A stretch of 64,000 nt of DNA from an uncultured Planctomycetota bacterium (GTDB lineage: Bacteria; Planctomycetota; Planctomycetia; Isosphaerales; Isosphaeraceae). Location of the stretch: contig CAWGMQ010000004.1 of the NCBI GenBank assembly GCA_963823665.1, forward strand, positions 2,144,001 through 2,208,000. The letters are read 5' to 3'. Shown here one piece after another: positions 1-64,000 of this stretch; the stretch's first letter is position 1; the number at the start of each line of letters is the position of its first letter. Position numbers and translations under genes: made by a program. The notes under the pieces are model-generated. The model did not search any database. It was not told the origin of the DNA and saw only the letters and a list, made by a program, of their open reading frames with translations.

Positions 1-2
1 GC

Positions 3-2687
3 AAGTACAGCGCCGAGGTCTCGCTCGAGGACTATCGCGAGGGGCTGAAGTCCGACGGGGCTTTGGCGACGCTCAATGCCGATGCCGCCGAGTTGACCGA
101 GGCCGACCTGAGGCGGGTGCACGACCCCGCCGTGGCGGCGACGATCGGCGAACAGTGGGCGTCATTGCGAGACGAGTCGGCCCGGCTGCTGCTACAGGTT
201 GCAAGTCTTTTTTCGGAATCGACCGCGGTGCCGATCGTGCGACTCGGCCTGCTGGCGGGTTTCAGTGACGAGGCGCGGCCGGGACGGCGCTCGCCGCTGC
301 GCCGTACGGCGCAGCGGCTCGATGACGCGTGTCTGATTGAGCGGTTGGAAGGGGACCAACTTCGGCTGCATCCGTTGATACGTGAGTTTGCTCGCGGTCA
401 GATGTCTGCGGACCAGATCGACCAATTCGTGTGCGCATGCCTGGCTCGCGTGGCCACGGCAATTGAAGAGTGTAAGACGCTCGAAGCGCTGTATGCGGAG
501 CGTGGGGTGGACTCTCTCCAGGAAGATCTGATCGCTTTCCTCGAATTGTGTAAGGTATCGGCTTCGGATCTCTTAGCCCGGCTCCAGATCGTTTTACGGC
601 TCATGCAGCAGGAGGCTCACAACCTTCGTGGTGGCCAAGCAAAAACCAGCCCGACGTATTTTGCTCAACAGGTCCGGAACCGGGCGGTGCTTTTGAGCAT
701 CGCCCCTCTTCGCGGAAGTGCAGAAGCACGACTCGCCGCGCTCGCCGAGCCGCACTTTGCATTGCAATGGACGGCGAGCCGTGAATCGCGAGATTTGATC
801 CGTACACTGACCGGCCACGGAGACTGGGTCAGCGCAGTGGCGGTGAGCCGCGACTCCCGTCACGCCTTCTCTGGTTCTGGAGACCGCACGCTGAGGTTGT
901 GGAATCTGCGAACGGGTCAACTCCTGCGCACATTCACGGGACACGAGCATACCGTGAAGGCTGTGGCGGTGAGCCCAGATGGCCGACAAGTTCTATCAGG
1001 TTCGCACGACTGCACGCTGAGACTTTGGGATGTGGAAACCGGTGGTCTTCTCAACACTTTCACAGGCCACGCGGGCATGGTGTTCGCGCTGGCGATGAGC
1101 CCCGACGGTCAACAGGCCGTCTCAGGCTCGCGCGATTGCACGCTCAGGCTCTGGGACCTGCAGACTGGCCAGCTCTTGCGCACCTGCGTGGGCCATGAAG
1201 ACGGGGTATGCGCGGTTGCGATTTGCCCAGACGGACGCCGTGCCTTTTCCGGTTCGCGCGATCGCACAGTGAGGCTGTGGGACCTTCAGACGGGTCGGCT
1301 CCTCCGTACCCTCACGGGCCATGACGATATGGTCTTCGCCGTGGCGGTTAGCCCCGATAGCCGGCACGGCCTCTCGGGCTCCGAGGATCGCACACTGAGG
1401 CTTTGGGACCTGCAAACCGGCCAGCTCCTTCGCACATTCGCTGGCCACGAAGGCGGAATAAATGCAGTGGCGATGAGCGCTGACGGCCGCCACGGCCTCT
1501 CGGGCTCCGAGGACCGCACACTGAGGCTTTGGGACCTACAAACCGGGCGGTTCCTTCGCACATTCGCCGGCCATGAGCATGGGGTGGGTGCAGTGGCGAT
1601 CGCTCCTGACGGGCGACATGTTCTCTCGGGGTCTGATGACCGCACCGTCAAGCTCTGGGATCTCGTGGCCGGCCACTCTCCACCGATCACCAATGGACAC
1701 GCCAGCGCTGTGAGCGTGGTGGCGATGAATCTGAATACTCGCCAGGCTCTCTCCGGCTCGCGCGATTGCACGCTTCGACTCTGGGACATGCGAACCGGCC
1801 TGCTCGTGCATTCGTTCAGCGGGCACGAGAGCGAAGTGAATGTAGTGACGATCTCGCCTGACGGACGTCATGCCCTATCCGGCTCCTACGACCGCACCCT
1901 CAAGCTCTGGGATCTGCGGACTGGCCAACTCGTCCGCACATTCGCAAGCCGCGAGGGTTCGTATGGTGTGATAGCGGCAAGCCCCGACGAACGCGATGCT
2001 CGCTCCGGTTCCCTGCACCACACCCTGAATTTTTGGGACCGTCGATACGGACGGTTAATGCGGACAATTCACCGCACGCTAAAGCTATCGGCGCTTCGGG
2101 CACTGCAACAATGGGTCCTCTTATTGAACCATTCGCAGTGGGTAAATGCCGTGGCTACAACTTCCAACGGCCGCTGCGCCCTCACGGGTGCGCAGGACGG
2201 CACACTCAAACTCTGGGATTTGCGGACCGGTTATCTCATTCGCTCTTTCGTCGGCCACACGAATGCTATTGCTACGGTGGTGGCGGCATCCGATGACCAC
2301 TTTCCTCCTTCTGGCTCCGAGGGCCACACGAATGCTATTGCCACGGTGGTGGTGGCATCCGATGACCACTTTGCTCTTTCTGGCTCCGAGGACCACACGC
2401 TCCGGCTCTGGGACCTCGTGACCGGCCAGCTCCTGCACACCTTTACTGGGCACACGGGCCCGGTGAGCGCTGTCGCGCTAACCTCGGACGGGCGTCATGC
2501 GGTTTCAGGCGCGCGCGACCGCACGCTTCGGCTCTGGGATCTAGAAATGCGAGTCTGCCGAGCCATTGTACCGCTTGAAGGTGCGCCTGCGTCGGTCGCG
2601 CTCGGGTCCGACGGCCAAACCATAGTCGTCGGTGATAGAATTGGGAATGTGCATTGCTTCCATATCTTGAGTCTTGGCGAGGGCTGA
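3..2687 (+). CDS. STAND/NB-ARC (APAF-1-like) WD40-repeat protein, 5'-truncated by the window edge
   Basis: The frame is open from base 3. It has a winged-helix-like LHPLIREFAR segment, a helical region (QQEAHNLR...FAQQVRNRA) and about 14 GH...WD repeats. The NTPase itself is not in the window, so the STAND call is inferred. Confidence 0.75.
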   Translation, partial: KYSAEVSLEDYREGLKSDGALATLNADAAELTEADLRRVHDPAVAATIGEQWASLRDESARLLLQVASLFSESTAVPIVRLGLLAGFSDEARPGRRSPLRRTAQRLDDACLIERLEGDQLRLHPLIREFARGQMSADQIDQFVCACLARVATAIEECKTLEALYAERGVDSLQEDLIAFLELCKVSASDLLARLQIVLRLMQQEAHNLRGGQAKTSPTYFAQQVRNRAVLLSIAPLRGSAEARLAALAEPHFALQWTASRESRDLIRTLTGHGDWVSAVAVSRDSRHAFSGSGDRTLRLWNLRTGQLLRTFTGHEHTVKAVAVSPDGRQVLSGSHDCTLRLWDVETGGLLNTFTGHAGMVFALAMSPDGQQAVSGSRDCTLRLWDLQTGQLLRTCVGHEDGVCAVAICPDGRRAFSGSRDRTVRLWDLQTGRLLRTLTGHDDMVFAVAVSPDSRHGLSGSEDRTLRLWDLQTGQLLRTFAGHEGGINAVAMSADGRHGLSGSEDRTLRLWDLQTGRFLRTFAGHEHGVGAVAIAPDGRHVLSGSDDRTVKLWDLVAGHSPPITNGHASAVSVVAMNLNTRQALSGSRDCTLRLWDMRTGLLVHSFSGHESEVNVVTISPDGRHALSGSYDRTLKLWDLRTGQLVRTFASREGSYGVIAASPDERDARSGSLHHTLNFWDRRYGRLMRTIHRTLKLSALRALQQWVLLLNHSQWVNAVATTSNGRCALTGAQDGTLKLWDLRTGYLIRSFVGHTNAIATVVAASDDHFPPSGSEGHTNAIATVVVASDDHFALSGSEDHTLRLWDLVTGQLLHTFTGHTGPVSAVALTSDGRHAVSGARDRTLRLWDLEMRVCRAIVPLEGAPASVALGSDGQTIVVGDRIGNVHCFHILSLGEG
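2253..2390 (+). repeat. 69-bp in-frame tandem duplication inside a WD40 blade
   Basis: ggccacacgaatgctattgc...tctggctccgag occurs at 2253 and 2322, giving GHTNAIATVVxASDDHF twice. Confidence 0.9.
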
Positions 2688-2690
2688 TCG

Positions 2691-5600
2691 ATGGAGGCTG
2701 CAACGGGCGAACGCGCCGGGGCAGCGGTCTTGATCGGGATCGGCGACTATTTGCTTGGAAAGCAGGTCTGGCCGCTGCGTTATGCTCGCGCGATGCAGAG
2801 GCGATGGCGGCTGTCCTCTCCGATCCCGATGTCTGCGGATTTCCTGCGCACAAGGTCAAGCTCCTCACCGATCAATCGGCCTCCCGCGACACGGTTGCCC
2901 ACCACCTTTCGAAGTGGCTACCCGAGCAAGCTCGCGGGGCAGAAATTGCGGTCATCTACTTTGCTGGCCACGGGATGATTCACCGGATCGGGCAGCGGGA
3001 GGAGGGCTATCTGCTCCCCTACGATGCCGATCCCGACGATCTGGAGACGCATGGCGTGCTCATGACCGATCTGGCCCGGTGGATCGAGGCGATTGATGCC
3101 GGGACGGTTATCGTCTGCCTTGACTGCTGTCATGCGGCAAAGGTCCTTCCGCGCGGGGTAGCTTCGGCACCGGCGACTGGGCGCAATATGCGGATCAGGC
3201 CGGCAATGCTCCAAGAATTGACGGGCCGAGGACGATACTTGATCGCGTCGTGCGACGATGGCCAGGTCTCACTCGAGTCGGACACGTGGGGGCATGGGCT
3301 TTTTACCTATCATCTTCTCGACGGCATCGGAGGCGCGGGCGATCGAGACGGTGATGGACGGATCGGCGTCGCCGAACTGTTCGAGCACGTGGCCGAGGCG
3401 GTGGAACGTGATTCCCGCGCGCTCGGGACGATCCAGAAGCCGTGGAGCTGCTCAATTGGATCTGGCGGCGTCTATCTGTCCGCTCCGCGTCGGAAGGGCG
3501 ATGCAGGGCGATCAAAACCCGCTCGGGCAATGTCTGTTACCGCCGCCGAGCGTCTATGCCGCGAGCAGGGTGCAGCGGCCACCATCGGCGAAATTGAGCG
3601 AACAATTGACTGGGCGGATGTCGGCCAGCTCGGGCTGATTGTTGACCTGCTGAGAGTGATTGAACACCCGGCGGCGATTCCTCTGCTATTCCGATGTCTG
3701 GCGCACGCGCGGGAGGAAGTCCGCACTCGGGCCAAGACGGTCGTGCGTACGATCGGCTGGGAGAAGGTGGCGGCTTTCATCGAAGTTCTCGCTCGGTGTG
3801 GCGACGACGAACAGTTTGGTGCGGTGCTCGATGGATTGGCCGCGTTCGAGGCTCACCGCGAGATCGTCACGTTGCTCGACCGGCTGGTGACCATGCTCAA
3901 AGGCGACCAGCGTAACCGGACAATCTTTCTGCTGGAGCGGAAGCACCAGTCCCTGGACCTCGAGCGCATAACGGAATTGTTTCGCGAGTCGCAAAGCCCT
4001 TACCAGATCCAGAAGGTTTTGGGCCAGGGGCTTTGTACGGCGGCTTACCTTGCGCGCGACGAGTCCAGCGAACTCGAGGTCGTGGTCCGCGTACTTCGCC
4101 CCGAACTGGCGAGCTCGCCGCAGATTCGGGCGCAGTTTCTGGACCTCTCGCGGCGGTCGCTCAAGCTCGTTCATGAGAACTTGGTTCTGACCCGGGAGGT
4201 CAAGGCTTATTCCGACCGACACATCTACTTCGCGGTGCGGGACTTTGTGGATGGAGTCACACTCCAGAAGCTGCTTGAATCGGGCCGCGCCTTCTCTCCG
4301 GATCAGATCATCAAGATTCTCCGGCAGGTTCTCCGAGCGCTCGTGCCGCTGCATGCCAAGGGGATTTTGCATGGGTCGATCAAGCCGTCCAACCTCTTTC
4401 TGTGCGGTGAGGATCGGGTGATCCTGGGGGATCTCGCCTTGCCGTTGCGTGGGTTTAGCGTGCAGCTCGACCGACTGTCGTACGATTACCGCTATGCGCC
4501 TCCGGAGATGTTTCGCGAGGACGGCGCACTCGGCCCCTGGTCAGACTTTTACGCCGTGGGCTGCGTGGGGTACGAGCTGGCGTGCGGAGCACCTCCGTTC
4601 GTATCTGACAATTATATCGAGCTGGCCGGGCGGCACGTCGGCGAGACAGCCGGCCCGCCCAGCGGGCGCGGTAGCAGGCTGGGCGCGGCCGGCGATGCCG
4701 TGCTCCTTCGTTTTCTGGCCAAGTCAACATCGGATCGACCGCAGATCCTGGGTGAGGCCCTTGAGTCCATCGACGAGCTGCATTCCGCTCTGTTCCCGAG
4801 GATGCAACCGAAATCTCCACCGGCACCGATTTTGGCGGACGCATCGCTGATTCGATATGTGACTGATGATGCTTTGTCTCTGGTTTCCTTCGCGTTTGAC
4901 GCGAGATCGGTTGAGGACACTACCACAAGCCGAATCACAGGAGTGACCGCGACGGGGACGGAACACACCCTTGCATTCGCGATTGATCCCGATGAGGAGA
5001 AATTAGCGCATCGATTCAAGGCAGACGGTTCTCGGATCGGAAGATACACAATCATCAAGGAGATCGGCAGAGGAGGTCTGGGAGCGGTGTATCTTGCGCA
5101 TGACGAACGTCTCCAACGGAACGTGGCCATCAAAGTCGTCGCTCGGGCGTACCACAGTGATTCCAGTTGGCGGAGTCGGTTCGAACGCGAAGCCACGCTG
5201 ATGGCCCGACTTGATCACCCGAGCATCGTCAGAATTCTTGACATGGGTGAGGAGGATGGCTCGTTTTACACCGTTCTCGAGCTCGTCTCGGGTGGGGACC
5301 TTGGGCACCAACTTCGGGATCGAGCCTGGCTGCCGGAGGAGGCAGCTCGGCTTATGGCAACGCTGGCGCGGGCAGTGGACAGTGTGCATTCTCATGGCGT
5401 CATCCATCGCGACCTGAAGCCTTCCAATATTTTGTTTGATATATCCGGAACGCCCAAGATCACCGACTTCGGTCTGGCCAAGCTGATCGGCGAACAGCAA
5501 GAGGATGCTGCGGAAACGACGGAAGGGATGGTCATGGGAACGCTAGCGTACATGTCGCCGGAGCAAGCCAGTGGAGAGATCGGCAGAATTGGTCCGGCAA

Positions 5601-5947
5601 CCGATATCCACGCTCTGGGAGTGATCCTCTATGAGCTGCTCGCCGGCCGTAGGCCATTCAAGAGTGGCACATCCTCGGAAATGCTGATGCAAGTGCGGGA
5701 ATACAAGCCCGAGCCACCGAGTCGGTGGCGTTCCGAAGTACCGCGCGACCTGGACGCGATCTGCCTCAAGTGCCTCGACAAAGAACCGGAACGACGATAC
5801 TCCACCGCGGCGGCCCTGGCCGACGATCTCGAGCGATTCATCGACGGGCAACCGATCATGGCGGGGCCACGTCCTGTTTGGGAGCGTCTGCTCCGTTCGT
5901 TCTGGCCCAGGAAGTCGCCGGGAGGCCAGGCTCGCCCTGAGAAATGA
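2691..5947 (+). CDS. Caspase (peptidase C14) - helical/HEAT-like region - pseudokinase - Ser/Thr kinase fusion; 1-nt frameshift near 2790
   Basis: The caspase N-terminus AVLIGIGDY...PLRYA (ORF 2691) continues as RDAEAMAAVL in the 2654 frame. Catalytic motifs YFAGHG and LDCCHA are present. Kinase 1 is degenerate (VVVRVL, HGSIKPSN, GDLAL). Kinase 2 is canonical (GRGGLG, VAIK, HRDLKPSN, DFG, YMSPE). Confidence 0.9.
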
Positions 5948-6228
5948 ACACATCTTAGCAGAAGGTCGAACCCGAAGGCCCGCTCGCCGACATAGACCTG
6001 CCCTATACTGTTGCGCAGGGCGACGGAGTGGAGTGATCCGCGCCGATCACGCCGCAGCCGACCAAGTCGTCTGAGAATCTCCGGGCTCGTCCCTATGTGT
6101 TTATGGGGGAAGTGGAGGCCAGATCCGGCAGTTCGGGTCGCTGTCCTCCGAATCGTCGGCGAGGTGAGGTCGTGCGCGTCACGGCTCAAACTGTCGGCCC
6201 CCGGAACCAAATCCAAGGAGAGACTCTC

Positions 6229-6630
6229 ATGCGCATCGCTCATGTCACAACGGATGAAGTCAATCAGGCACTGGCAGTTCACGCAGCGAAGTCACTTGGT
6301 GCCGACGTTACCCCGCTCGCTCCAGAGGACGTCGCAACCCGAATGCTGTTCGACGCGGTTCTCTACGATCTCGACCGCGTGTCGCCGAGCCGGCGACAGA
6401 CACTGCTCGCTGAGATTCGCTCGGAAAAGACTGGAGTCCCGATCGCCGTTTACGGCTATTGCCTCTCGGAGGATCAGGCGGGCAAGCTCCGATTCCACGG
6501 CGTCGCCGTGGCGCAACGGCTTCATGCCACGCTGATCCGAACCCTGGTGAATGCGGTCCGTCAGAACCTCGCCGCCGTGCCACCGGACGACGCGATCACG
6601 GACTTGACCTGGGTCAATGTCAACGCGTAA
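6229..6630 (+). CDS. Small atypical receiver-like protein
   Basis: AAGGAG RBS before ATG 6229. The alternating beta/alpha pattern with FDAVLYDLD and VPIAVYG resembles a CheY-like fold. Confidence 0.55.
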   Translation: MRIAHVTTDEVNQALAVHAAKSLGADVTPLAPEDVATRMLFDAVLYDLDRVSPSRRQTLLAEIRSEKTGVPIAVYGYCLSEDQAGKLRFHGVAVAQRLHATLIRTLVNAVRQNLAAVPPDDAITDLTWVNVNA

Positions 6631-6651
6631 CCCGCGTCGGGACCACGTTTT

Positions 6652-7761
6652 TCAGGGTTCAATCCTGACGATCCGGTTATTGCTGCTGTCGGCGATGTAG
6701 AGAAATCCATCCGGGCCGACCGTGACGCCGTGTGGCTGAGCCAGCTCGGCGTCGCGTGCCGGTCCGCCTATCCCGGCTGTTCCCTTACGGCCCGTGCCCG
6801 CGATTGATGTAATCGTTTTGCTCTGCGGATCATAAACGCGGATGCGGTGGTTCTCGGTATCGGCGATGATGACGCTTCCCCGAGGGGAGATACAGAGGTG
6901 TTTCGGGCCGTTCAGGCGCGCCAGGCGGGCGTCGCCGCCATCGCCCGAGTCACCGGGCTGACTGGTGCCGGCCAAAGTGCGGATCTTTCCGGATCGGTCC
7001 ACGACTCGCAGCGCATGGCCCGAGCGTTCCAGGATATAGAGGTTACCGCTGCCGTCGACCGCCACGGCTCTGGGATCGACAAGGGGTGCTGACCGGCCGT
7101 CGCTGCCATTCGAAGGCACACCCTTCTTGCCGTTTCCGGCCACGGTTGAGACCAGTTCTGTTTTCAGGTCGATCTGTCTGATCCGGCGGTTGTCGAGATC
7201 GGCCAAGGCGAGGGTTTGATTCGCCTCATCGAGCGCCAGGCAGTAGACGCCGCCAAACTCCGCCTGGATTGCCGGGCCACCGTCGCCCGAGAAGCCTTTT
7301 TTCCCGGTGCCGGCGAAGTTTGTGATCAGGCCGGACTGGGCGTCGATCTTGCGAATACGGTTGTTCCAGGTATCGGCGACGAAGATGTCGCCGTTCTTTG
7401 CAACAGCGAGGCTATGCGGGCCGTTGAGCTCGGCTTTGGCGGCAGGGCCCTGGTCGCCGCCGTTTCCCTCATGGCCAGAACCAGCCAGCGTGATAATGTG
7501 ACCATCCCGTCCGAGTTTTCGGAGGCGATGAGTGGTCATCTCGACAAAGAACAGCGTGCGCTGGGCGTCGAAGCCGATGCCGAAGGGGCTGACGAGGCTG
7601 GGCTCGGGCGTGGCGCTATCGCCGATGGTCTTACCGCCGGCAACGAGGGTGAGACGGTCTTCGGGCGGGCCGGGTTTGCCGAGGTGCATGCCGACGGGAT
7701 CGGAAAACTTATCGACGAATCCAAACACCAAGAGAACGATAAGAAGGCAGCTACTCTTCAT
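6652..7761 (-). CDS. Secreted NHL-repeat beta-propeller protein
   Basis: Signal peptide MKSSCLLIVLL with a GAGGAG RBS. Repeated GDGGPA..A.LNGP and ADTxNxRIR motifs. Confidence 0.9.
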   Translation of the reverse strand: MKSSCLLIVLLVFGFVDKFSDPVGMHLGKPGPPEDRLTLVAGGKTIGDSATPEPSLVSPFGIGFDAQRTLFFVEMTTHRLRKLGRDGHIITLAGSGHEGNGGDQGPAAKAELNGPHSLAVAKNGDIFVADTWNNRIRKIDAQSGLITNFAGTGKKGFSGDGGPAIQAEFGGVYCLALDEANQTLALADLDNRRIRQIDLKTELVSTVAGNGKKGVPSNGSDGRSAPLVDPRAVAVDGSGNLYILERSGHALRVVDRSGKIRTLAGTSQPGDSGDGGDARLARLNGPKHLCISPRGSVIIADTENHRIRVYDPQSKTITSIAGTGRKGTAGIGGPARDAELAQPHGVTVGPDGFLYIADSSNNRIVRIEP

Positions 7762-7986
7762 GGTCGCCGGTCTCCTCAATGGAGTTCGATCAGATTTTAA
7801 TCGCCTTGATCGCCTTAAAACCAATCTGCTCGATAACGTGATCTATCGTACAACGGATCGACGTGAAACGTAGATGAGCGACCGTGCATCGTTGACACGT
7901 TTTCGCTCTTGCTCGACACTGGCGAGGAAAGCCGCCTGGCACAGGCAACTTTGGAATCGCCGGCTGAACCACGGAAGCCAAACCTC

Positions 7987-8079
7987 ATGATCGGCAATAC
8001 GGTTGGCCACTACCGCATCACCGCCAGGCTGGTCGCGGGCGGGATGGGGGAGGTGTTCCTGGCGGAAGACACACGGCTC
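7987..8079 (+). pseudogene. N-terminal stub of a Ser/Thr kinase
   Basis: MIGNTVGHYRITARLVAGGMGEVFLAEDTRL corresponds to kinase subdomain I; similarity stops abruptly after it. Confidence 0.8.
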
Positions 8080-8813
8080 ACTTCGTCGGCGAACACTTCG
8101 GACTCGTCCCCGAGGCGACCGACCTGTCGATGGTCGCCCTCCAGAACCAGGTGGCTGCCCGATTCTGTGAAAACAAGCCGCTCCAGCGCCTGATCTGGAT
8201 TCCCAAAGGACTGCAACCCCGGGATGAGCGCCAGAGCTCGTTCATCCGTCAACTCGAGTCCGATCCCCGCTCCGTCATGGGGGCCGAGTCGATCGCCGAT
8301 ACGCTGGAGAACCTCAAGGTGCTGATGCAGACCCGGTGAGAGCGCGAGCAGGCCGAGCGCGACAAGCCGCCACCAAATCCTTCAACCGGCGGCGCACCCC
8401 GCGTGTACCTGATTTGCGATCAGAATGACGAGGCGGCTCTCGAGCCGCTCGAAGACTTCTTCTATGACCAGGGGATCGAAGTCAGCTTGCCGGGTTTCGA
8501 GGCGGAAGAACCCGAAGTCCAGCAGATCCACATCCAGAACCTCCGCGATTGTGACGCCGCCTTGATTTACTACGGATCCACCGGCATGCATTGGGTGGAC
8601 TTCAAGATTCGGGACCTGCAAAAAGCGGCCGGCTATCGGGATTCCCGACCCATTCCGGTGAGCGCGGTCTACGTCGCGCCGCCGTTCAACCACCGCAAGG
8701 AACGCTTCAAGAGCGTGTCGACCGAAGTGGTACGGCAGCCTGATGACAAGTTTGGGCCGGAATTGCTGACGGGCTTTGTCGCGGCCATTCGGAAAGTAAA
8801 GAATAAAGAATGA
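8079..8813 (+). pseudogene. 3' remnant of a TIR-like/DUF4062-like protein with an internal TGA at 8337
   Basis: One frame from 8079 (HFVGEHFGLVPE...) joins ORFs 8130 and 8403. VYLICDQND...NLRDCDAALIYYGSTGMHWV fits a TIR-like flavodoxin pattern. Confidence 0.65.
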
Positions 8814-8882
8814 AACGGGAAGCGAATTAGGTTCTGTTCGAGCTACAATCACAAGTCGAGCTGAAGGAGAGGAGGACGAGCC

Positions 8883-9176
8883 ATGCAAATCGCTGTCGTA
8901 ATTGAACCGGTGGCGGGAAACGGGTATCGGGCGCGGGGAGATTTACTCGGTCTCAGCGCCGAGGGCCCGACGCGGGAGGCTGCTCTGGAAAGTCTCCGCC
9001 ACCAGCTCCAGGATCGGCTTCGTGAGGGAACGGAAATCGTCGCGCTGGAAGTTGCTCCGCCGAACCCTTGGATGGAGTTCGCCGGTATGTTCAAAGGCAG
9101 CTCCATGTTTGAAGACGTGCAGCGGATTATGGCTGAGAATCGCCAACGGGACGAGGCCGATCCAGACTACCCATGA
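8883..9176 (+). CDS. HicB-like antitoxin
   Basis: Strong GAGGAGG RBS. The segment VVIEP..NGYRA...[15 protein letters not shown] is HicB-like. It overlaps the downstream PIN remnant at ATGA. Confidence 0.75.
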
Positions 9177-9343
9177 ACGCGCATCTGCTGGATACCCAGC
9201 TCAAGAAGATGAAGCTGAACGTCGGCAAGACAGACCTCCGCATCGCCGCCATCGCCCTTGAGGCGGGTGCAATCGTTGTCACTCGAAATCTTCGTGACTT
9301 CGGTCGCGTGCCCAATCTGCAGCTCGAGGACTGGAGCAAATGA
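9173..9343 (+). pseudogene. vapC: Internally deleted VapC/PIN toxin (56 aa; absent from the ORF track)
   Basis: The N-terminal PIN motif MNAHLLDT is joined directly to the C-terminal motifs [39 protein letters not shown]. Confidence 0.85.
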
Positions 9344-9399
9344 ACTCAATGGGCATGCAGGTTCCCAATCCGTTTCCCGGCTTAAGACCGTTTCGCAGC
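9340..9399 (+). pseudogene. Duplicated 5' stub of the STAND gene at 10292
   Basis: [20 protein letters not shown] matches [20 protein letters not shown]; both contain cccaatccgtttcccggc. Confidence 0.8.
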
Positions 9400-9525
9400 C
9401 CTCGACCTTGCCCGCGAGACAGTGAGCTGTTGACCCTGCCGGCGCAGACGACGCAGGTTGCGATCGGATATGGTGAAGAGCGATACGCTCGAGAAGCCGA
9501 CGCGAGGAAGGGCGAGATCGGCCCG

Positions 9526-9873
9526 ATGCCGCCAAACGAATAGTGTCCTCACTGTGGGACCATGGTGGAGGACTGGCACTTTGAGTGGTGTCCCGATGGC
9601 GCTGCTTTGTTGTTTTATCGTGGGAAAGCTGTGACTGATTGCCCCGTGTGTTTGACGCCGGTCTCCTACCAGGGCGGCACCTTTTCGGTTCCAACCGTAG
9701 CCGGTCTACCGCTGCTACGGAGGCAGGCGACCAAGGCAGCCCAGTGGAGGAAGAACAACGGAATAACTCTGGAGAAATACATCCAGGGCTGGTCAGCAGG
9801 TCAGCAGTACCTGAGCTATTTTAGCCAGGGCGCGATACAGCAAGCTGACCGCCACGCACAAGGAGCCCCATAA
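9526..9873 (+). pseudogene. Small Zn-ribbon protein (CPHC...CPVC) with an in-frame TAG at 9541
   Basis: ATG 9526 reads MPPNE*CPHCGT in frame into ORF 9562, restoring the first CxxC pair. Confidence 0.6.
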
Positions 9874-10175
9874 TGCCTCTGACCGATGCCGAGCTTGCAT
9901 TCCTGGACGCCTACGTTCACGAGCTGTATTCGGCCCCCATGACGGGACCGCACAGTCGGGCATTGCGGGAGTTGGGAGCCAGTCAGTGGGATCTGTCCTG
10001 GCTACTTACGGCCTGGCACCGGAGAGTCCTGGGCGATGGCAAAAGTCCGCTCGGTTCTGTGCACTCAGAGCCGGTGCCTCTGCCGTGGTCATCCAAGGAC
10101 GTCCTCCTCTCCAGAGGACGGCAGCTACGTGAGGAACTAGAGCGTGAGGAGCCGGCTCGGGCGGTTGCTGGCTGA
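9873..10175 (+). CDS. Hypothetical 100-aa protein coupled to the Zn-ribbon gene
   Basis: TAATG stop/start overlap and a protein-like helical sequence (MPLTDAELAFLDAYVHE). Confidence 0.65.
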   Translation: MPLTDAELAFLDAYVHELYSAPMTGPHSRALRELGASQWDLSWLLTAWHRRVLGDGKSPLGSVHSEPVPLPWSSKDVLLSRGRQLREELEREEPARAVAG

Positions 10176-10291
10176 TACGCCGACTTTGTCCTCCAACACG
10201 TCGGGTGGCGCCGAGGCGAGCGGCCCCTGCTGTGCGAGTACGCGACCGCGATCTCGAGGTCTTGGCGGTTCGCTAACGAAGAAAGAGAGCG

Positions 10292-13200
10292 ATGAGGGCA
10301 ATGGACCTCCAGCGGCCCAATCCGTTTCCCGGCCTTCGCCCATTCCGCAGCGACGAACACCACCTCTTCTTTGGCCGCGAGGAGCAGACTGCCGCTTTGC
10401 TCCAACTGCTGCGAACGAACCGCTTTCTCGCAGTGGTCGGCACCTCGGGCAGCGGTAAGTCGTCGCTGGTACGAGCCGGCATGATCGCCGAGCTTCACGG
10501 CGGCACCATGACCCAGGCCGGCTCGACCTGGGAGGTGATGATTCTTCGGCCCGGCGGCAGCCCCATCGAGAACCTGGCGCGAGCGTTCATCGAGGCCGAT
10601 CTCTACGATCGGGAAGACCCCAGCACCCTGCCTCGGTTGCTCGCCACGCTCAACCGCAGCCGCTTCGGCCTGGTCGAAGCGATGAAACAGTGCGAGCTAT
10701 TTGAACCGGGCACCAACCTGCTGGTCGTGGTCGATCAGTTCGAGGAGTTGTTCCGCTTCCGGCAACAAGGCGTGGATTCCGAGGAAACAGCCGCCGCGTT
10801 CGTGAACCTGCTCTTGACCGCGGGCAAGCAGGCGGAATGCCCGATCTACGCCACCATCACGATGCGTTCCGACTACCTGGGCGATTGTTCGGAGATTCCC
10901 GGCCTGGCCGAAGCGGTGAACGAAGGCGAGTACCTGATCCCCCGGCTGCTGCGCGATCAGAAGCGGGACGCGATCGAGAAGCCGATTGGCGTCGGCGGGG
11001 CCAAGATCTCGCCCATGCTGGTGCAGCGACTTTTGAACGAAGTGGGCGACGATCCCGATCAACTGCCGGTGTTGCAGCACGCGCTCATGCGGATGTGGGA
11101 TGCCTGGTCCCAGGGCTGCGACCACGATCGGCCGATCGACTTCGCTGACTTCGAGGGGACTGGCGGCCTGAGCGAGGCGCTCTCGAACCACGCCGACGAA
11201 ATATACGACGCGCTTCCTCACGACCGCCATCGGTCGGCCTGCGAGAAGATCTTCAAGACGCTCACTATGAAGGGTGACGACAACCGCGGCATCCGCCGGC
11301 CAACGCGGCTGGCGCAACTCCAGGCGATTGCTGGCGCGGATCGTGAGACGGTGACGACGGTGCTGGACGCCTATCGCGGGTCTGGCGTCACGTTTCTGAT
11401 GCCCGGGTCGGAAGTCGAACTGATCGACCGGACGGTGCTGGACCTGTCGCATGAGAGCCTGATGTGCGGCTGGCAGCGGTTGCGCATGTGGGTGGAAGAC
11501 GAGGCGCAATCGGCGCGGATCTTCCGGCGATTGCTGGACACGGCCCGGCTCCGGAGCGATGGGAAAGCCGGTCTGTTCCGCGATCCCGACTTGCAGATTG
11601 CGCTCTCCTGGCGCGAGCAGGAAGCACCGAACACGGAATGGGCCGAGCAGTACGGCGGCGATGTCGAGACGGCGATCGGCTTTCTGGAAGCGAGCAACGC
11701 CGAGACGGAAGCGGAACGGCATGCCAGGGAAGCCGCCCGGGGGCGCGAGCTGGATCAGGCCCGGCAACTGGCCGAAGCGCAGCGACTGCGGCTGGAGCAG
11801 CAGCAGCGCGCGGCGTACCGGCTTCGCCTGATGATTGCGGGCCTCGCCGCGGTCGCGCTCATCGCGGGCGTCGCCTGCGTCGTCGCGCTGTTTGCCAACC
11901 AGCGAGCCATCACGCTGGCGGTCGCGGCCCGGCAAAACGAGGAGAAGGCCAACCAGAACGCGCAACGAGCGGAGCGATCTCAGAAGGAGACGGCAGACGC
12001 TCTGCAGTTGGCGCGAGCCGCCGAGGAGGCGGGCCGCAAGCTGCTTTACACGACCGATATGCAACTCGCCCCCTTCGTCTGGCGCGACGATCGCACCACG
12101 GCCGAACGACTCCGCGTGCTGCTGGCGAAACACATTCCGGAGAGCAAGGCAGCCGGGAACGAGGATGTCACCCGCGCCAGCCTCAAGCCCGATCTGCGCG
12201 GCTTTGAGTGGTACTACTACCAGCACTTGCTGGAAAACAGCGCCGCGGTTTTCTCGGGGCACGGCGAGTCCGTCGTCGACGCTGCGTTCACAACGGAAGG
12301 CCCGCTGGTCACGCTGGATCAGAATGCCCAGGTGCGGCGGTGGGACGTCGGTTCGCAGCACGAAGATGACGCGAGCCGCCGCGACCTGCCCGGCGGGCCC
12401 GGCGCTCAATTCCGCGTTCTGTCGCCCGACGGCCGGCTGGCGGCGCTGGCCGAAGGGAACAAGGTTCGCGTCTATGACACCTCCACGGGCCATGAGAAGT
12501 TCGCGGTCGATTCGGCCAGCCCTCAAGACTTCGTGAGCCGCTATATCCGCCATCTGATCTTTTCACGGGACGGCGACAGGTTGGTCATCGTCGACGACAA
12601 GATCCGGTGGTTGAGCGCCGCAAGCGGCGAGGTGATCGCAACTTTTGACGAGAAACGTCCCCGCGTCGAATGTGTCGCCTTGTCGGCGGATGGGCTCACG
12701 CTGGCCGTCGGCGGCTACGGTAACGTCGGCGACCTGGCTTCCATCTTTCGCCTCGACGCGGCCGCAAAGACCGTGACTCCCCCGGCGACGGGCGTTGGCG
12801 TCCCCCCTGAAACGCTGTCCTGCTCCGCGCTCACAGTGAATGGCGGGCGGCTCGCTGTCGGCGCGATGATGTCGGGAAACCTGGCAGTTTTGGAGGCAAC
12901 TTCAGGCCGTTTGATTGGACGGCATACGTCCGCTCACGCGTCGTCCATCCGGGCGATAGCCTTCTCTGGCGACGGCGCCAGGCTGGCCACGGCCGACGCC
13001 GAAGGGACGATCAAGATCTGGGCCGATCTCGAGAAGCTAGACTCCAAGAGCGCGGCGCTCTTGACGCTCAAGGGCCATCAAGGGGCCATCCACACAGTCC
13101 GTTTCTCGACCGATGGCAAGCGGCTCGTCACCTCAAGCGCCGGCAAGACAGCCAGAGTCTGGGATCTCGAGAATGCCGGCGCGGCCATTCGGCCATTGGA

Positions 13201-16200
13201 AGGTCTTGCCGACGATGGGTCGCTCGATGGGACGCCCGTGACCCGCTTTTCGCCGGATGGCCAACTGATCGCCGCGGCCAACGGCCGCAGTGTGCGTCTG
13301 TGGGACGCCGCCACGGGGCGACTCGTCAAGGAACTGTCACACGGCGAGAAGGTTCGAGTCTCCAGCGTTGCATTCTCGCCGAGCGACAACCGTCTCCTGG
13401 CTGTCGGGTACGGCGGACCATCGGACGTGTCTTATGTTGCGCTGTGGGACATCGATGCCGCAGCGGAGCGGGCGCGGTTGACGGGAGCGACCGATCTGCC
13501 CGACTATTATCACACGGGCGAATATCAGTGGCAGATCGGTGCGCTCGAGTTTTCGCCCGATGGGAAGTATCTGGTTGCCGGATTCGGCTCAAAGCGCGGC
13601 ATTAATCCAAGAGCTGATCCCCGTCCGCTGAAAGTGTGGGAAGTCGCCACGCGCCGACTGATCCGCCGGCTTGATGGGCATGCGAACACATGTCTCTCTC
13701 TCGACTTCTCGCGGGACGGGACGCTCTTGGCCAGCGGCAGCCACGACGGGACGGCGATCATCTGGTCGACCAAGACGTGGAAGGCGATGCACACTCTCCA
13801 GAATCCCGATAACAGCTACCTTCCGGGCGGATGGATCACGGTCGAGGATGTGGCCTTTTCGCCGGACGGCAAGACCCTGGTCCTGGCGAGTTATGGCGGG
13901 ACCGTGCAGTTATGGGACGTCGCCACCGGGAAACTTCTGGAGACACTCAAGGGGCATTCCAGTGCCGTCATGGCCGTGGTGTTTTCGCCGGATGGCCGCA
14001 CCTTGGCCTCGGGCAGCAGCGACCAGACGGTCCGCCTCTGGAATGTCGAGACGCGGCGTGAGCTCTTGCAGTTAGATCACGGCGGCGTCGACCTGGGCCT
14101 GCAGATGCTATCACTCGCGTTTTCCCCAGAAGGCCGACAGTTGCTGACCGGATGGCGGGGAGTGCGCCGCCTTCTGGTCTAGCATGCCAATCGTCTGGAA
14201 CGATCCCGACCGGGCCGCCGAAACACTGCGACTCTTGCTCCATTCCCACGCCGACTTCCCGAGCCGCATCCGGATGTTCTCCGAAAACCTGAGGCTGCAC
14301 GAAGCACTGGCCAAGCTCGACGCGAACGACGAGCGCGTGCAAGCCGCCCTGGCCGCCACCGGAGCCAACTGGCATGCCTCGCGCAAGGCGTGGCCGGAGG
14401 CCGTGGCGGCCTTTGATCGGTTGGCGGCCGCCGATCCAAGAGGACCCGAGGCCTGGCTGCGCACGCCCGGGCTGCTTCGCCTGGCGACGGCCCTGGTGCA
14501 TCAAAATCGGTCATCCGTCGCGGCCACGCTGTTGCAAGGAGGCGCCGGGCGCCGCACCGCGGATGGGATCGCTGTGATCGAGCTGACCAGGGAGGGAATC
14601 GTCAGCGATCCGGCGACTGGAGAACTCTTGGGTCCCCTTCGGGCACTTGTCAATGAACGGCTCGCCAAGAAGCCGCGAGACGCCGGGCTGCTCGAACTCC
14701 GCGCCGAACTTGCCGGTCAATGGTCGGACGCCCAGGCCCAAGTGGCCGACTACACCGCCGCCATCGACGCGCTTGCCCCGCAGAAACCTGAGGTCGCCGC
14801 CGTCGATCTGAAGAGGCTCTATCGTCGCCGGGGCAACGCCTACGCCAGCCTGAAAAAATGGCCGGAAACCCTCGACGATTACGCCCACGTCGTGACCGAC
14901 ACCCCCCAGACGACCGACGCCGACCTGCTCTTGAACCGGGCCCGCGCCTATGAGGCGCTCAAGAACTGGGATGCCGCCGCGGCCGACTGGTCACGGGCGG
15001 CGAGTGGAAACCCGGACGGGGCCAAACTGCTCGGCGAGTTCGCGCGGCGACTTGTCGCCGCCGATCAACTCCCGCTGGCGAAGGCTCAGTTCCAGAAGTC
15101 CGAAGCACTTTACGCCCGATCGCTGCGGGAGGACCCTGAGAACGACATGGTCGCCAGGGCGCTGGCTCAACTCCTCTTCGATAAGGAAGAAAATGAGACC
15201 CGCACTCGATGGACGGTACTCAAGCCGAGCGAGATGAAATCGAAAGGCGGCGCAACGCTCTCGAAGCTTCCCGACGAATCCATCCTGGCCAGCGGCAAGA
15301 ACCCGCTCGGGGATGCCTATACGATTGTTGCCCCGACCCAGGTGACTCAGGTCAGGGCCATCCGACTCGAGGCCCTGACTCACGAGTCGCTCCCGAATCA
15401 GGGGCCAGGTCGTTCCGAACAGAACCGCGGCAATATCGACATGGTCAACTTCAAGATCACGGCCCACATTCCAGGGACGCAGCCTCGTCCGATCGAAGTC
15501 AGCCGGGTCGCCGCCGACTATTCCTACTTCGAACTGACAGCAACTCACTGGAATCTCGGGGAAGGCGAAGGGCGTTCGCACACCGCGGTCTATCTGGCCA
15601 GGCAGCCAGTCGACTGCAAAGACGGCACGCGGCTGGAGTTCCAGATGGAGTTTTACCCCGGTGCGGATTGGCCGCTCCAGAACCTGGGTCGCTTCCGGCT
15701 TGCGGTGGCCGGTGATCCTGCTGCGTTTGACGGGGAGCAGACACGCTTCGCTGCAATGAAGCTCAAGGACCCGTGGGCCAAGCTCGCCGTCGCATACGCC
15801 TTGAACGGTCGCAATGATGAGGCGACGCGATACTTTACCCGAGCACTCGATGGTCCGAGGGTCGCGAGGCGAGGCAGCCGATCCTCGAGTTCGCAGCGCA
15901 CTTCGGCGATCTCCTTCCCGCGCTGATCGAACGACAGATCGAACGACAGCCTGATGAACCGCAACTCCAGTTGGCCCTGGCTCGGAGCCTTGCCAGGCGG
16001 GGTAAGCAGCACCTGGCCGAGAAGCAGCCTGCGAAGGCCCAGGCGGCGCTGGAGAAATCCCGCGAGATTGTCGCGCGGCTCCGCGCAAAATACCCGGAAC
16101 CGGTATGGACCGTGCTGAAGCCGACCGAACTGAAGTCGGAGCGAGGACAAACGCTCACGCTGCAGGGCGACGGTTCGATACGGGCGAGTGGAACGAATCC

Positions 16201-17678
16201 GGATCGGGACACCTACACCCTGACCGCCCCGGTTGCCGGGGGAACCGTCGCCGGACTCCGGCTCGAAACGATCCCGGATGAACGGCTGAAGGGGGATGCC
16301 AGTCGCTGGTGGGGCGAGTTTTTCTTGACGCAAATTGACTTGGCCACACTTGCTGCGAGCGGTGGTACGGATCGCCCGCTGGCGATCAAGGATGGAGTCG
16401 CCGACTTTTCCCGGGACCAACACCCCTTGTCGCGCATTCGACCAGAATGATTCGACCTCCTGGGGCGTTTACCCGAGACACGACGAACCACACACCGCAA
16501 TTTTCGAGTGTGCATCTTCGTCGGCCGCCACAGCAGGAAACCAGCGGTTGAAGGTCCGACTCCGGTCGGGCTCCGTCACCTGGCCCGGGCGGAATCTCGG
16601 CCGCTTTCGTCTCTCCGTGACGAGTCATGCCCGAGACCTCACGGTGGGGGCCCGCCTGCGCAACGATTTGAAGGATAGCGAGATCGCGGACCTGCACGTC
16701 GAGCTGGCGAGGGCTCATGCCGAGCAAGGTCACGAGAGCGAAGCATTGGCCTCGTTGGTCGAGGCGCTCCCTCTCGCCGCGGACCGCGCCGGCAAAGCCA
16801 GGATCATCACCGAAGCCGCACCACTGGCAGGGGAGCTGGAAAAACTGGCCGAGGGCGCGAAAGACGATGCCCTGTTCCAGGCCGAACTGGCCCAGCATTT
16901 TGCCGCTCGAGGCAATGCCGTGGCTGCTAACGCCGCCCGCGCGAGGGCCTGCGCATTGTTCGCGGAGAAGCTGGCGCAGGAACCTGAGAACACCGCGCTC
17001 GCCGCGGACCTCCTCTTGGCCTACCAGTCGGCCGGCCGCACGCGCGAGGCGGTTCCGTATCTGGCGAAGACGTTCGCCGCAGTTCCGAGCGACATGTTGC
17101 TCCAGCAGGTTGCCGCTCTCCAGGCGTGGTTCGGACAGGAGAAGGAACTCGCGGCCACCCGGCAGCGGATACTCGCGTTCGCCAAGGACACGAGCGATGC
17201 AGGTACGGCCGAACGGGCGGCCAAGGCGTGCAGTATCCGGCTGTCCACCGACAAGGCGGAGCTTGACGCGGCACTGGCATTCGCTCGCAAGGGGGTGGAA
17301 CTCGATCACGGTAGCGAGTGGCGGGAGTGGCCGCTGCTGTCGCTCGGCATGGCGGAGTACCGCAGCGGCAACCACGCGGCCGCCACCCAGGCGCTGCTCG
17401 CCGCCGCAAAAGCTGGCTCGAACAATCCCATCGTCACGGGCATTTCCGCATTCTACCGGGCGATGAGCCTGTCTCGGCAAGGAAAGCCCGACGAGGCCCG
17501 CAAACTCGCAATCGGGGCCACTGCGCAGATGAAGCCCCTGCCGAAAGACGAGCAGAATCCGTTTGCCAATGGTGCCTACTACGACGACCTGATCCTGTGG
17601 CTGGCCTACAAGGAAGCAAAAGACTTAATCAAGTTCGACGCGCCGCCGCCGCCCGAGCCGGAGAAGGACAAGAAATGA
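10292..17678 (+). CDS. Giant nSTAND1-type NTPase - TM - WD40 - TPR - two beta-sandwich domains - TPR protein; frameshifts near 14160, 15860 and 16440
   Basis: Motifs NPFPGLRPF, Walker [10 protein letters not shown], Walker [16 protein letters not shown] and [11 protein letters not shown] helix ([23 protein letters not shown]) and WD40 repeats follow. ORFs 14184, 15971 and 16335 continue colinearly with the downstream paralogue. Confidence 0.85.
17417..17561 (+). repeat. 145-bp perfect direct repeat, copy 1
   Basis: ctcgaacaatccc...gagcagaatccg is identical to 23695-23839. Confidence 0.9.
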
Positions 17679-17757
17679 AGCCGGCCCGGGACCGGATCGA
17701 TGCAGTAACAAAGGACGTGTTCCAGGGTATGCCGGGCGGCATCGAGGAGATCTGGAG

Positions 17758-20700
17758 ATGAGCGACAGCAACCCGTCCGCCGCGGACCCGCCGGGGCCAT
17801 CCGCCGCTCGCGAAAGGTCCAGCAAGATCCCGGACAAGCCGCCGGCCGACCTGAGCCCGACCATTGATTCCGAATCGAGTGCAGCGACGCCAAGCTGTGA
17901 CGTTACCACCGAGGGCACGTTTCCTTCATCGGTCGTCGATGGGCGCACGAAGTCTTACCTGACGGGCATGGCCACCGGGCCGACGGACGCGGAGCCGGGG
18001 GGTGCGGCCGTGGTGGTGTCGGTGGCGGGCTACGAGATCGAGAGCGTTCTTGGCCGCGGCGGCATGGGTGTCGTCTACAAGGCGCGGCATCTGGCCCTGA
18101 AGCGCACCGTGGCCCTGAAGATGGTGCTGGCCGGCGGGCACGCCGGACCGCGAGTTGGTGCGGTTCCGCATCGAGGTCGAAGCGGCGGCGCGGTTGCAGC
18201 ACCCCAACATCGTGCAAATCTTCGAGGTCGGCGAGGCCGGCGGGCATCCGTACTGCGCGCTGGAGCTTGTCGAGGGGGGCAGCCTCGCCGCCCAGCTCGC
18301 TGGCCAGCCGCTGCCGGCCCGGCAGGCGGCCCGGCTGGTGGAAGCCCTGGCGCGGGCGGTGCAACTGGCCCACAGCCGCAACGTCGTCCACCGCGACTTG
18401 AAGCCCGCCAATGTGCTGCTGACGCCGGACGGCACACCAAAGATCACCGACTTCGGCCTGGCCCGGCAACTGGACAGCGACAGCGGCGAGACGCAGGCCG
18501 GGCAGGTGATGGGCACGCCGTCGTACATGGCCCCCGAACAGGCGTCGGGATGCGCCTACGAGGCCGGGCCGGCGGCGGACGTGTACGCGCTGGGGGCGAT
18601 CCTGTACAAGTGCCTGGCGGGGCGGCCGCCGTTCAAGGGCCAGACGGTGGTGGAGACCCTCGACCAGGTGCGGACACAGGAGCCGGTGCCGCCGTGCGCC
18701 TTCAGCCGAGTGTGCCCCTGGACCTGGAGACCATTTGCCTGAAGTGCCTGCGCAAGGAGCCGGAGAAGCGCTATGCGTCGGCCGCGGAGTTGGCGGACGA
18801 CTTGGTTCGGTATCAGCGCGGCGAGCCGATCCAGGCGCGGCCGGTGGGAAAGCTGGAATGGGCCTGGCGCTGGTGCCGCCGCAACCCGCTGCCGACGAGT
18901 CTGCTGGCGGGGATGGTGCTGGTGTTTCTGACGGGCTTTGCCGGGGTGGTCTGGCAGTGGCGCGTGGCCGAAACGGCGCAAAAGGAGACGTCAAACGCTC
19001 TTGCCGTCGTCGAATCCCAGAAGAAAGACGTGGAGGGAAGCTTGGCCAAGGCCGAGGAGGAGGCGGGCCGCAAGCTGCTGTATACGACCGATATGCAACT
19101 CGCCCCATTCCTTTGGCGCGACGATCGAACCACGGCCGAGCAACTTCGCGTTCTCCTGGCAAAACACATTCCCGATAGCAAGGCCGCCGGGGACAAGGAC
19201 GCCGTAGCAGCCGTTGCCAGACCCGATCTGCGCGGCTTTGAGTGGCACTATTACCAGCACTTGCTGGAACACAGCGCTACGGTTTTCTCGGGCATGGTGT
19301 TGCCCTCGCCGGCGGTGCTGTCACCTCGGCTGGTCAATTGGTGACGCTGGATCAGAACGGCCAGGTGAGGCGTTGAGACCTGGCTTCCCAGCATGAAGAC
19401 GCAAGGAGCCGCCGCGACCTGCCCGGCGGCCAAGGTGCTCAGTTTCGCGCCTTGTCGCCCAACGGACGGCTGGTCGCGCTGGGCGACGGCAACAAGGTGT
19501 ACGTATTTGACACCTCCACGGGCAAAGAGACGTTCCAGATCGAATCCGTCAATCAGAAAATCGTCAATCCGGAATATCCCCGTCTGATCTTCTCACGGGA
19601 TAGCGACCGGTCGGTCATAGTGGATGACAAGATTCGCTGGTTGAGCGCCGTAAATGGTCAGGTGATTGCGTCCGTCAATCAGAAATTCGACCACCTCTCG
19701 AGCTTGGCGTTGTCCGCCGATGGTCTGACGCTGGCCGTCGTCGGCCACGGTCACGGCTTGGGCCACTTTTCGATGTTCCGCCTGGACGCGACCAGGCGAA
19801 CCGTGACTCCGGGGGCAAAGGATGTCCAAGGCAGTGCAACATTGAACGCCTTGGCGTTGAGTCCGGATGGCCAACGGCTCGCGCTCGGCTATAGCCTGTC
19901 TGCTGGGCTGTCGGTTTACGACAAATCCACTGGACGCTTGATCGCAGAGAATCGGTCGGCTCACGCCTCGCCCCTCACCGCGATCTCCTTCTCCGGCGAC
20001 GGCGCGAGGCTGGCCACGGCGGATTCCCAGGGGACGATCAAGATCTGGGCGGACTGCGCAGAAGCTCACTGCGGTGCTGCTGACGAAGAAGGGTCATCAA
20101 GGGGCGATCAATGGCGTCGCTTTCTCGAGCGATGGGAGGCGGCTCGTCAGTGCGAGCGTGGACAAAACGGCCAGAGTCTGGGACCTGGAGAATGCCGGTG
20201 CGGCAATCCGGCCCTTGGAACGTGCCGACGGTCGGTGTCTCGTGGCACGTTTTTCCCGCAATGGCCAGTTGATCGCCAGCGCCGTGGGCAACAGCCTGCG
20301 GCTCTGGGACGCCGCCACGGGCCAACTGGTGCGGGAGCTGTCGGCCGGCGACGAGGGTCGTATAGAAAGCGTGGCATTCTCGCCTGCCGACGACCGCCTG
20401 TTGGCCGTCGGGTACGGCGTACCACAACAGAGCGGGCGAACAGACATTTCTTATGTCGCGCTCCGGGACATCGATGCCGCGACGGAACTCGTGCGCTTGC
20501 CCGGAGCGACCGATCTGCCCGGCCCCGTGGTGAGCGAATTCTGGGGGGCAGTCGCGGCGCTCGCGTTTTCGCCTGACGGGAAGTATCTCGCGGCCGGTTT
20601 CGGCACAAAGATGTGTTTTTGGCATGAAAGTTATCCGGTTCCTCTGAAGGTCTGGGAAGTCGCCACGCGCCGGCTGATCGGCCGTCTGAATGGACACACG

Positions 20701-23700
20701 GGATGGTGCGTTTCTCTCGACTTCTCCCCGGACGGAACGCTGCTGGCCAGCGGCGGCCGCGACGGGAGGGCGATCCTCTGGTCCACCGCGACCTGAAAAG
20801 CGACGCACAGGCTCCAGAATCCCGAGCCGGGCCCAGATCCAGACAGGTGGGATATGGAGAGCCAGGCGGGACGCGGTTTTGTCGATGACGTAGCCTTTTC
20901 GCCGGACGGCAAGACCCTGGCGCTCGCCAGTCGTTCGGGGAACGTGCAATTGTGGAACGTCGCCACCGGAGAACTTTTGGAATCGGTCAAGGGGCATTCC
21001 GGTGCGGTCTCTGCGGTGGCGTTTTCGCCGGATGGTCGCACCCTGGCCTCGGGCAGCTTTGACCAGACGGTCCGCCTCTGGAATGTTCCGACGCGGCGCG
21101 AGCTGATGCAATTGGATGCCGGCAGCGTCGAGCTGGGTAGTGTGGTATCCCTCGCCTTTTCCCCCGACGGCAAGCACTTGTTGGCCGGAGGTCACAGCCG
21201 CACCGCCTTCTGGTCCGACGCGCCGATCGTCTGGAACGATCCCGACCGAGCCGCCGCCAGACTGCAAGTTCTGCTGCACTCGGGCGCCGACTTCCAGAGC
21301 CGCATTCGGATGTTGTCCGAGAACCTCCGGCTGCACGAAGCGCTGGCGAAGCTAGACACAAATGATGGGCGTGTGCGCGCCGCTCTGGCCGCCATGCAGG
21401 CCAACTGGCATGCCTCGCGCCAGGCCTGGCCTGAGGCCGTCCAGGCGCTTGATCGCTTGGCGGCCGCCGATCCAACCCATCCCGAAGAGTGGCTGCGTAC
21501 GCCCGGCTTGCTTCGACTGGCGACGGCCCTGTGGCATCAGAATCGGCCTCGTGACGCCACGGCTCTGTTGAGGGGGGGTGCCAGGCGCCGGGAGCAGGAT
21601 GGCGTTTCGGCCACCGTCCATGATGCGGCGACCGGCGCATGGTTGCACCCCCTGCGGGCGGCCATTGACGAACGGCTCACCAAGGAGCCTCGCAACCCGG
21701 GGCTGCTCGAGCTGCGTGCCGAGCTTGCCGGCCAGTGGTCCAATGCGAACTCTCAGGTGGCCGACTACACGGCCGCCATCGACGTCCTTTCCCAGCAGAC
21801 AGCCGCGGATGAGGCCGTCGATATTCAGCGGCTTTACAGCCGTCGAGGCAACGCGCATGTCGCCTTGCAACAGTGGCAACAGGCGGTCGATGATTACGCT
21901 CGGGCCGTTTCCGACACGACAAGCGATGAGGCCTTGCTATCCAACCAGGCGCTCGCGCGGGCGGAGCTGTTCCTTGCATCCAAGAGGGAGCCGGAATACC
22001 TGGCGGCGAGAAAGCTCACCGATCCCTGGCAAAAGGTGGCAGCCGCGTATCAGCTCGAAGGAGACCAGCGGGCCATTGACCGACTGGTCAAGCAACGACC
22101 GAAGCTGGCGGGCTTCATCGGCGACCTCTTCACGCAGGAGCCGAAGAAGGACTGGCAACGGGCCGTCGATATCTACAACCAGGGCATCGCCCCAGAGACG
22201 ACCGACGTAGACTTGCTCTCGAAGCGGGCTCGTGCCTATGAGTGGCTCCAGAAGTGGGATGCCGCCGCGGCCGACTGGTGGTGCGCCGCGACTGGAAATC
22301 CGTTAGGGGTAAGACTGCTCGCCGAGTTCGCGCAACGACTTGCCGGCGCAGGCCAGGTACCGTTGGCGAACGCTCAGTTCGACAAGGTTCAAGCACTCTA
22401 CGAACGATCGCTGGCCGCGGACCCGGAAAATGACGTGGTGGCAACGGAGTCGCGCAACTGCTATGGGACAAGCACGAGACCAGGAACCCCAGTCAATGGA
22501 CAGTTCTCAAGCCGGCGGAAATGAAATCCCAGGGCGGCGCCAAGTTGACCAAGTTTGGACGATGATTCGATTCTGGCCGGGGGCGTGAATCCGCGGCCCG
22601 ACCAGTATACCGTCAAATTCATCATCCCCAAGAGTACAGAGATTCGCTCGATCCGGCTGGAGGCGTTGACCCATGATTCGTTGCCGGGACGTGGCCCGGG
22701 CCGCGGGTATGCTGGTGACTTTTACGTGGGCCGCTGGGATGTGACGGTGAAAGGCGGCAGGCGGTGCGGATTCGCCGCGCTCGTTGAGTTTCCACTCTGC
22801 GTGCGCCGACTATTCCACGAATGACGCCCCGTTGGCGTCGTGGGGCGGGTGGAGTATGACCACGGCTATTCCTGGAGTAAGGCCCCAGGAGAATCACCGT
22901 TCGGTTTGGGGCCTTTCTGAGCCGATCACGTTGGCAGCCGGCACGGAATTGGTTTCTCACATGCGCTTCCAGGAGGCGGCGGCTGGGGAGCGGGCGGATC
23001 AAAATCTCGGCCGCTTTCGTGTATCCGTCTCCGGTGACCCTGCGGCGTTCGACCGGGAACAGGCGCGCTTCGCGGTGCTCGAGCTCACCAATCCCTGGGC
23101 GAAGCTCGCCACAGCGTATCACCTTATCGGCGACCAGCAGGCGCTCGACAACCTGCTCAAGCATCACCCGACAGCGGCTGCCGCCGTCGGCGATCTGTAC
23201 GCGGCCGAAAAGGATTGGGAGCGGGCCATCGCCGAATATCGCAAGCGGCTTAACGACCAGACGGCCGACTCCTTGTTGACCAAACTCGCCACAGCCTACC
23301 AGTCGGCCGGCCGCACGCGCGAGGCGGTTCCGCATCTGGCGAGGGCGTCCGCCGCCGATCCGAACGACACGTTACTCTCTCTGAAGGTCGCCGCTCTCCA
23401 GGCGTGGTTCGGACAGGAGAAGGAACTCGCGGCCACCCGGCAGCGCATCCGCGCGTTCGCTCAGGACACCGACGATGCGGGTACGGCCGAGCGCGCGGCC
23501 AAGGCGTGCAGTATCCGGGCGTCCAGCGACAAGGCGGAGCTCGATGCGACATTGGCCCTCGCGCGCGAGGGGGTGGAACTCAATAAGGGTAGCCAATGGC
23601 GCGATTGGCGGCTGCTGGCCCTCGGCATGGCGGAATACCGTAGCGGCAACCACGCGGACGCCACTGAGGCGCTGCTCGCCGCCGCAAAGGCTGCCTCGAA

Positions 23701-23956
23701 CAATCCCATCGTCACGGGCATTTCCGCATTCTACCGGGCGATGAGCCTGTCTCGGCAAGGAAAGCCCGACGAGGCCCGCAAACTCGCAATCGGGGCCACT
23801 GCGCAGATGAAGCCCCTGCCGAAAGACGAGCAGAATCCGCTTGCCAACGGTGCCGACCACGACGACCTGATCCTGTGGCTGGCCTATAAGGAAGCGAAGG
23901 CGATGATCCATTTCGATGCGACCGCCGCCGCGCCCGCAACAGCCGGCGGGAAATGA
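17758..23956 (+). pseudogene. Giant Ser/Thr kinase - TM - WD40 - TPR - beta-sandwich - TPR gene with about 7 frameshifts and TGA stops at 19374 and 20794
   Basis: Kinase motifs [21 protein letters not shown] and YMAPE lie across ORFs 17758/18155. A TM helix follows, then ORFs 19452, 20074, 20854, 22555 and 22784 match the 10292 gene. Some lesions may be sequencing errors. Confidence 0.8.
23695..23839 (+). repeat. 145-bp perfect direct repeat, copy 2
   Basis: Identical to 17417-17561. Confidence 0.9.
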
Positions 23957-24982
23957 CCGCGTGACTGCGATCCGATTCGCGCCTGCCCTTCACACGGTCA
24001 TCACCGTCTCCCGAGGAAATGACCCACGTCCGGGAGATGCACACAACCTTGGGCAGATGGCCGTCGTCCGAGAGAAGTTCCAGGGGCTCGAACCCCCTGG
24101 CAATTGACCTGCGCTTCATTGGAGCGGGTTGTGGCCAAGGCGTGGCCGACAGAAGTCTCGATCCTATAGCACTTGCGGCCGATTTAAGCGGCGAGTGTAC
24201 CGACAGGAGTGTCGGCTGCACGGCGCCCGCGCCGCGCGCGCATACAGAATGAATTTTCTTCCGTACTCGATCTGATCGGTGGAACCCGGAAACTTTCTGG
24301 AAATTTCCCGGTCAACAACGCCACGAATCCGTAAAGTCGTCGCATATTACACGTGAGGACGTGCACCGCGTGAGGCGTTTTGCACCGGGCGGCAGGAAAT
24401 CCAGGCCAATGCCCTGGGCCCTTTTGTTTTGGCCTTTCAGGCCGATCATCAATGGCCGAATCGCGAAAGTGGGCCCATAATATACATAGCTCAGTCTCGA
24501 TCGCTGACACCGGAGTCGGCGCGAGGCATCACACCACCCATGTCTCTGGAACCGGGAATGACTGCTTCGTTTGCTCGAGCGCGTGCTCGAGGATCTCAGC
24601 TCTGCCTGACCACGCCTGTGCCGTGGGAAGAACGGGGCGGGACCGCGCTCGGGAACTGGGCTCGGTGCACGACGAAATCGCCCCGAGTTTTGAGCTGTGC
24701 CGAGCGTGGGACGGGTCTGGACCACGGTGAGGGTGAGTTTTCACCCGTTGGGCCGAGGGATCAAGGAGCGGGACTAATGGCGTTATCCTCTTTGGTTCTC
24801 AGGATTTCCGTGCTGCTTCAGGGTGTTCCGGCCAGCCATCGGACGGGGCTCAAGAAAGCAAGCAAAATGAGACTTTTTCAGGGTCAAGAGTCCCATTCAA
24901 CGGGTCGAGCCGCGTACGGCCCCCTCACGGCCCGTGAACTTGGGTCGAGTAAGGTCTGGCTTGGTTTACCTCATTATGTCGA

Positions 24983-25150
24983 CGTTGCCATATGGCGACG
25001 CGCGTCAGTGGCCGTTGGCACGTTGGTGCTCTTAGCCCGACATTTAGCATGGTCCGAGAGGCTTCGACCTTGTCATTGGTGACTTGCCATGCCGGGTTTT
25101 TCCGGCGTGGTATTGATCCCGTTGGGGAGACTATTTCGTTCCCGATACCC
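24983..25150 (+). ncRNA. Candidate IS110 bridge RNA
   Basis: Structured non-coding left end: a 5' hairpin (24983-25000), a nested stem-loop around GCTCTTAGC, and the hairpin TGCCATGCCGG-GTTTTT-CCGGCGTGGTA (25085-25112). Confidence 0.5.
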
Positions 25151-25209
25151 CTCTTGGCTCGCGGCGCCTTGTCGTTTCACCACACCTACCCGCGAAGCGG
25201 AGAGATCCC

Positions 25210-26649
25210 ATGCTTGTCCCCCACGAAGAGCCGAAGAAGCCACGCAAGCCCAAGAAGCCGAGCAAACCCAAGGAGCCGACCAACAAGCCGCGGGTCAGGT
25301 CGCTTCCCGTCCCCGTCCCCGCCTCCTCTGCACCGCTCAGTGTCGTGAATCCAGACGCAGCCGGAGTTGATGTTCATTCCGACATGCATATGGTCTGCGT
25401 TCCCGCTGACCGCGACGTTGACCCAGTCCGCCAGTTCGGTGCCAACACCGCCGATCTTCAGGAGATCGCCGTGTGGTTAAAGAAATGCGGCGTAAAAACC
25501 GTCGCGTTGGAATCCACCGGCATTTACTGGATTCCTCTGTTCGAGCTCCTCGAATCCCAGGGCTTCGAGGTTATGCTGGTCGAACCGGGACAGCTTTCGC
25601 GTTGTGGCGCGCGCCCCAAGACGGACGTACTCGACGCGCAGTGGATCCAGCGGTTGCACTCCTACGGCCTCTTACGTGGGTCGTTCCGACCTCCGGACTC
25701 CGTGTTGGCCCTGCGCCTACTCCCGGCAACGGCAGATGCTGGTGCGTTACGCCGCTGCTCATGTCCAACACATGCAGAAGGCCTTGGAGCAGATGAACGT
25801 CAAACTGACGGAAGTCATGAGCGACATCACGGGACTGACGGGCATTTCGATCATCGACGCCATTCTGCGAGGCCAACGCAATCCCAAGAAGCTGGCCAAA
25901 CTGCGGCATGGGCGCTGTAATCACAGCGAGGAGCAGATTGCCCTAGCGTTGGAAGGGACATGGCGGCCCGAACATCTCTTCGAGCTGCGGCAGGCCGCGA
26001 GCTGTACCAGTTCCATCATGGGCAGATCACCGAGTGTGACCAGCAGATTGAAGCCGAACTGGCCAAATTCGAAAACCGGGCGGGAGAGAAGACACAAACT
26101 GGTAAGCCACGCACGCGTGGTCGCAAAAGCAACGATGCCCGATTCGAGGCGACGGGCCCGTTGTTCCAGGCATTGGGTGTAGACCTGACAAAAATCGAGG
26201 GAATCGGCGTGGGAACGGCCCTGATCATTCTGGCCGAAATCGGTGTGGACGTCAGTCGGTTTCCCACGGAGAAGCACTTCGCAAGTTGGCTGCGTCTTTG
26301 TCCTTCCCAGGATGAGAGCAATAAGACCAAAAGACGTCGCGGTCATCGCCAAGGGAAGAACCGAGTCGCTATCGCCCTACGGATGGCCGCGCAGTCAGCA
26401 GGCAAGACGATGACACCCTTGGGCATGTACTACCGACGGATCAAAAGTCGGATCGGTGGACTTGGAGCCGTCAAGGCGACTGCACACAAGCTGGCCTGTT
26501 TGGTCTACAGGATGCTCAAGTACGGCGAAGAGTATGTGACCCAGTCGATGGAGGAGTACGAGGCCAAGATCAAAGCCAATCTGGTGAGAGCGCTCCAGCG
26601 GAAGGCGGCGGCGATGGGCTTCCAGCTCAGTCCGATAGCAACGCTATAG
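25210..26649 (+). CDS. IS110-family DEDD recombinase/transposase; frameshifts near 25716 and 25996
   Basis: Motifs AAGVDVHS, ALESTGIYW and PKTDVLDA, and C-terminal IEGIG...AEIGVDVSRFPTEKHFASWLRLCP and ATAHKLA. Confidence 0.92.
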
Positions 26650-26992
26650 AGGAATCGATCGAGGCCGTCGCCATCGCGCTACAGGCCTGTCACAATGCTC
26701 AACGCCGCGAAGCCCACTTCTCGCATATTCGTTGTTATGGGGGTCTGGGGGAAATCTGCGCGTCGTTCGCTACAAAATGCAGGAACAAACCCCAAATAAT
26801 CGAGTCATGTTGTTGATTGCTTGGGGAGTTCATGGGGAGTTCCATTCACTTATACTTATTTATGGCATGCGATACATGTCTCGAGAGCCGGAACGAGGCA
26901 TTTTCGATTTTGGATTTTGGATTGGACGAGCTAAGGCCCGGGACAGAGCTGGAGGGAGAGCGGATCACGGTGACCGGCACGGCCGGGTGCTA

Positions 26993-27042
26993 TTCCCGTA
27001 ATCCTTGTGGCATAAGGGCGCACGTCGAATATACAAAACGAA
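26993..27042 (+). repeat. Dispersed ~50-bp element ending CGAATATACAAAACGAA (other copies at 50143, 50620 and 53728 on the minus strand)
   Basis: The 17-mer is exact in all four copies and is preceded by a similar CCTT-N7-AAG arm. Confidence 0.8.
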
Positions 27043-27799
27043 CTCTTCGGTGAAGGTAGAGGGTTGAACACGGAAAGCGGGAGCCAGGCATGCCCGTGCT
27101 AGTGGTTAAGGTCATCATCGCGGACAGGCCGATCGAGAACTCCACACTTCAGGGCACGGAGATCGTCGGCACTACTACCCGAACGCGGCCTGTTCTGAAC
27201 CGGGCCACTTTTCGAGAGGTTCGGCAGCCCGCGACTATGCGGTGAACACGGCAGGCCGGATATCAGGCGAGACGAGAACCGATCGCGACGCGATGTCCAC
27301 TTTGAGGGTGGACGGCAGCTTGGATCTGTACCCGGTGAGGCAACGCGCGATCGGCGCGCGTTACGAATATTCCTGCGCCACACGCAACTCGCAGAAGGAC
27401 ATGGGTTTGTGTTGATTTCGTGCACACCGATTATTCCTGCGCCACACCTAACTCCAAGCGCCGCTAGGCTGTGGCGCATGTGCGCACAATCGGGGGTCTC
27501 GCAAACTGTTTTTTGCTTCCTCCGGCCTTGAGAGAGCGAGCGTCCCGCTCTCAGGCGGCCGTTTCGATGGGCGAGGCCGGCGAGCATGTCGTCGTGGGTA
27601 ATGTCATCGTGGCCACATGGCTCACCGAGCACGTTGCGCTACGAGGTCCAGGTGTTCCAGCGGCAACTGGCCGATCATGACCCGTATATCATCCGGGACT
27701 TCCGTCACGTCCTCCGAGAGATGCAGAGCCTGATATCGGCGCGGCTACGCAAGTCGTAATCTTGAGCCGGTTGTCTGACAGAATTCGGGAGCCTTGTCG

Positions 27800-28066
27800 A
27801 TGCCGCGGACGCGTGCCAGGTTGATCGCGAGCTTGGTGGTGCTTGGCGTCTTGCTCACGGGAGGCACCGCGGTGATCTATCGCGAGATCGTCGAGCGCTG
27901 GGGAGCCGATCCACGTGGGACACTGATCGCCGCAGCGACGGTCGGGATCTCATTCTTTATCTCGATGAACTTACTGCTCGCCTGGGATGAGGGGCGACGA
28001 CGAAGACTTGGTTTGAAGGAAAATGGAGCGGGGCAATCCAGAGGCGATGATCCGCGATCCTCATAA
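27800..28066 (+). CDS. Small two-TM membrane protein
   Basis: Two hydrophobic helices and a basic C-terminal tail. Confidence 0.55.
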   Translation: MPRTRARLIASLVVLGVLLTGGTAVIYREIVERWGADPRGTLIAAATVGISFFISMNLLLAWDEGRRRRLGLKENGAGQSRGDDPRSS

Positions 28067-28196
28067 TTCAGAAGGCTGTTGGTGGAATCTCGATTTCGGC
28101 TGGCCGCTCGGATAGCCTGTTATCCATCGACCAAGCGGTAAAAGCCTCTTGGAGAAAACGACGCTCTGTCGCAAGCGAAACGAGGAACTTCCGGCG

Positions 28197-31100
28197 ATGT
28201 CACACGTCATGCACTTGATCGCGGCTTTATTGCCTCTTTTCGCTCAAATCCCTGACAAGGGAGATGTGCTCAAGACCGTTGCCGAGCGGAGCGAGTATCG
28301 CGCGACCGCGCGGTATGACGAGGTGGCCGCGTGGTGTCAGGCATTCGCCAAGACGACGCCGCTTGCGCATTTGACTGAGCTGGGCCGATCTTCCGAAGGG
28401 AGATCGATCCCGCTGTTGATCGTCGCGGATCCTCCGGTCCGATCGGCTGCGCAAGCCACGCGCTCGGATAAGTTGATCGTTTTTGCGATCGGCAATATTC
28501 ACGCCGGTGAGGTTTGCGGTAAAGAGGCGTTGCCGATGCTCTTGCGTGAGATTTGCTCGAGCCCGCATCCGGCTTTGCTCAAGGACGTCATCTTGGCCGT
28601 TGCGCCGATTTACAACACGGACGGAAACGAGCGCGTCTCGAAGACGAACAGACCAGGCCAAGTTGGTCCGGAAGAGGGGATGGGCCAGCGGGCGAATGCA
28701 CGAGGCCTCGACCTGAACCGTGACTTCATCAAGCTGGAAGCACCGGAGACCCAGGGGCTCGTTCGCTTCTTGAACCAATGGAACCCTCACCTTTTTATCG
28801 ACACGCACACGACGAACGGTTCTTACCACCGTTACACGATCACGTACGAAGGGCCGAAGACACCCGCCGGTGATTCCCAGGTCATCAGCTTCATGCGCAA
28901 GACCTTTTTCCCCGAGGTCACCACGGCGTTCGAGAAGCGAACCGACTTGAAGGCGTACTATTACGGGAATTTCAATCGCGATCACACGCAGTGGACGACG
29001 TATCCAGCCGAGGCCCGATATGGCACGACCTACGTCGGACTGAGAAACCGTCTGTCCGTTCTCTCCGAGGCGTACACGTACGCACCATACAAGACGCGCG
29101 TGCTGGCCACACGCGACTTTGTGCGCGAGTGCGTGGAAACAGCAGTAAAGCATAAGGCTGAAATCATCAAGGTGCTCGACGGGGCCCGCGAGCGCTCCGC
29201 ACACGCCACACCTTCTTCCCCCAACGCGCCAGTTGAGATGGCAGCAATCCAATCCAAAGTTCGAGCTGCGGGAGAACCGGTGACTGTGCTCGGTTATGTC
29301 GAGACCCAGGAAAACGGTCGCCGCAAGAAGACCGATACCACAAAGGACTATGCGCTTCAGTTGATGAACGAGTTTGAGCCGGCGGAGAGCGTCAGGCGTC
29401 CGTTTGCCTATCTCGTTCCGGCTTCATTCCCGCAAGCGATCGAGGCGATCAAGCGGCATGGCCTTGAAGTCCAGGAGATGCGGGAGGATCTCGAGCTTGA
29501 TGTGGAGGTCTACCGGCTCGACAAAGTGGAGCGCTCGCCGCGCCGTTTTGAGGGCCATCAATCTATCAAGCTCGCGACGACATCGCGCCGCGAGTCGCGG
29601 ATGATCAAGGCTGGAAGTCTCGTGGTGCGCACGGCCCAACCTCTGGGAGATCTTGCGATTTATCTCCTCGAACCGGGCTCCGAGGACGGGCTGGCCACAT
29701 GGAACTTTTTCGACGAGGGGTTGAAGGATGGAGTCGATTTCCCGGTCGTCCGGCTGGCTCGGCCAGCACCGATGACCGTCAGCCCGGCCGAGCCCCTGGC
29801 GGAAGACCGTGGGCCGATTCGCCCAATCACGTTTCAATCAGCAGGTGGCGGGGGCGGGCGACGAGGAGGGGGGGGGTTCTTTGGACGGCAGCAATGGGTC
29901 GACGACGAGCATTGGCTGCAAGTCCGGGACGGCCGTCTGGTCAAAGTGCACGCGGCAACGGGGCGTGCCGAGCCTTTCGTGGATGCAAAAGCATTGGCCA
30001 AGAGCCTCGCCCGGATTCCCTCGCTCGACGCGGATACTGCGCAAGCGATCGCCGGAGGAATGTCTTTCGACATGGATCCGAAGCATCGAGGCTTCCTCTT
30101 CGAGCATGCTCAGGACCTTTACTACGCGTCATTTGATCTGGCGACTGCAGTTCGATTGACGAACGCGCCCGGCCGTGAGCAATTTCCCAAGTTCAGCCCC
30201 GATGGCAAGGCGGTTGCGTATGTGCGCGACTTTGACCTTTACGCAGTGGACATCGCCAGTCAAAGCGAGCACCGTTTGACCACCGGCGGCCGCGATGACC
30301 TGCGCCACGGTCACTCCGACTGGGTCTACTTCGAAGAGATCTGGAATCGCCGCTGGCCTGCGTACTGGTGGAGCCCCGATTCGAAGCAGCTTGCGTTCAT
30401 GGAATTTGATGATTCGGGGGTTCCGTACCACACCGTGATCGATGACACCGGCAGCACCAGGCGAGAAGAAAAGACCCATTACCCGAAGTCGGGCGAGCCG
30501 AACCCGAAGGTGCGATTCGGGGTTGTCACGGCGCTGGGGGGACCGATTCAGTGGGCCGATTTGTCGGATTACTCACCAGACTCATTCTTAATCAGCGACG
30601 CGGGCTGGTGGCCGGACAGCTCGGCGGCGTATTGCTATGCACAGAACCGCACGCAGACCTGGCTCGATCTCGTCAAGTTCAACCCGGGTGGACAGGGTTC
30701 TGTCAAGCGTGTGTTCCGTGATTCGACGAAGGCGTGGATCGAATCCAACGGGCCCATTCACTGGCTGGACGACGGGTCGTTCCTCTGGCTCAGCGAGCGC
30801 GATGGCTGGAAGCACCTGTATCACTACGCCGGCGATGGCACCTTGAAGACTCAGCTTACCTCGGGGAACTGGGAGGTTCGCGCACTGGAGCATGTCGACA
30901 CCAAGAATGGCTGGGCGTATTTCACCGCAACTCGCGACAACCCGGTGGCGACGAACCTCTACCGCCTCAAGCTTGGGGGAGGCTCGATGGAGCGACTCAC
31001 TCAGTCAGAAGGAAGCAACACGGCCTCGATGAGCCCGCAAGGCGGTTATTTCGTCTCGAACTGGTCCGATATTCGCAACCCAGGGAACACGCGGCTTTTC

Positions 31101-32030
31101 GCCTCCGACGGGCGGTTGGTTCGAACGCTTGATTCGAATCCGTCTCACGATCTCAAGCGGCTGCGATTCGGCCCGCGTGAGCGAGTGAAGATTCCCACCA
31201 AAGACGGGTTTATCCTGGAAGCCGAGCTGGTGCTGCCGCCGGATCTCGACCCGGGCAAGAAACATCCGGTCTGGTTCATGACATACGGTGGGCCTCATGC
31301 GCCCACGGTCTCTGACTCGTGGGCGGGGGGGCGCATGTACGACCAGGCTCTTGCCACTGAGGGTTTCATCGCCTTCAGGATGGACCCGCGTCCTGCCAGC
31401 GGTAAAGGTGCTAACTCAGCGTGGACTGCCTACAAGCACCTGGGAGTGCAGGAGCTCGAAGACATCAAAACAGCCATCAACTGGTTGAAGCAGCGGTCAT
31501 ACGTGGACGGTTCCCGGATCGGTATGGCCGGCCATAGCTACGGCGGCTATATCACCGCCTACGCGATGACGCACAGTGATCTCTTCGCGGCGGGTATCGC
31601 TGGTGCGCCAGTGACCGATTGGCGTGATTATGATTCGATCTACACCGAACGCTATATGGGGCTGCCGCAGGACAATCCGGAGGGCTACAACGTCTCGTCG
31701 GTTGTGCGTGCCGCCGGCAAGCTGCACGGCAAGCTGCTAATCCTTCACGGTGTGATTGACGACAACGTTTCGTTCCGGAACTCGATGAGGTTCGTCCAGG
31801 CCCTGCAGGAGGCGAACAAGGATTTTGAGCTAATGGTATATCCATCGTCCCGCCACGGGATCTTTGGACCGCACTACAGCAGGATTCAGCTCGACTTCAT
31901 CAGGCGCACCCTGGCCGAGCCCAAACAGCAAAAACCGGTATCGCCCGGCGAAGTCGCATCGGGTGGGGCGGTGATAGAACCGGCTCGACCGGTTTCTGTA
32001 GGCGGCCGCAGGGCATTGCTGGGACGCTGA
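28197..32030 (+). CDS. M14 zinc carboxypeptidase fused to an S9B (DPP IV-like) peptidase
   Basis: M14 motifs GNIHAGE, DLNRD and DTH; a DPPIV_N propeller (DWVYFEE, WWSPDS, YPKSG); S9 triad motifs GHSYGG, DDNV and HG. Confidence 0.92.
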   Translation: MSHVMHLIAALLPLFAQIPDKGDVLKTVAERSEYRATARYDEVAAWCQAFAKTTPLAHLTELGRSSEGRSIPLLIVADPPVRSAAQATRSDKLIVFAIGNIHAGEVCGKEALPMLLREICSSPHPALLKDVILAVAPIYNTDGNERVSKTNRPGQVGPEEGMGQRANARGLDLNRDFIKLEAPETQGLVRFLNQWNPHLFIDTHTTNGSYHRYTITYEGPKTPAGDSQVISFMRKTFFPEVTTAFEKRTDLKAYYYGNFNRDHTQWTTYPAEARYGTTYVGLRNRLSVLSEAYTYAPYKTRVLATRDFVRECVETAVKHKAEIIKVLDGARERSAHATPSSPNAPVEMAAIQSKVRAAGEPVTVLGYVETQENGRRKKTDTTKDYALQLMNEFEPAESVRRPFAYLVPASFPQAIEAIKRHGLEVQEMREDLELDVEVYRLDKVERSPRRFEGHQSIKLATTSRRESRMIKAGSLVVRTAQPLGDLAIYLLEPGSEDGLATWNFFDEGLKDGVDFPVVRLARPAPMTVSPAEPLAEDRGPIRPITFQSAGGGGGRRGGGGFFGRQQWVDDEHWLQVRDGRLVKVHAATGRAEPFVDAKALAKSLARIPSLDADTAQAIAGGMSFDMDPKHRGFLFEHAQDLYYASFDLATAVRLTNAPGREQFPKFSPDGKAVAYVRDFDLYAVDIASQSEHRLTTGGRDDLRHGHSDWVYFEEIWNRRWPAYWWSPDSKQLAFMEFDDSGVPYHTVIDDTGSTRREEKTHYPKSGEPNPKVRFGVVTALGGPIQWADLSDYSPDSFLISDAGWWPDSSAAYCYAQNRTQTWLDLVKFNPGGQGSVKRVFRDSTKAWIESNGPIHWLDDGSFLWLSERDGWKHLYHYAGDGTLKTQLTSGNWEVRALEHVDTKNGWAYFTATRDNPVATNLYRLKLGGGSMERLTQSEGSNTASMSPQGGYFVSNWSDIRNPGNTRLFASDGRLVRTLDSNPSHDLKRLRFGPRERVKIPTKDGFILEAELVLPPDLDPGKKHPVWFMTYGGPHAPTVSDSWAGGRMYDQALATEGFIAFRMDPRPASGKGANSAWTAYKHLGVQELEDIKTAINWLKQRSYVDGSRIGMAGHSYGGYITAYAMTHSDLFAAGIAGAPVTDWRDYDSIYTERYMGLPQDNPEGYNVSSVVRAAGKLHGKLLILHGVIDDNVSFRNSMRFVQALQEANKDFELMVYPSSRHGIFGPHYSRIQLDFIRRTLAEPKQQKPVSPGEVASGGAVIEPARPVSVGGRRALLGR

Positions 32031-32174
32031 AATAGCGTTGCAACGTCCACCAAGCGGCGGGCGGGGCCACTGTGCCATCGCCAGTTAACACATCGCTCGA
32101 TGCCCGTCCGTACCGGTTGACAAGCTTTCAGAAGATCAGTCGTCAGTCTTCCAAAAGGTTGGCCGAAGCCGTGT

Positions 32175-32606
32175 TCAAGCCGATGCGCGGCAGCGCCAGC
32201 GATCGAACCCGCATTCGATGCGGGCACAATTGACGTCCAAGGCGAGCAGGATCTCGTGCACATCGCCCATCGGTATCTGATGCTTGAGTGCCCACTGAAT
32301 GATGTCGAGATTCTCCCGGCCATCCTTCAAGTGATCGATGATCGGGTCGATCAGCGGCGACGACTGGAACGCTGTCCGCAGAATTCCGAAATCTCGATGA
32401 TCGAGCTCGATCCAGAAGGTCTTGCCCTGGAGATGCTCCAGCCAGCGATGTCTCAAGAATCCGCGCCAGTGCTCGCCGATCCACATCCGGATGGCTGTCT
32501 CACCCAGATCACGTCCTGCCTTCTGGCTTTCAATCCATTTGTACTGCAGGGCTTCTTCTTCGGCGCACTGATGCAGGCTCATACGACGAGCGGAAGAGTG
32601 GTCCAT
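32175..32606 (-). CDS. Conserved hypothetical protein (DUF4032-like)
   Basis: YKWIESQKAGRDLGETAIRMW motif; start codon estimated. Confidence 0.65.
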   Translation of the reverse strand: MDHSSARRMSLHQCAEEEALQYKWIESQKAGRDLGETAIRMWIGEHWRGFLRHRWLEHLQGKTFWIELDHRDFGILRTAFQSSPLIDPIIDHLKDGRENLDIIQWALKHQIPMGDVHEILLALDVNCARIECGFDRWRCRASA

Positions 32607-33097
32607 GATGGGTATCGTTCTTCGACACTCAGGCATCGAGAACCTCCAGGCTGAGCCGCGGAACCACTCCTTCGGGATCTCGCACGGAAAACTCAGTTTC
32701 TCGACGAAGACGAGTGCACGAGCCGTCTTCCGAACCGGCACCAAGACGTAGGGGAGAGCCACACCTCGTTGAACCCAAGCAACACGATTAACCGATCAAA
32801 AGGGATCATTCCCAAATTATCGGTAGTTGGCCCAGTCTAGCTCACGAACTCCGCTCAGGCAAGAGGGCCATCGCGACACTATGCATCATTGTATGCTCGC
32901 ATGGGCTTGACATCCAGGGAGGGTAACTCAAAATGGCAATCGACAAAGACGACCCTGGAAAGATGAAGTCTACAGATTCCGATCGGCGGCGGGTTCTGAA
33001 AACGGCGGCCGTGTTGAGTGGAGCGTCGTTCCGTAACGCGGGCGAGCTTCTGGCCGGTGTAGCCAGGCGGCTTGAGCCGGAGCATGCCAGACGGCGC

Positions 33098-35089
33098 TTA
33101 CTTGGCAGCCCGGCTGAATTCATTTTTGAACCACGCGAGTGATTTACCGAGCATGATCGCAGTGCCAGGCGGGCCGGCGGCCATTTGTCCAGCGGGCATC
33201 TCGGTTACCGCACGCCAGCGCACGCGACCGTCGATGGTCGCACCGATCAGGTGAACGTTGTGGCGAGAGACACGCAAGATTTCACCCTCCGCGTTCGTTG
33301 TGAAAACGCTGTTGGAATCATCAGTGGCTGAGCCTTGTCCATGCATGGCACCCGAGCCGTCGAAGGCAAGCGCCCGGCCGTCAGCCGAGGTAATCACAGC
33401 GAAGCGCCCGAGTCGAAGCAGCGACCAACCTTCCCAGGGGATCTGGCGGTCCCAGACGACTTCGCCGCGTAGGTTGTGCCCGCGCAGCCACTGGGCTCGG
33501 CGCGCCAGGCTGACCCAGGTGACGCCGGGCGGTGACCCCTGTGGTGCCTCGATGAGGAGAGGCGGATCGGTGGGGTCGGCGGTGAAACCGACATGCGATT
33601 CTCCCGCTGGGTCAAAGACCTGAAGCTGGCCACCATTTGTGGAGATTGCAGAGAAGCCCTGAGGGCCGATGGCCAGGTCTTCCACGGGAAAGCGCAGTTC
33701 ATGCTTCCAGATCCAGCGCCCAGCAGTGGAGAGTCTGCTGATGCGGTCGCGTTCTTGAATCAAGGCCAACCCGAAATCGTCGGGCTTGATGGCCAGATGC
33801 GTGAGCTGCACCAAGCTCACGTCAAGACGCGTCATGGAGTTGCGCCTGAGATCGCAGAGCAGGATTTGACGATCTGTCGCGGCGGCGAGCCAACCGGGGG
33901 CAGTGCGAAGGATCCGGCCGACACCTCCGAGATCAGGACCCTGGCCCAGCTTGCTGCCTTTTGTGTCGAAGAGCTGCAGGCGATGTGGACTTGTGAACAA
34001 GGCGATTGCGGGCGGATCTTCAACGACACTGATGACCGCGGTCTCGGACTGCTGCTCGGTCTCAACGACGGGGATCAGCCAGTCCGGGCTGCGCACCGAG
34101 CTGGCTGTACCGCCTGTCACCTGGCCAGAGGCTGCGGCTGGCCGCGGAGTCGCGGCAGGGTGGTCCTGCTTGCCACCGAAGAGGTCCAACCTGAAAATCT
34201 CGCCGGTCGAATAACCATAGATGAGGTATCTGCCAAGCGGATCGACCTCAAGCGCCACGACTGGGCGCGGCAGGCTGGTCCGCCAGCGTACATTTCCGGC
34301 CGAGTTGATCACCGCGAGGTCGTTTTCCAAAGTTGCGGTCGCGATTGTCCGGCCGGGGAAATCTGGCACAGCGTGCGCTACGGTGCCGCCCAGGTGATAC
34401 GAACCTTCGTTGCGCCCCCTCAGGTCGAATCGCTGGATTCCCAGCGTGTAGCAGCTCGCCAGGATCATGCCGCCGTCGCCGTCGACGGACAGCCGGCCGA
34501 CGTTCGAGAGCAGCCGGTCCTGCCAGATGATCTCGATATCGAGCCGCCCCTGTGTGCGGCCTTGCTCGATCGCGATACCCACAATCGTGCCAAAAGCGGC
34601 GGCGCCAACAGCCATTGGTCGACCGGGAACAAAGCAGAGATGTGACAGCGAATGCATCGTCTCGAGATTTCCCGCCGCACGGCCATAGCGGTTGAAGAAA
34701 TGAAAAGTCGTCTGCCGAGTCCCCACGCCGACGTATCGGCCATGCGGGTCGATCGTCACGAATGTCGCGTCGGCTGGGGCTGCTCGCTCCTGCTCGACCT
34801 CGAAATCAGCATTCAACAGAAGCAGGCCGGAATCCTCCGGCTCGACGAGCAGAGCAATCAGACTGCCGTCATCGCTGATCGCGGCCGAGTTGATGCGATT
34901 GGGCACGCGAGAAAATGAGAGCGACTCGCCCTGAGTGTTCAGGAGATAAAGTTGGTTCCCTTCATCCCAGGCGAGGATCGTTCCCGCCTCACGAGCGAAC
35001 GAAAGCCCCTTCAGCGGGGAGTCAGTCACCACCGTCCAGGACGTGTAGGGTTCCAACCGAGTCGACGCCCGGCCGGTCATCTCGGTCAT
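33098..35089 (-). CDS. Hypothetical double beta-propeller (WD40/PQQ-like) protein
   Basis: 663-aa ORF with two beta-rich halves carrying G...W blade motifs, joined by a Pro/Ala linker. Confidence 0.7.
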   Translation of the reverse strand: MTEMTGRASTRLEPYTSWTVVTDSPLKGLSFAREAGTILAWDEGNQLYLLNTQGESLSFSRVPNRINSAAISDDGSLIALLVEPEDSGLLLLNADFEVEQERAAPADATFVTIDPHGRYVGVGTRQTTFHFFNRYGRAAGNLETMHSLSHLCFVPGRPMAVGAAAFGTIVGIAIEQGRTQGRLDIEIIWQDRLLSNVGRLSVDGDGGMILASCYTLGIQRFDLRGRNEGSYHLGGTVAHAVPDFPGRTIATATLENDLAVINSAGNVRWRTSLPRPVVALEVDPLGRYLIYGYSTGEIFRLDLFGGKQDHPAATPRPAAASGQVTGGTASSVRSPDWLIPVVETEQQSETAVISVVEDPPAIALFTSPHRLQLFDTKGSKLGQGPDLGGVGRILRTAPGWLAAATDRQILLCDLRRNSMTRLDVSLVQLTHLAIKPDDFGLALIQERDRISRLSTAGRWIWKHELRFPVEDLAIGPQGFSAISTNGGQLQVFDPAGESHVGFTADPTDPPLLIEAPQGSPPGVTWVSLARRAQWLRGHNLRGEVVWDRQIPWEGWSLLRLGRFAVITSADGRALAFDGSGAMHGQGSATDDSNSVFTTNAEGEILRVSRHNVHLIGATIDGRVRWRAVTEMPAGQMAAGPPGTAIMLGKSLAWFKNEFSRAAK

Positions 35090-35161
35090 CGGTCGCTCCC
35101 GGCAGCTAAGTTCAACTCAGCCCATCCCGCTCGGAAGTTATTCGGGCGAGGTACGCGGGCG

Positions 35162-35398
35162 TTATGTCTTCTCGCCGGCTCGCGGGTGGGGCGACTTGAC
35201 TTCGAGATCGGTGACGGTGATCAGATCGACGATGTCCATCGTGTCATCGGGTTGGTGTACTGTGATGGACTGCCCACCGGCTGTCGCCGAAATGACCTCA
35301 GGATGCTGCACGGGAACCTGCCGACCGTCGGCAAGATGAATCACGAAGGGGCGGAACGGCTGTGCAGCACAAAGGTTACGCAGTTCTGCAATCGTCAT
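35162..35398 (-). CDS. Small hypothetical protein (PFRPF...DG...HPE type)
   Basis: MTIAELRNLCAAQPFRPFVIHLADGRQVPVQHPE; GGAG upstream of the start. Confidence 0.75.
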   Translation of the reverse strand: MTIAELRNLCAAQPFRPFVIHLADGRQVPVQHPEVISATAGGQSITVHQPDDTMDIVDLITVTDLEVKSPHPRAGEKT

Positions 35399-35487
35399 CG
35401 AATATCAGCTCCGGAGAGGACCAGCGACCTGCCGCTCCTCGTCCATCTGATCCTACCATGCAGGAGGCTGCCGGTTCTACCTCTGGA

Positions 35488-37176
35488 TCACTGCGCGCGG
35501 GCAGCGCGTTCTTTGGCTGTCCGGATGGCGGTGGCGAGAACGATGTCTCGCTCGGGGTCGCCGAACTGGAAATCCTCGCGAATTGCGGAAGCCGGCCCCG
35601 TAGGCTTGGCGGCAGAGCGAAGCGTGACAGGAATGTCGGGTTGGACACCTTGCTCACTATAGGGGCGATTGCGGGGCGAATAGAACTTGGCGGTCGTCAG
35701 TTTGAGGCCGGCTGGAGCTGAGCGGAGTGAGAAAATGCTCTGGACGGAGCCCTTGCCATACGTGCGCGCGCCTAGGATGGTTGCGCGGTTGTGATCCTGA
35801 AGTGCGCCGGCCAGAATCTCGCTTGCGCTTGCGCTATCGCGGTCAACCAGGACGTACATGGGGATCCGCCACCTGGCGAGCCCGCGGGTTGCAAGTGATT
35901 GTGTCTGCCCCTGGGCCCGCCCGCGCGTCGATACAACCAGACCCTGGTCGATAAACCGCTCGGCGATCTCGACGGCCACGTTGAGCAGTCCTCCAGGGTT
36001 ACCGCGCAGATCGAGGACTAACACCTTCATACCCTGGCCGGCGAGGGTGTTCAGGGCCCGATCGATCTCTTCAGCAGACGACTTCTGAAAACCCGTGAGC
36101 TGGAGATAGCCGATTCCATCCGACGGGTTGACGAGTTTTACACTCGTGACACTTTCAACGTCGACATGGCGACGAACGAGCTGGTGGCTTCGGGTTGAGC
36201 CGTCGATGCGTTGCAACGTGATCCCAACGGCGGTTCCTTCCGTGCCTTGAAGCCGATTGGCTGCTTCATCGAGGCTCAAGCCCTTGATCGGGCGGCCGTC
36301 GATTGCGACGATTAGCTCACCGGCCTTGATGCCGGCGTCCCACGCCGGTCCGCTGCGAATGACGCCAACCAGGCGCAAGCCCTCCTTGTCGATCTTGAGC
36401 TCGACTCCGAGGCCTACGAAATTGCCGTCAATCATCGCATAGAGGTCTTCGAGCTTGTCAGGCGTCAAATAGCTTGTGAAATCATCGAGCGCATCACATG
36501 CACCGCAGGTGAATTCCATCAAAACCGGCGTCGATGCCAATCCAATCGCCTGCTTTGCGGCTTCGCAGCTTGAATTCGCCATGCGGATCGCAGCCGAGCG
36601 GTCCGGGATCGAGAGCGAAGCACGATAACGCTTGAGTACCTCGCGAAGCTCTGCCACTCGCTCGGGGGACGCCTGCGGTGCGTTCGTCTTGACGAAGATC
36701 GGATCACGCAGGGCCACCTCGAGATTATCGAGGCCATGACGAATCAATGGCTCAAGTGGCACGGGATCGACGTAGCTTGTCTGAATACGCTCGATAACTT
36801 CGTCGTAAAGATCAACGGCCTGCTCGTGGGGCAACCGCAACAGGATGTTGCGGAAACTGCTATCGGAATAGCGGCGGTTGAGCTTGAAATGGATCTCGCA
36901 CAGGCGGAGCCGGCGACTGAAGTCAGTGCGGCTTGGCCAGCGCTCCAAGGCGTCGTGATAAGTCTCGATCGCTGCGGTCCAGTCACGCGACCGCTCCTGC
37001 CCCAAGCCTCGTTCCATCACGCCGTCCGGGTCATCAGGCGGCTTCGACTCGGTGGTCGCACGAGGCGGCTCTCCATCCGAGGCTGGAGGTGTATCAGCCC
37101 GTGTGACCGACCAGGTCGTTCCGGCCAGAATGACCAGGAACCACCAACCCATTAAAGACGAGATTGGCCGGCGCAT
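35488..37176 (-). CDS. ctpA: S41 carboxyl-terminal processing protease with PDZ domain
   Basis: Signal peptide; motifs FVGLGVE, DLRGNPGGLL, SASASEILAGALQD and GKGSVQ. Confidence 0.93.
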   Translation of the reverse strand: MRRPISSLMGWWFLVILAGTTWSVTRADTPPASDGEPPRATTESKPPDDPDGVMERGLGQERSRDWTAAIETYHDALERWPSRTDFSRRLRLCEIHFKLNRRYSDSSFRNILLRLPHEQAVDLYDEVIERIQTSYVDPVPLEPLIRHGLDNLEVALRDPIFVKTNAPQASPERVAELREVLKRYRASLSIPDRSAAIRMANSSCEAAKQAIGLASTPVLMEFTCGACDALDDFTSYLTPDKLEDLYAMIDGNFVGLGVELKIDKEGLRLVGVIRSGPAWDAGIKAGELIVAIDGRPIKGLSLDEAANRLQGTEGTAVGITLQRIDGSTRSHQLVRRHVDVESVTSVKLVNPSDGIGYLQLTGFQKSSAEEIDRALNTLAGQGMKVLVLDLRGNPGGLLNVAVEIAERFIDQGLVVSTRGRAQGQTQSLATRGLARWRIPMYVLVDRDSASASEILAGALQDHNRATILGARTYGKGSVQSIFSLRSAPAGLKLTTAKFYSPRNRPYSEQGVQPDIPVTLRSAAKPTGPASAIREDFQFGDPERDIVLATAIRTAKERAARAQ

Positions 37177-37658
37177 TGGAGGCGCTTCTCCCGCTTGGGA
37201 GCGCCGCGCGTCGGAAAGGTGGTCGCGTGTGATGCCTGAATGCGGACGTTCAGCGGAGCATGCCGGAGTGATCCCCTTGATCTGGCGGAAACCCGGCCTC
37301 TGTCATGAATCCGGAGAACCTTGCACCGTGCTGCGACTACAGATTCCGTGCGCACCGCTCCGTCGTTGCCGTTCGATGGAGTCATTCCGTGTCAAAGCGG
37401 CGCGACAATCAACGGTCCCGTTCTTGGAGATTCGGGTCCGCGCTCGCCGGTCCGAAACGAGGCCGTTCGTTTGCCAGCCTCGTTCAAAACGAATTATAAC
37501 ACACTCACGAGAATGAGCCCGTCCTTCGGGGCGCTGAAAATCTCCAAGAACCCAGGGGCAAGCTCGAATCGCGCGTTTGCCGCAGCCACCAAGGCTCCCG
37601 ACGAACGCACGCTACCACACAGCAATCGGCGTGCCTTGCGCTTTGAATTGGAGTCGGC

Positions 37659-37880
37659 TTGTCACAAATCGTTGGTGGAAGAGCGGCGACTCAGGTTCGC
37701 CAGGGAATTTATTTCAATCTCGGGCCCCACGCTTTGTATTTTTGGGGTCATGCTTTCAACTTGCTGCGAGCGCTCGGCATACCCTTTACAGGACGGCTTC
37801 CCAGCCCGGGTCAAAGCCGCCTGGTGACAACGGACGGGCATACCCCCCTTGCCCGGCAGCCTGCCGACTTGTCCAGCAGA
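37659..37880 (+). pseudogene. Fragment of an FAD-dependent (phytoene-desaturase-like) oxidoreductase
   Basis: VGGRAATQVRQGIYFNLGPHALY is present, but there is no upstream GxGxxG motif and no continuation. Confidence 0.6.
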
Positions 37881-37963
37881 TCGCTCGGAAAGGAGAATAG
37901 TCCATCAATCCCTGAGCCTACGCGATGGCCGTGACGCTAAATCCCGACCTGGACGAGTGATTC

Positions 37964-39253
37964 ATGACAGATTCAAGCAACGAAGCGACCGCCGAGCCGG
38001 AAACACCGATGCGCCAGGCCGTATTGGTGCTAGTGATCCTGGCGCTCGTTCAGTTCACGAGCATTGTCGACTTCATGGTGGTGATGCCGCTCGGACCACA
38101 GATCATGCGAGTGCTGGGGCTGAATACGAACCAGTTCAGCTTGATCGTTGCCTCGTACTCAATCACCGCGGGATTGGCGGGCCTGCTCGCGTCAACGATC
38201 ATGGACCGGTTTGGGCGAAAGACCGCTTACATGAGTCTCTTCGCCGGGTTTCTACTCGGTACGCTCGCATGCGGCCTCACCAAGCAGTACGCCACATTGC
38301 TGGCCGCGAGGGCGTTCACCGGTGCTTTCGGTGGGATTCTAGGCGGGCTGGGCCTGACGATCATCGCTGATGTTTTTCCGGAGCGACAACGTGGCCGGGC
38401 AACCGGTGTTTTGATGTCAGCATTCGCACTGGGACCTGCCCTCGGGGTTCCGATCGGGTTGAAACTGGGGGAGTCTTATGGTTGGTATACCCCGTTCCGG
38501 GTCCTGGCGGCGCTCGGATTGATCGTATTTGTGATTGGTCTGCTCGTCATGCCTCCGCTGCGTGGACACCTTCATCGGACCGTGCACGCGCACCCTCTGG
38601 TCCAGATTCTCGAGACATTTCGCAAGCGCGGTAACCTCATTGCCTTCGCGCTGACGGCGATCGTGATGTTCGGCGCATTTTCGGTCATTCCCTACATCAG
38701 CCTTTCGCTTGTGGCGAACGTGGGAGTGCCGGAAAAGAGGTTACTGGTCGTTTTTCTGGCGGGCGGAGTGATGACATTCTTCGGGGCGCCGGCGGTCGGG
38801 GCACTTGCCGACCGGTTCGGCAAGCTTCGTATATTTCGGATGTTCGCTGTGATCTCAGCATGTCTCATCCTGGTGATCACTAATCTGCCAGTGGTGCCCC
38901 TTGCCGCCGCTGCCGCCGTGGTTGGACTGTTGATGGTAAGCAACACCGGTCGAATGGCAGCTTCCATGTCGATGATCACGGCAAGCGTCCCAAGTCGATT
39001 TCGCGGTGGGCTGATGAGCGCCAACTCCGCTGTTCAGCATGTGTCAGCCGGCTTGGGCGCTTACGCAGGAGGGCTGATTCTTCACCAAGATAAGAACGGA
39101 CCACTGCACAACTTCGGCATCGTGGGGCTCATGTCCCTCGCGTCGGCACTCATCAGCCTCTGGATTGCCGGGCACGTGAAGCGGGCCGGGGAAACGGGAT
39201 CAAACGCGGTCGAGAAGACACCCACGAGCGTAACTGCCGATCTGCTGGAATGA
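37964..39253 (+). CDS. MFS transporter
   Basis: About 12 TM helices; motif A as DRFGRK and ADRFGK. Confidence 0.93.
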   Translation: MTDSSNEATAEPETPMRQAVLVLVILALVQFTSIVDFMVVMPLGPQIMRVLGLNTNQFSLIVASYSITAGLAGLLASTIMDRFGRKTAYMSLFAGFLLGTLACGLTKQYATLLAARAFTGAFGGILGGLGLTIIADVFPERQRGRATGVLMSAFALGPALGVPIGLKLGESYGWYTPFRVLAALGLIVFVIGLLVMPPLRGHLHRTVHAHPLVQILETFRKRGNLIAFALTAIVMFGAFSVIPYISLSLVANVGVPEKRLLVVFLAGGVMTFFGAPAVGALADRFGKLRIFRMFAVISACLILVITNLPVVPLAAAAAVVGLLMVSNTGRMAASMSMITASVPSRFRGGLMSANSAVQHVSAGLGAYAGGLILHQDKNGPLHNFGIVGLMSLASALISLWIAGHVKRAGETGSNAVEKTPTSVTADLLE

Positions 39254-39267
39254 GCAGTCGGTAATGC

Positions 39268-40770
39268 TCACGCCAGTTCGTGGTCGATTTCGGGCTTGCT
39301 CTCCGGTCGTGCTTTGCCGCCAATGCCAAGCGCCGCGATGATGAGAGCCGAAAGAATGACGGAAGCGCTGAGAAACCAGAGTCCGTAGCGGTAGTTACCG
39401 GTGACCTGCTTGACAACCCCGAGCACGGTCGGGCCCATCCATCCGCCCAGATTACCGCACGAATTGATCAGCCCGATCGAGGCCGCGGCGGCTGATTCCG
39501 TGAGAAAGAGACTGGGCAACGCCCAAAACGCCGGCAGATAGGCCTTCACGCCGATCATGGCCAGGGTGAAGATTATCATCGTCAGCCAGATGAATCCCCT
39601 CGTGTCGGGAGCCAGGACCAAGGCGGCCGAACCCATGATTATGGGCAGCGAGGCATGCCAGCGGCGCTCGTGAGTGCGGTCCGAATTCCATCCCACCAGG
39701 CGCTGGCCGAAGAGCGCCCCGATCGCCGGGATGATCATCAGGTAGGCGATCCTTTGCTTGTCCATCTTGTACCAGTCTTCAAGGATGGACGCCATGTAGA
39801 ATTCGACACCGTAGCTTCCGGTAACCACGAAAAAATAGGCTGCCGACAGAGCGAGCACCTTCCTGTTAGCCAGCGCCTGACGAATGGTCATGTGCCCCAC
39901 GAGCTGTTTCTGGGCAAGTTTCTCGCGGGCCAGGGTTTCCTCGAGCGCGGTTCGTTCTTCGTCTGTCAGCCATCGCGCTTGCGAGGGCCGGTCCGTCAAG
40001 AAGACAAGCACCAGGATGCCGAGAATGACCGCCGGAATCCCCCAGAAGATGAAGACCCACTGCCAGCCGACCATGCCCAGGAGTGGCGGGTTTCCCTTCA
40101 TCCCGATCGTCATGATCCGTTCTGAGATCGGCGGGCCGATGATCGCCGCCAGCGGCGTGCCAATGAAGAACCAGGCGAGGGTCTTGGTCCGATCCCGGCT
40201 CGGAAACCAATGGGTCAAATACACGATCACACCCGGGTAAAATCCAGCTTCGGCGAGTCCAAGCAAGAATCGCACCGAGAAGAATTGCAAGACAAACGGG
40301 CTGCCCGGAGCACGAAGAGCATCAGCGATTTCGTGTGATTTCTTGGTCAGCCAGCCCAGATCCGAATCCGCCAGCGGATTGAAGAGATTGGCCAGCCCGC
40401 GAACGACCAGCTCCGCCAACCAGGTTACTCCCGGCACGCGGTAATGGACAAACGCCGTGAGCGCAGCGACAACTCCCCACGAAATCATGATCCGGCTGAT
40501 CCATTTCCTGGCACTCCAGCGCTCGACCAGAAGCGTGCCCGGGATCTCCAGGACCAGGTAGCCGACAAAGAATATTCCCATTCCGAAGCCGAATGCCCCT
40601 TCGGAGAATCCCAGAGGAGCAAGGTCGGGCTGCATCGTGAGCTTGGCAAAGCCAATGTTGATGCGATCAACATAGGCAATCACGTAGCTCGCCAGCAGGA
40701 TCGGCAGAAGCCGCACGTATGCTTTGGCTCGGGCGCGGTCAAGCGCTCCAGTCCCGGGAGAGGACGCCAT
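39268..40770 (-). CDS. MFS transporter, ACS (tartrate/phthalate-like) family
   Basis: Motifs YVDRINIGFA, RFLLGLAEAGFYPGV, GWQWVF and GLINSCGNLGG. Confidence 0.92.
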   Translation of the reverse strand: MASSPGTGALDRARAKAYVRLLPILLASYVIAYVDRINIGFAKLTMQPDLAPLGFSEGAFGFGMGIFFVGYLVLEIPGTLLVERWSARKWISRIMISWGVVAALTAFVHYRVPGVTWLAELVVRGLANLFNPLADSDLGWLTKKSHEIADALRAPGSPFVLQFFSVRFLLGLAEAGFYPGVIVYLTHWFPSRDRTKTLAWFFIGTPLAAIIGPPISERIMTIGMKGNPPLLGMVGWQWVFIFWGIPAVILGILVLVFLTDRPSQARWLTDEERTALEETLAREKLAQKQLVGHMTIRQALANRKVLALSAAYFFVVTGSYGVEFYMASILEDWYKMDKQRIAYLMIIPAIGALFGQRLVGWNSDRTHERRWHASLPIIMGSAALVLAPDTRGFIWLTMIIFTLAMIGVKAYLPAFWALPSLFLTESAAAASIGLINSCGNLGGWMGPTVLGVVKQVTGNYRYGLWFLSASVILSALIIAALGIGGKARPESKPEIDHELA

Positions 40771-41005
40771 GAGGCAAGCTCGCGGTAGGTTGACAAAAGA
40801 GGCCAGTTCGCGTCGAGATCGAAGGTGGGTGACGAGCGGGCGGCCGGAGCCTGGGATGGCAATCGCTTCCGAACTCGACAACCAGCGCACTGGCCATCGA
40901 AGGTACCACGCTCTGGGCAGCGCCGCAAACGGTTGCCATAGTACATGAGGAAAGGTCGCGACGAACGAGCGTCAATTCGATCACCGGCAGGAGCGCGGTA
41001 GCGCG

Positions 41006-41695
41006 ATGAAGATTCCAGTCTCCTGCCCAGGATGTCATCGTCGCTATGAGGTCGACGACCGGTTTGCCGGGAAAACGCTCAAATGCGCCCACTGCGAAAA
41101 ATCCATGCTGGTTCCGCCAGCACTCTCGCCCGCCCAGCTCGTCTCGCCAACCTCGAGCGAATACGAGCTCGGCGATGCTCACCAGACAGCACCATCAACT
41201 TTTCGCAGCGCACCGGCTCAAAGCGAATACGGCGAAACCCAGACCCGAAACCGCGCTCGCCCCAGAACCCAAACCGGTAAAACTGCGAAGCGAAAGAAAC
41301 GCGGTCGCGAGCCCGTCATAACCACCGAAACTCTCTCCAAGATCCTGATCGGTCTGGCTGCAATCGCCGTCGTCATTGCCCTGCTCGGCTATTTCGTGCC
41401 CGGCGCCAGGAAGTGGGCCGGAGTCTCCCTGGCGCTCCCCGGTCTGCTGCTGTGCATCTACGGCTACGCCACGGCTGTCTACATCGCCTTCACCGAAGAT
41501 GACTTTTATGGATGGCTGTTCCTGCTATTCCCGTTCTATGCCGCCTATTACGTCGTAAGCCGCTGGGACGAAATGCGCAGCCGGCTGATCATGGTGGGCA
41601 TCGGCTTGGCGTTGCTGACGGTCGGTGGGAAGTTCCTCGAGGCAGACCGCGCAAGTGAACAGACGGCGATGCCCGAAGCCGCGGCGAAAGCCTGA
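41006..41695 (+). CDS. Zn-finger (CxxC-CxxC) membrane protein
   Basis: N-terminal CPGC...CAHC followed by about four C-terminal TM helices. Confidence 0.8.
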   Translation: MKIPVSCPGCHRRYEVDDRFAGKTLKCAHCEKSMLVPPALSPAQLVSPTSSEYELGDAHQTAPSTFRSAPAQSEYGETQTRNRARPRTQTGKTAKRKKRGREPVITTETLSKILIGLAAIAVVIALLGYFVPGARKWAGVSLALPGLLLCIYGYATAVYIAFTEDDFYGWLFLLFPFYAAYYVVSRWDEMRSRLIMVGIGLALLTVGGKFLEADRASEQTAMPEAAAKA

Positions 41696-43075
41696 TCAGA
41701 CCAGCTCTCGAATGGGCTGCTGCTCCTCGAGTAAGTACATCGGCCGCCCGCTCCGGTCGGGTACCGACGCTCCCGGGTTAATTCCCAGGTTGTGATAGAG
41801 CGTCGCAAAGATATTCTGGAAGGAAATGGGGCGATCCTTGGGGTAACCGGCCGTCTTGTCGGTTGAGCCGATCACCTGGCCAGTGCGCATGCCTCCACCG
41901 GCCAGGAGGGCGAAGTTCACCGGGGGCCAATGGTCGCGGCCAGCATCTTTGTTGATCTTCGGCGTGCGGCCGAATTCACCCCATACAACCACCGACACGT
42001 CTTTGTCGAGACCACGGAAATGCAGGTCTTCAACGAGGGTCGAAAGGGCGACGTCAAGCTTGGGAATCCGCGTGCGGCACGACTGGAAGTTCTGGCCATG
42101 TGTGTCCCAGCGCCCGAACGAAATCGTGACCACCCTCACTCCCGCCTCGACCAGGCGGCGGGCCATCAGAAAATGATCCATACAGCAAGGGGGACCGTCG
42201 GCTTCATTTCGCATATCCCCGACTCCATACCGCTCGCGAAGCCGAGGGTCTTCCTTGGTCAAGTCGAGCGCGTCAAAGACTCGCCGCGAAGCGAGCACCT
42301 CGAAGGCACGCTCCGTGAAGCTGTCCATGCCCAGCATGGCCTCATTCTGGTCGAGTGAACGGCGAAAGGCATCGAGCTCGCCCAGGAGCGCACGCCGCCC
42401 CATCAAACGCTCCGGCACGATCACCTTTTCGTCCAGGCTGAAGCCACCCGAGTCATCGCGCAGTCGGTTCCTCCGTCCTGATTTCCCTTCGGTCCGAAAC
42501 GGCGTGAACGGAGCATGAGAAAGACCAAGGTATCCAGGATCGCCCGGGTTGCCCCACCGCGGCTCCCCGGTTTTCGGTGAAAGTCCCACAAAGGGCGGAA
42601 TGTCGGGATGCACCGTGCCCTGAAGATACGACACGACTGCGCCCATGCTGGGACGGCCCCCTTGCACCTTGCTTATTCGATCTCGGTAGCCGGTCAGGCA
42701 CTGGCCGGCTGAGTGGTCGTCGGCTGCTCCGACCAGCGAGCGAATCACGGCGAAGCGGTCCATCATTCGCGAAAGACGCGGCATGTGCTCGCAAATGTCG
42801 AGGCCCGGCACGTTGCTCGCAATTGGTTTGTATTCGCCCCTGATGCCCGACGGAGCATCGGGCTTCATGTCGAACATGTCAAGATGAGGCGGCCCGCCGG
42901 CCAGAAACACCATGATCACAGCCTTATGTGACCGGGTGGTCCCTGCCTGCGCTTCAAGCCGAAGCAATTGCGGTAGCGACAGCCCGCCCAGGGCCAGACT
43001 ACCGATTTTGAGAAAGTCGCGCCGGGTCACTCCATCGCAATACCCTCTTCGAGCGCGACCCGCAATCGTCAGCAT
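41696..43075 (-). CDS. DUF1501 domain protein with Tat-like motif
   Basis: Motifs TRRDFL, GGPPHLDMFDMKP, ARRLVEAGV, WDTH, GEFGRTP and GRDHW. Confidence 0.93.
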   Translation of the reverse strand: MLTIAGRARRGYCDGVTRRDFLKIGSLALGGLSLPQLLRLEAQAGTTRSHKAVIMVFLAGGPPHLDMFDMKPDAPSGIRGEYKPIASNVPGLDICEHMPRLSRMMDRFAVIRSLVGAADDHSAGQCLTGYRDRISKVQGGRPSMGAVVSYLQGTVHPDIPPFVGLSPKTGEPRWGNPGDPGYLGLSHAPFTPFRTEGKSGRRNRLRDDSGGFSLDEKVIVPERLMGRRALLGELDAFRRSLDQNEAMLGMDSFTERAFEVLASRRVFDALDLTKEDPRLRERYGVGDMRNEADGPPCCMDHFLMARRLVEAGVRVVTISFGRWDTHGQNFQSCRTRIPKLDVALSTLVEDLHFRGLDKDVSVVVWGEFGRTPKINKDAGRDHWPPVNFALLAGGGMRTGQVIGSTDKTAGYPKDRPISFQNIFATLYHNLGINPGASVPDRSGRPMYLLEEQQPIRELV

Positions 43076-43289
43076 CAGGTTGGTCCTCTCGTACAGGCGA
43101 CGAGATTCAGGTAGGAGGCGGCACAACCACCGCTAAACTACTATCTTACGCCGTGGAAAGCGAAACACAAGGCAGCAGACGTTGGGAAAGTTGCAGCGGT
43201 CGCAGCCGCACGCCACGCCACGCAAAACTCAATCACAGATTCACCGTCTATCTCTCTAGAGCGACACGCCGGCAGCGAATGGCCTTACG

Positions 43290-45085
43290 TCACGGGCGCA
43301 AACCCGCCAATTCGTCAACCCGATACGACCGGCCAGCCTTCACGTCTTTAAAGCTCGTGACCCGGCCCGACGGCCACGTGATCTTGATCTCATCAGCATG
43401 GTCGGCCTTTCCCAGCCCGAACGTGAGCGGCAGCTCAACAGACGACAGATAGCTCTTGGACGCGAAAAGCTGGCGACGGCACACCATTTCCCCAGACTTG
43501 AGCTCCACCTTCGCCCCCACTGCGTCACGAGTGCAGGTATTGCTGCCTCCCGAGAGCTCGAGCCGCAGCCAGTGGTTCTGGTTGCCGCCGTCGTTGCGGA
43601 AGAGGCGGGCCCGACCATTGTTGACGGTCAGAACGACATCGAGATCACCGTCACCGTCAATATCTGCGTAGGCTGTACCACGGCCGACGACAGGCTCGAA
43701 CAGGTCACCTCCCGCGTTTTGTGCGGTGACGAGCTGGAAAAGGTCTTTCCCTGGTTGACCGGAATTCCAGAAAAGCTGCACCGGTTGCGCATACGTTTCG
43801 CTAGCCTGCACCTTGGCTATATCGGGCTCCAGATGGCCGTTAGCCGTGAGCAGATCAAGTCGGCCATCCAGATCATAGTCAAAGAAAAAGAGCCCGAATT
43901 TGAGCGGCGGCTGAGTCGGCGCACCCAGTCCGAAAAGATTCGCGAGGTCTGAGAACTGCACGGTCGACGGCTGGTCGCAAACATACAGCGCCGTCATTTC
44001 GTTGGCGAAATTACCGATGGCAAGACCGATCCGATCATCGTTGTTGAACGCGGCCCAGTCCGCACCCATTCCTCCCCGCGGCGAGCCCGACTGATCAAAT
44101 GCAATACCCGCGACAATGGCCAGCTCCTCAAATTTGCCTTGGCCTTTGTTGTGAAAGAGAAAATTCTGCACCGTGTCATTGGCCACGGCAATGTCGACTA
44201 AACCATCACCGTCGATGTCGAACGGCGCGACCCCGAGCGACTTGCCGACCGGTACCTTGAGATCGGGTGTGCTCACTTCGATCCCTGCTTGCTGGCTGAT
44301 ATCAATGAACCGGCCGTTGTCATTGCGCAAGAGAGCACAGAACGACCCTGAGAACGAAGTAGGCGGACCATACGCCCTGCCGAGGCCCGTGAGCTGAAAG
44401 CCCTGCACCTTGTCGATCTCCGGGCTCCAGTTGATGTAGTTGCAGATGAATAGATCGAGGTCGCCGTCGTTCTCGATGTCCACGAACGCCGCGCCCGTGA
44501 GCCAGCCGTGAGGCCCTTTGGCCCCCGCCTGCTCGGTAACGTCTTCGAAATGGCCCTTACCGTCATTGCGGAAGAGATAGCCGCGGCCGATCGCCGTCAC
44601 ATAAATGTCGGGGTCGTTGTCGTTGTCGTAATCGCCGACCGCCACCCCCTGCCCGTAAAACGTCTTGTCCAGGCCGGCTTCCTTGGTCACGTCCTGGAAG
44701 TGACCCTTACCGTCATTGCGATAAAGCGCCGTGTAGGCGCCGGGTTCGTCACATGCCCGGGCCAGTACGACGAGTTCACAAAGAATAAATCCTGGTCGCC
44801 GTCCCGGTCATAATCGAGAAAGGCGACTCCCGCTCCCATGGTTTCAGGCAGCAGCTTCTCTCCCAGCGCCCCGTTGTAGTGCACGAATGCGATTCCAGCG
44901 TCCTTGGTAATATCGACGAATTTCACGCTCGGCAGCGATTCAGGTTTGACTGTGACTTTGTTCCGCACCGGCCCAACGGCCAAAGGCACCACCGGCGGCG
45001 GAGCAGCCGGCGTGCAGCCGACAGAAAGAGCGAGAAGCGCGCAGCTCAGACATCGCCAAAGACCCGTGATTCGATCGAGGCTCAT
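43290..45085 (-). CDS. CRTAC1-family FG-GAP/ASPIC-UnbV lipoprotein; frameshift near 44730
   Basis: ORF 44687-45085 (LSVGC, LLPETMGAGVAFLDYD) joins ORF 43290-44690 (DxDxDG repeats, SYLSS...LTFGLG). Confidence 0.9.
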
Positions 45086-48000
45086 TTTCCGTTCTCCCGT
45101 GCGTCAGACGTGGCCGTGCCATTGATGTTGGCGTTGGTATTTTCCGGCGCCCGACGGGCTGCGGTTGGCTTGACAGTTTCATTGAGCCCTGGCGCACCTT
45201 CGCGGTGCAGCGAATGAATCACGATCGACTGGGCATTCGCGTTGGCGGCCGGGCTGAGTGTGCGTGCCTTCGCAAATACCTTTCCCTCGGCGGTTTCGTC
45301 CGGCTTGAGCCGCTCATGCAAACGCTCGTGCGTCACCTCGAGTGCAAGTGTCAGCGCCCGGAACATCTCGGGATCGGTTTCCTTATCCCAGGCAGGGCTC
45401 AATGTCTCGACGAGCTCAAAGAGCGGCGACAACCTTGATTGGTAGCGCGGACGAGGGCCATCAACGAATCGCGCGATCTCGCTCGCAAGCCGCTGCGCAT
45501 TGGGCAGTCGTTTCGCAACCGGAGCCGCTCGGTCCACTGCCGCCGCTGCAATTTTCAAGAGCGCATCGGCACTGGCAGGTTCAGGATCTTTGCCCCCACT
45601 CGCAGTATCGGAAGCTGCCGCCACGGCCCTGCTCCCACCCCACGGGGCTGCGCCATAGGCCTGGCCAAGTACATGATGCGCCGTTACGTTCTCGGAATCG
45701 ATCGAAAGCGTGCGGCGATACGCAGCAACGGCCTTCTTGAGGTAGTCGAGCCGCTCAGGGCTTGTTGAGCTCGCCTGCATGGCCCGGGCGTAATAAGCAA
45801 ACGCCAGCTCGTTGTTCACCTCGTAGTCGAGGCTCAGGTCAATCTTGCGTTCGGGGATCTTGGTAGAAAGAACCGATTGAAAGCTCACGATGGCTTCGTC
45901 AAACGCCCCGTTGCGGGCATTGATCTGGCCGCTTAACCAGTTGATTACCCACGGCGCAGACGGCTTTTCATGCGATGCTGCTTTCTCGAGAGCGGCCAGA
46001 GCTTCGGGAATTCGCCCTTCCTTCTGGTACACCCGGCCCAGGTTGACCCATCCATCGGCCACTCCCAGATCGGCGACCTTCTGGAAAATAGGCTCGGCCT
46101 GCTTCAGCTCGCCTTTCTGCCCGCCGACATTCCCCCCTTCCAGCAGCAATCCGATTCCGTAGTCGTTAAATCGCTGCCACACAGGTTGAATCGGAGAGGG
46201 CTCATTCGCAGCCGGTTTTCCACCAGCAACCGGAAGTTGAACCTGGTCACGTGCCATGACCACGACGGGAAGCGTGGGCCCCTGCCCTTTACCATAGATG
46301 TAGTCCATGTAAGTGCGGTCGAACTTGCGATAGTTGATCTTCGCCTCGAGCATGATGGGGCCGGTCTCCCCCGCAGGAACCTCGAGCCCAAAATGGACGA
46401 CCTGGCCGGCTCCGGGCGGGATCTGCTTGTTGTACAGCGGAACGAAGATGTCTTGCGGGTTGCGGCGGTCGATGCGCCTGCCCTCGCGATCAAGCATGTA
46501 AACGTTGATGAAGTGAGAAAACGGATCAACCATCCCGTCCGGTCCCATCCCGCCGGAACGCCCGATCACGCGCCCACCGGAGCGTGCGATCAGCTCGACC
46601 CAGATCTCATTCGAATCAACGGTTCCTTGACTGAACGGATGACCGACTCCCAGCGTACGAACAACGGTCTCGACAAGGTATTTGCCGCCAGGTTTCACAG
46701 TGGGAACCTCGGGCCGGATCGGGCCTAGAAGTTCGCCGTCGATCACGCCTCCTTCGCGCAGACCAAAGATGTCGATTCTCACCTTCTTGTCACTCAGGAA
46801 CCGCGAATGCCGTTCGACAAGCTCCTTGTTTCCCAGCAGTGCCGCTAAGCCGGTGTTGGCACCGGAAAAGAGGTGGTCGTGGATCTCCCGGCCCCCCTTG
46901 CCATCGAAATCCTTGGCGCCGAAGTCTGTTGAAGGCTTCAACTCCATGTGGCACTCGTTGCAGTTCGACTTGGCAACCTCCGGATAATAAAAGCTGCGTG
47001 CTCCGTGGCCCGAAACTCCTGACAGGACATACGAGTCATAGTGGTTCTGGCCGCGGACAAAATCTTTGTAGCGCGTGACGCCGACCGGCAAACCAACCTT
47101 GTGGCAGGTTGAGCAAAACTCGGCGCTCTTCAAAATCGGCTTGAAGAATGTCTTCTTGTGCATTTCAGGCTTGGCTTTGACCAGCGAGTTATTGATCCAC
47201 TGCAACAGCGGGTCGTCGCTGAAGGCAAAAGGATAATGCTCGGGTTCTTCGATCGTGTACGATGCGTTGCCACGGGTGTCGTTGATGTTCGTGATCGCGT
47301 GGCAGGTCGTGCACGTGATGCCGGCCTGGCTGGTCGCGTTGTTCACGTCATCGTAGTTGGGATCATCGAATTCACCCGAGAAAAATGGCACCGGATCATG
47401 GCAGCCGGCGCACCAGCGGGCGGCCTGGGTCGATCCGTCGGCTGCAAGCGAAACCCGGCGCGTCTCGCGCACGCTGGTTCGATACGCCGGGTTGTTGAAC
47501 GAGCTGAATCGGTGCGCGGAGTGAAACCAGCCGTTGTAGGCGTCCTGATGACACTTCATGCAGTAGTCGTCCATCATCAAGACGTGCGCCGGAATGAACT
47601 TACCGTTGGCCGTGATCGCTTCAGAGGGATAGAAATACTGCTTGCCTTCGCGCGGCCCCTTGACGCCGAACGAGCGCGGATCCTGGAAGTGCAGCAGCCC
47701 CATCACCACAACGAATCCTGCGACCGCGACGCTTAAACGCCGCGCCCATTCCCACCGGATCCTCGGCCCAGCCAGGCGATGCTTGACATACAGCGCCACC
47801 GCGATGAGTGGTGTCAGAACGTGAAGCCAGTATCCCACGTCGCGGATTCGCGGGTCCCGAACCTCGAAGCCCCCTAAACGCACCAGGATGAGCCCCGAGA
47901 CCAGAATCACAATGGCCACACCCAGAAGCGCCAGTCCGAATCGAACAGCCGTTCGGTTGGGCCGTTTCCACGAGGTGAGTAGGTGTATCAACCCGAAAAC

Positions 48001-48249
48001 GACAAACGGAACGATCAAGAAAAAGCCCAGAATCAAGTGCAAGGCAATCATCAGCATGTAGAACGGCGTCTGCTGTGTCGTGCCACGCCACCACGTGAGC
48101 GAGGTGACGCTCGAGAGATAAACACCGTTAGCGCCCAGGAATGCGAAGCCAAGCAGAATGATCCATAAAAGAGGGCGCAGCCGCGGCCCTACGGCAGGTG
48201 TATATGCGCGGCCCCTGCGGTCACGCACGATTTGAGCATCAGTAGTCAT
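45082..48249 (-). CDS. Membrane-anchored pentaheme c-type cytochrome with TPRs
   Basis: N-terminal TM helices; heme motifs CMKCH, CAGCH, CTTCH, CSTCH and CNECH; TPR C-terminus; 4-bp overlap with the ASPIC gene. Confidence 0.92.
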   Translation of the reverse strand: MTTDAQIVRDRRGRAYTPAVGPRLRPLLWIILLGFAFLGANGVYLSSVTSLTWWRGTTQQTPFYMLMIALHLILGFFLIVPFVVFGLIHLLTSWKRPNRTAVRFGLALLGVAIVILVSGLILVRLGGFEVRDPRIRDVGYWLHVLTPLIAVALYVKHRLAGPRIRWEWARRLSVAVAGFVVVMGLLHFQDPRSFGVKGPREGKQYFYPSEAITANGKFIPAHVLMMDDYCMKCHQDAYNGWFHSAHRFSSFNNPAYRTSVRETRRVSLAADGSTQAARWCAGCHDPVPFFSGEFDDPNYDDVNNATSQAGITCTTCHAITNINDTRGNASYTIEEPEHYPFAFSDDPLLQWINNSLVKAKPEMHKKTFFKPILKSAEFCSTCHKVGLPVGVTRYKDFVRGQNHYDSYVLSGVSGHGARSFYYPEVAKSNCNECHMELKPSTDFGAKDFDGKGGREIHDHLFSGANTGLAALLGNKELVERHSRFLSDKKVRIDIFGLREGGVIDGELLGPIRPEVPTVKPGGKYLVETVVRTLGVGHPFSQGTVDSNEIWVELIARSGGRVIGRSGGMGPDGMVDPFSHFINVYMLDREGRRIDRRNPQDIFVPLYNKQIPPGAGQVVHFGLEVPAGETGPIMLEAKINYRKFDRTYMDYIYGKGQGPTLPVVVMARDQVQLPVAGGKPAANEPSPIQPVWQRFNDYGIGLLLEGGNVGGQKGELKQAEPIFQKVADLGVADGWVNLGRVYQKEGRIPEALAALEKAASHEKPSAPWVINWLSGQINARNGAFDEAIVSFQSVLSTKIPERKIDLSLDYEVNNELAFAYYARAMQASSTSPERLDYLKKAVAAYRRTLSIDSENVTAHHVLGQAYGAAPWGGSRAVAAASDTASGGKDPEPASADALLKIAAAAVDRAAPVAKRLPNAQRLASEIARFVDGPRPRYQSRLSPLFELVETLSPAWDKETDPEMFRALTLALEVTHERLHERLKPDETAEGKVFAKARTLSPAANANAQSIVIHSLHREGAPGLNETVKPTAARRAPENTNANINGTATSDARENGK

Positions 48250-48342
48250 GATCGATGGCCCCCTCTGCGAGAGAGTGCAATGGCCGGCGAGATCCCGGTG
48301 GCTCGCATAGGTCGATGAAGAAAATAGAAATTCGTCAAATCG

Positions 48343-48942
48343 TTACTTACGGTAAGAGGTCTCCGCACTCGAGCCCAACCGTAGTGACTCAAGTGTGGCA
48401 CGGATATCCGGCTCGAGCCGATCGTAGGCCCCCTCCGGCATGTGCCAGGTCATGTAGATCGTTTCGGTCGGCCGCGCAAACGCCAGCATGACTTGCCGGG
48501 TCGGCACGAGTGTCTTCTCCGGAGGCTTGATCGGTTCCCCGAGCCCGCTCGGAGCTAGCGTGTCTCCGGTTCCCGGCGCAATCAGCTCGATGCGAGCGGC
48601 CTGCACACCGGCGATCGTCTCGACGCGTTTCACCAGCAGCTTTGTGCCCGGTAGATTCTCAAGCCGGTTTCCCTGGGCCTCCAGCAGCATTTCCGCCGAG
48701 CCGTCCGGCACCCAGAGCGTTCGATAGATCACCAGCGATGATCCATCAGGTCCCGACCAGGCTGCCAGCGGAGTTCCAGGAACCAACCATTTCGTCGCGC
48801 GCACCGACTGCCAGGACGCAGGCGGCTTGAGTGCCACCCCGGATCGCTCGAGCAATGTTCCCGGGGTGCACCCTGGAATCACAGCCAGAAGCGCCGCCAG
48901 TCTACACAGGAAACGCACGTTCGCGATCGTTCTACGCATCAC
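48343..48942 (-). CDS. Hypothetical lipoprotein
   Basis: Basic N-terminus followed by a lipobox-like LAVIPGC. Confidence 0.7.
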   Translation of the reverse strand: MMRRTIANVRFLCRLAALLAVIPGCTPGTLLERSGVALKPPASWQSVRATKWLVPGTPLAAWSGPDGSSLVIYRTLWVPDGSAEMLLEAQGNRLENLPGTKLLVKRVETIAGVQAARIELIAPGTGDTLAPSGLGEPIKPPEKTLVPTRQVMLAFARPTETIYMTWHMPEGAYDRLEPDIRATLESLRLGSSAETSYRK

Positions 48943-49090
48943 GAGAAAATAATCTCTGCGTCAGTTGGGTCGACCCGCTGGACTTCGCCCGGACGATGGG
49001 CGATCTCCTGCACAATGAATGTGCCACATCTTCCGGCAAGAGGCCGTTGGATTGCCCCGGATTCCGGGCGCATGCCGGATGTTTCGCGAT

Positions 49091-49522
49091 CTAGGAGAGC
49101 ACCCCACTCGAGCGTGGAGGCCGGTCCAGGCGAATGGCTGGCGGCTGCGAGTGCTCGGTTCCTGCGTCAGCGATGCGTGGCTCACGAAAGTCAGGCGATG
49201 TGAAGCTCGAGTCGTTGAACAAAATGGCAACGGCAGGCAGATGTGTCGAGTTCGATGCAAGGGGAATCTCGTCCCCGCAATGCGGATGAGTAAGCGCCGC
49301 TGGCGGCCTGGCGATCGACGTGGTCGCTTGCACAAGACTCTGGTCCGTCTCCCACGCAAATGTGCTGGCGATAACAGGGCGATCCGGTGTGTGACACCCC
49401 GCTGCCAGGGAGAACGAGGGAAGCATGAGTAGGCAAAGCGTGGCCATGGTCCCCAGAACCCAGGCATGATAGCCCTGAGTTGGGACCGCGCGGCGCACGG
49501 CAGTGTTGCTCTGATTGATCAT
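49091..49522 (-). CDS. Hypothetical secreted/membrane peptide with C-terminal RLDRPPR
   Basis: Hydrophobic segment, GCH and HPHC motifs, and RPPR near the stop codon. Confidence 0.55.
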   Translation of the reverse strand: MINQSNTAVRRAVPTQGYHAWVLGTMATLCLLMLPSFSLAAGCHTPDRPVIASTFAWETDQSLVQATTSIARPPAALTHPHCGDEIPLASNSTHLPAVAILFNDSSFTSPDFREPRIADAGTEHSQPPAIRLDRPPRSSGVLS

Positions 49523-49620
49523 GTCGAACTCTCGGGGAGAGGCATCACATCGATCGTATGGACTATGAATTCGAGTTGTCAATGTAAGTCGGACCAAGTC
49601 GCCTGTCGCGCTCGCCCATC

Positions 49621-49652
49621 GTCGCCTTTCGCCCCGCGAAAGTGCGTCCCCA
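49621..49652. repeat. REP-like palindrome (second copy at 53795-53826)
   Basis: gtcgcCTTTCGCcccGCGAAAGtgcgtcccca. Confidence 0.75.
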
Positions 49653-49707
49653 TAAGCTCCCGCCGTTCAAGCCCCCAGTCGCCAGGCGCCTCGCGCATCC
49701 GAAGGAA

Positions 49708-52152
49708 TCACGGCGACCGCGGCATGTGCTTCCGAAGAAACGCAACCGAGTTCGGCAACATCCACTGAACGCCGTCGAGTATCTCATCCAGCGGGACATC
49801 GGGTTTCTTCTCTTTCACCCCGCGCCGGCGCTCATGCTCCGTCCTCGCCATTTCACGTCGCTGTTGCCGCCTCTCCCGCTTGGAAACCGGCTCCGCCACG
49901 CGAGCGGGCACAACACAACCCTCCTCGGGCAACGGCGCCCGAACATCATCGCGCGCGACCTCCTCCCGGCAGCCCGACTCTCCCCCTTCCTGTCGCCCGG
50001 CCTTCCCAGCCTCAATCGGAGCGTCACCCACCATCTCGCTTTCTCCGGCCCGGCAGCCTGTCTCCCCCCCTCCGTGTCTCCCGGCCGCCAAAGGTTCGGT
50101 CTGCGCGTCGCCCGCTGCCTCGCCTGGTTCGTCGTCCACGATTTCGTTTTGTATATTCGTCGCGGGGTCTTTCTCTGTAAGGGCTAAGGAAACGAAATTG
50201 CCCAGCCCAACTTGTCCGGAATCCGTGGCCGCGTGCTCAATTTCCGCCTCCGTGTGGCCCTGGCCCTGCTGCGTGTGACCCTCAGTTCGGCGCGGGTCTC
50301 GGGCACCCGAAGGGTCGCCGCCGTCCCCCTCGGAAGTTTCAGTTCGGCGCGGGTCTCGGGCACCCGAAGGGTCGCCGCCGTCCCCCCGACCGAAGGTCTC
50401 CTCTCGCCCCCCGCCGTCCCCCTCGGAAGTTTCAGTTCGGCGCGGGTCTCGGGCACCCGAAGGGTCGCCGCCGTCCCCCCTACCGCAGGTCTCCTCTTGC
50501 CCCCCACCGTCCCCGGGATCACTTCCCCCTGTCTCGCATGCACCCAAAACGTCCCCGCCAACCACGCGATCACCCGCACCTTCCACCACCCCGATGTCAT
50601 TCGTCCCCAACCCGTCGATTTCGTTTTGTATATTCGTCTCGGGCTCTTGTCCCGTAAGGGTTAAGGGAACGAAATCGCTCAGCCCAGCCTGTCCGAAATC
50701 CGTCGCCCCATCCTGGCTTTCCGCCCGGGTCAGGGCGTCCTGTTTCATCGCGCTGTCATCCGCCACCTCATCCACCCGATTGGTCGCCGACGCTTCCTGA
50801 ACGCCACCATTCCCCGCCTCCGTCTCACACGCCCGACCGGCAATCGCTTCTGTATGTCCCTGGCTCTGCACGTGCGCAGCCTTCGCGCCCACATCACTCG
50901 GGCTGCCACCTGCGTAGCGCGCGCCACCACCGTCAGACGCACGCCAATACGGATCCTCACAAGGCTGCCGCCCGCGCTCCGCCTTCCAGCGAGCCAACCC
51001 CGCCTCGAGGTCGCCGTCATACCCCTGGGCATCGCGCACGGTCCCACGCTCGTCAAGCACAAACCGCTCATCGTGCATGATCCCGCGTCGTGCTAGCGCT
51101 TTCCTCCGTTCTCGGTCCCGGCGCACCTTCTCCCACCCGTCCTCGTCCCAGCGGTGCCATCTCTTGATCGTGTCGAGGTTCCGAATCACCAGCCGGTTGG
51201 AGCTCTCAAGATGACGCTCAATCTGCCCGACGTTCTTGACCTCCGCATCGCTCACAGTATTGGTTTCGACCATCTCGAGAATCTCGTCGCCTTCCGCGGC
51301 CTCGGCTTCGAGCCTCCACAGCCGCTCAATCGCCTGGTCGATGATCTCCAGCAGCACGGCCCGTCCAGCCGCTGCATTCGCCGGCGTGAGCGCGCGTAGC
51401 TCCGGGCGCGAGAGCTGGCCCTCATAAAACTTGACCCGGTCATAGTGGATCTCGCACCGTAGCTCGCGGAAGGCGGACTTGAAGACCGGCCTCATGGCAT
51501 GGCTCGCAAGGAACACCAAGGCGGCCTCTCGATCAAAGAGCGCGTCGAGCGGCTGCTTGCCCAGTAAACGGGCGGCCGTGAGTTTTTGACAGGAGACCCA
51601 TCCCTCTCCCGAATCAATCGGCTTCCTCACCTCGCCTAGGCGGTCCAGCAGCCAGCGTCGGCCGGCGCACGTCGCTTCAAGCTGGATGACCAACCTGCGC
51701 GGCTTATCCGGGTCATCGGCTACCCCCGAATCGGAGGTCCGCGGCTGCTTGTGCTCATAGTCCCCCGATGGATAGAGCTGCGATGGTCCCCTGCGGTCAA
51801 AGAGCAAGCGGTCGCCCAGCCCCTCTGCCGCCAGTGTCTCCTCAGCCGCCTGCGCCCGCGATCGCCGCACGATATCGCCGGTCACGCGGTTAACTTCCAA
51901 GCGGTTAGCACGCTCGGCCCGCCAGCAAGCCATCGCCGCCAGCTTGGCCAGATCTGCCTCGGCTTGATTTCGAACCTGATGACTCGTTGTGTACGCATCA
52001 ATCTTCGCCTGAAGCTCCGCCGGATCCTCCCCCGGCAGAACCGGCGTCTTCGCCGTGAGCCCATGCTTGACCGCGTTGAACCGCGACCCCTTGCCGATCG
52101 ACGCCCGCTGATCATTCATCCCGACAACCACCGCACCCTGCTGCTCACTCAT
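49708..52152 (-). CDS. Hypothetical 'NAxKHGL' family protein with a repeat-derived low-complexity tail
   Basis: N-terminal GSRFNAVKHGLTAKTPVLPGED, a helical core, and a tail with TNIQNEI twice and GDPSGARDPRRTE three times. Confidence 0.7.
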   Translation of the reverse strand: MSEQQGAVVVGMNDQRASIGKGSRFNAVKHGLTAKTPVLPGEDPAELQAKIDAYTTSHQVRNQAEADLAKLAAMACWRAERANRLEVNRVTGDIVRRSRAQAAEETLAAEGLGDRLLFDRRGPSQLYPSGDYEHKQPRTSDSGVADDPDKPRRLVIQLEATCAGRRWLLDRLGEVRKPIDSGEGWVSCQKLTAARLLGKQPLDALFDREAALVFLASHAMRPVFKSAFRELRCEIHYDRVKFYEGQLSRPELRALTPANAAAGRAVLLEIIDQAIERLWRLEAEAAEGDEILEMVETNTVSDAEVKNVGQIERHLESSNRLVIRNLDTIKRWHRWDEDGWEKVRRDRERRKALARRGIMHDERFVLDERGTVRDAQGYDGDLEAGLARWKAERGRQPCEDPYWRASDGGGARYAGGSPSDVGAKAAHVQSQGHTEAIAGRACETEAGNGGVQEASATNRVDEVADDSAMKQDALTRAESQDGATDFGQAGLSDFVPLTLTGQEPETNIQNEIDGLGTNDIGVVEGAGDRVVGGDVLGACETGGSDPGDGGGQEETCGRGDGGDPSGARDPRRTETSEGDGGGREETFGRGDGGDPSGARDPRRTETSEGDGGDPSGARDPRRTEGHTQQGQGHTEAEIEHAATDSGQVGLGNFVSLALTEKDPATNIQNEIVDDEPGEAAGDAQTEPLAAGRHGGGETGCRAGESEMVGDAPIEAGKAGRQEGGESGCREEVARDDVRAPLPEEGCVVPARVAEPVSKRERRQQRREMARTEHERRRGVKEKKPDVPLDEILDGVQWMLPNSVAFLRKHMPRSP
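50282..50493. repeat. Three REP-like ~48-bp units inside the CDS
   Basis: tcagttcggcgcgggtctcgggcacccgaagggtcgccgccgtccccc at 50282, 50339 and 50432. Confidence 0.9.
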
Positions 52153-52204
52153 CGCATCACCATGATCCTGTCTCTTGGGCAAAAAAACCAGGAATAACGC
52201 CCGC

Positions 52205-52417
52205 GAAGTAGGTCAGGCTTCAGCCTGACGATTTCCCCAAAGTCCTTCACGCGAAAGCCCAACAACTCTGCCCCTGAAGTAGGTTAGGCTTCAGCCTGAC
52301 GATTTCCCCAAAGTCTCTCACGCGAAAGTCCAACAACTCCGCCTCCGAAGTAGGTCAGGCTTCAGCCTGACGATTTCCCCAAAGTCCCTCACGCGAAAGC
52401 CCAACAATTGCGTCCGT
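52205..52417 (+). repeat. Three tandem 71-bp units carrying a GTAG-type REP palindrome
   Basis: GTAG-GTCAGGCT-TC-AGCCTGAC in units starting at 52205, 52276 and 52347, with near-identical linkers. Confidence 0.9.
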
Positions 52418-53084
52418 GACGGGAACTTGACCAATCGTCCCGCTGCGCAGGCACGAATAGCCGTGCCAGACGACGCGCGATCCCCGGTCACCAACCGCGA
52501 CTCCATAACATGGGACATAAACTCCACGTAAGCAAAAAATTTTAGTTCTTGAGAATGCGGTTCCCAGCCAATCCGCTCCGATTGTGACGATCGAACAACG
52601 ACCGGATGCGCCAGTTCTGCGATCCCAAGGCATTGCCGCATAAGGCAAGACTCGCCGCATTGTGCTTGACCGGCATAATCCGGCTAACCGGACCCTGGTA
52701 GGGTAGGAACGATCGATCGGTTTCGATCCCACCCCTCCGAACTATGCGGGCGATTTTCCCGCATACGGGTTATTCAGTCGGCAGTCTTACCTCGAACAGG
52801 ATTGATGGCCCAGCTTGCAAGCTCCGGTCAAGCTCTACCGGCTTTATCGCCGTCTAGGTCTGGCTTCGCTTGGTGATGGAATCTTCCGATCATTCCGCCT
52901 CCAATCACCTACCGTCGTCCCGGCACATCTCTGGCTTTTTCAATGCCAGGCGTACCGCCAGTTCACTTTCCGATTTCGCCGCGGTAAAATCACGCCGCAC
53001 GGCGTAGGACGGTGTCACAGCCGGCCTTTCGGCCTGCCGCAGTTTGGCAAAACGTTCAGTGCAACAACACGGAGGAATCTGGAC

Positions 53085-53513
53085 ATGGGTGCCATTGCAG
53101 AAGCGATTGTGGCCTTCGCGCAGCCGTTGCTCGAGCAGACCGATGGTTCTGAGGAACAGTTGAACAAGGCATTCGCGCTGAGCCAGGTTTGCTATAACCT
53201 CGCGCTCTTGCCGAAAGAGGATCGGGAAGCGGCGATCAACGAAATGCGATCAAGCCTGGAAATGGATGACCAGGAATTCGCCGAATTCCGGCGTGAGCTC
53301 GTCAACCCCATGATCCAGCGGCACGAGCAGATGTTCCCGCTGATGCACCGGCGGATTTCCGCTGACTTGTTGCAAAGCCGCTCCTTGCCCGGGTCGCACC
53401 CAATAATGGCGGAGCATCCCGAAACGCCTCCTCCTCCAAGCGATCGTTACGCGCCGTGTCCATGCAACAGCGGCCGAAAATATAAGTTCTGTTGCGGCAC
53501 GAAGCGACGCTGA
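53085..53513 (+). CDS. SEC-C motif protein
   Basis: GGAGGA RBS and C-terminal RYAPCPCNSGRKYKFCCG. Confidence 0.85.
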   Translation: MGAIAEAIVAFAQPLLEQTDGSEEQLNKAFALSQVCYNLALLPKEDREAAINEMRSSLEMDDQEFAEFRRELVNPMIQRHEQMFPLMHRRISADLLQSRSLPGSHPIMAEHPETPPPPSDRYAPCPCNSGRKYKFCCGTKRR

Positions 53514-54543
53514 TTCTCAGTTTCGCGAGGCCAGAAAATAGCGTCATTGCGCCACGCCAGTGTCGCCCTCGCAGTGCACCCTCGTTCCGATGCTCCGCGT
53601 CGGAACGTCCCACTGGCCGCTTCGCAGCGCGCTTGCCGATGACATCCGCGTGTCCCCTTCCGCCGTCCCTCCTCCGCCCTCCGTCCTGCGCTTCGGCCCC
53701 TCCGTCCCTCCCTCCTGCGCCCACCACTTCGTTTTGTATATTCGACACGCGTCCTTTCCCTGCAAGGATTAAGGGAACGAACCTCACCCTCATGGTCGCC
53801 TTTCGCTCTGCGAAAGTGCGTCCCCATTTCCACACTCCCTATTGTCGCCATTCGCTCCGAGAAGGGGCTTCCCCGTTCCCACCCTCTGCCATGCAACCGA
53901 ACGCCTCCCATCAACCGCCCGTTGATTGATGCCGACCGTAATGAATGAATTCCTCCGGGCCCCAGGTGTGCCTTCCGAACGCGGGTGGTGCCATGAGCCG
54001 GCTCCCGCCGTTCACAACACGCCGCTAACCAGCGCATTCCCTCACGTAGAATATGCGGCGACTTCGCCGATTCCGCCGGCCTTGTTGTCATCGGAGCCAC
54101 CGTCGGCGCTCGGCGGTTTCGACCCTCGGTCGGAGGACCCAGGCAGGAGTGGGCTCGGAGTAATATTGGGCCGGACCGCTTGGGCGCACCCGGGATTGGT
54201 GGTTTCCTTGGCCCCGAAGTGAGCCCATCTCAGGGAATCCGGGGCGACGACCATCGCCGGGATCGTCAGCGCGATGGGGGAGACCGCCAACAGCAGCCAG
54301 TAGTTATCGAGCAGTTCGGGGCGAGGGGAAGAGTCCGTTTACGGCGAACCGGGTCACGCGATTTCACCAGAGATGATGTGGAGCGACGAGGATTCTTTGT
54401 TCGTTCATCCGAGGACCTGTGCGGCGTTAAGATCTCCACGTCAAGGTGTTGACATGACGCGCGCCCGGCGAAAAAGTGAGGGAACCTGCCCTTCGGATGG
54501 AAGGCAGGTCCCGGGTCGGAACGGACGTTCGACGCCCTCAGCA

Positions 54544-54819
54544 TCAGGGCGTCTGCCAGAATGGATCGGCTGGGGTGATCACTCCGTTGTCCGTGAAGGG
54601 GCACCGCCGGGCGTGGAGCTGCCGATCCCGCTCGGCGTCGCGGTACTTGGTGTGCACATGACCTCGCCAGAACCGATTCCCGTGACGGCAGATGGCTCGG
54701 TACCGGTTGTTGGCCGTCGAGGCCTCGCCGGCGAGCGGAAGGACAACCAACGAACTTAAGAGGGCGCCTGCGAGCATGCCGCCCAGTAATAGACGTCGAA
54801 GCAAGGTACGTCGCTGCAT
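54544..54819 (-). CDS. Small basic secreted protein (Tat-like signal, two Cys)
   Basis: MQRRTLL...LLSSLVVLPLAGEA signal followed by an Arg/His-rich mature part. Confidence 0.6.
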   Translation of the reverse strand: MQRRTLLRRLLLGGMLAGALLSSLVVLPLAGEASTANNRYRAICRHGNRFWRGHVHTKYRDAERDRQLHARRCPFTDNGVITPADPFWQTP

Positions 54820-55050
54820 TGTGGTAGGCTCCTAGGCTCGGGGTATCGCCGACTCTCCAGGCGGCTCCACGGCCAATCCGTGAGTCGGGCATGGGCAACG
54901 AAGTCACGCGTCTCTTGACGGGTTAGTCCCCGTCTCCGACCACGTCCTTCTGCCTGTACATCCCGGCGGGGCGGTGTTTCTCTCGATGTGGCGGAACGAA
55001 TCTGGCGAAGCGAAAGTCTAACCATTCTTGCAAGTTCTAGTCTTGATATA

Positions 55051-55140
55051 ACGTGAAAATAAATTAAATATAATAAATGTATAGATTATAATTGAAATTA
55101 AAATCATAATAATTAATTTAGTGATATCATTTTTGATGAT
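55051..55140. other. AT-rich patch
   Basis: 12 G+C in 90 nt within GC-rich DNA. Confidence 0.85.
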
Positions 55141-55573
55141 TAAACCCCAGGCCCCGTCATGAGAGCTCCAACCCCCAAACTCCCGGGGCCTTCCTCGAGT
55201 AAATGACGGGGAGTAAGGCACCGGGCGTGGCCTGGTACTCTAACGTTCCCGTCCTGTCGTCGTATCTGATCGAGACGTAATGGACCGTTGTGGCCCCCCG
55301 CCGGCCGTAAAAAGTCCTCTTCCAGGTCTGTTACCGTCCCGACCTTATCGATCGCATCCGCCGAAAAGAGGATTCGCGCCTTCCTGATAATGGCGGTCAC
55401 GTCCTCGGTGATAGGAATACTGGTAAGGAGCAAGAAGGCGATCAGAGGTACCACCAGGCACCCGTCGTTCTCGGCCGGGTTTTAGGGCGGTGACGGTGAC
55501 TTGTTGGATGCATCATCTATCACGTAACATCGTGGACTCGGTCGATCCTCGTCCGGCTGCCCTCGCAGGGCCC

Positions 55574-56629
55574 TCACCGGTTCGCGGACTGCTGGGGAAG
55601 CGTCGGTCCCGTCTGCGCGGCGTCTGCTCGGTTGTCGAGTAGGTAGCGGAAGATTTTACGGTCACCCCCGACGACCAGGCCGGCGTTCTTCGGGAGCAAC
55701 TCCCGGTAGATCTGGAGACCACTCCAAAAGGCGTAGAATTCGACGTCCTCGCCCACGACTTCGGCGAAGATGCGGGCCGCCTTGGCATCGGCCTCACCTT
55801 TGATCGATTCCGTCTCTCGGTAAGCTTCCGACAAGATCCTCGCGCGCTCACGTTCCACCAAACCGCCAATGACCTTGGCCTCGCGCTGCCCCTCCGCCCG
55901 GTACCGCTCGGCGACCTGCTGGCGCTCCGAGATCATGCGCTCGTAGATCCTCTCCTGGACCTGGGGCACGTAGCCGATTGCCTTGATGCGCACGTCCACC
56001 AGCTCGATGCCGTACCTGGCTACTTCCCCGGCAGCCTCGAGCAAGATCTCCTTGTCGAGGGCCTCGCGGCCCTTCTCGATGGCCTTCGTCGCCTTCTGAG
56101 TGGCCGGCGAAGACGGTGGTGGGGTCGGACCTGGGGGAACTCCGCCCGTCGCGATCGACGGCCGGTTCGACACCCCGGAGCCCCCCACCTCCTTATCCTC
56201 CAGGAACGGCCGGCTGGAATTGCGAACCGCCTCGATGAGGGCGTAGCGCGAAACGACGTCCCGAGTCTTCGAGTCGATCACGTCGTCGAGCCGCGTCTTC
56301 GCAACTTGGGCGTCTCCGACGCTCCGGAAGAAGAGCAGCGGGTCGGCGATTCGCCACCGCGCGAAGGTGTCGATGAAAATGAACTTCTTGTCCCGGGTCG
56401 GGATCTCCGTCGCTTCTCCGTTGAAATCCAGGAGCCGCTTCTCGAAGCGGTGCACTTCCTGAAAAAACGGGACTTTCCAGTGCAGGCCCGCGGCGCGGAC
56501 AGGCGCACCGACCGGCTGTCCGAACTGAGTGAGGATGACCAGCTCCGACTCCGCCACTGTATAGGCGGCGGAGACCAGGAGGGCGAGGCCGACGGCGGCC
56601 AGCAGCGGCAGCAAGATCTTGCTCTTCAT
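55574..56629 (-). CDS. hflC: FtsH protease modulator HflC
   Basis: TM plus SPFH domain; motifs EIPTRDKKFIFIDTFARWRI, RMISERQ and EFYAF. Confidence 0.93.
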   Translation of the reverse strand: MKSKILLPLLAAVGLALLVSAAYTVAESELVILTQFGQPVGAPVRAAGLHWKVPFFQEVHRFEKRLLDFNGEATEIPTRDKKFIFIDTFARWRIADPLLFFRSVGDAQVAKTRLDDVIDSKTRDVVSRYALIEAVRNSSRPFLEDKEVGGSGVSNRPSIATGGVPPGPTPPPSSPATQKATKAIEKGREALDKEILLEAAGEVARYGIELVDVRIKAIGYVPQVQERIYERMISERQQVAERYRAEGQREAKVIGGLVERERARILSEAYRETESIKGEADAKAARIFAEVVGEDVEFYAFWSGLQIYRELLPKNAGLVVGGDRKIFRYLLDNRADAAQTGPTLPQQSANR

Positions 56630-57672
56630 GGCCTGTGCTCCTCACGCGGTGTCTCAGTGCCGATCACGCCGGTTGCCCCCGCAGGGACGGCGTCGGTGAG
56701 GGCCCCCTTGAGGTCGAGCAGCTTCAGGGTGGCTCCCTGTTTCTCATCGACGATCCAGATCGAGCGGAGCTTCGGCAGCAGATCGGCCAGGGCCTCGAGG
56801 TAGAGCCGTTCGCGCGTCACGCCCTTCGCCCTCTTGTACTCAGCCGAAAGGCCCCGAAACCTCGCCGCGTCGCCATGTGCGCGGTTGACTCGCTTCAGCG
56901 CATAGCCCTCCGCAGCCTGCTTGAGTTGCCCCGCCTCCCCTTCGGCCAGGGGGAGGGTCTTGAGGAGCTCCTTATTCGCCTGGTTGATGGTCGTCTCCAT
57001 GTCCTGCCGGGCTCGGTTCACGTCGTTGAACGAGTCGCTGACCTGGGTTGGCGGCCGGACGTTCTGGAGCGCGACGGTCTGAACCTCGACCCCGGCGTGG
57101 TAGCCGTCGAGCACGGCTTGGAGCTTGGCCTTCACCTCAAAGGCGATCTCCGCCCGCCTCTCCGTCAAAACCTCGGTGACGCTGCAATCACCGACCACCA
57201 GCGCCATGGTCGCCCTCGAGACGTCCTCGATCGTCCCTTCGGGGTTCGCCACCGAGAACAGGTAGTCCTTCGGATCCCTGATCTTGTACTGGACGATCCA
57301 TTCCACGTCCGCAATATTCTCATCGCCGGTAAGCAACTGCACCTCCTGGGCGACTTCCTGGAACTCGGAACGCCCTGTCTTTGCAGAGACGCCTGAGGTG
57401 CGGAACCCGAACTCGAGCTTGTGCACGCGGCCGACAGCCACCGCGAACGCCTGGTCGATGCCCAACGGCAACTTCCAGTGCAAGCCCGGCTCCCTGATGC
57501 CGCTCAATCGCCCGAAGCGCAGAATGACCGCCTGCTGGTCGGTCTCCACGGTGTGGAAGCTCGTCCCGACCGTGGTAATCACCAGGACGGCGACTAGCGC
57601 CCAGATCACGGCCCGAGCGGGGTGAGCCCCCGCCCACTCGAGAAGTCGCTCAACCCGACCGTAAAGCACCAT
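56626..57672 (-). CDS. hflK: FtsH protease modulator HflK
   Basis: Motifs PGLHWKLPLGID, LTGDENIADVEWIVQYKI, FNDVNRA and VTRERLYLE. Confidence 0.93.
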   Translation of the reverse strand: MVLYGRVERLLEWAGAHPARAVIWALVAVLVITTVGTSFHTVETDQQAVILRFGRLSGIREPGLHWKLPLGIDQAFAVAVGRVHKLEFGFRTSGVSAKTGRSEFQEVAQEVQLLTGDENIADVEWIVQYKIRDPKDYLFSVANPEGTIEDVSRATMALVVGDCSVTEVLTERRAEIAFEVKAKLQAVLDGYHAGVEVQTVALQNVRPPTQVSDSFNDVNRARQDMETTINQANKELLKTLPLAEGEAGQLKQAAEGYALKRVNRAHGDAARFRGLSAEYKRAKGVTRERLYLEALADLLPKLRSIWIVDEKQGATLKLLDLKGALTDAVPAGATGVIGTETPREEHRP

Positions 57673-57741
57673 TACTTCTCCTCTCTTTGTGAAGTGCGAA
57701 CGATCCTTCCGGAGAGCGGATTCGGTCGCGCTCGCGTTTGA

Positions 57742-60700
57742 TTAAGGTCCCGTTCGGACCGGTTCGTTGAGCGAGAGCGATCGTGAGGCTGGCACCTTGG
57801 GAGCCACGTCGGTTGCGGGGCGGCGCGGGGCCGGTGGTAATAGACTGCGGGCCGGGCGGAGCCCCGTGATGAAATTGGCCTGCGTCGGCGGCCAAAACTC
57901 GCGGTAAGCGGACCGGAGGTTTGCCGCCTCGCGGTCGAACGCCCCACCTCTGAAGACACGGACTTGTTGCCTGTCGACGACGGGCCCTCCGGCCGCCTGC
58001 GAAGCGCCATACTCTGCGTAGACATCCTGGGTCCATTCGAGGGCGTTGCCCAGCATGTCGAACAGCCCGAATTCGTTCGGTCTCAACAGCCCGACACGGT
58101 GGGGCCGAGGCATCGGCGGCAGGGCGGCACTAGCCCCGCCAGGCTCGGCCGGCCCGACGCTGTTCTTCCCGTACCAGCCGTACCTGCCGAGCCTGTCTTC
58201 GGACCGGCCAAACGGCCAGGGCGTCACCGTCCCCGCACGGCACGCGAACTCCCACTCGACCTCCGTCGGCAGCCGGTAACCTCGCTGGTTCGGCAGGAAC
58301 TCCACGCCCAAGAGGTATCGCTTCACCTCTCCGTCCTTCGGTGTATAGAATCTGTAGCACTCGGGCAAGCCATTCTTCCGGCTCAGCCAGTTGCAAAACA
58401 TCGCCGCTTCTTTCCACGTAACGCCGACGGCCGGGAGGGAGCTTTCTGACCCGCTGTACCGCTTGATCCGGTCTCGAACCTCGATCCGGTCGAAGTCCGG
58501 GGTCGGCTCCTGCGGATCGTCGAGGAACTGCAAGAACAGCTCGACCGTCACTTCTCGAGTGGCGAGCTCGAAGGGATCCGGGACCGAGATCTCGTGGTGC
58601 GTCTCGTCGGACTGACGGCTTTCTTCGCCGACGGGCGACCCAATCCAGAACGTTCGCGTTCCCCGGTCGGTCAATGTGCGCCGGGGCCCGGCAATGACCG
58701 CCATGGTCATCCCGTTCGCGTTAACCGACCAGCCGGTCCCAGGCGGATTGTCCGATGCTCGCGACGCGATGTCCCCAGGCTGGGTCCCACCCCGGAGTTC
58801 CCAGGCGGTGAACAACCACTCGATGGCCGAGTGGAGCCCGGCGTCCGGATGAGTGAGAAGGTCTCGACCGAGCGCCTCCATTAACTCGCCCCGCCTTTCG
58901 GCAGGGATGTCCTCGTATCGATATTCGCCCAACGCGACCACCAGGGCCCGCAACGCCGACACGTCCCCCTCCCGCCGCTCCACGGTGACGCGGTCGATCA
59001 GCAGCCGTGGATCAACCTTGAGCGCGGCGAGGCTGCTGATCAGCTCGGTCCGTACGGAGGGGTCCGCCGCGTGGCGGAACAGGGGCCAGACCCTGTCGGG
59101 TCGCCCGATGATCATTAACGCAGCCGCGACTTTGCCCCGACGCACGGCCTCACGCTCGTCATCGGCCCCCGCGGCTGTGAGCATCGCCTCGAGGGCCATA
59201 CCGGCCCGATGGGCATGACGGGCCGAGGCAAGCAAGTCGACGATCTTCCTGAACTGTTCCGGGTCGGCGCCCGGGAGGAGACCGACCAGGTCCTCGGGCC
59301 GATTGCGGTCCGCCTCGATCAGCACGTCGCGAATGGCATGCGCTTCCTCGGAACCGCCCGGTTCATCGTCGCAGCGATTGAGCCGGTCGATCAGGAAATC
59401 GGACTGCGAACGGTCCAAAGAGAAGAGTGCTAGGGCGGCCCGCACCCGGAGGTCAATGTCTCTGCCGAGAACCTGTTTCGCGAGGTCATTTCGCACGATC
59501 CATAGGCGGCTACGCAGGTCTCCCACGGTCACCGGCACATGTTCCCAGCCGGGCGTGTTGAGCCGAGCGAGGAGGCCCATGGCCCTGTAGTAGGCAGCTG
59601 CGACGTTATAGGCCGCCACGGACGCGATCAAGGCGATGACGGCGGCGGTGGCCAGGACGCGGTGCCGGACGACAAGCCGCCACACCATGGCCTGTACCGG
59701 CTCACGCCGGGCCTTGACCGGGTCGCCCGCGAGCCATCGCTCCAGATCAGCGGCCATATCCCTGGCGGTCAGATACCTCGCATCGGGGTGGAGAGTCATC
59801 GCCTTGAGGCACACCGCCTCAAGATCGCCGTGTACCCCGACATCGACCTCGCGCGGCCGTGGGAACTGACCGAGTTGGATGCGGGCGAGCGTCTCTCTGA
59901 CTTGCTCGCGCCGGGTCACCGCTGCCACCCAGGTGCCCGTCGATGCGGACAGGTCGTTGGAACTCCACGTTGTGCCGCCGTCCCCAGGCCCCGGACCGCT
60001 CGCAAATGCCTTGCGCCCCGTGAGGATCTCGTATAGGATAGCGCCGAGGCTGTAGATGTCGCTGCGGTGCGTCACGGAACGTCGTTCGATCGATGCCTGC
60101 TCGGGGCTCAAATAAGCGAGCGTCCCGATGATCTCCCCGTCGGAAGTGACGTCCGGATCCCCGGAGGTCGAGAACCGGCCCTCCGCGTCTCGCGAGATCA
60201 TCTCGCGCACCAGGCGCGTTCCGGTGAGCCATAGCTCGTCGGGGATGCCCAGGCGCTTCGCCAGGCCCCAGTCGGCGATCATCGTCTCGCCGAAGTCCCC
60301 CAGCAGGATATTTCTGGGCTTGAGGTCGCGGTGGATAATCCCCTGCTGGTGAGCATAACCCACCGCGTTGCAGACAACGATCAGCTTCTCGATGAGGTCG
60401 CGGAGCGTCGGGGCCGGGCTCGACGCGGAGCGTCCCTTCCCCTCGGTGGCGTCGGAGTTCCGCGGCGCCGCGGTCCGCTTCTTGGGACGTCGCGGAACCT
60501 GTGGGGCATGGAGCCGGGCGATCGCATCCGCGAGGGTGCCGCCCTTGAAGCGCCGCATGGCGAAATAGGGACGGCCGTCGCCGTACTGGCCCCGCCCGTA
60601 CACCGCGGCGATTCCCGGGTGTTCGAGCTGGGCCCCGATCCTCACCTCGCGATCGAACCGTTCGTGCTTCTCCGGGTCGAGTACGTCCTCGTCGAGCAAC

Positions 60701-61440
60701 ACCTTGAGGACGACGTCCCGGTCCAATTCCTTGTCTTTGGCGAGAAAGACGGAACCGCCACCGCCGCCACCGAGATAAGAGATCGGGACGAACCGACTGC
60801 CTGGGACCAAGCCGAACGCCTTCTCTAGCCCACGGAGCGCCGGGGTCTTCTTCCGAATCTTGATCAGTGATGTGTGGACCCAGTCCAGGTCCGGCGCCCG
60901 AAGCGATGCGACGACCTCCTCGACCTTGTTACGGCATGCCCGGAGTCGGGCCTTCACCGCCGCGGAGAGCGCCTCCGCGGCTTGCCCGTCTCCCTCACGA
61001 CCGTCGAAGGCAACTTGCTCAAACGTCGGCAGCGGCTCGTCCGCCTTTGACCATCTCTTGAACGTGTCGACGACCTCGTTCCGGTCGAGTGCACCGGTTT
61101 CCAAGGCGATTCCCCCAACCAGGAGGACTGTGGATGGTAAGCCACCATCCGGAGGCATGTGCCATCCCGTCTTCTCGTAGACCACCTCGGTCATGCCCGG
61201 AAGGCCGAGCGGCCTCAGGCGGTTGACGTATTCGTCAGGGTCCGCGTCGTCTCCGAACAAATCCCTCCGCCAGCAGACTTCTTCTTCCATCAGCTTGCCG
61301 AGAAGCTCCAGACGCTCCGGAGGTTCGACCTTCCCCAGGTACTCCTCAATTAGAGGACGCCGCTCGGTCTCCGGGTATCCCGCCCATTCATCGCAGAATT
61401 CTTCGGCGAGCGCGTTGGTCCGCGTGCGTAGCATGCTCAC
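57742..61440 (-). CDS. Ser/Thr kinase - TM - helical repeats - FGE-sulfatase (SUMF1) domain protein
   Basis: Kinase motifs HRDLKPRN, DWG and YLSPE; FGE motifs RLPTEVEWEFACRAG, PNEFGLFDMLGNALEW and RVFRGG. Confidence 0.92.
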   Translation of the reverse strand: MSMLRTRTNALAEEFCDEWAGYPETERRPLIEEYLGKVEPPERLELLGKLMEEEVCWRRDLFGDDADPDEYVNRLRPLGLPGMTEVVYEKTGWHMPPDGGLPSTVLLVGGIALETGALDRNEVVDTFKRWSKADEPLPTFEQVAFDGREGDGQAAEALSAAVKARLRACRNKVEEVVASLRAPDLDWVHTSLIKIRKKTPALRGLEKAFGLVPGSRFVPISYLGGGGGGSVFLAKDKELDRDVVLKVLLDEDVLDPEKHERFDREVRIGAQLEHPGIAAVYGRGQYGDGRPYFAMRRFKGGTLADAIARLHAPQVPRRPKKRTAAPRNSDATEGKGRSASSPAPTLRDLIEKLIVVCNAVGYAHQQGIIHRDLKPRNILLGDFGETMIADWGLAKRLGIPDELWLTGTRLVREMISRDAEGRFSTSGDPDVTSDGEIIGTLAYLSPEQASIERRSVTHRSDIYSLGAILYEILTGRKAFASGPGPGDGGTTWSSNDLSASTGTWVAAVTRREQVRETLARIQLGQFPRPREVDVGVHGDLEAVCLKAMTLHPDARYLTARDMAADLERWLAGDPVKARREPVQAMVWRLVVRHRVLATAAVIALIASVAAYNVAAAYYRAMGLLARLNTPGWEHVPVTVGDLRSRLWIVRNDLAKQVLGRDIDLRVRAALALFSLDRSQSDFLIDRLNRCDDEPGGSEEAHAIRDVLIEADRNRPEDLVGLLPGADPEQFRKIVDLLASARHAHRAGMALEAMLTAAGADDEREAVRRGKVAAALMIIGRPDRVWPLFRHAADPSVRTELISSLAALKVDPRLLIDRVTVERREGDVSALRALVVALGEYRYEDIPAERRGELMEALGRDLLTHPDAGLHSAIEWLFTAWELRGGTQPGDIASRASDNPPGTGWSVNANGMTMAVIAGPRRTLTDRGTRTFWIGSPVGEESRQSDETHHEISVPDPFELATREVTVELFLQFLDDPQEPTPDFDRIEVRDRIKRYSGSESSLPAVGVTWKEAAMFCNWLSRKNGLPECYRFYTPKDGEVKRYLLGVEFLPNQRGYRLPTEVEWEFACRAGTVTPWPFGRSEDRLGRYGWYGKNSVGPAEPGGASAALPPMPRPHRVGLLRPNEFGLFDMLGNALEWTQDVYAEYGASQAAGGPVVDRQQVRVFRGGAFDREAANLRSAYREFWPPTQANFITGLRPARSLLPPAPRRPATDVAPKVPASRSLSLNEPVRTGP

Positions 61441-62411
61441 TCCTCCCCGCGGGCCGGGAAATTGCGGTTGGGCCGGGGACCCGTCGGACCGCCCAGTTGG
61501 TACTCGACGTCAGGGACGATCTTCTCCAGCCAGGCGGCAAGGGCGATGAGCGCCTTGTCGGCCGTCGGCCTCGAGTCGTTCTGATCGGAGGACGCGCGTG
61601 ACGACGACGGAACGGAACTGATCCGGGTCAGCTCATCGCGGATCTCGCCCAATCTCCGGTGTACGGCAGCCCGGCTCTTCCCGATCGCGGCGGCGATTGC
61701 GTCGATCCCTCGTTTGTCAGGCGTGCCGGGCCGGCCCGCCGGATCACCCGCCCCCTTCTGAAGCTCGGCCAGCTTGGCGAACAGGGCCCCCCGAAATGGT
61801 TGGTCCGCCGACCTTAATGACAGCTCCATGAGCAGATCCTCCGCGATCTGCTGGGTCGCCAGCCGGATGAGCAGTACTCGCTGGAGTTCGTCGTCCTCGA
61901 GTCTTACGAAGAGCGTTTCGAGCAGGTCTTCGGCGGTAAGGTAGGCGCCAGGCTCCGGCTCTCTTGGGTCGATGGCCAGGTCGACCGGATTGACCTCCGC
62001 CGTGGTGCCGCCGGAGTCTTCACCGTCCGCCCCGCTAGGTGCATGGACCCGGTAGGTACCCTCACGGTCGCGCGAGGCCAAGGATATCGTCCGACGGCGT
62101 AATGTCCCAAAGAGGTACCGCCGGAACTCCTCCCGGTTCTTGAACCGCCCCCCGTTCTTGAGGTGCTGGAGAGCTGCCATGAATGCAGTCTGGGCTAAAT
62201 CCTCGCTCCAATCCTCGCTCCATTTCTTCAAGCGAGGTCGCAGGCGCTCGAGGCTCCGCTGAGCGTAGCGGAGCAATTCCTTTAGAAGGATTGCTATCGA
62301 CACACTCGCGTCGCGGGCAATCCCGCCGCCGGGGTCATCCTTGCCCATCTCCAACTGGTGCAGCAATCGCGTGATCGAGCCGCTCATGTCTTTCGAGATG
62401 CTGGCTTCCAT
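61437..62411 (-). CDS. Planctomycete-type ECF sigma factor
   Basis: GGAGGAGG RBS before ATG 62411. Motifs GSITRLL, EDLAQTAF and the HTH IAAAIGKSRAAVHRRL. The stop overlaps the kinase start. Confidence 0.75.
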   Translation of the reverse strand: MEASISKDMSGSITRLLHQLEMGKDDPGGGIARDASVSIAILLKELLRYAQRSLERLRPRLKKWSEDWSEDLAQTAFMAALQHLKNGGRFKNREEFRRYLFGTLRRRTISLASRDREGTYRVHAPSGADGEDSGGTTAEVNPVDLAIDPREPEPGAYLTAEDLLETLFVRLEDDELQRVLLIRLATQQIAEDLLMELSLRSADQPFRGALFAKLAELQKGAGDPAGRPGTPDKRGIDAIAAAIGKSRAAVHRRLGEIRDELTRISSVPSSSRASSDQNDSRPTADKALIALAAWLEKIVPDVEYQLGGPTGPRPNRNFPARGEE

Positions 62412-62430
62412 CTGTTCCTCCTCCGACCAA

Positions 62431-62699
62431 TGCGCCCACGCCCCGGACTCTATCATCATCTCGCACGCGGGGCTTATCTTCGCCGGAAGTTCCTCGGCTT
62501 CGGTTTTTTCCCCCCACCCGTGCGCCTGGGCCCCGCCAACTCTATCATCATCTCGCACGCGGGGATCATCTCTCACCAGAAGTTCCTCGGCCTCGGTTTT
62601 TTCCCCCTACTGGTGCGCCCGGGGCTCACCGCCCCGATTATCATCTCGCACGCGGGGCTTATCTCTCACGGGGAAATTCCCCGACCTCGGTTTTTCCAT
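62431..62699 (-). repeat. Three ~90-93-bp tandem repeats directly upstream of the ECF gene
   Basis: Units start at 62431, 62521 and 62614 and share ATCATCTCGCACGCGGGG and TCGGTTTTT. Confidence 0.9.
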
Positions 62700-62780
62700 C
62701 GACATTCGTGCCCTCGCGGCCGTCCGTGTGCCGCCGACTCACATTGTTGCACACGATACGCAACTGGCGGCATCACAGTT

Positions 62781-62835
62781 GAAACTACATAATATTAATA
62801 TTGATAATATTAACAATTAAAATAACGTAAATTAA
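62781..62835. promoter_or_regulatory. AT-rich patch in the divergent intergenic region
   Basis: 7 G+C in 55 nt; contains palindromic AATATTAATATT and ATAATATTAA twice. Confidence 0.55.
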
Positions 62836-63251
62836 TCGCCCATGAAACTTGTGAGAGAATGCTCCCAATCGGGGGATGAGAGGGTGTTGGGATCGAATGG
62901 ATCAGGACACGCAAGGATCGGCACGAGAGACAAGGAAGGAGGACAAAAGACCCGGAGTGCCGGCCTTGCAAGCCTCATGTTGGCGAGGCTGATGTACCCA
63001 GGGCAGCGACTGCCTGACCCCTGCCAGGCCCGGTCACACGTCGACACCTGACTGACCCGGGGCAGCGATCGCTCACCGCCGCCACCGGCAGAGACGCAGC
63101 ACGAACAAGTCTACTCCGGCACCTTACCGCACCTGGCGCCGGGGTCGGGGACCATGCCACCACGGCCGGACCGGACTCCGCTACGCGCGGGCCGATCGAC
63201 CATGGCTCGACGAGTTGTTCCCGTACACCTACATACGGAGGTTCTCACGAG

Positions 63252-64000
63252 ATGAAACGCCTTTTGTGCTCCACCTTGGCAGCCGCTCTGGCCCTCTCCG
63301 GTGAGGGGTTCGCCAGCCATGGGGGCCGGCCACACTCAACGCCTCGGCCGGTAGCCCCTCGACCGGCGCCTCGACCCAGCCCTCACCCGGTGACCCCTCG
63401 ACCCACGCCTCGGCCAGTCACGCCTCGGCCGGTGACTCCTCGGCCGGCGCCTCGACCCAGCCCTCGCCCGGTGACCCCTCGACCCACGCCTCGACCGATC
63501 CCTCACCCGGTGACTCCTCAACCCACGCCTCGGCCAGTCACGCCTCGGCCGGTAGCCCCTCGGCCGGCGCCTCAACCCATCCCTCGGCCGGTAACCCCTC
63601 GGCTGGATGACACGACTGTCATGCCACGGGTGCCGAATCCGGCCGCACCGCGACCATTTCCACCGCATGTTCTCCCCAAGGCACCTCAAGTCCAGCCCGT
63701 GTCACCCACACGGTCGGTCCTAACATTGATCCGGATGAAGAACCTTCTACCCGATCTGGTACCCCGAGTCCTGCCCCTATCGCCACCGCGCAGCGAGCCC
63801 CCCAGCACATTTCATCCGGTCGTGGTGGGGGAACCCGGCGGATCTGTGAAGGAGACGGGATTCCGGGTCGAGCGCCGTGACGGTTCACACTTCGGTGCCT
63901 CTTTGACGCACGGCCCTGACGGCGTCGGGGCCTCCGCCGAGGCGGGCCGGAAGGGAACAAACGTTACCGGCTCGGTCCAGCAGACCCCCGCCGGCCCGGT
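63252..64000 (+). CDS. Secreted Pro-Arg-Pro repeat protein, runs off the window (absent from the ORF track)
   Basis: GGAGG RBS and signal MKRLLCSTLAAALALSGEGFA, then 19 P-[RHQ]-P units. The frame stays open to base 64000. Confidence 0.8.
   Translation, partial: MKRLLCSTLAAALALSGEGFASHGGRPHSTPRPVAPRPAPRPSPHPVTPRPTPRPVTPRPVTPRPAPRPSPRPVTPRPTPRPIPHPVTPQPTPRPVTPRPVAPRPAPQPIPRPVTPRLDDTTVMPRVPNPAAPRPFPPHVLPKAPQVQPVSPTRSVLTLIRMKNLLPDLVPRVLPLSPPRSEPPSTFHPVVVGEPGGSVKETGFRVERRDGSHFGASLTHGPDGVGASAEAGRKGTNVTGSVQQTPAGP

Follow-up and report, generated by a model that had tools for sequence, protein, structure and literature searches.

Near the start of the 64,000-nucleotide stretch of planctomycete DNA analysed here (the window), a gene encoding a WD40-repeat protein (gene A) ends three nucleotides before a gene that joins a caspase to two kinase domains (gene B). 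This raises the question as to whether the pair forms a bacterial apoptosome, as a sequence-only reading had proposed, or takes part in something larger. Genes A and B turn out to be the tail of a larger planctomycete cluster, the remainder of which lies upstream, outside the window; this part encodes an ECF sigma factor together with a zinc-finger–kinase–DUF4384 protein, and adds three further CHAT proteases. The four CHAT proteins of the cluster are fused to NB-ARC, NACHT, TPR or GAF domains, and a profile search found no SAVED domain match in any of them. Downstream, a small receiver-like protein (6229..6630, + strand) recurs in these clusters. Five unrelated signalling proteins of the cluster carry the same loop tag, Arg-Asp-Met (RDM), which is most likely, judging from sequence conservation, a shared protease cut site, through which a sensor resembling immune receptors would be linked with a caspase, kinases and a sigma factor.

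A CHAT–NB-ARC–WD40 sensor

Gene A starts 1.4 kb 5' of the window (L003:12617) and occupies positions 1..2687 (+ strand) within it; its 1356 residues comprise a short CHAT protease, an NB-ARC domain, a helical region and a WD40 region (807..2684, + strand) of 14 segments, in which 126-bp internal repeats are about 80% alike and one segment carries a partial 69-bp duplication (2253-2399). A putative promoter, TTGCGG-N17-TACGAT, lies at L003:12452-12480; a scan for consensus promoters did not report it. A conserved short open reading frame 5' of the CHAT genes was discarded as a candidate, its lengths being unequal and the region reading as promoter.

The NTPase that the sequence-only reading had expected upstream is present in the upstream DNA: a profile search matched NB-ARC (PF00931, E 7.5e-11, above the cut-off), with a Walker A motif GMGGIGKT and the motifs LLVLDN, FTTR and GRLPLAL, which we take to be the Walker B, sensor and GxP motifs of STAND NB-ARC domains. 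Together with the tripartite effector–NTPase–repeat layout (CHAT, NB-ARC, WD40), these motifs assign gene A to the STAND class. Its N-terminus departs from the APAF-1-like arrangement that had been envisaged: where a CARD or death adaptor would stand, the first 235 residues fold as an intact CHAT protease, with the catalytic motifs HFSSHG ... VLNACS preserved and an RDM inside a flexible insertion of about 35 residues. Among solved structures SAVED-CHAT comes nearest (8TL0; Z 27.9, rmsd 2.2, 198 aligned residues), the next scoring Z 15.2; phmmer likewise relates the short CHAT to SAVED-CHAT (E 1.3e-13), and the PADLOC model SAVED_CHAT was matched.

A caspase fused to a pseudokinase and a kinase

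Gene B (2691..5947, + strand; ATG at 2691) encodes a C14 caspase, a helical HEAT-like region, a pseudokinase and a Ser/Thr kinase, and its intact homologues are about 1085 residues long. The proposal that protease and kinases sit in one effector holds, this architecture being that of a conserved family with 527 matches; profiles match Peptidase_C14 (E 9.8e-12) and, in two stretches, protein kinases (E 9.3e-82). The caspase dyad is intact, as had been claimed, with the catalytic His at 2969-2971 (115/115 homologues) and Cys at 3128-3130 (118/118), both on the + strand. This Cys is the second of a D-C-C-H sequence, a choice that rests on what we take to be the metacaspase D-x-C-H motif. Two Asp residues, presumably those of the Arg/Lys (S1) pocket of metacaspases, are invariant as well (114/114 and 118/118 homologues). 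The His-Cys dyad and acidic S1 residues mark an orthocaspase/metacaspase-like C14 protease; a PDB sequence search with the caspase returned weak matches only, a metacaspase at E 0.2. In the loop after the catalytic Cys, the sequence RNM (3182..3190, + strand; family consensus RDM) is a candidate activation cut.

The all-helical HEAT-like linker (3530..3988, + strand, approximate bounds) spans, in the model of the 2789 frame, roughly residues 248-400; it has no Pfam match in this protein, and HEAT_2 is annotated (precomputed) in some homologues. Among 400 other genomes of a phylum sample no orthologue of this helical region was found (best E 1.0e-4). The two kinases are, as first read, one degenerate and one canonical, which residue conservation bears out. 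In the first (3995..4792, + strand, approximate bounds), the catalytic Lys has become Arg, HRD has become HGS and DFG has become DLA; the β3 Lys is Arg in 117 of the 120 homologues listed and the HRD Asp is absent from all 120. Loss of VAIK-Lys, HRD-Asp or DFG-Asp defines a pseudokinase in the available part of one study (10.1101/2025.01.12.632604), and this domain falls under that definition. The second is a canonical, PknB-like Hanks-type kinase (5036..5848, + strand, approximate bounds), whose homologues keep the Lys (115/115), the HRD-Asp (114/116) and the DFG-Asp (113/115).

The exposure of the caspase loop is not readable from the full-length model of gene B, since that model was started at 2789 and thus lacks the first strand, and its caspase part is of low confidence (pTM 0.45). 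A metagenome scan for gene B was set aside because its patterns were too generic: the 80 loci kept are other caspases (30-39% identity, caspase part only), and they were reused in the motif control described below. The highest 19-residue hydropathy averages, 1.55 for gene B and 1.71 for gene A, give no clear transmembrane segment in either, in keeping with the sequence-only reading, and both proteins look cytoplasmic from their sequences.

One motif in non-homologous signalling proteins

The pattern R-[DN]-[ML] occurs in the caspase loop of 116 of 118 homologues, at the two DUF4384 flanks in 116/119 and 117/119, in six of six close copies of the TPR-CHAT protein, and in 22 of 24 short CHATs with the insertion versus one of 106 without it. 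It is also found in the DUF7363-CHAT loop of 87 of 107 proteins (20/107 lack it by the strict pattern), where it floats in a loop of variable length with flanks at most 31% conserved except at +3. It was absent from all 116 other bacterial caspases and all 12 distant CHATs used as controls, and from two divergent caspases (G431:C4 and G439). No conserved tripeptide other than RDM is shared by caspase, DUF4384 and short CHAT; 44 RDM occur in 48 module reading frames versus 1.9 expected from 598 background frames, a comparison in which kin are not independent and for which Poisson and Fisher values are descriptive only, as they ignore kinship, genome size and the post-hoc choice of motif. Because the motif is conserved at non-homologous sites, it supports a proteolytic relay with one shared cut site. 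Paralogous systems may use other codes: at the paralogous locus G000:C7, RG.G.KAR is common to a DUF4384-like protein and TPR-CHATs, and a k-mer comparison at the G000:C11 locus found no motif common to the TPR-CHAT and DUF4384 proteins.

The same network could instead use RDM as a docking or pseudosubstrate motif, bound without cutting, that inhibits the proteases or recruits partners. In the caspase and DUF4384 proteins the motif is possibly a structural or binding element because conserved sequence adjoins it: the caspase motif is followed by Arg at +5 (83%) and Pro at +6 (97%), and the second DUF4384 site is almost invariant. The motif also lies within the proteases themselves, near catalytic residues in sequence, and PCi provides a precedent for inhibitors in such modules. 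Against this, the invariant Arg, the variable loop past the catalytic Cys and the invariant acidic pocket fit the zymogen processing of meta- and orthocaspases. The orthocaspase MaOC1 is reported to act autocatalytically and to have RR specificity (PMC8283722). Docking without cleavage is judged unlikely. A complex prediction between the caspase domain (P0005) and the DUF4384 domain (P0133) scored 0.00 and is informative neither way.

If the motif is cut, the position of the cut matters. The CHAT proteases could cleave after Met (RDM|K), Arg and Asp then occupying P3 and P2: Csx29 cleaves Csx30 at M|K (10.1101/2022.08.17.504292), and +3 is Lys or Arg in most DUF4384 and short-CHAT sites. However, Arg varies least of all positions (118/118, 119/119 and 118/119), about a quarter of the caspases and DUF7363-CHATs have Leu instead of Met, and +3 is Glu or Val in many sites, which makes cleavage after Met improbable.

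The gene junction and its counterparts in relatives

The original proposal was an apoptosome-like death switch dedicated to these two genes, the WD40 STAND protein directly activating the adjoining caspase-kinase. The reported spacing is correct: the gene A stop (TGA, 2685-2687) is followed after 3 nt by the gene B ATG. Gene B's native leader and ribosome-binding site (2667..2690, + strand) are joined to the truncated WD40 end at 2666/2667, and 22 of these 24 nucleotides are identical to the non-coding leader of the gene B orthologue in L005. By this sequence comparison, the 3-bp spacing in the assembly is a deletion scar joining the WD40 end to gene B's own leader.

Seventeen regions were examined, including the locus itself, and 14 other full-length gene B loci were counted, leaving out G439, which has the caspase part alone, and G431:C61, which has a CHAT where the caspase would be. 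A gene A-type gene adjoins gene B at none of the 14 and lies within the fetched flanks at two; the pair is conserved in the sense that each gene turns up repeatedly in clusters of this type, and its adjacency is not. The usual partner of gene B is the kinase-DUF4384 gene, found at nine of the 14 loci, adjoining at seven, and missing from the fetched flanks at five. The region varies in gene order across loci, with several frameshifts and an IS110 element at about 25-26.6 kb. Among 121 genomes of the family, gene B is patchy (13/121); eight of these 13 also have a gene A-type gene and ten the kinase-DUF4384 gene, which is present in all 11 short-CHAT genomes. Weak DUF4384 matches occur in two of 400 other genomes of the phylum sample.

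A dedicated two-gene switch draws support from the probable co-transcription of genes A and B here from the gene A promoter, from their joint presence in these eight genomes and the two loci with a sensor gene in the flanks, and from G431:C61, where the same helical–pseudokinase body bears a short CHAT instead of the caspase and a CHAT–NB-ARC–WD40 gene lies 1.2 kb away; caspase genes beside AP-ATPase genes are also described in the part of PMC8195603 that is available. Set against it are the lack of adjacency, the deletion scar and the lack of a CARD-like adaptor, as well as three genomes (G425, G426 and G433) whose CHAT–NB-ARC–WD40 genes stand beside the sigma/kinase-DUF4384 core with no gene B in the fetched regions. 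There is little to be said for such a switch, about as little as for cleavage after Met.

Gene B carries a one-base frameshift (2786..2787, + strand), present in the assembly, where it has one base fewer than its homologues. An assembly error is the probable cause, since rpoB and rpoC also have breaks; alternatively, this strain may carry gene B as a pseudogene. Short exact read matches were obtained from three runs at several places, none of them across 2682-2828, a span that takes in both the frameshift and the gene junction. A 226-residue cluster mate of gene B begins 3' of the frameshift and is uninformative on the break. That the locus is shuffled, partly decayed paralogue debris, with the motif a lineage quirk and this strain's caspase dead, is very improbable: variable gene order, frameshifts, IS110 and the patchy distribution would suit it, but the catalytic residues and motif Arg are invariant in more than 100 homologues of 51-87% identity, and essential genes show the same kind of break.

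A candidate proteolytic relay

The reading we favour, with somewhat more confidence than doubt, is thus a modular cytoplasmic proteolytic relay of Isosphaeraceae-type planctomycetes with one shared cut site, ending in sigma/kinase signalling. By analogy with other STAND proteins, ligand binding to the WD40 propellers would switch on the NB-ARC domain and activate clustered CHAT domains, TPR-CHAT and the other CHAT fusions acting as parallel inputs. From the motif and the SAVED-CHAT/PCaspase precedent, active CHAT and then the Arg-directed caspase would cut R-D-M loops, most likely after Arg, as bacterial caspase-like proteases do in excerpts of one source (10.1101/2024.10.24.620036); this would activate the caspase and process the CHAT proteins themselves, as amplification or shut-off. 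Two RDM cuts in the zinc-finger–kinase–DUF4384 protein would then free or remodel the kinase/anti-sigma part and switch the ECF sigma factor, while the pseudokinase–kinase tandem of gene B would convert protease state into phosphorylation. The output would be a response in transcription and phosphorylation, probably to an invader or stress, in which death is possible and not required.

A bolder version, offered tentatively and somewhat doubtful, is a caspase-style network independent of CRISPR and second messengers, in which genome-scattered NLR-like, TPR and other sensors would feed one convergent RDM code (at least four unrelated contexts), paralogous systems would be insulated by other codes such as that of G000:C7, and the fusion would turn proteolysis into phosphorylation. 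No CRISPR, cyclase or other defence family was found among 42 flanking reading frames scanned; PADLOC matches of the kinases (PD-T4-6, mad6) were rejected as defence evidence, being generic kinase matches. In the literature covered, main texts of papers with few from subscription journals among them, neither the fusion nor the cluster nor the motif was found described. Thousands of bacterial CHAT and caspase-like proteases have unknown substrates; a motif common to proteases and partners names likely cut sites beforehand and makes the cascade testable by a few point mutants. Gene B is an example of such a tandem of pseudokinase and kinase, in a bacterium, that is wired to a protease.

Comparison with known systems

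The APAF-1/CED-4 apoptosome shares the NB-ARC and WD40 sensor; here, however, the N-terminus is a CHAT enzyme and not a CARD, the caspase has a metacaspase-type pocket, and sensor and caspase have no fixed pairing. The JAK family also places a pseudokinase directly before an active kinase and takes the top Foldseek rank for gene B, but the order alone matches (TM 0.22, rmsd 25) and the gene B domains are PknB-like. JAKs have FERM-SH2 where gene B has a protease. Among bacterial STAND (Avs) proteins, STAND-linked proteases cutting latent effectors are known from the available portion of 10.1101/2025.11.14.688446; residues 1-733 of gene A have no match to Avs profiles (2023 library), and the CHAT-NACHT-SpoIIE gene matches Avs1b weakly (E 4.9e-5). 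Kinase-associated ECF sigma groups of planctomycetes (PMC7826278, whose main text lacks the word caspase) likewise have a Ser/Thr kinase gene immediately after the ECF gene, whereas the kinase here bears an anti-sigma-like zinc finger as well as DUF4384 and is linked to proteases.

Craspase/CASP (Cas7-11, Csx29 TPR-CHAT, Csx30, RpoE; 10.1101/2022.08.17.504292) shares a TPR-CHAT, an ECF sigma factor and a DUF4384 partner, DUF4384 being one C-terminal type of Csx30. Yet no Cas7-11 or Csx30/Csx31 match was found among the cluster proteins, the partner here is a zinc-finger–kinase–DUF4384 protein, and Craspase sites are non-conserved. Because characterised TPR-CHATs cut at the non-conserved sites A|S, L|D and M|K (PMC11106740), a common sequence code is not the general pattern.

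The SAVED-CHAT/PCaspase/PCc-sigma/PCk/PCi system of Haliangium ochraceum type III-B CRISPR (PDB 8TL0), in which PCaspase is activated through cleavage by SAVED-CHAT, with a sigma factor and a kinase alongside (10.1101/2023.06.23.546230), offers several likenesses: a short CHAT initiator of the same structural subfamily with its His/Cys dyad present, and cluster neighbours that include a C14 caspase, a sigma factor and Ser/Thr kinases. The sensor there is SAVED, whereas here it is NB-ARC–WD40 or TPR, and no Cas or cyclase was found nearby in the reading frames scanned. Further differences here are the fusion of the caspase with a pseudokinase and a kinase, the several CHAT inputs and the shared motif; if the relay is true, it would extend the initiator-to-executioner logic of SAVED-CHAT/PCaspase to NLR-type sensors.

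Domain Architecture of Gene B

Gene B carries, in a single frame from 2789, a C14 caspase domain joined by a helical linker to two kinase domains, the fusion described by the sequence-only reading, whose observation is confirmed as a whole. The family comprises 527 relatives among 8000 candidates, with identities of 51-87% in the best 120; the catalytic His and Cys, reported as an intact dyad, are invariant in the aligned homologues together with two pocket Asp residues. Among the best 120 of the 527, the catalytic Asp of the first kinase is absent from 120/120 and Arg stands in for its Lys in 117/120, and the key residues of the second are intact (113-115 of 115-116), as expected of the degenerate and canonical kinases claimed; no TM-like segment, likewise said to be absent, was seen in the encoded proteins.

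The Upstream Cluster

The NTPase anticipated upstream of the WD40 repeats is present: gene A, a CHAT-NB-ARC-WD40 gene (L003:12617-16687), begins before the window start (G000:C4:2144001). The upstream regions examined, L003 (C4:2130001-2150000) and L004 (C4:2111001-2131000), hold a cluster in which the nearest listed gene encodes a STAS protein (L003:11378-12319, +), followed outwards by a second short CHAT, 88% identical to that of gene A, which bears the tripeptide RDM and forms one protein with a NACHT-like ATPase and SpoIIE (L003:8573-11374, +); a TssK-like-GAF-DUF7363-CHAT protein with RDM (L003:4921-8271, -); a TPR-CHAT with RDM and RDL (L003:220-4809, +); a GDSL protein (L004:17144-18985, +); an ECF sigma factor (L004:16284-16871, -); a zinc-finger (HxxxCxxC)-kinase-DUF4384 protein with two RDM (L004:14719-16287, -); and, farthest of those listed, a frameshifted kinase-TPR gene (L004:11973-14718, -). 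By eye, a promoter-like block (TTGC-N-TACGAT) lies 5' of short-CHAT genes in 13/22 upstream regions. Relatives are labeled Isosphaeraceae or Planctomycetota, plus one other phylum.

A Shared Tripeptide

This cluster contains six RDM and one RNM in ~8,600 aa, against 0.45 RDM expected, and the fetched loci contain 44 RDM in 48 module ORFs versus 11 in 598 background ORFs. In the loop following the caspase Cys (120 of 527 matches aligned), the motif, R-[DN]-[ML], is found in 116/118 and its Arg in 118/118, positions upstream of it being conserved at <=42%; the same loop of other caspases has it in 0/116 (116 of 119 loci readable). The motif flanks DUF4384 in 116/119 and 117/119 (119 of 387 matches aligned). 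Short CHATs (128 assignable of 150 listed proteins) carry it in 22/24 cases with an insertion versus 1/106 without, the insertion being unstructured in the CHAT model (pLDDT 89). DUF7363-CHATs have it, in a loop of variable length, in 87/107 close relatives and 0/12 distant ones (120 of 199 matches taken, one not covered), and TPR-CHATs in 6/6 close copies. Besides RDM, caspase, DUF4384 and short CHAT have no conserved tripeptide in common. The single RDM of a kinase-FGE-sulfatase protein adjoining two Band-7 genes (window 57742-61440, -) is probably background.

Elsewhere, short CHATs are fused to TPR, sigma or DUF7019 domains, and a natural domain swap (P0245; G431:C61, L205 17749-19998) places one on the helical-pseudokinase body, with no caspase and with its last kinase broken in the assembly. 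Homologues found with L003 4924-8271 show the DUF7363-CHAT module, depending on the genome, joined to kinases, ECF sigmas, Hsp70, or T6SS sheath (ImpC-like), TssK-like, STAS or FHA domains. Unlinked RDM-bearing genes in the source genome (G000:C6) encode a TPR-CHAT (L220 10273-13520), a short CHAT-WD40 (L221 5699-10675) and a C-terminal short CHAT (L222 8307-10118).

A paralogous locus of the same genome (G000:C7, L224 3801-15716) has a second putative code, different from RDM: RG.G.KAR, near the C-termini of tandem TPR-CHATs and a DUF4384-like protein. A further locus of this genome (G000:C11, L223 5589-16176) combines an ECF-like sigma, a zinc-finger-kinase-DUF4384 gene and a pair of TPR-CHATs; PSPKTRKSDDPVLRIR is common to the two DUF4384 proteins and LRGTPDFDK to the two CHATs. 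At G000:C4 611939-623772 lies a cluster of four genes for caspase-domain proteins whose N-termini carry signal-like segments; the stretches inspected contain no RDM.

Proposed Relay

Among solved structures, SAVED-CHAT comes closest to the CHAT of gene A (Z 27.9, rmsd 2.2, 198 residues); it cleaves and activates PCaspase, which once active cuts both an inhibitor and a sigma factor (10.1101/2023.06.23.546230). We infer, with moderate confidence, a relay of the same logic with an NLR-type input: the sensor would become active, then the CHAT, cuts would follow at RDM in the caspase, the CHATs and the kinase-DUF4384 protein, and the output would be sigma and kinase signaling. The WD40 repeats diverge faster than NB-ARC (e.g. 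65% vs 83% in region L253), which suits a diversifying sensor, although no defence families were found among 42 flanking ORFs scanned. The motif adjoins conserved sequence in the caspase and in DUF4384, a caveat to its conservation there, and RDM could instead serve for docking, an unlikely role. Cleavage after Met, as reported for Csx30 (10.1101/2022.08.17.504292), is improbable.

Gene A and Gene B as a Pair

The proposed relay differs from a dedicated two-gene apoptosome, the interpretation first given for genes A and B. Their close spacing is real, the WD40 frame stopping at 2687 and the next ATG lying at 2691. Of the 17 regions surveyed, one is this locus, 14 are full-length gene B loci from elsewhere, one has CHAT for caspase and one is partial; the flanks were mostly 20 kb (10 kb for L010-L012, shorter at contig ends). 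A gene A-type gene is directly beside gene B in 0/14 of the other full-length loci and within the flanks in 2/14, and conservation of the pair as a unit is not borne out; a kinase-DUF4384 gene is in the flanks in 9/14 and adjacent in 7/14, and 5/14 have neither in the fetched flanks. In G425, G426 and G433, the regions fetched show gene A-type genes with the sigma/kinase-DUF4384 core and no gene B. The two-gene apoptosome is improbable, and the earlier interpretation overall is partly supported.

Of the 24 nt before the gene B ATG, 22 agree with the L005 orthologue's non-coding leader, and gene A's WD40 protein is missing the residues that normally end it, its frame running on into this leader; the 3-bp gap is thus probably a deletion junction, with a misassembly as the alternative, no contig from the read search spanning 2682-2828. 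A TATAAT-like box, seen by eye upstream of several gene B orthologues, is missing here. Among 121 family genomes, many incomplete and not independent by kinship, gene B is present in 13, insertion-type short CHAT in 11 and kinase-DUF4384 in 17; the last accompanies short CHAT in 11/11 and gene B in 10/13, and 8 genomes combine gene B with insertion-type short CHAT.

One base is missing at 2786/2787 relative to homologues, separating the ATG frame from the 2789 frame; exactly 33 residues precede this point in 76 of the 120 listed homologues (best 120 of 527). An assembly error is the likelier cause, because rpoB and rpoC of the same assembly (G000:C3 1630335-1640168) are also broken: of three essential genes inspected, rpoB is split between frames, rpoC passes through what looks like an out-of-frame stretch containing a stop, and secA is intact. 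Calls of decayed genes in this genome therefore need caution. That the cluster is debris is very improbable.

Further along, window 8013-24000 forms a second STAND-type region, in which a small unannotated ORF lies at 8340-8813 and fragmented TPR and WD40 ORFs come after an nSTAND1-WD40 gene (10292-14182); an IS110-family transposase lies in pieces at 25117-26646.

Comparison with Known Systems

Related ground is covered for caspase-like proteases (10.1101/2024.10.24.620036), Csx29/Csx30 (CASP; 10.1101/2022.08.17.504292), STAND-linked proteases (10.1101/2025.11.14.688446), pseudokinase criteria (10.1101/2025.01.12.632604), orthocaspase (PMC8283722), planctomycete ECF-kinase groups (PMC7826278), caspase/AP-ATPase neighbors (PMC8195603) and TPR-CHAT cut sites (PMC11106740). 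Our literature search found no account of the cluster or motif, although supplements could list such architectures. Gene A belongs to the STAND proteins without being an APAF-1. The cluster would operate along the lines of the SAVED-CHAT/PCaspase and CASP modules, yet it is not a member of the SAVED-CHAT/PCaspase system because it has no SAVED; it is a new form of CHAT-caspase-sigma signaling with a predicted shared cut site.
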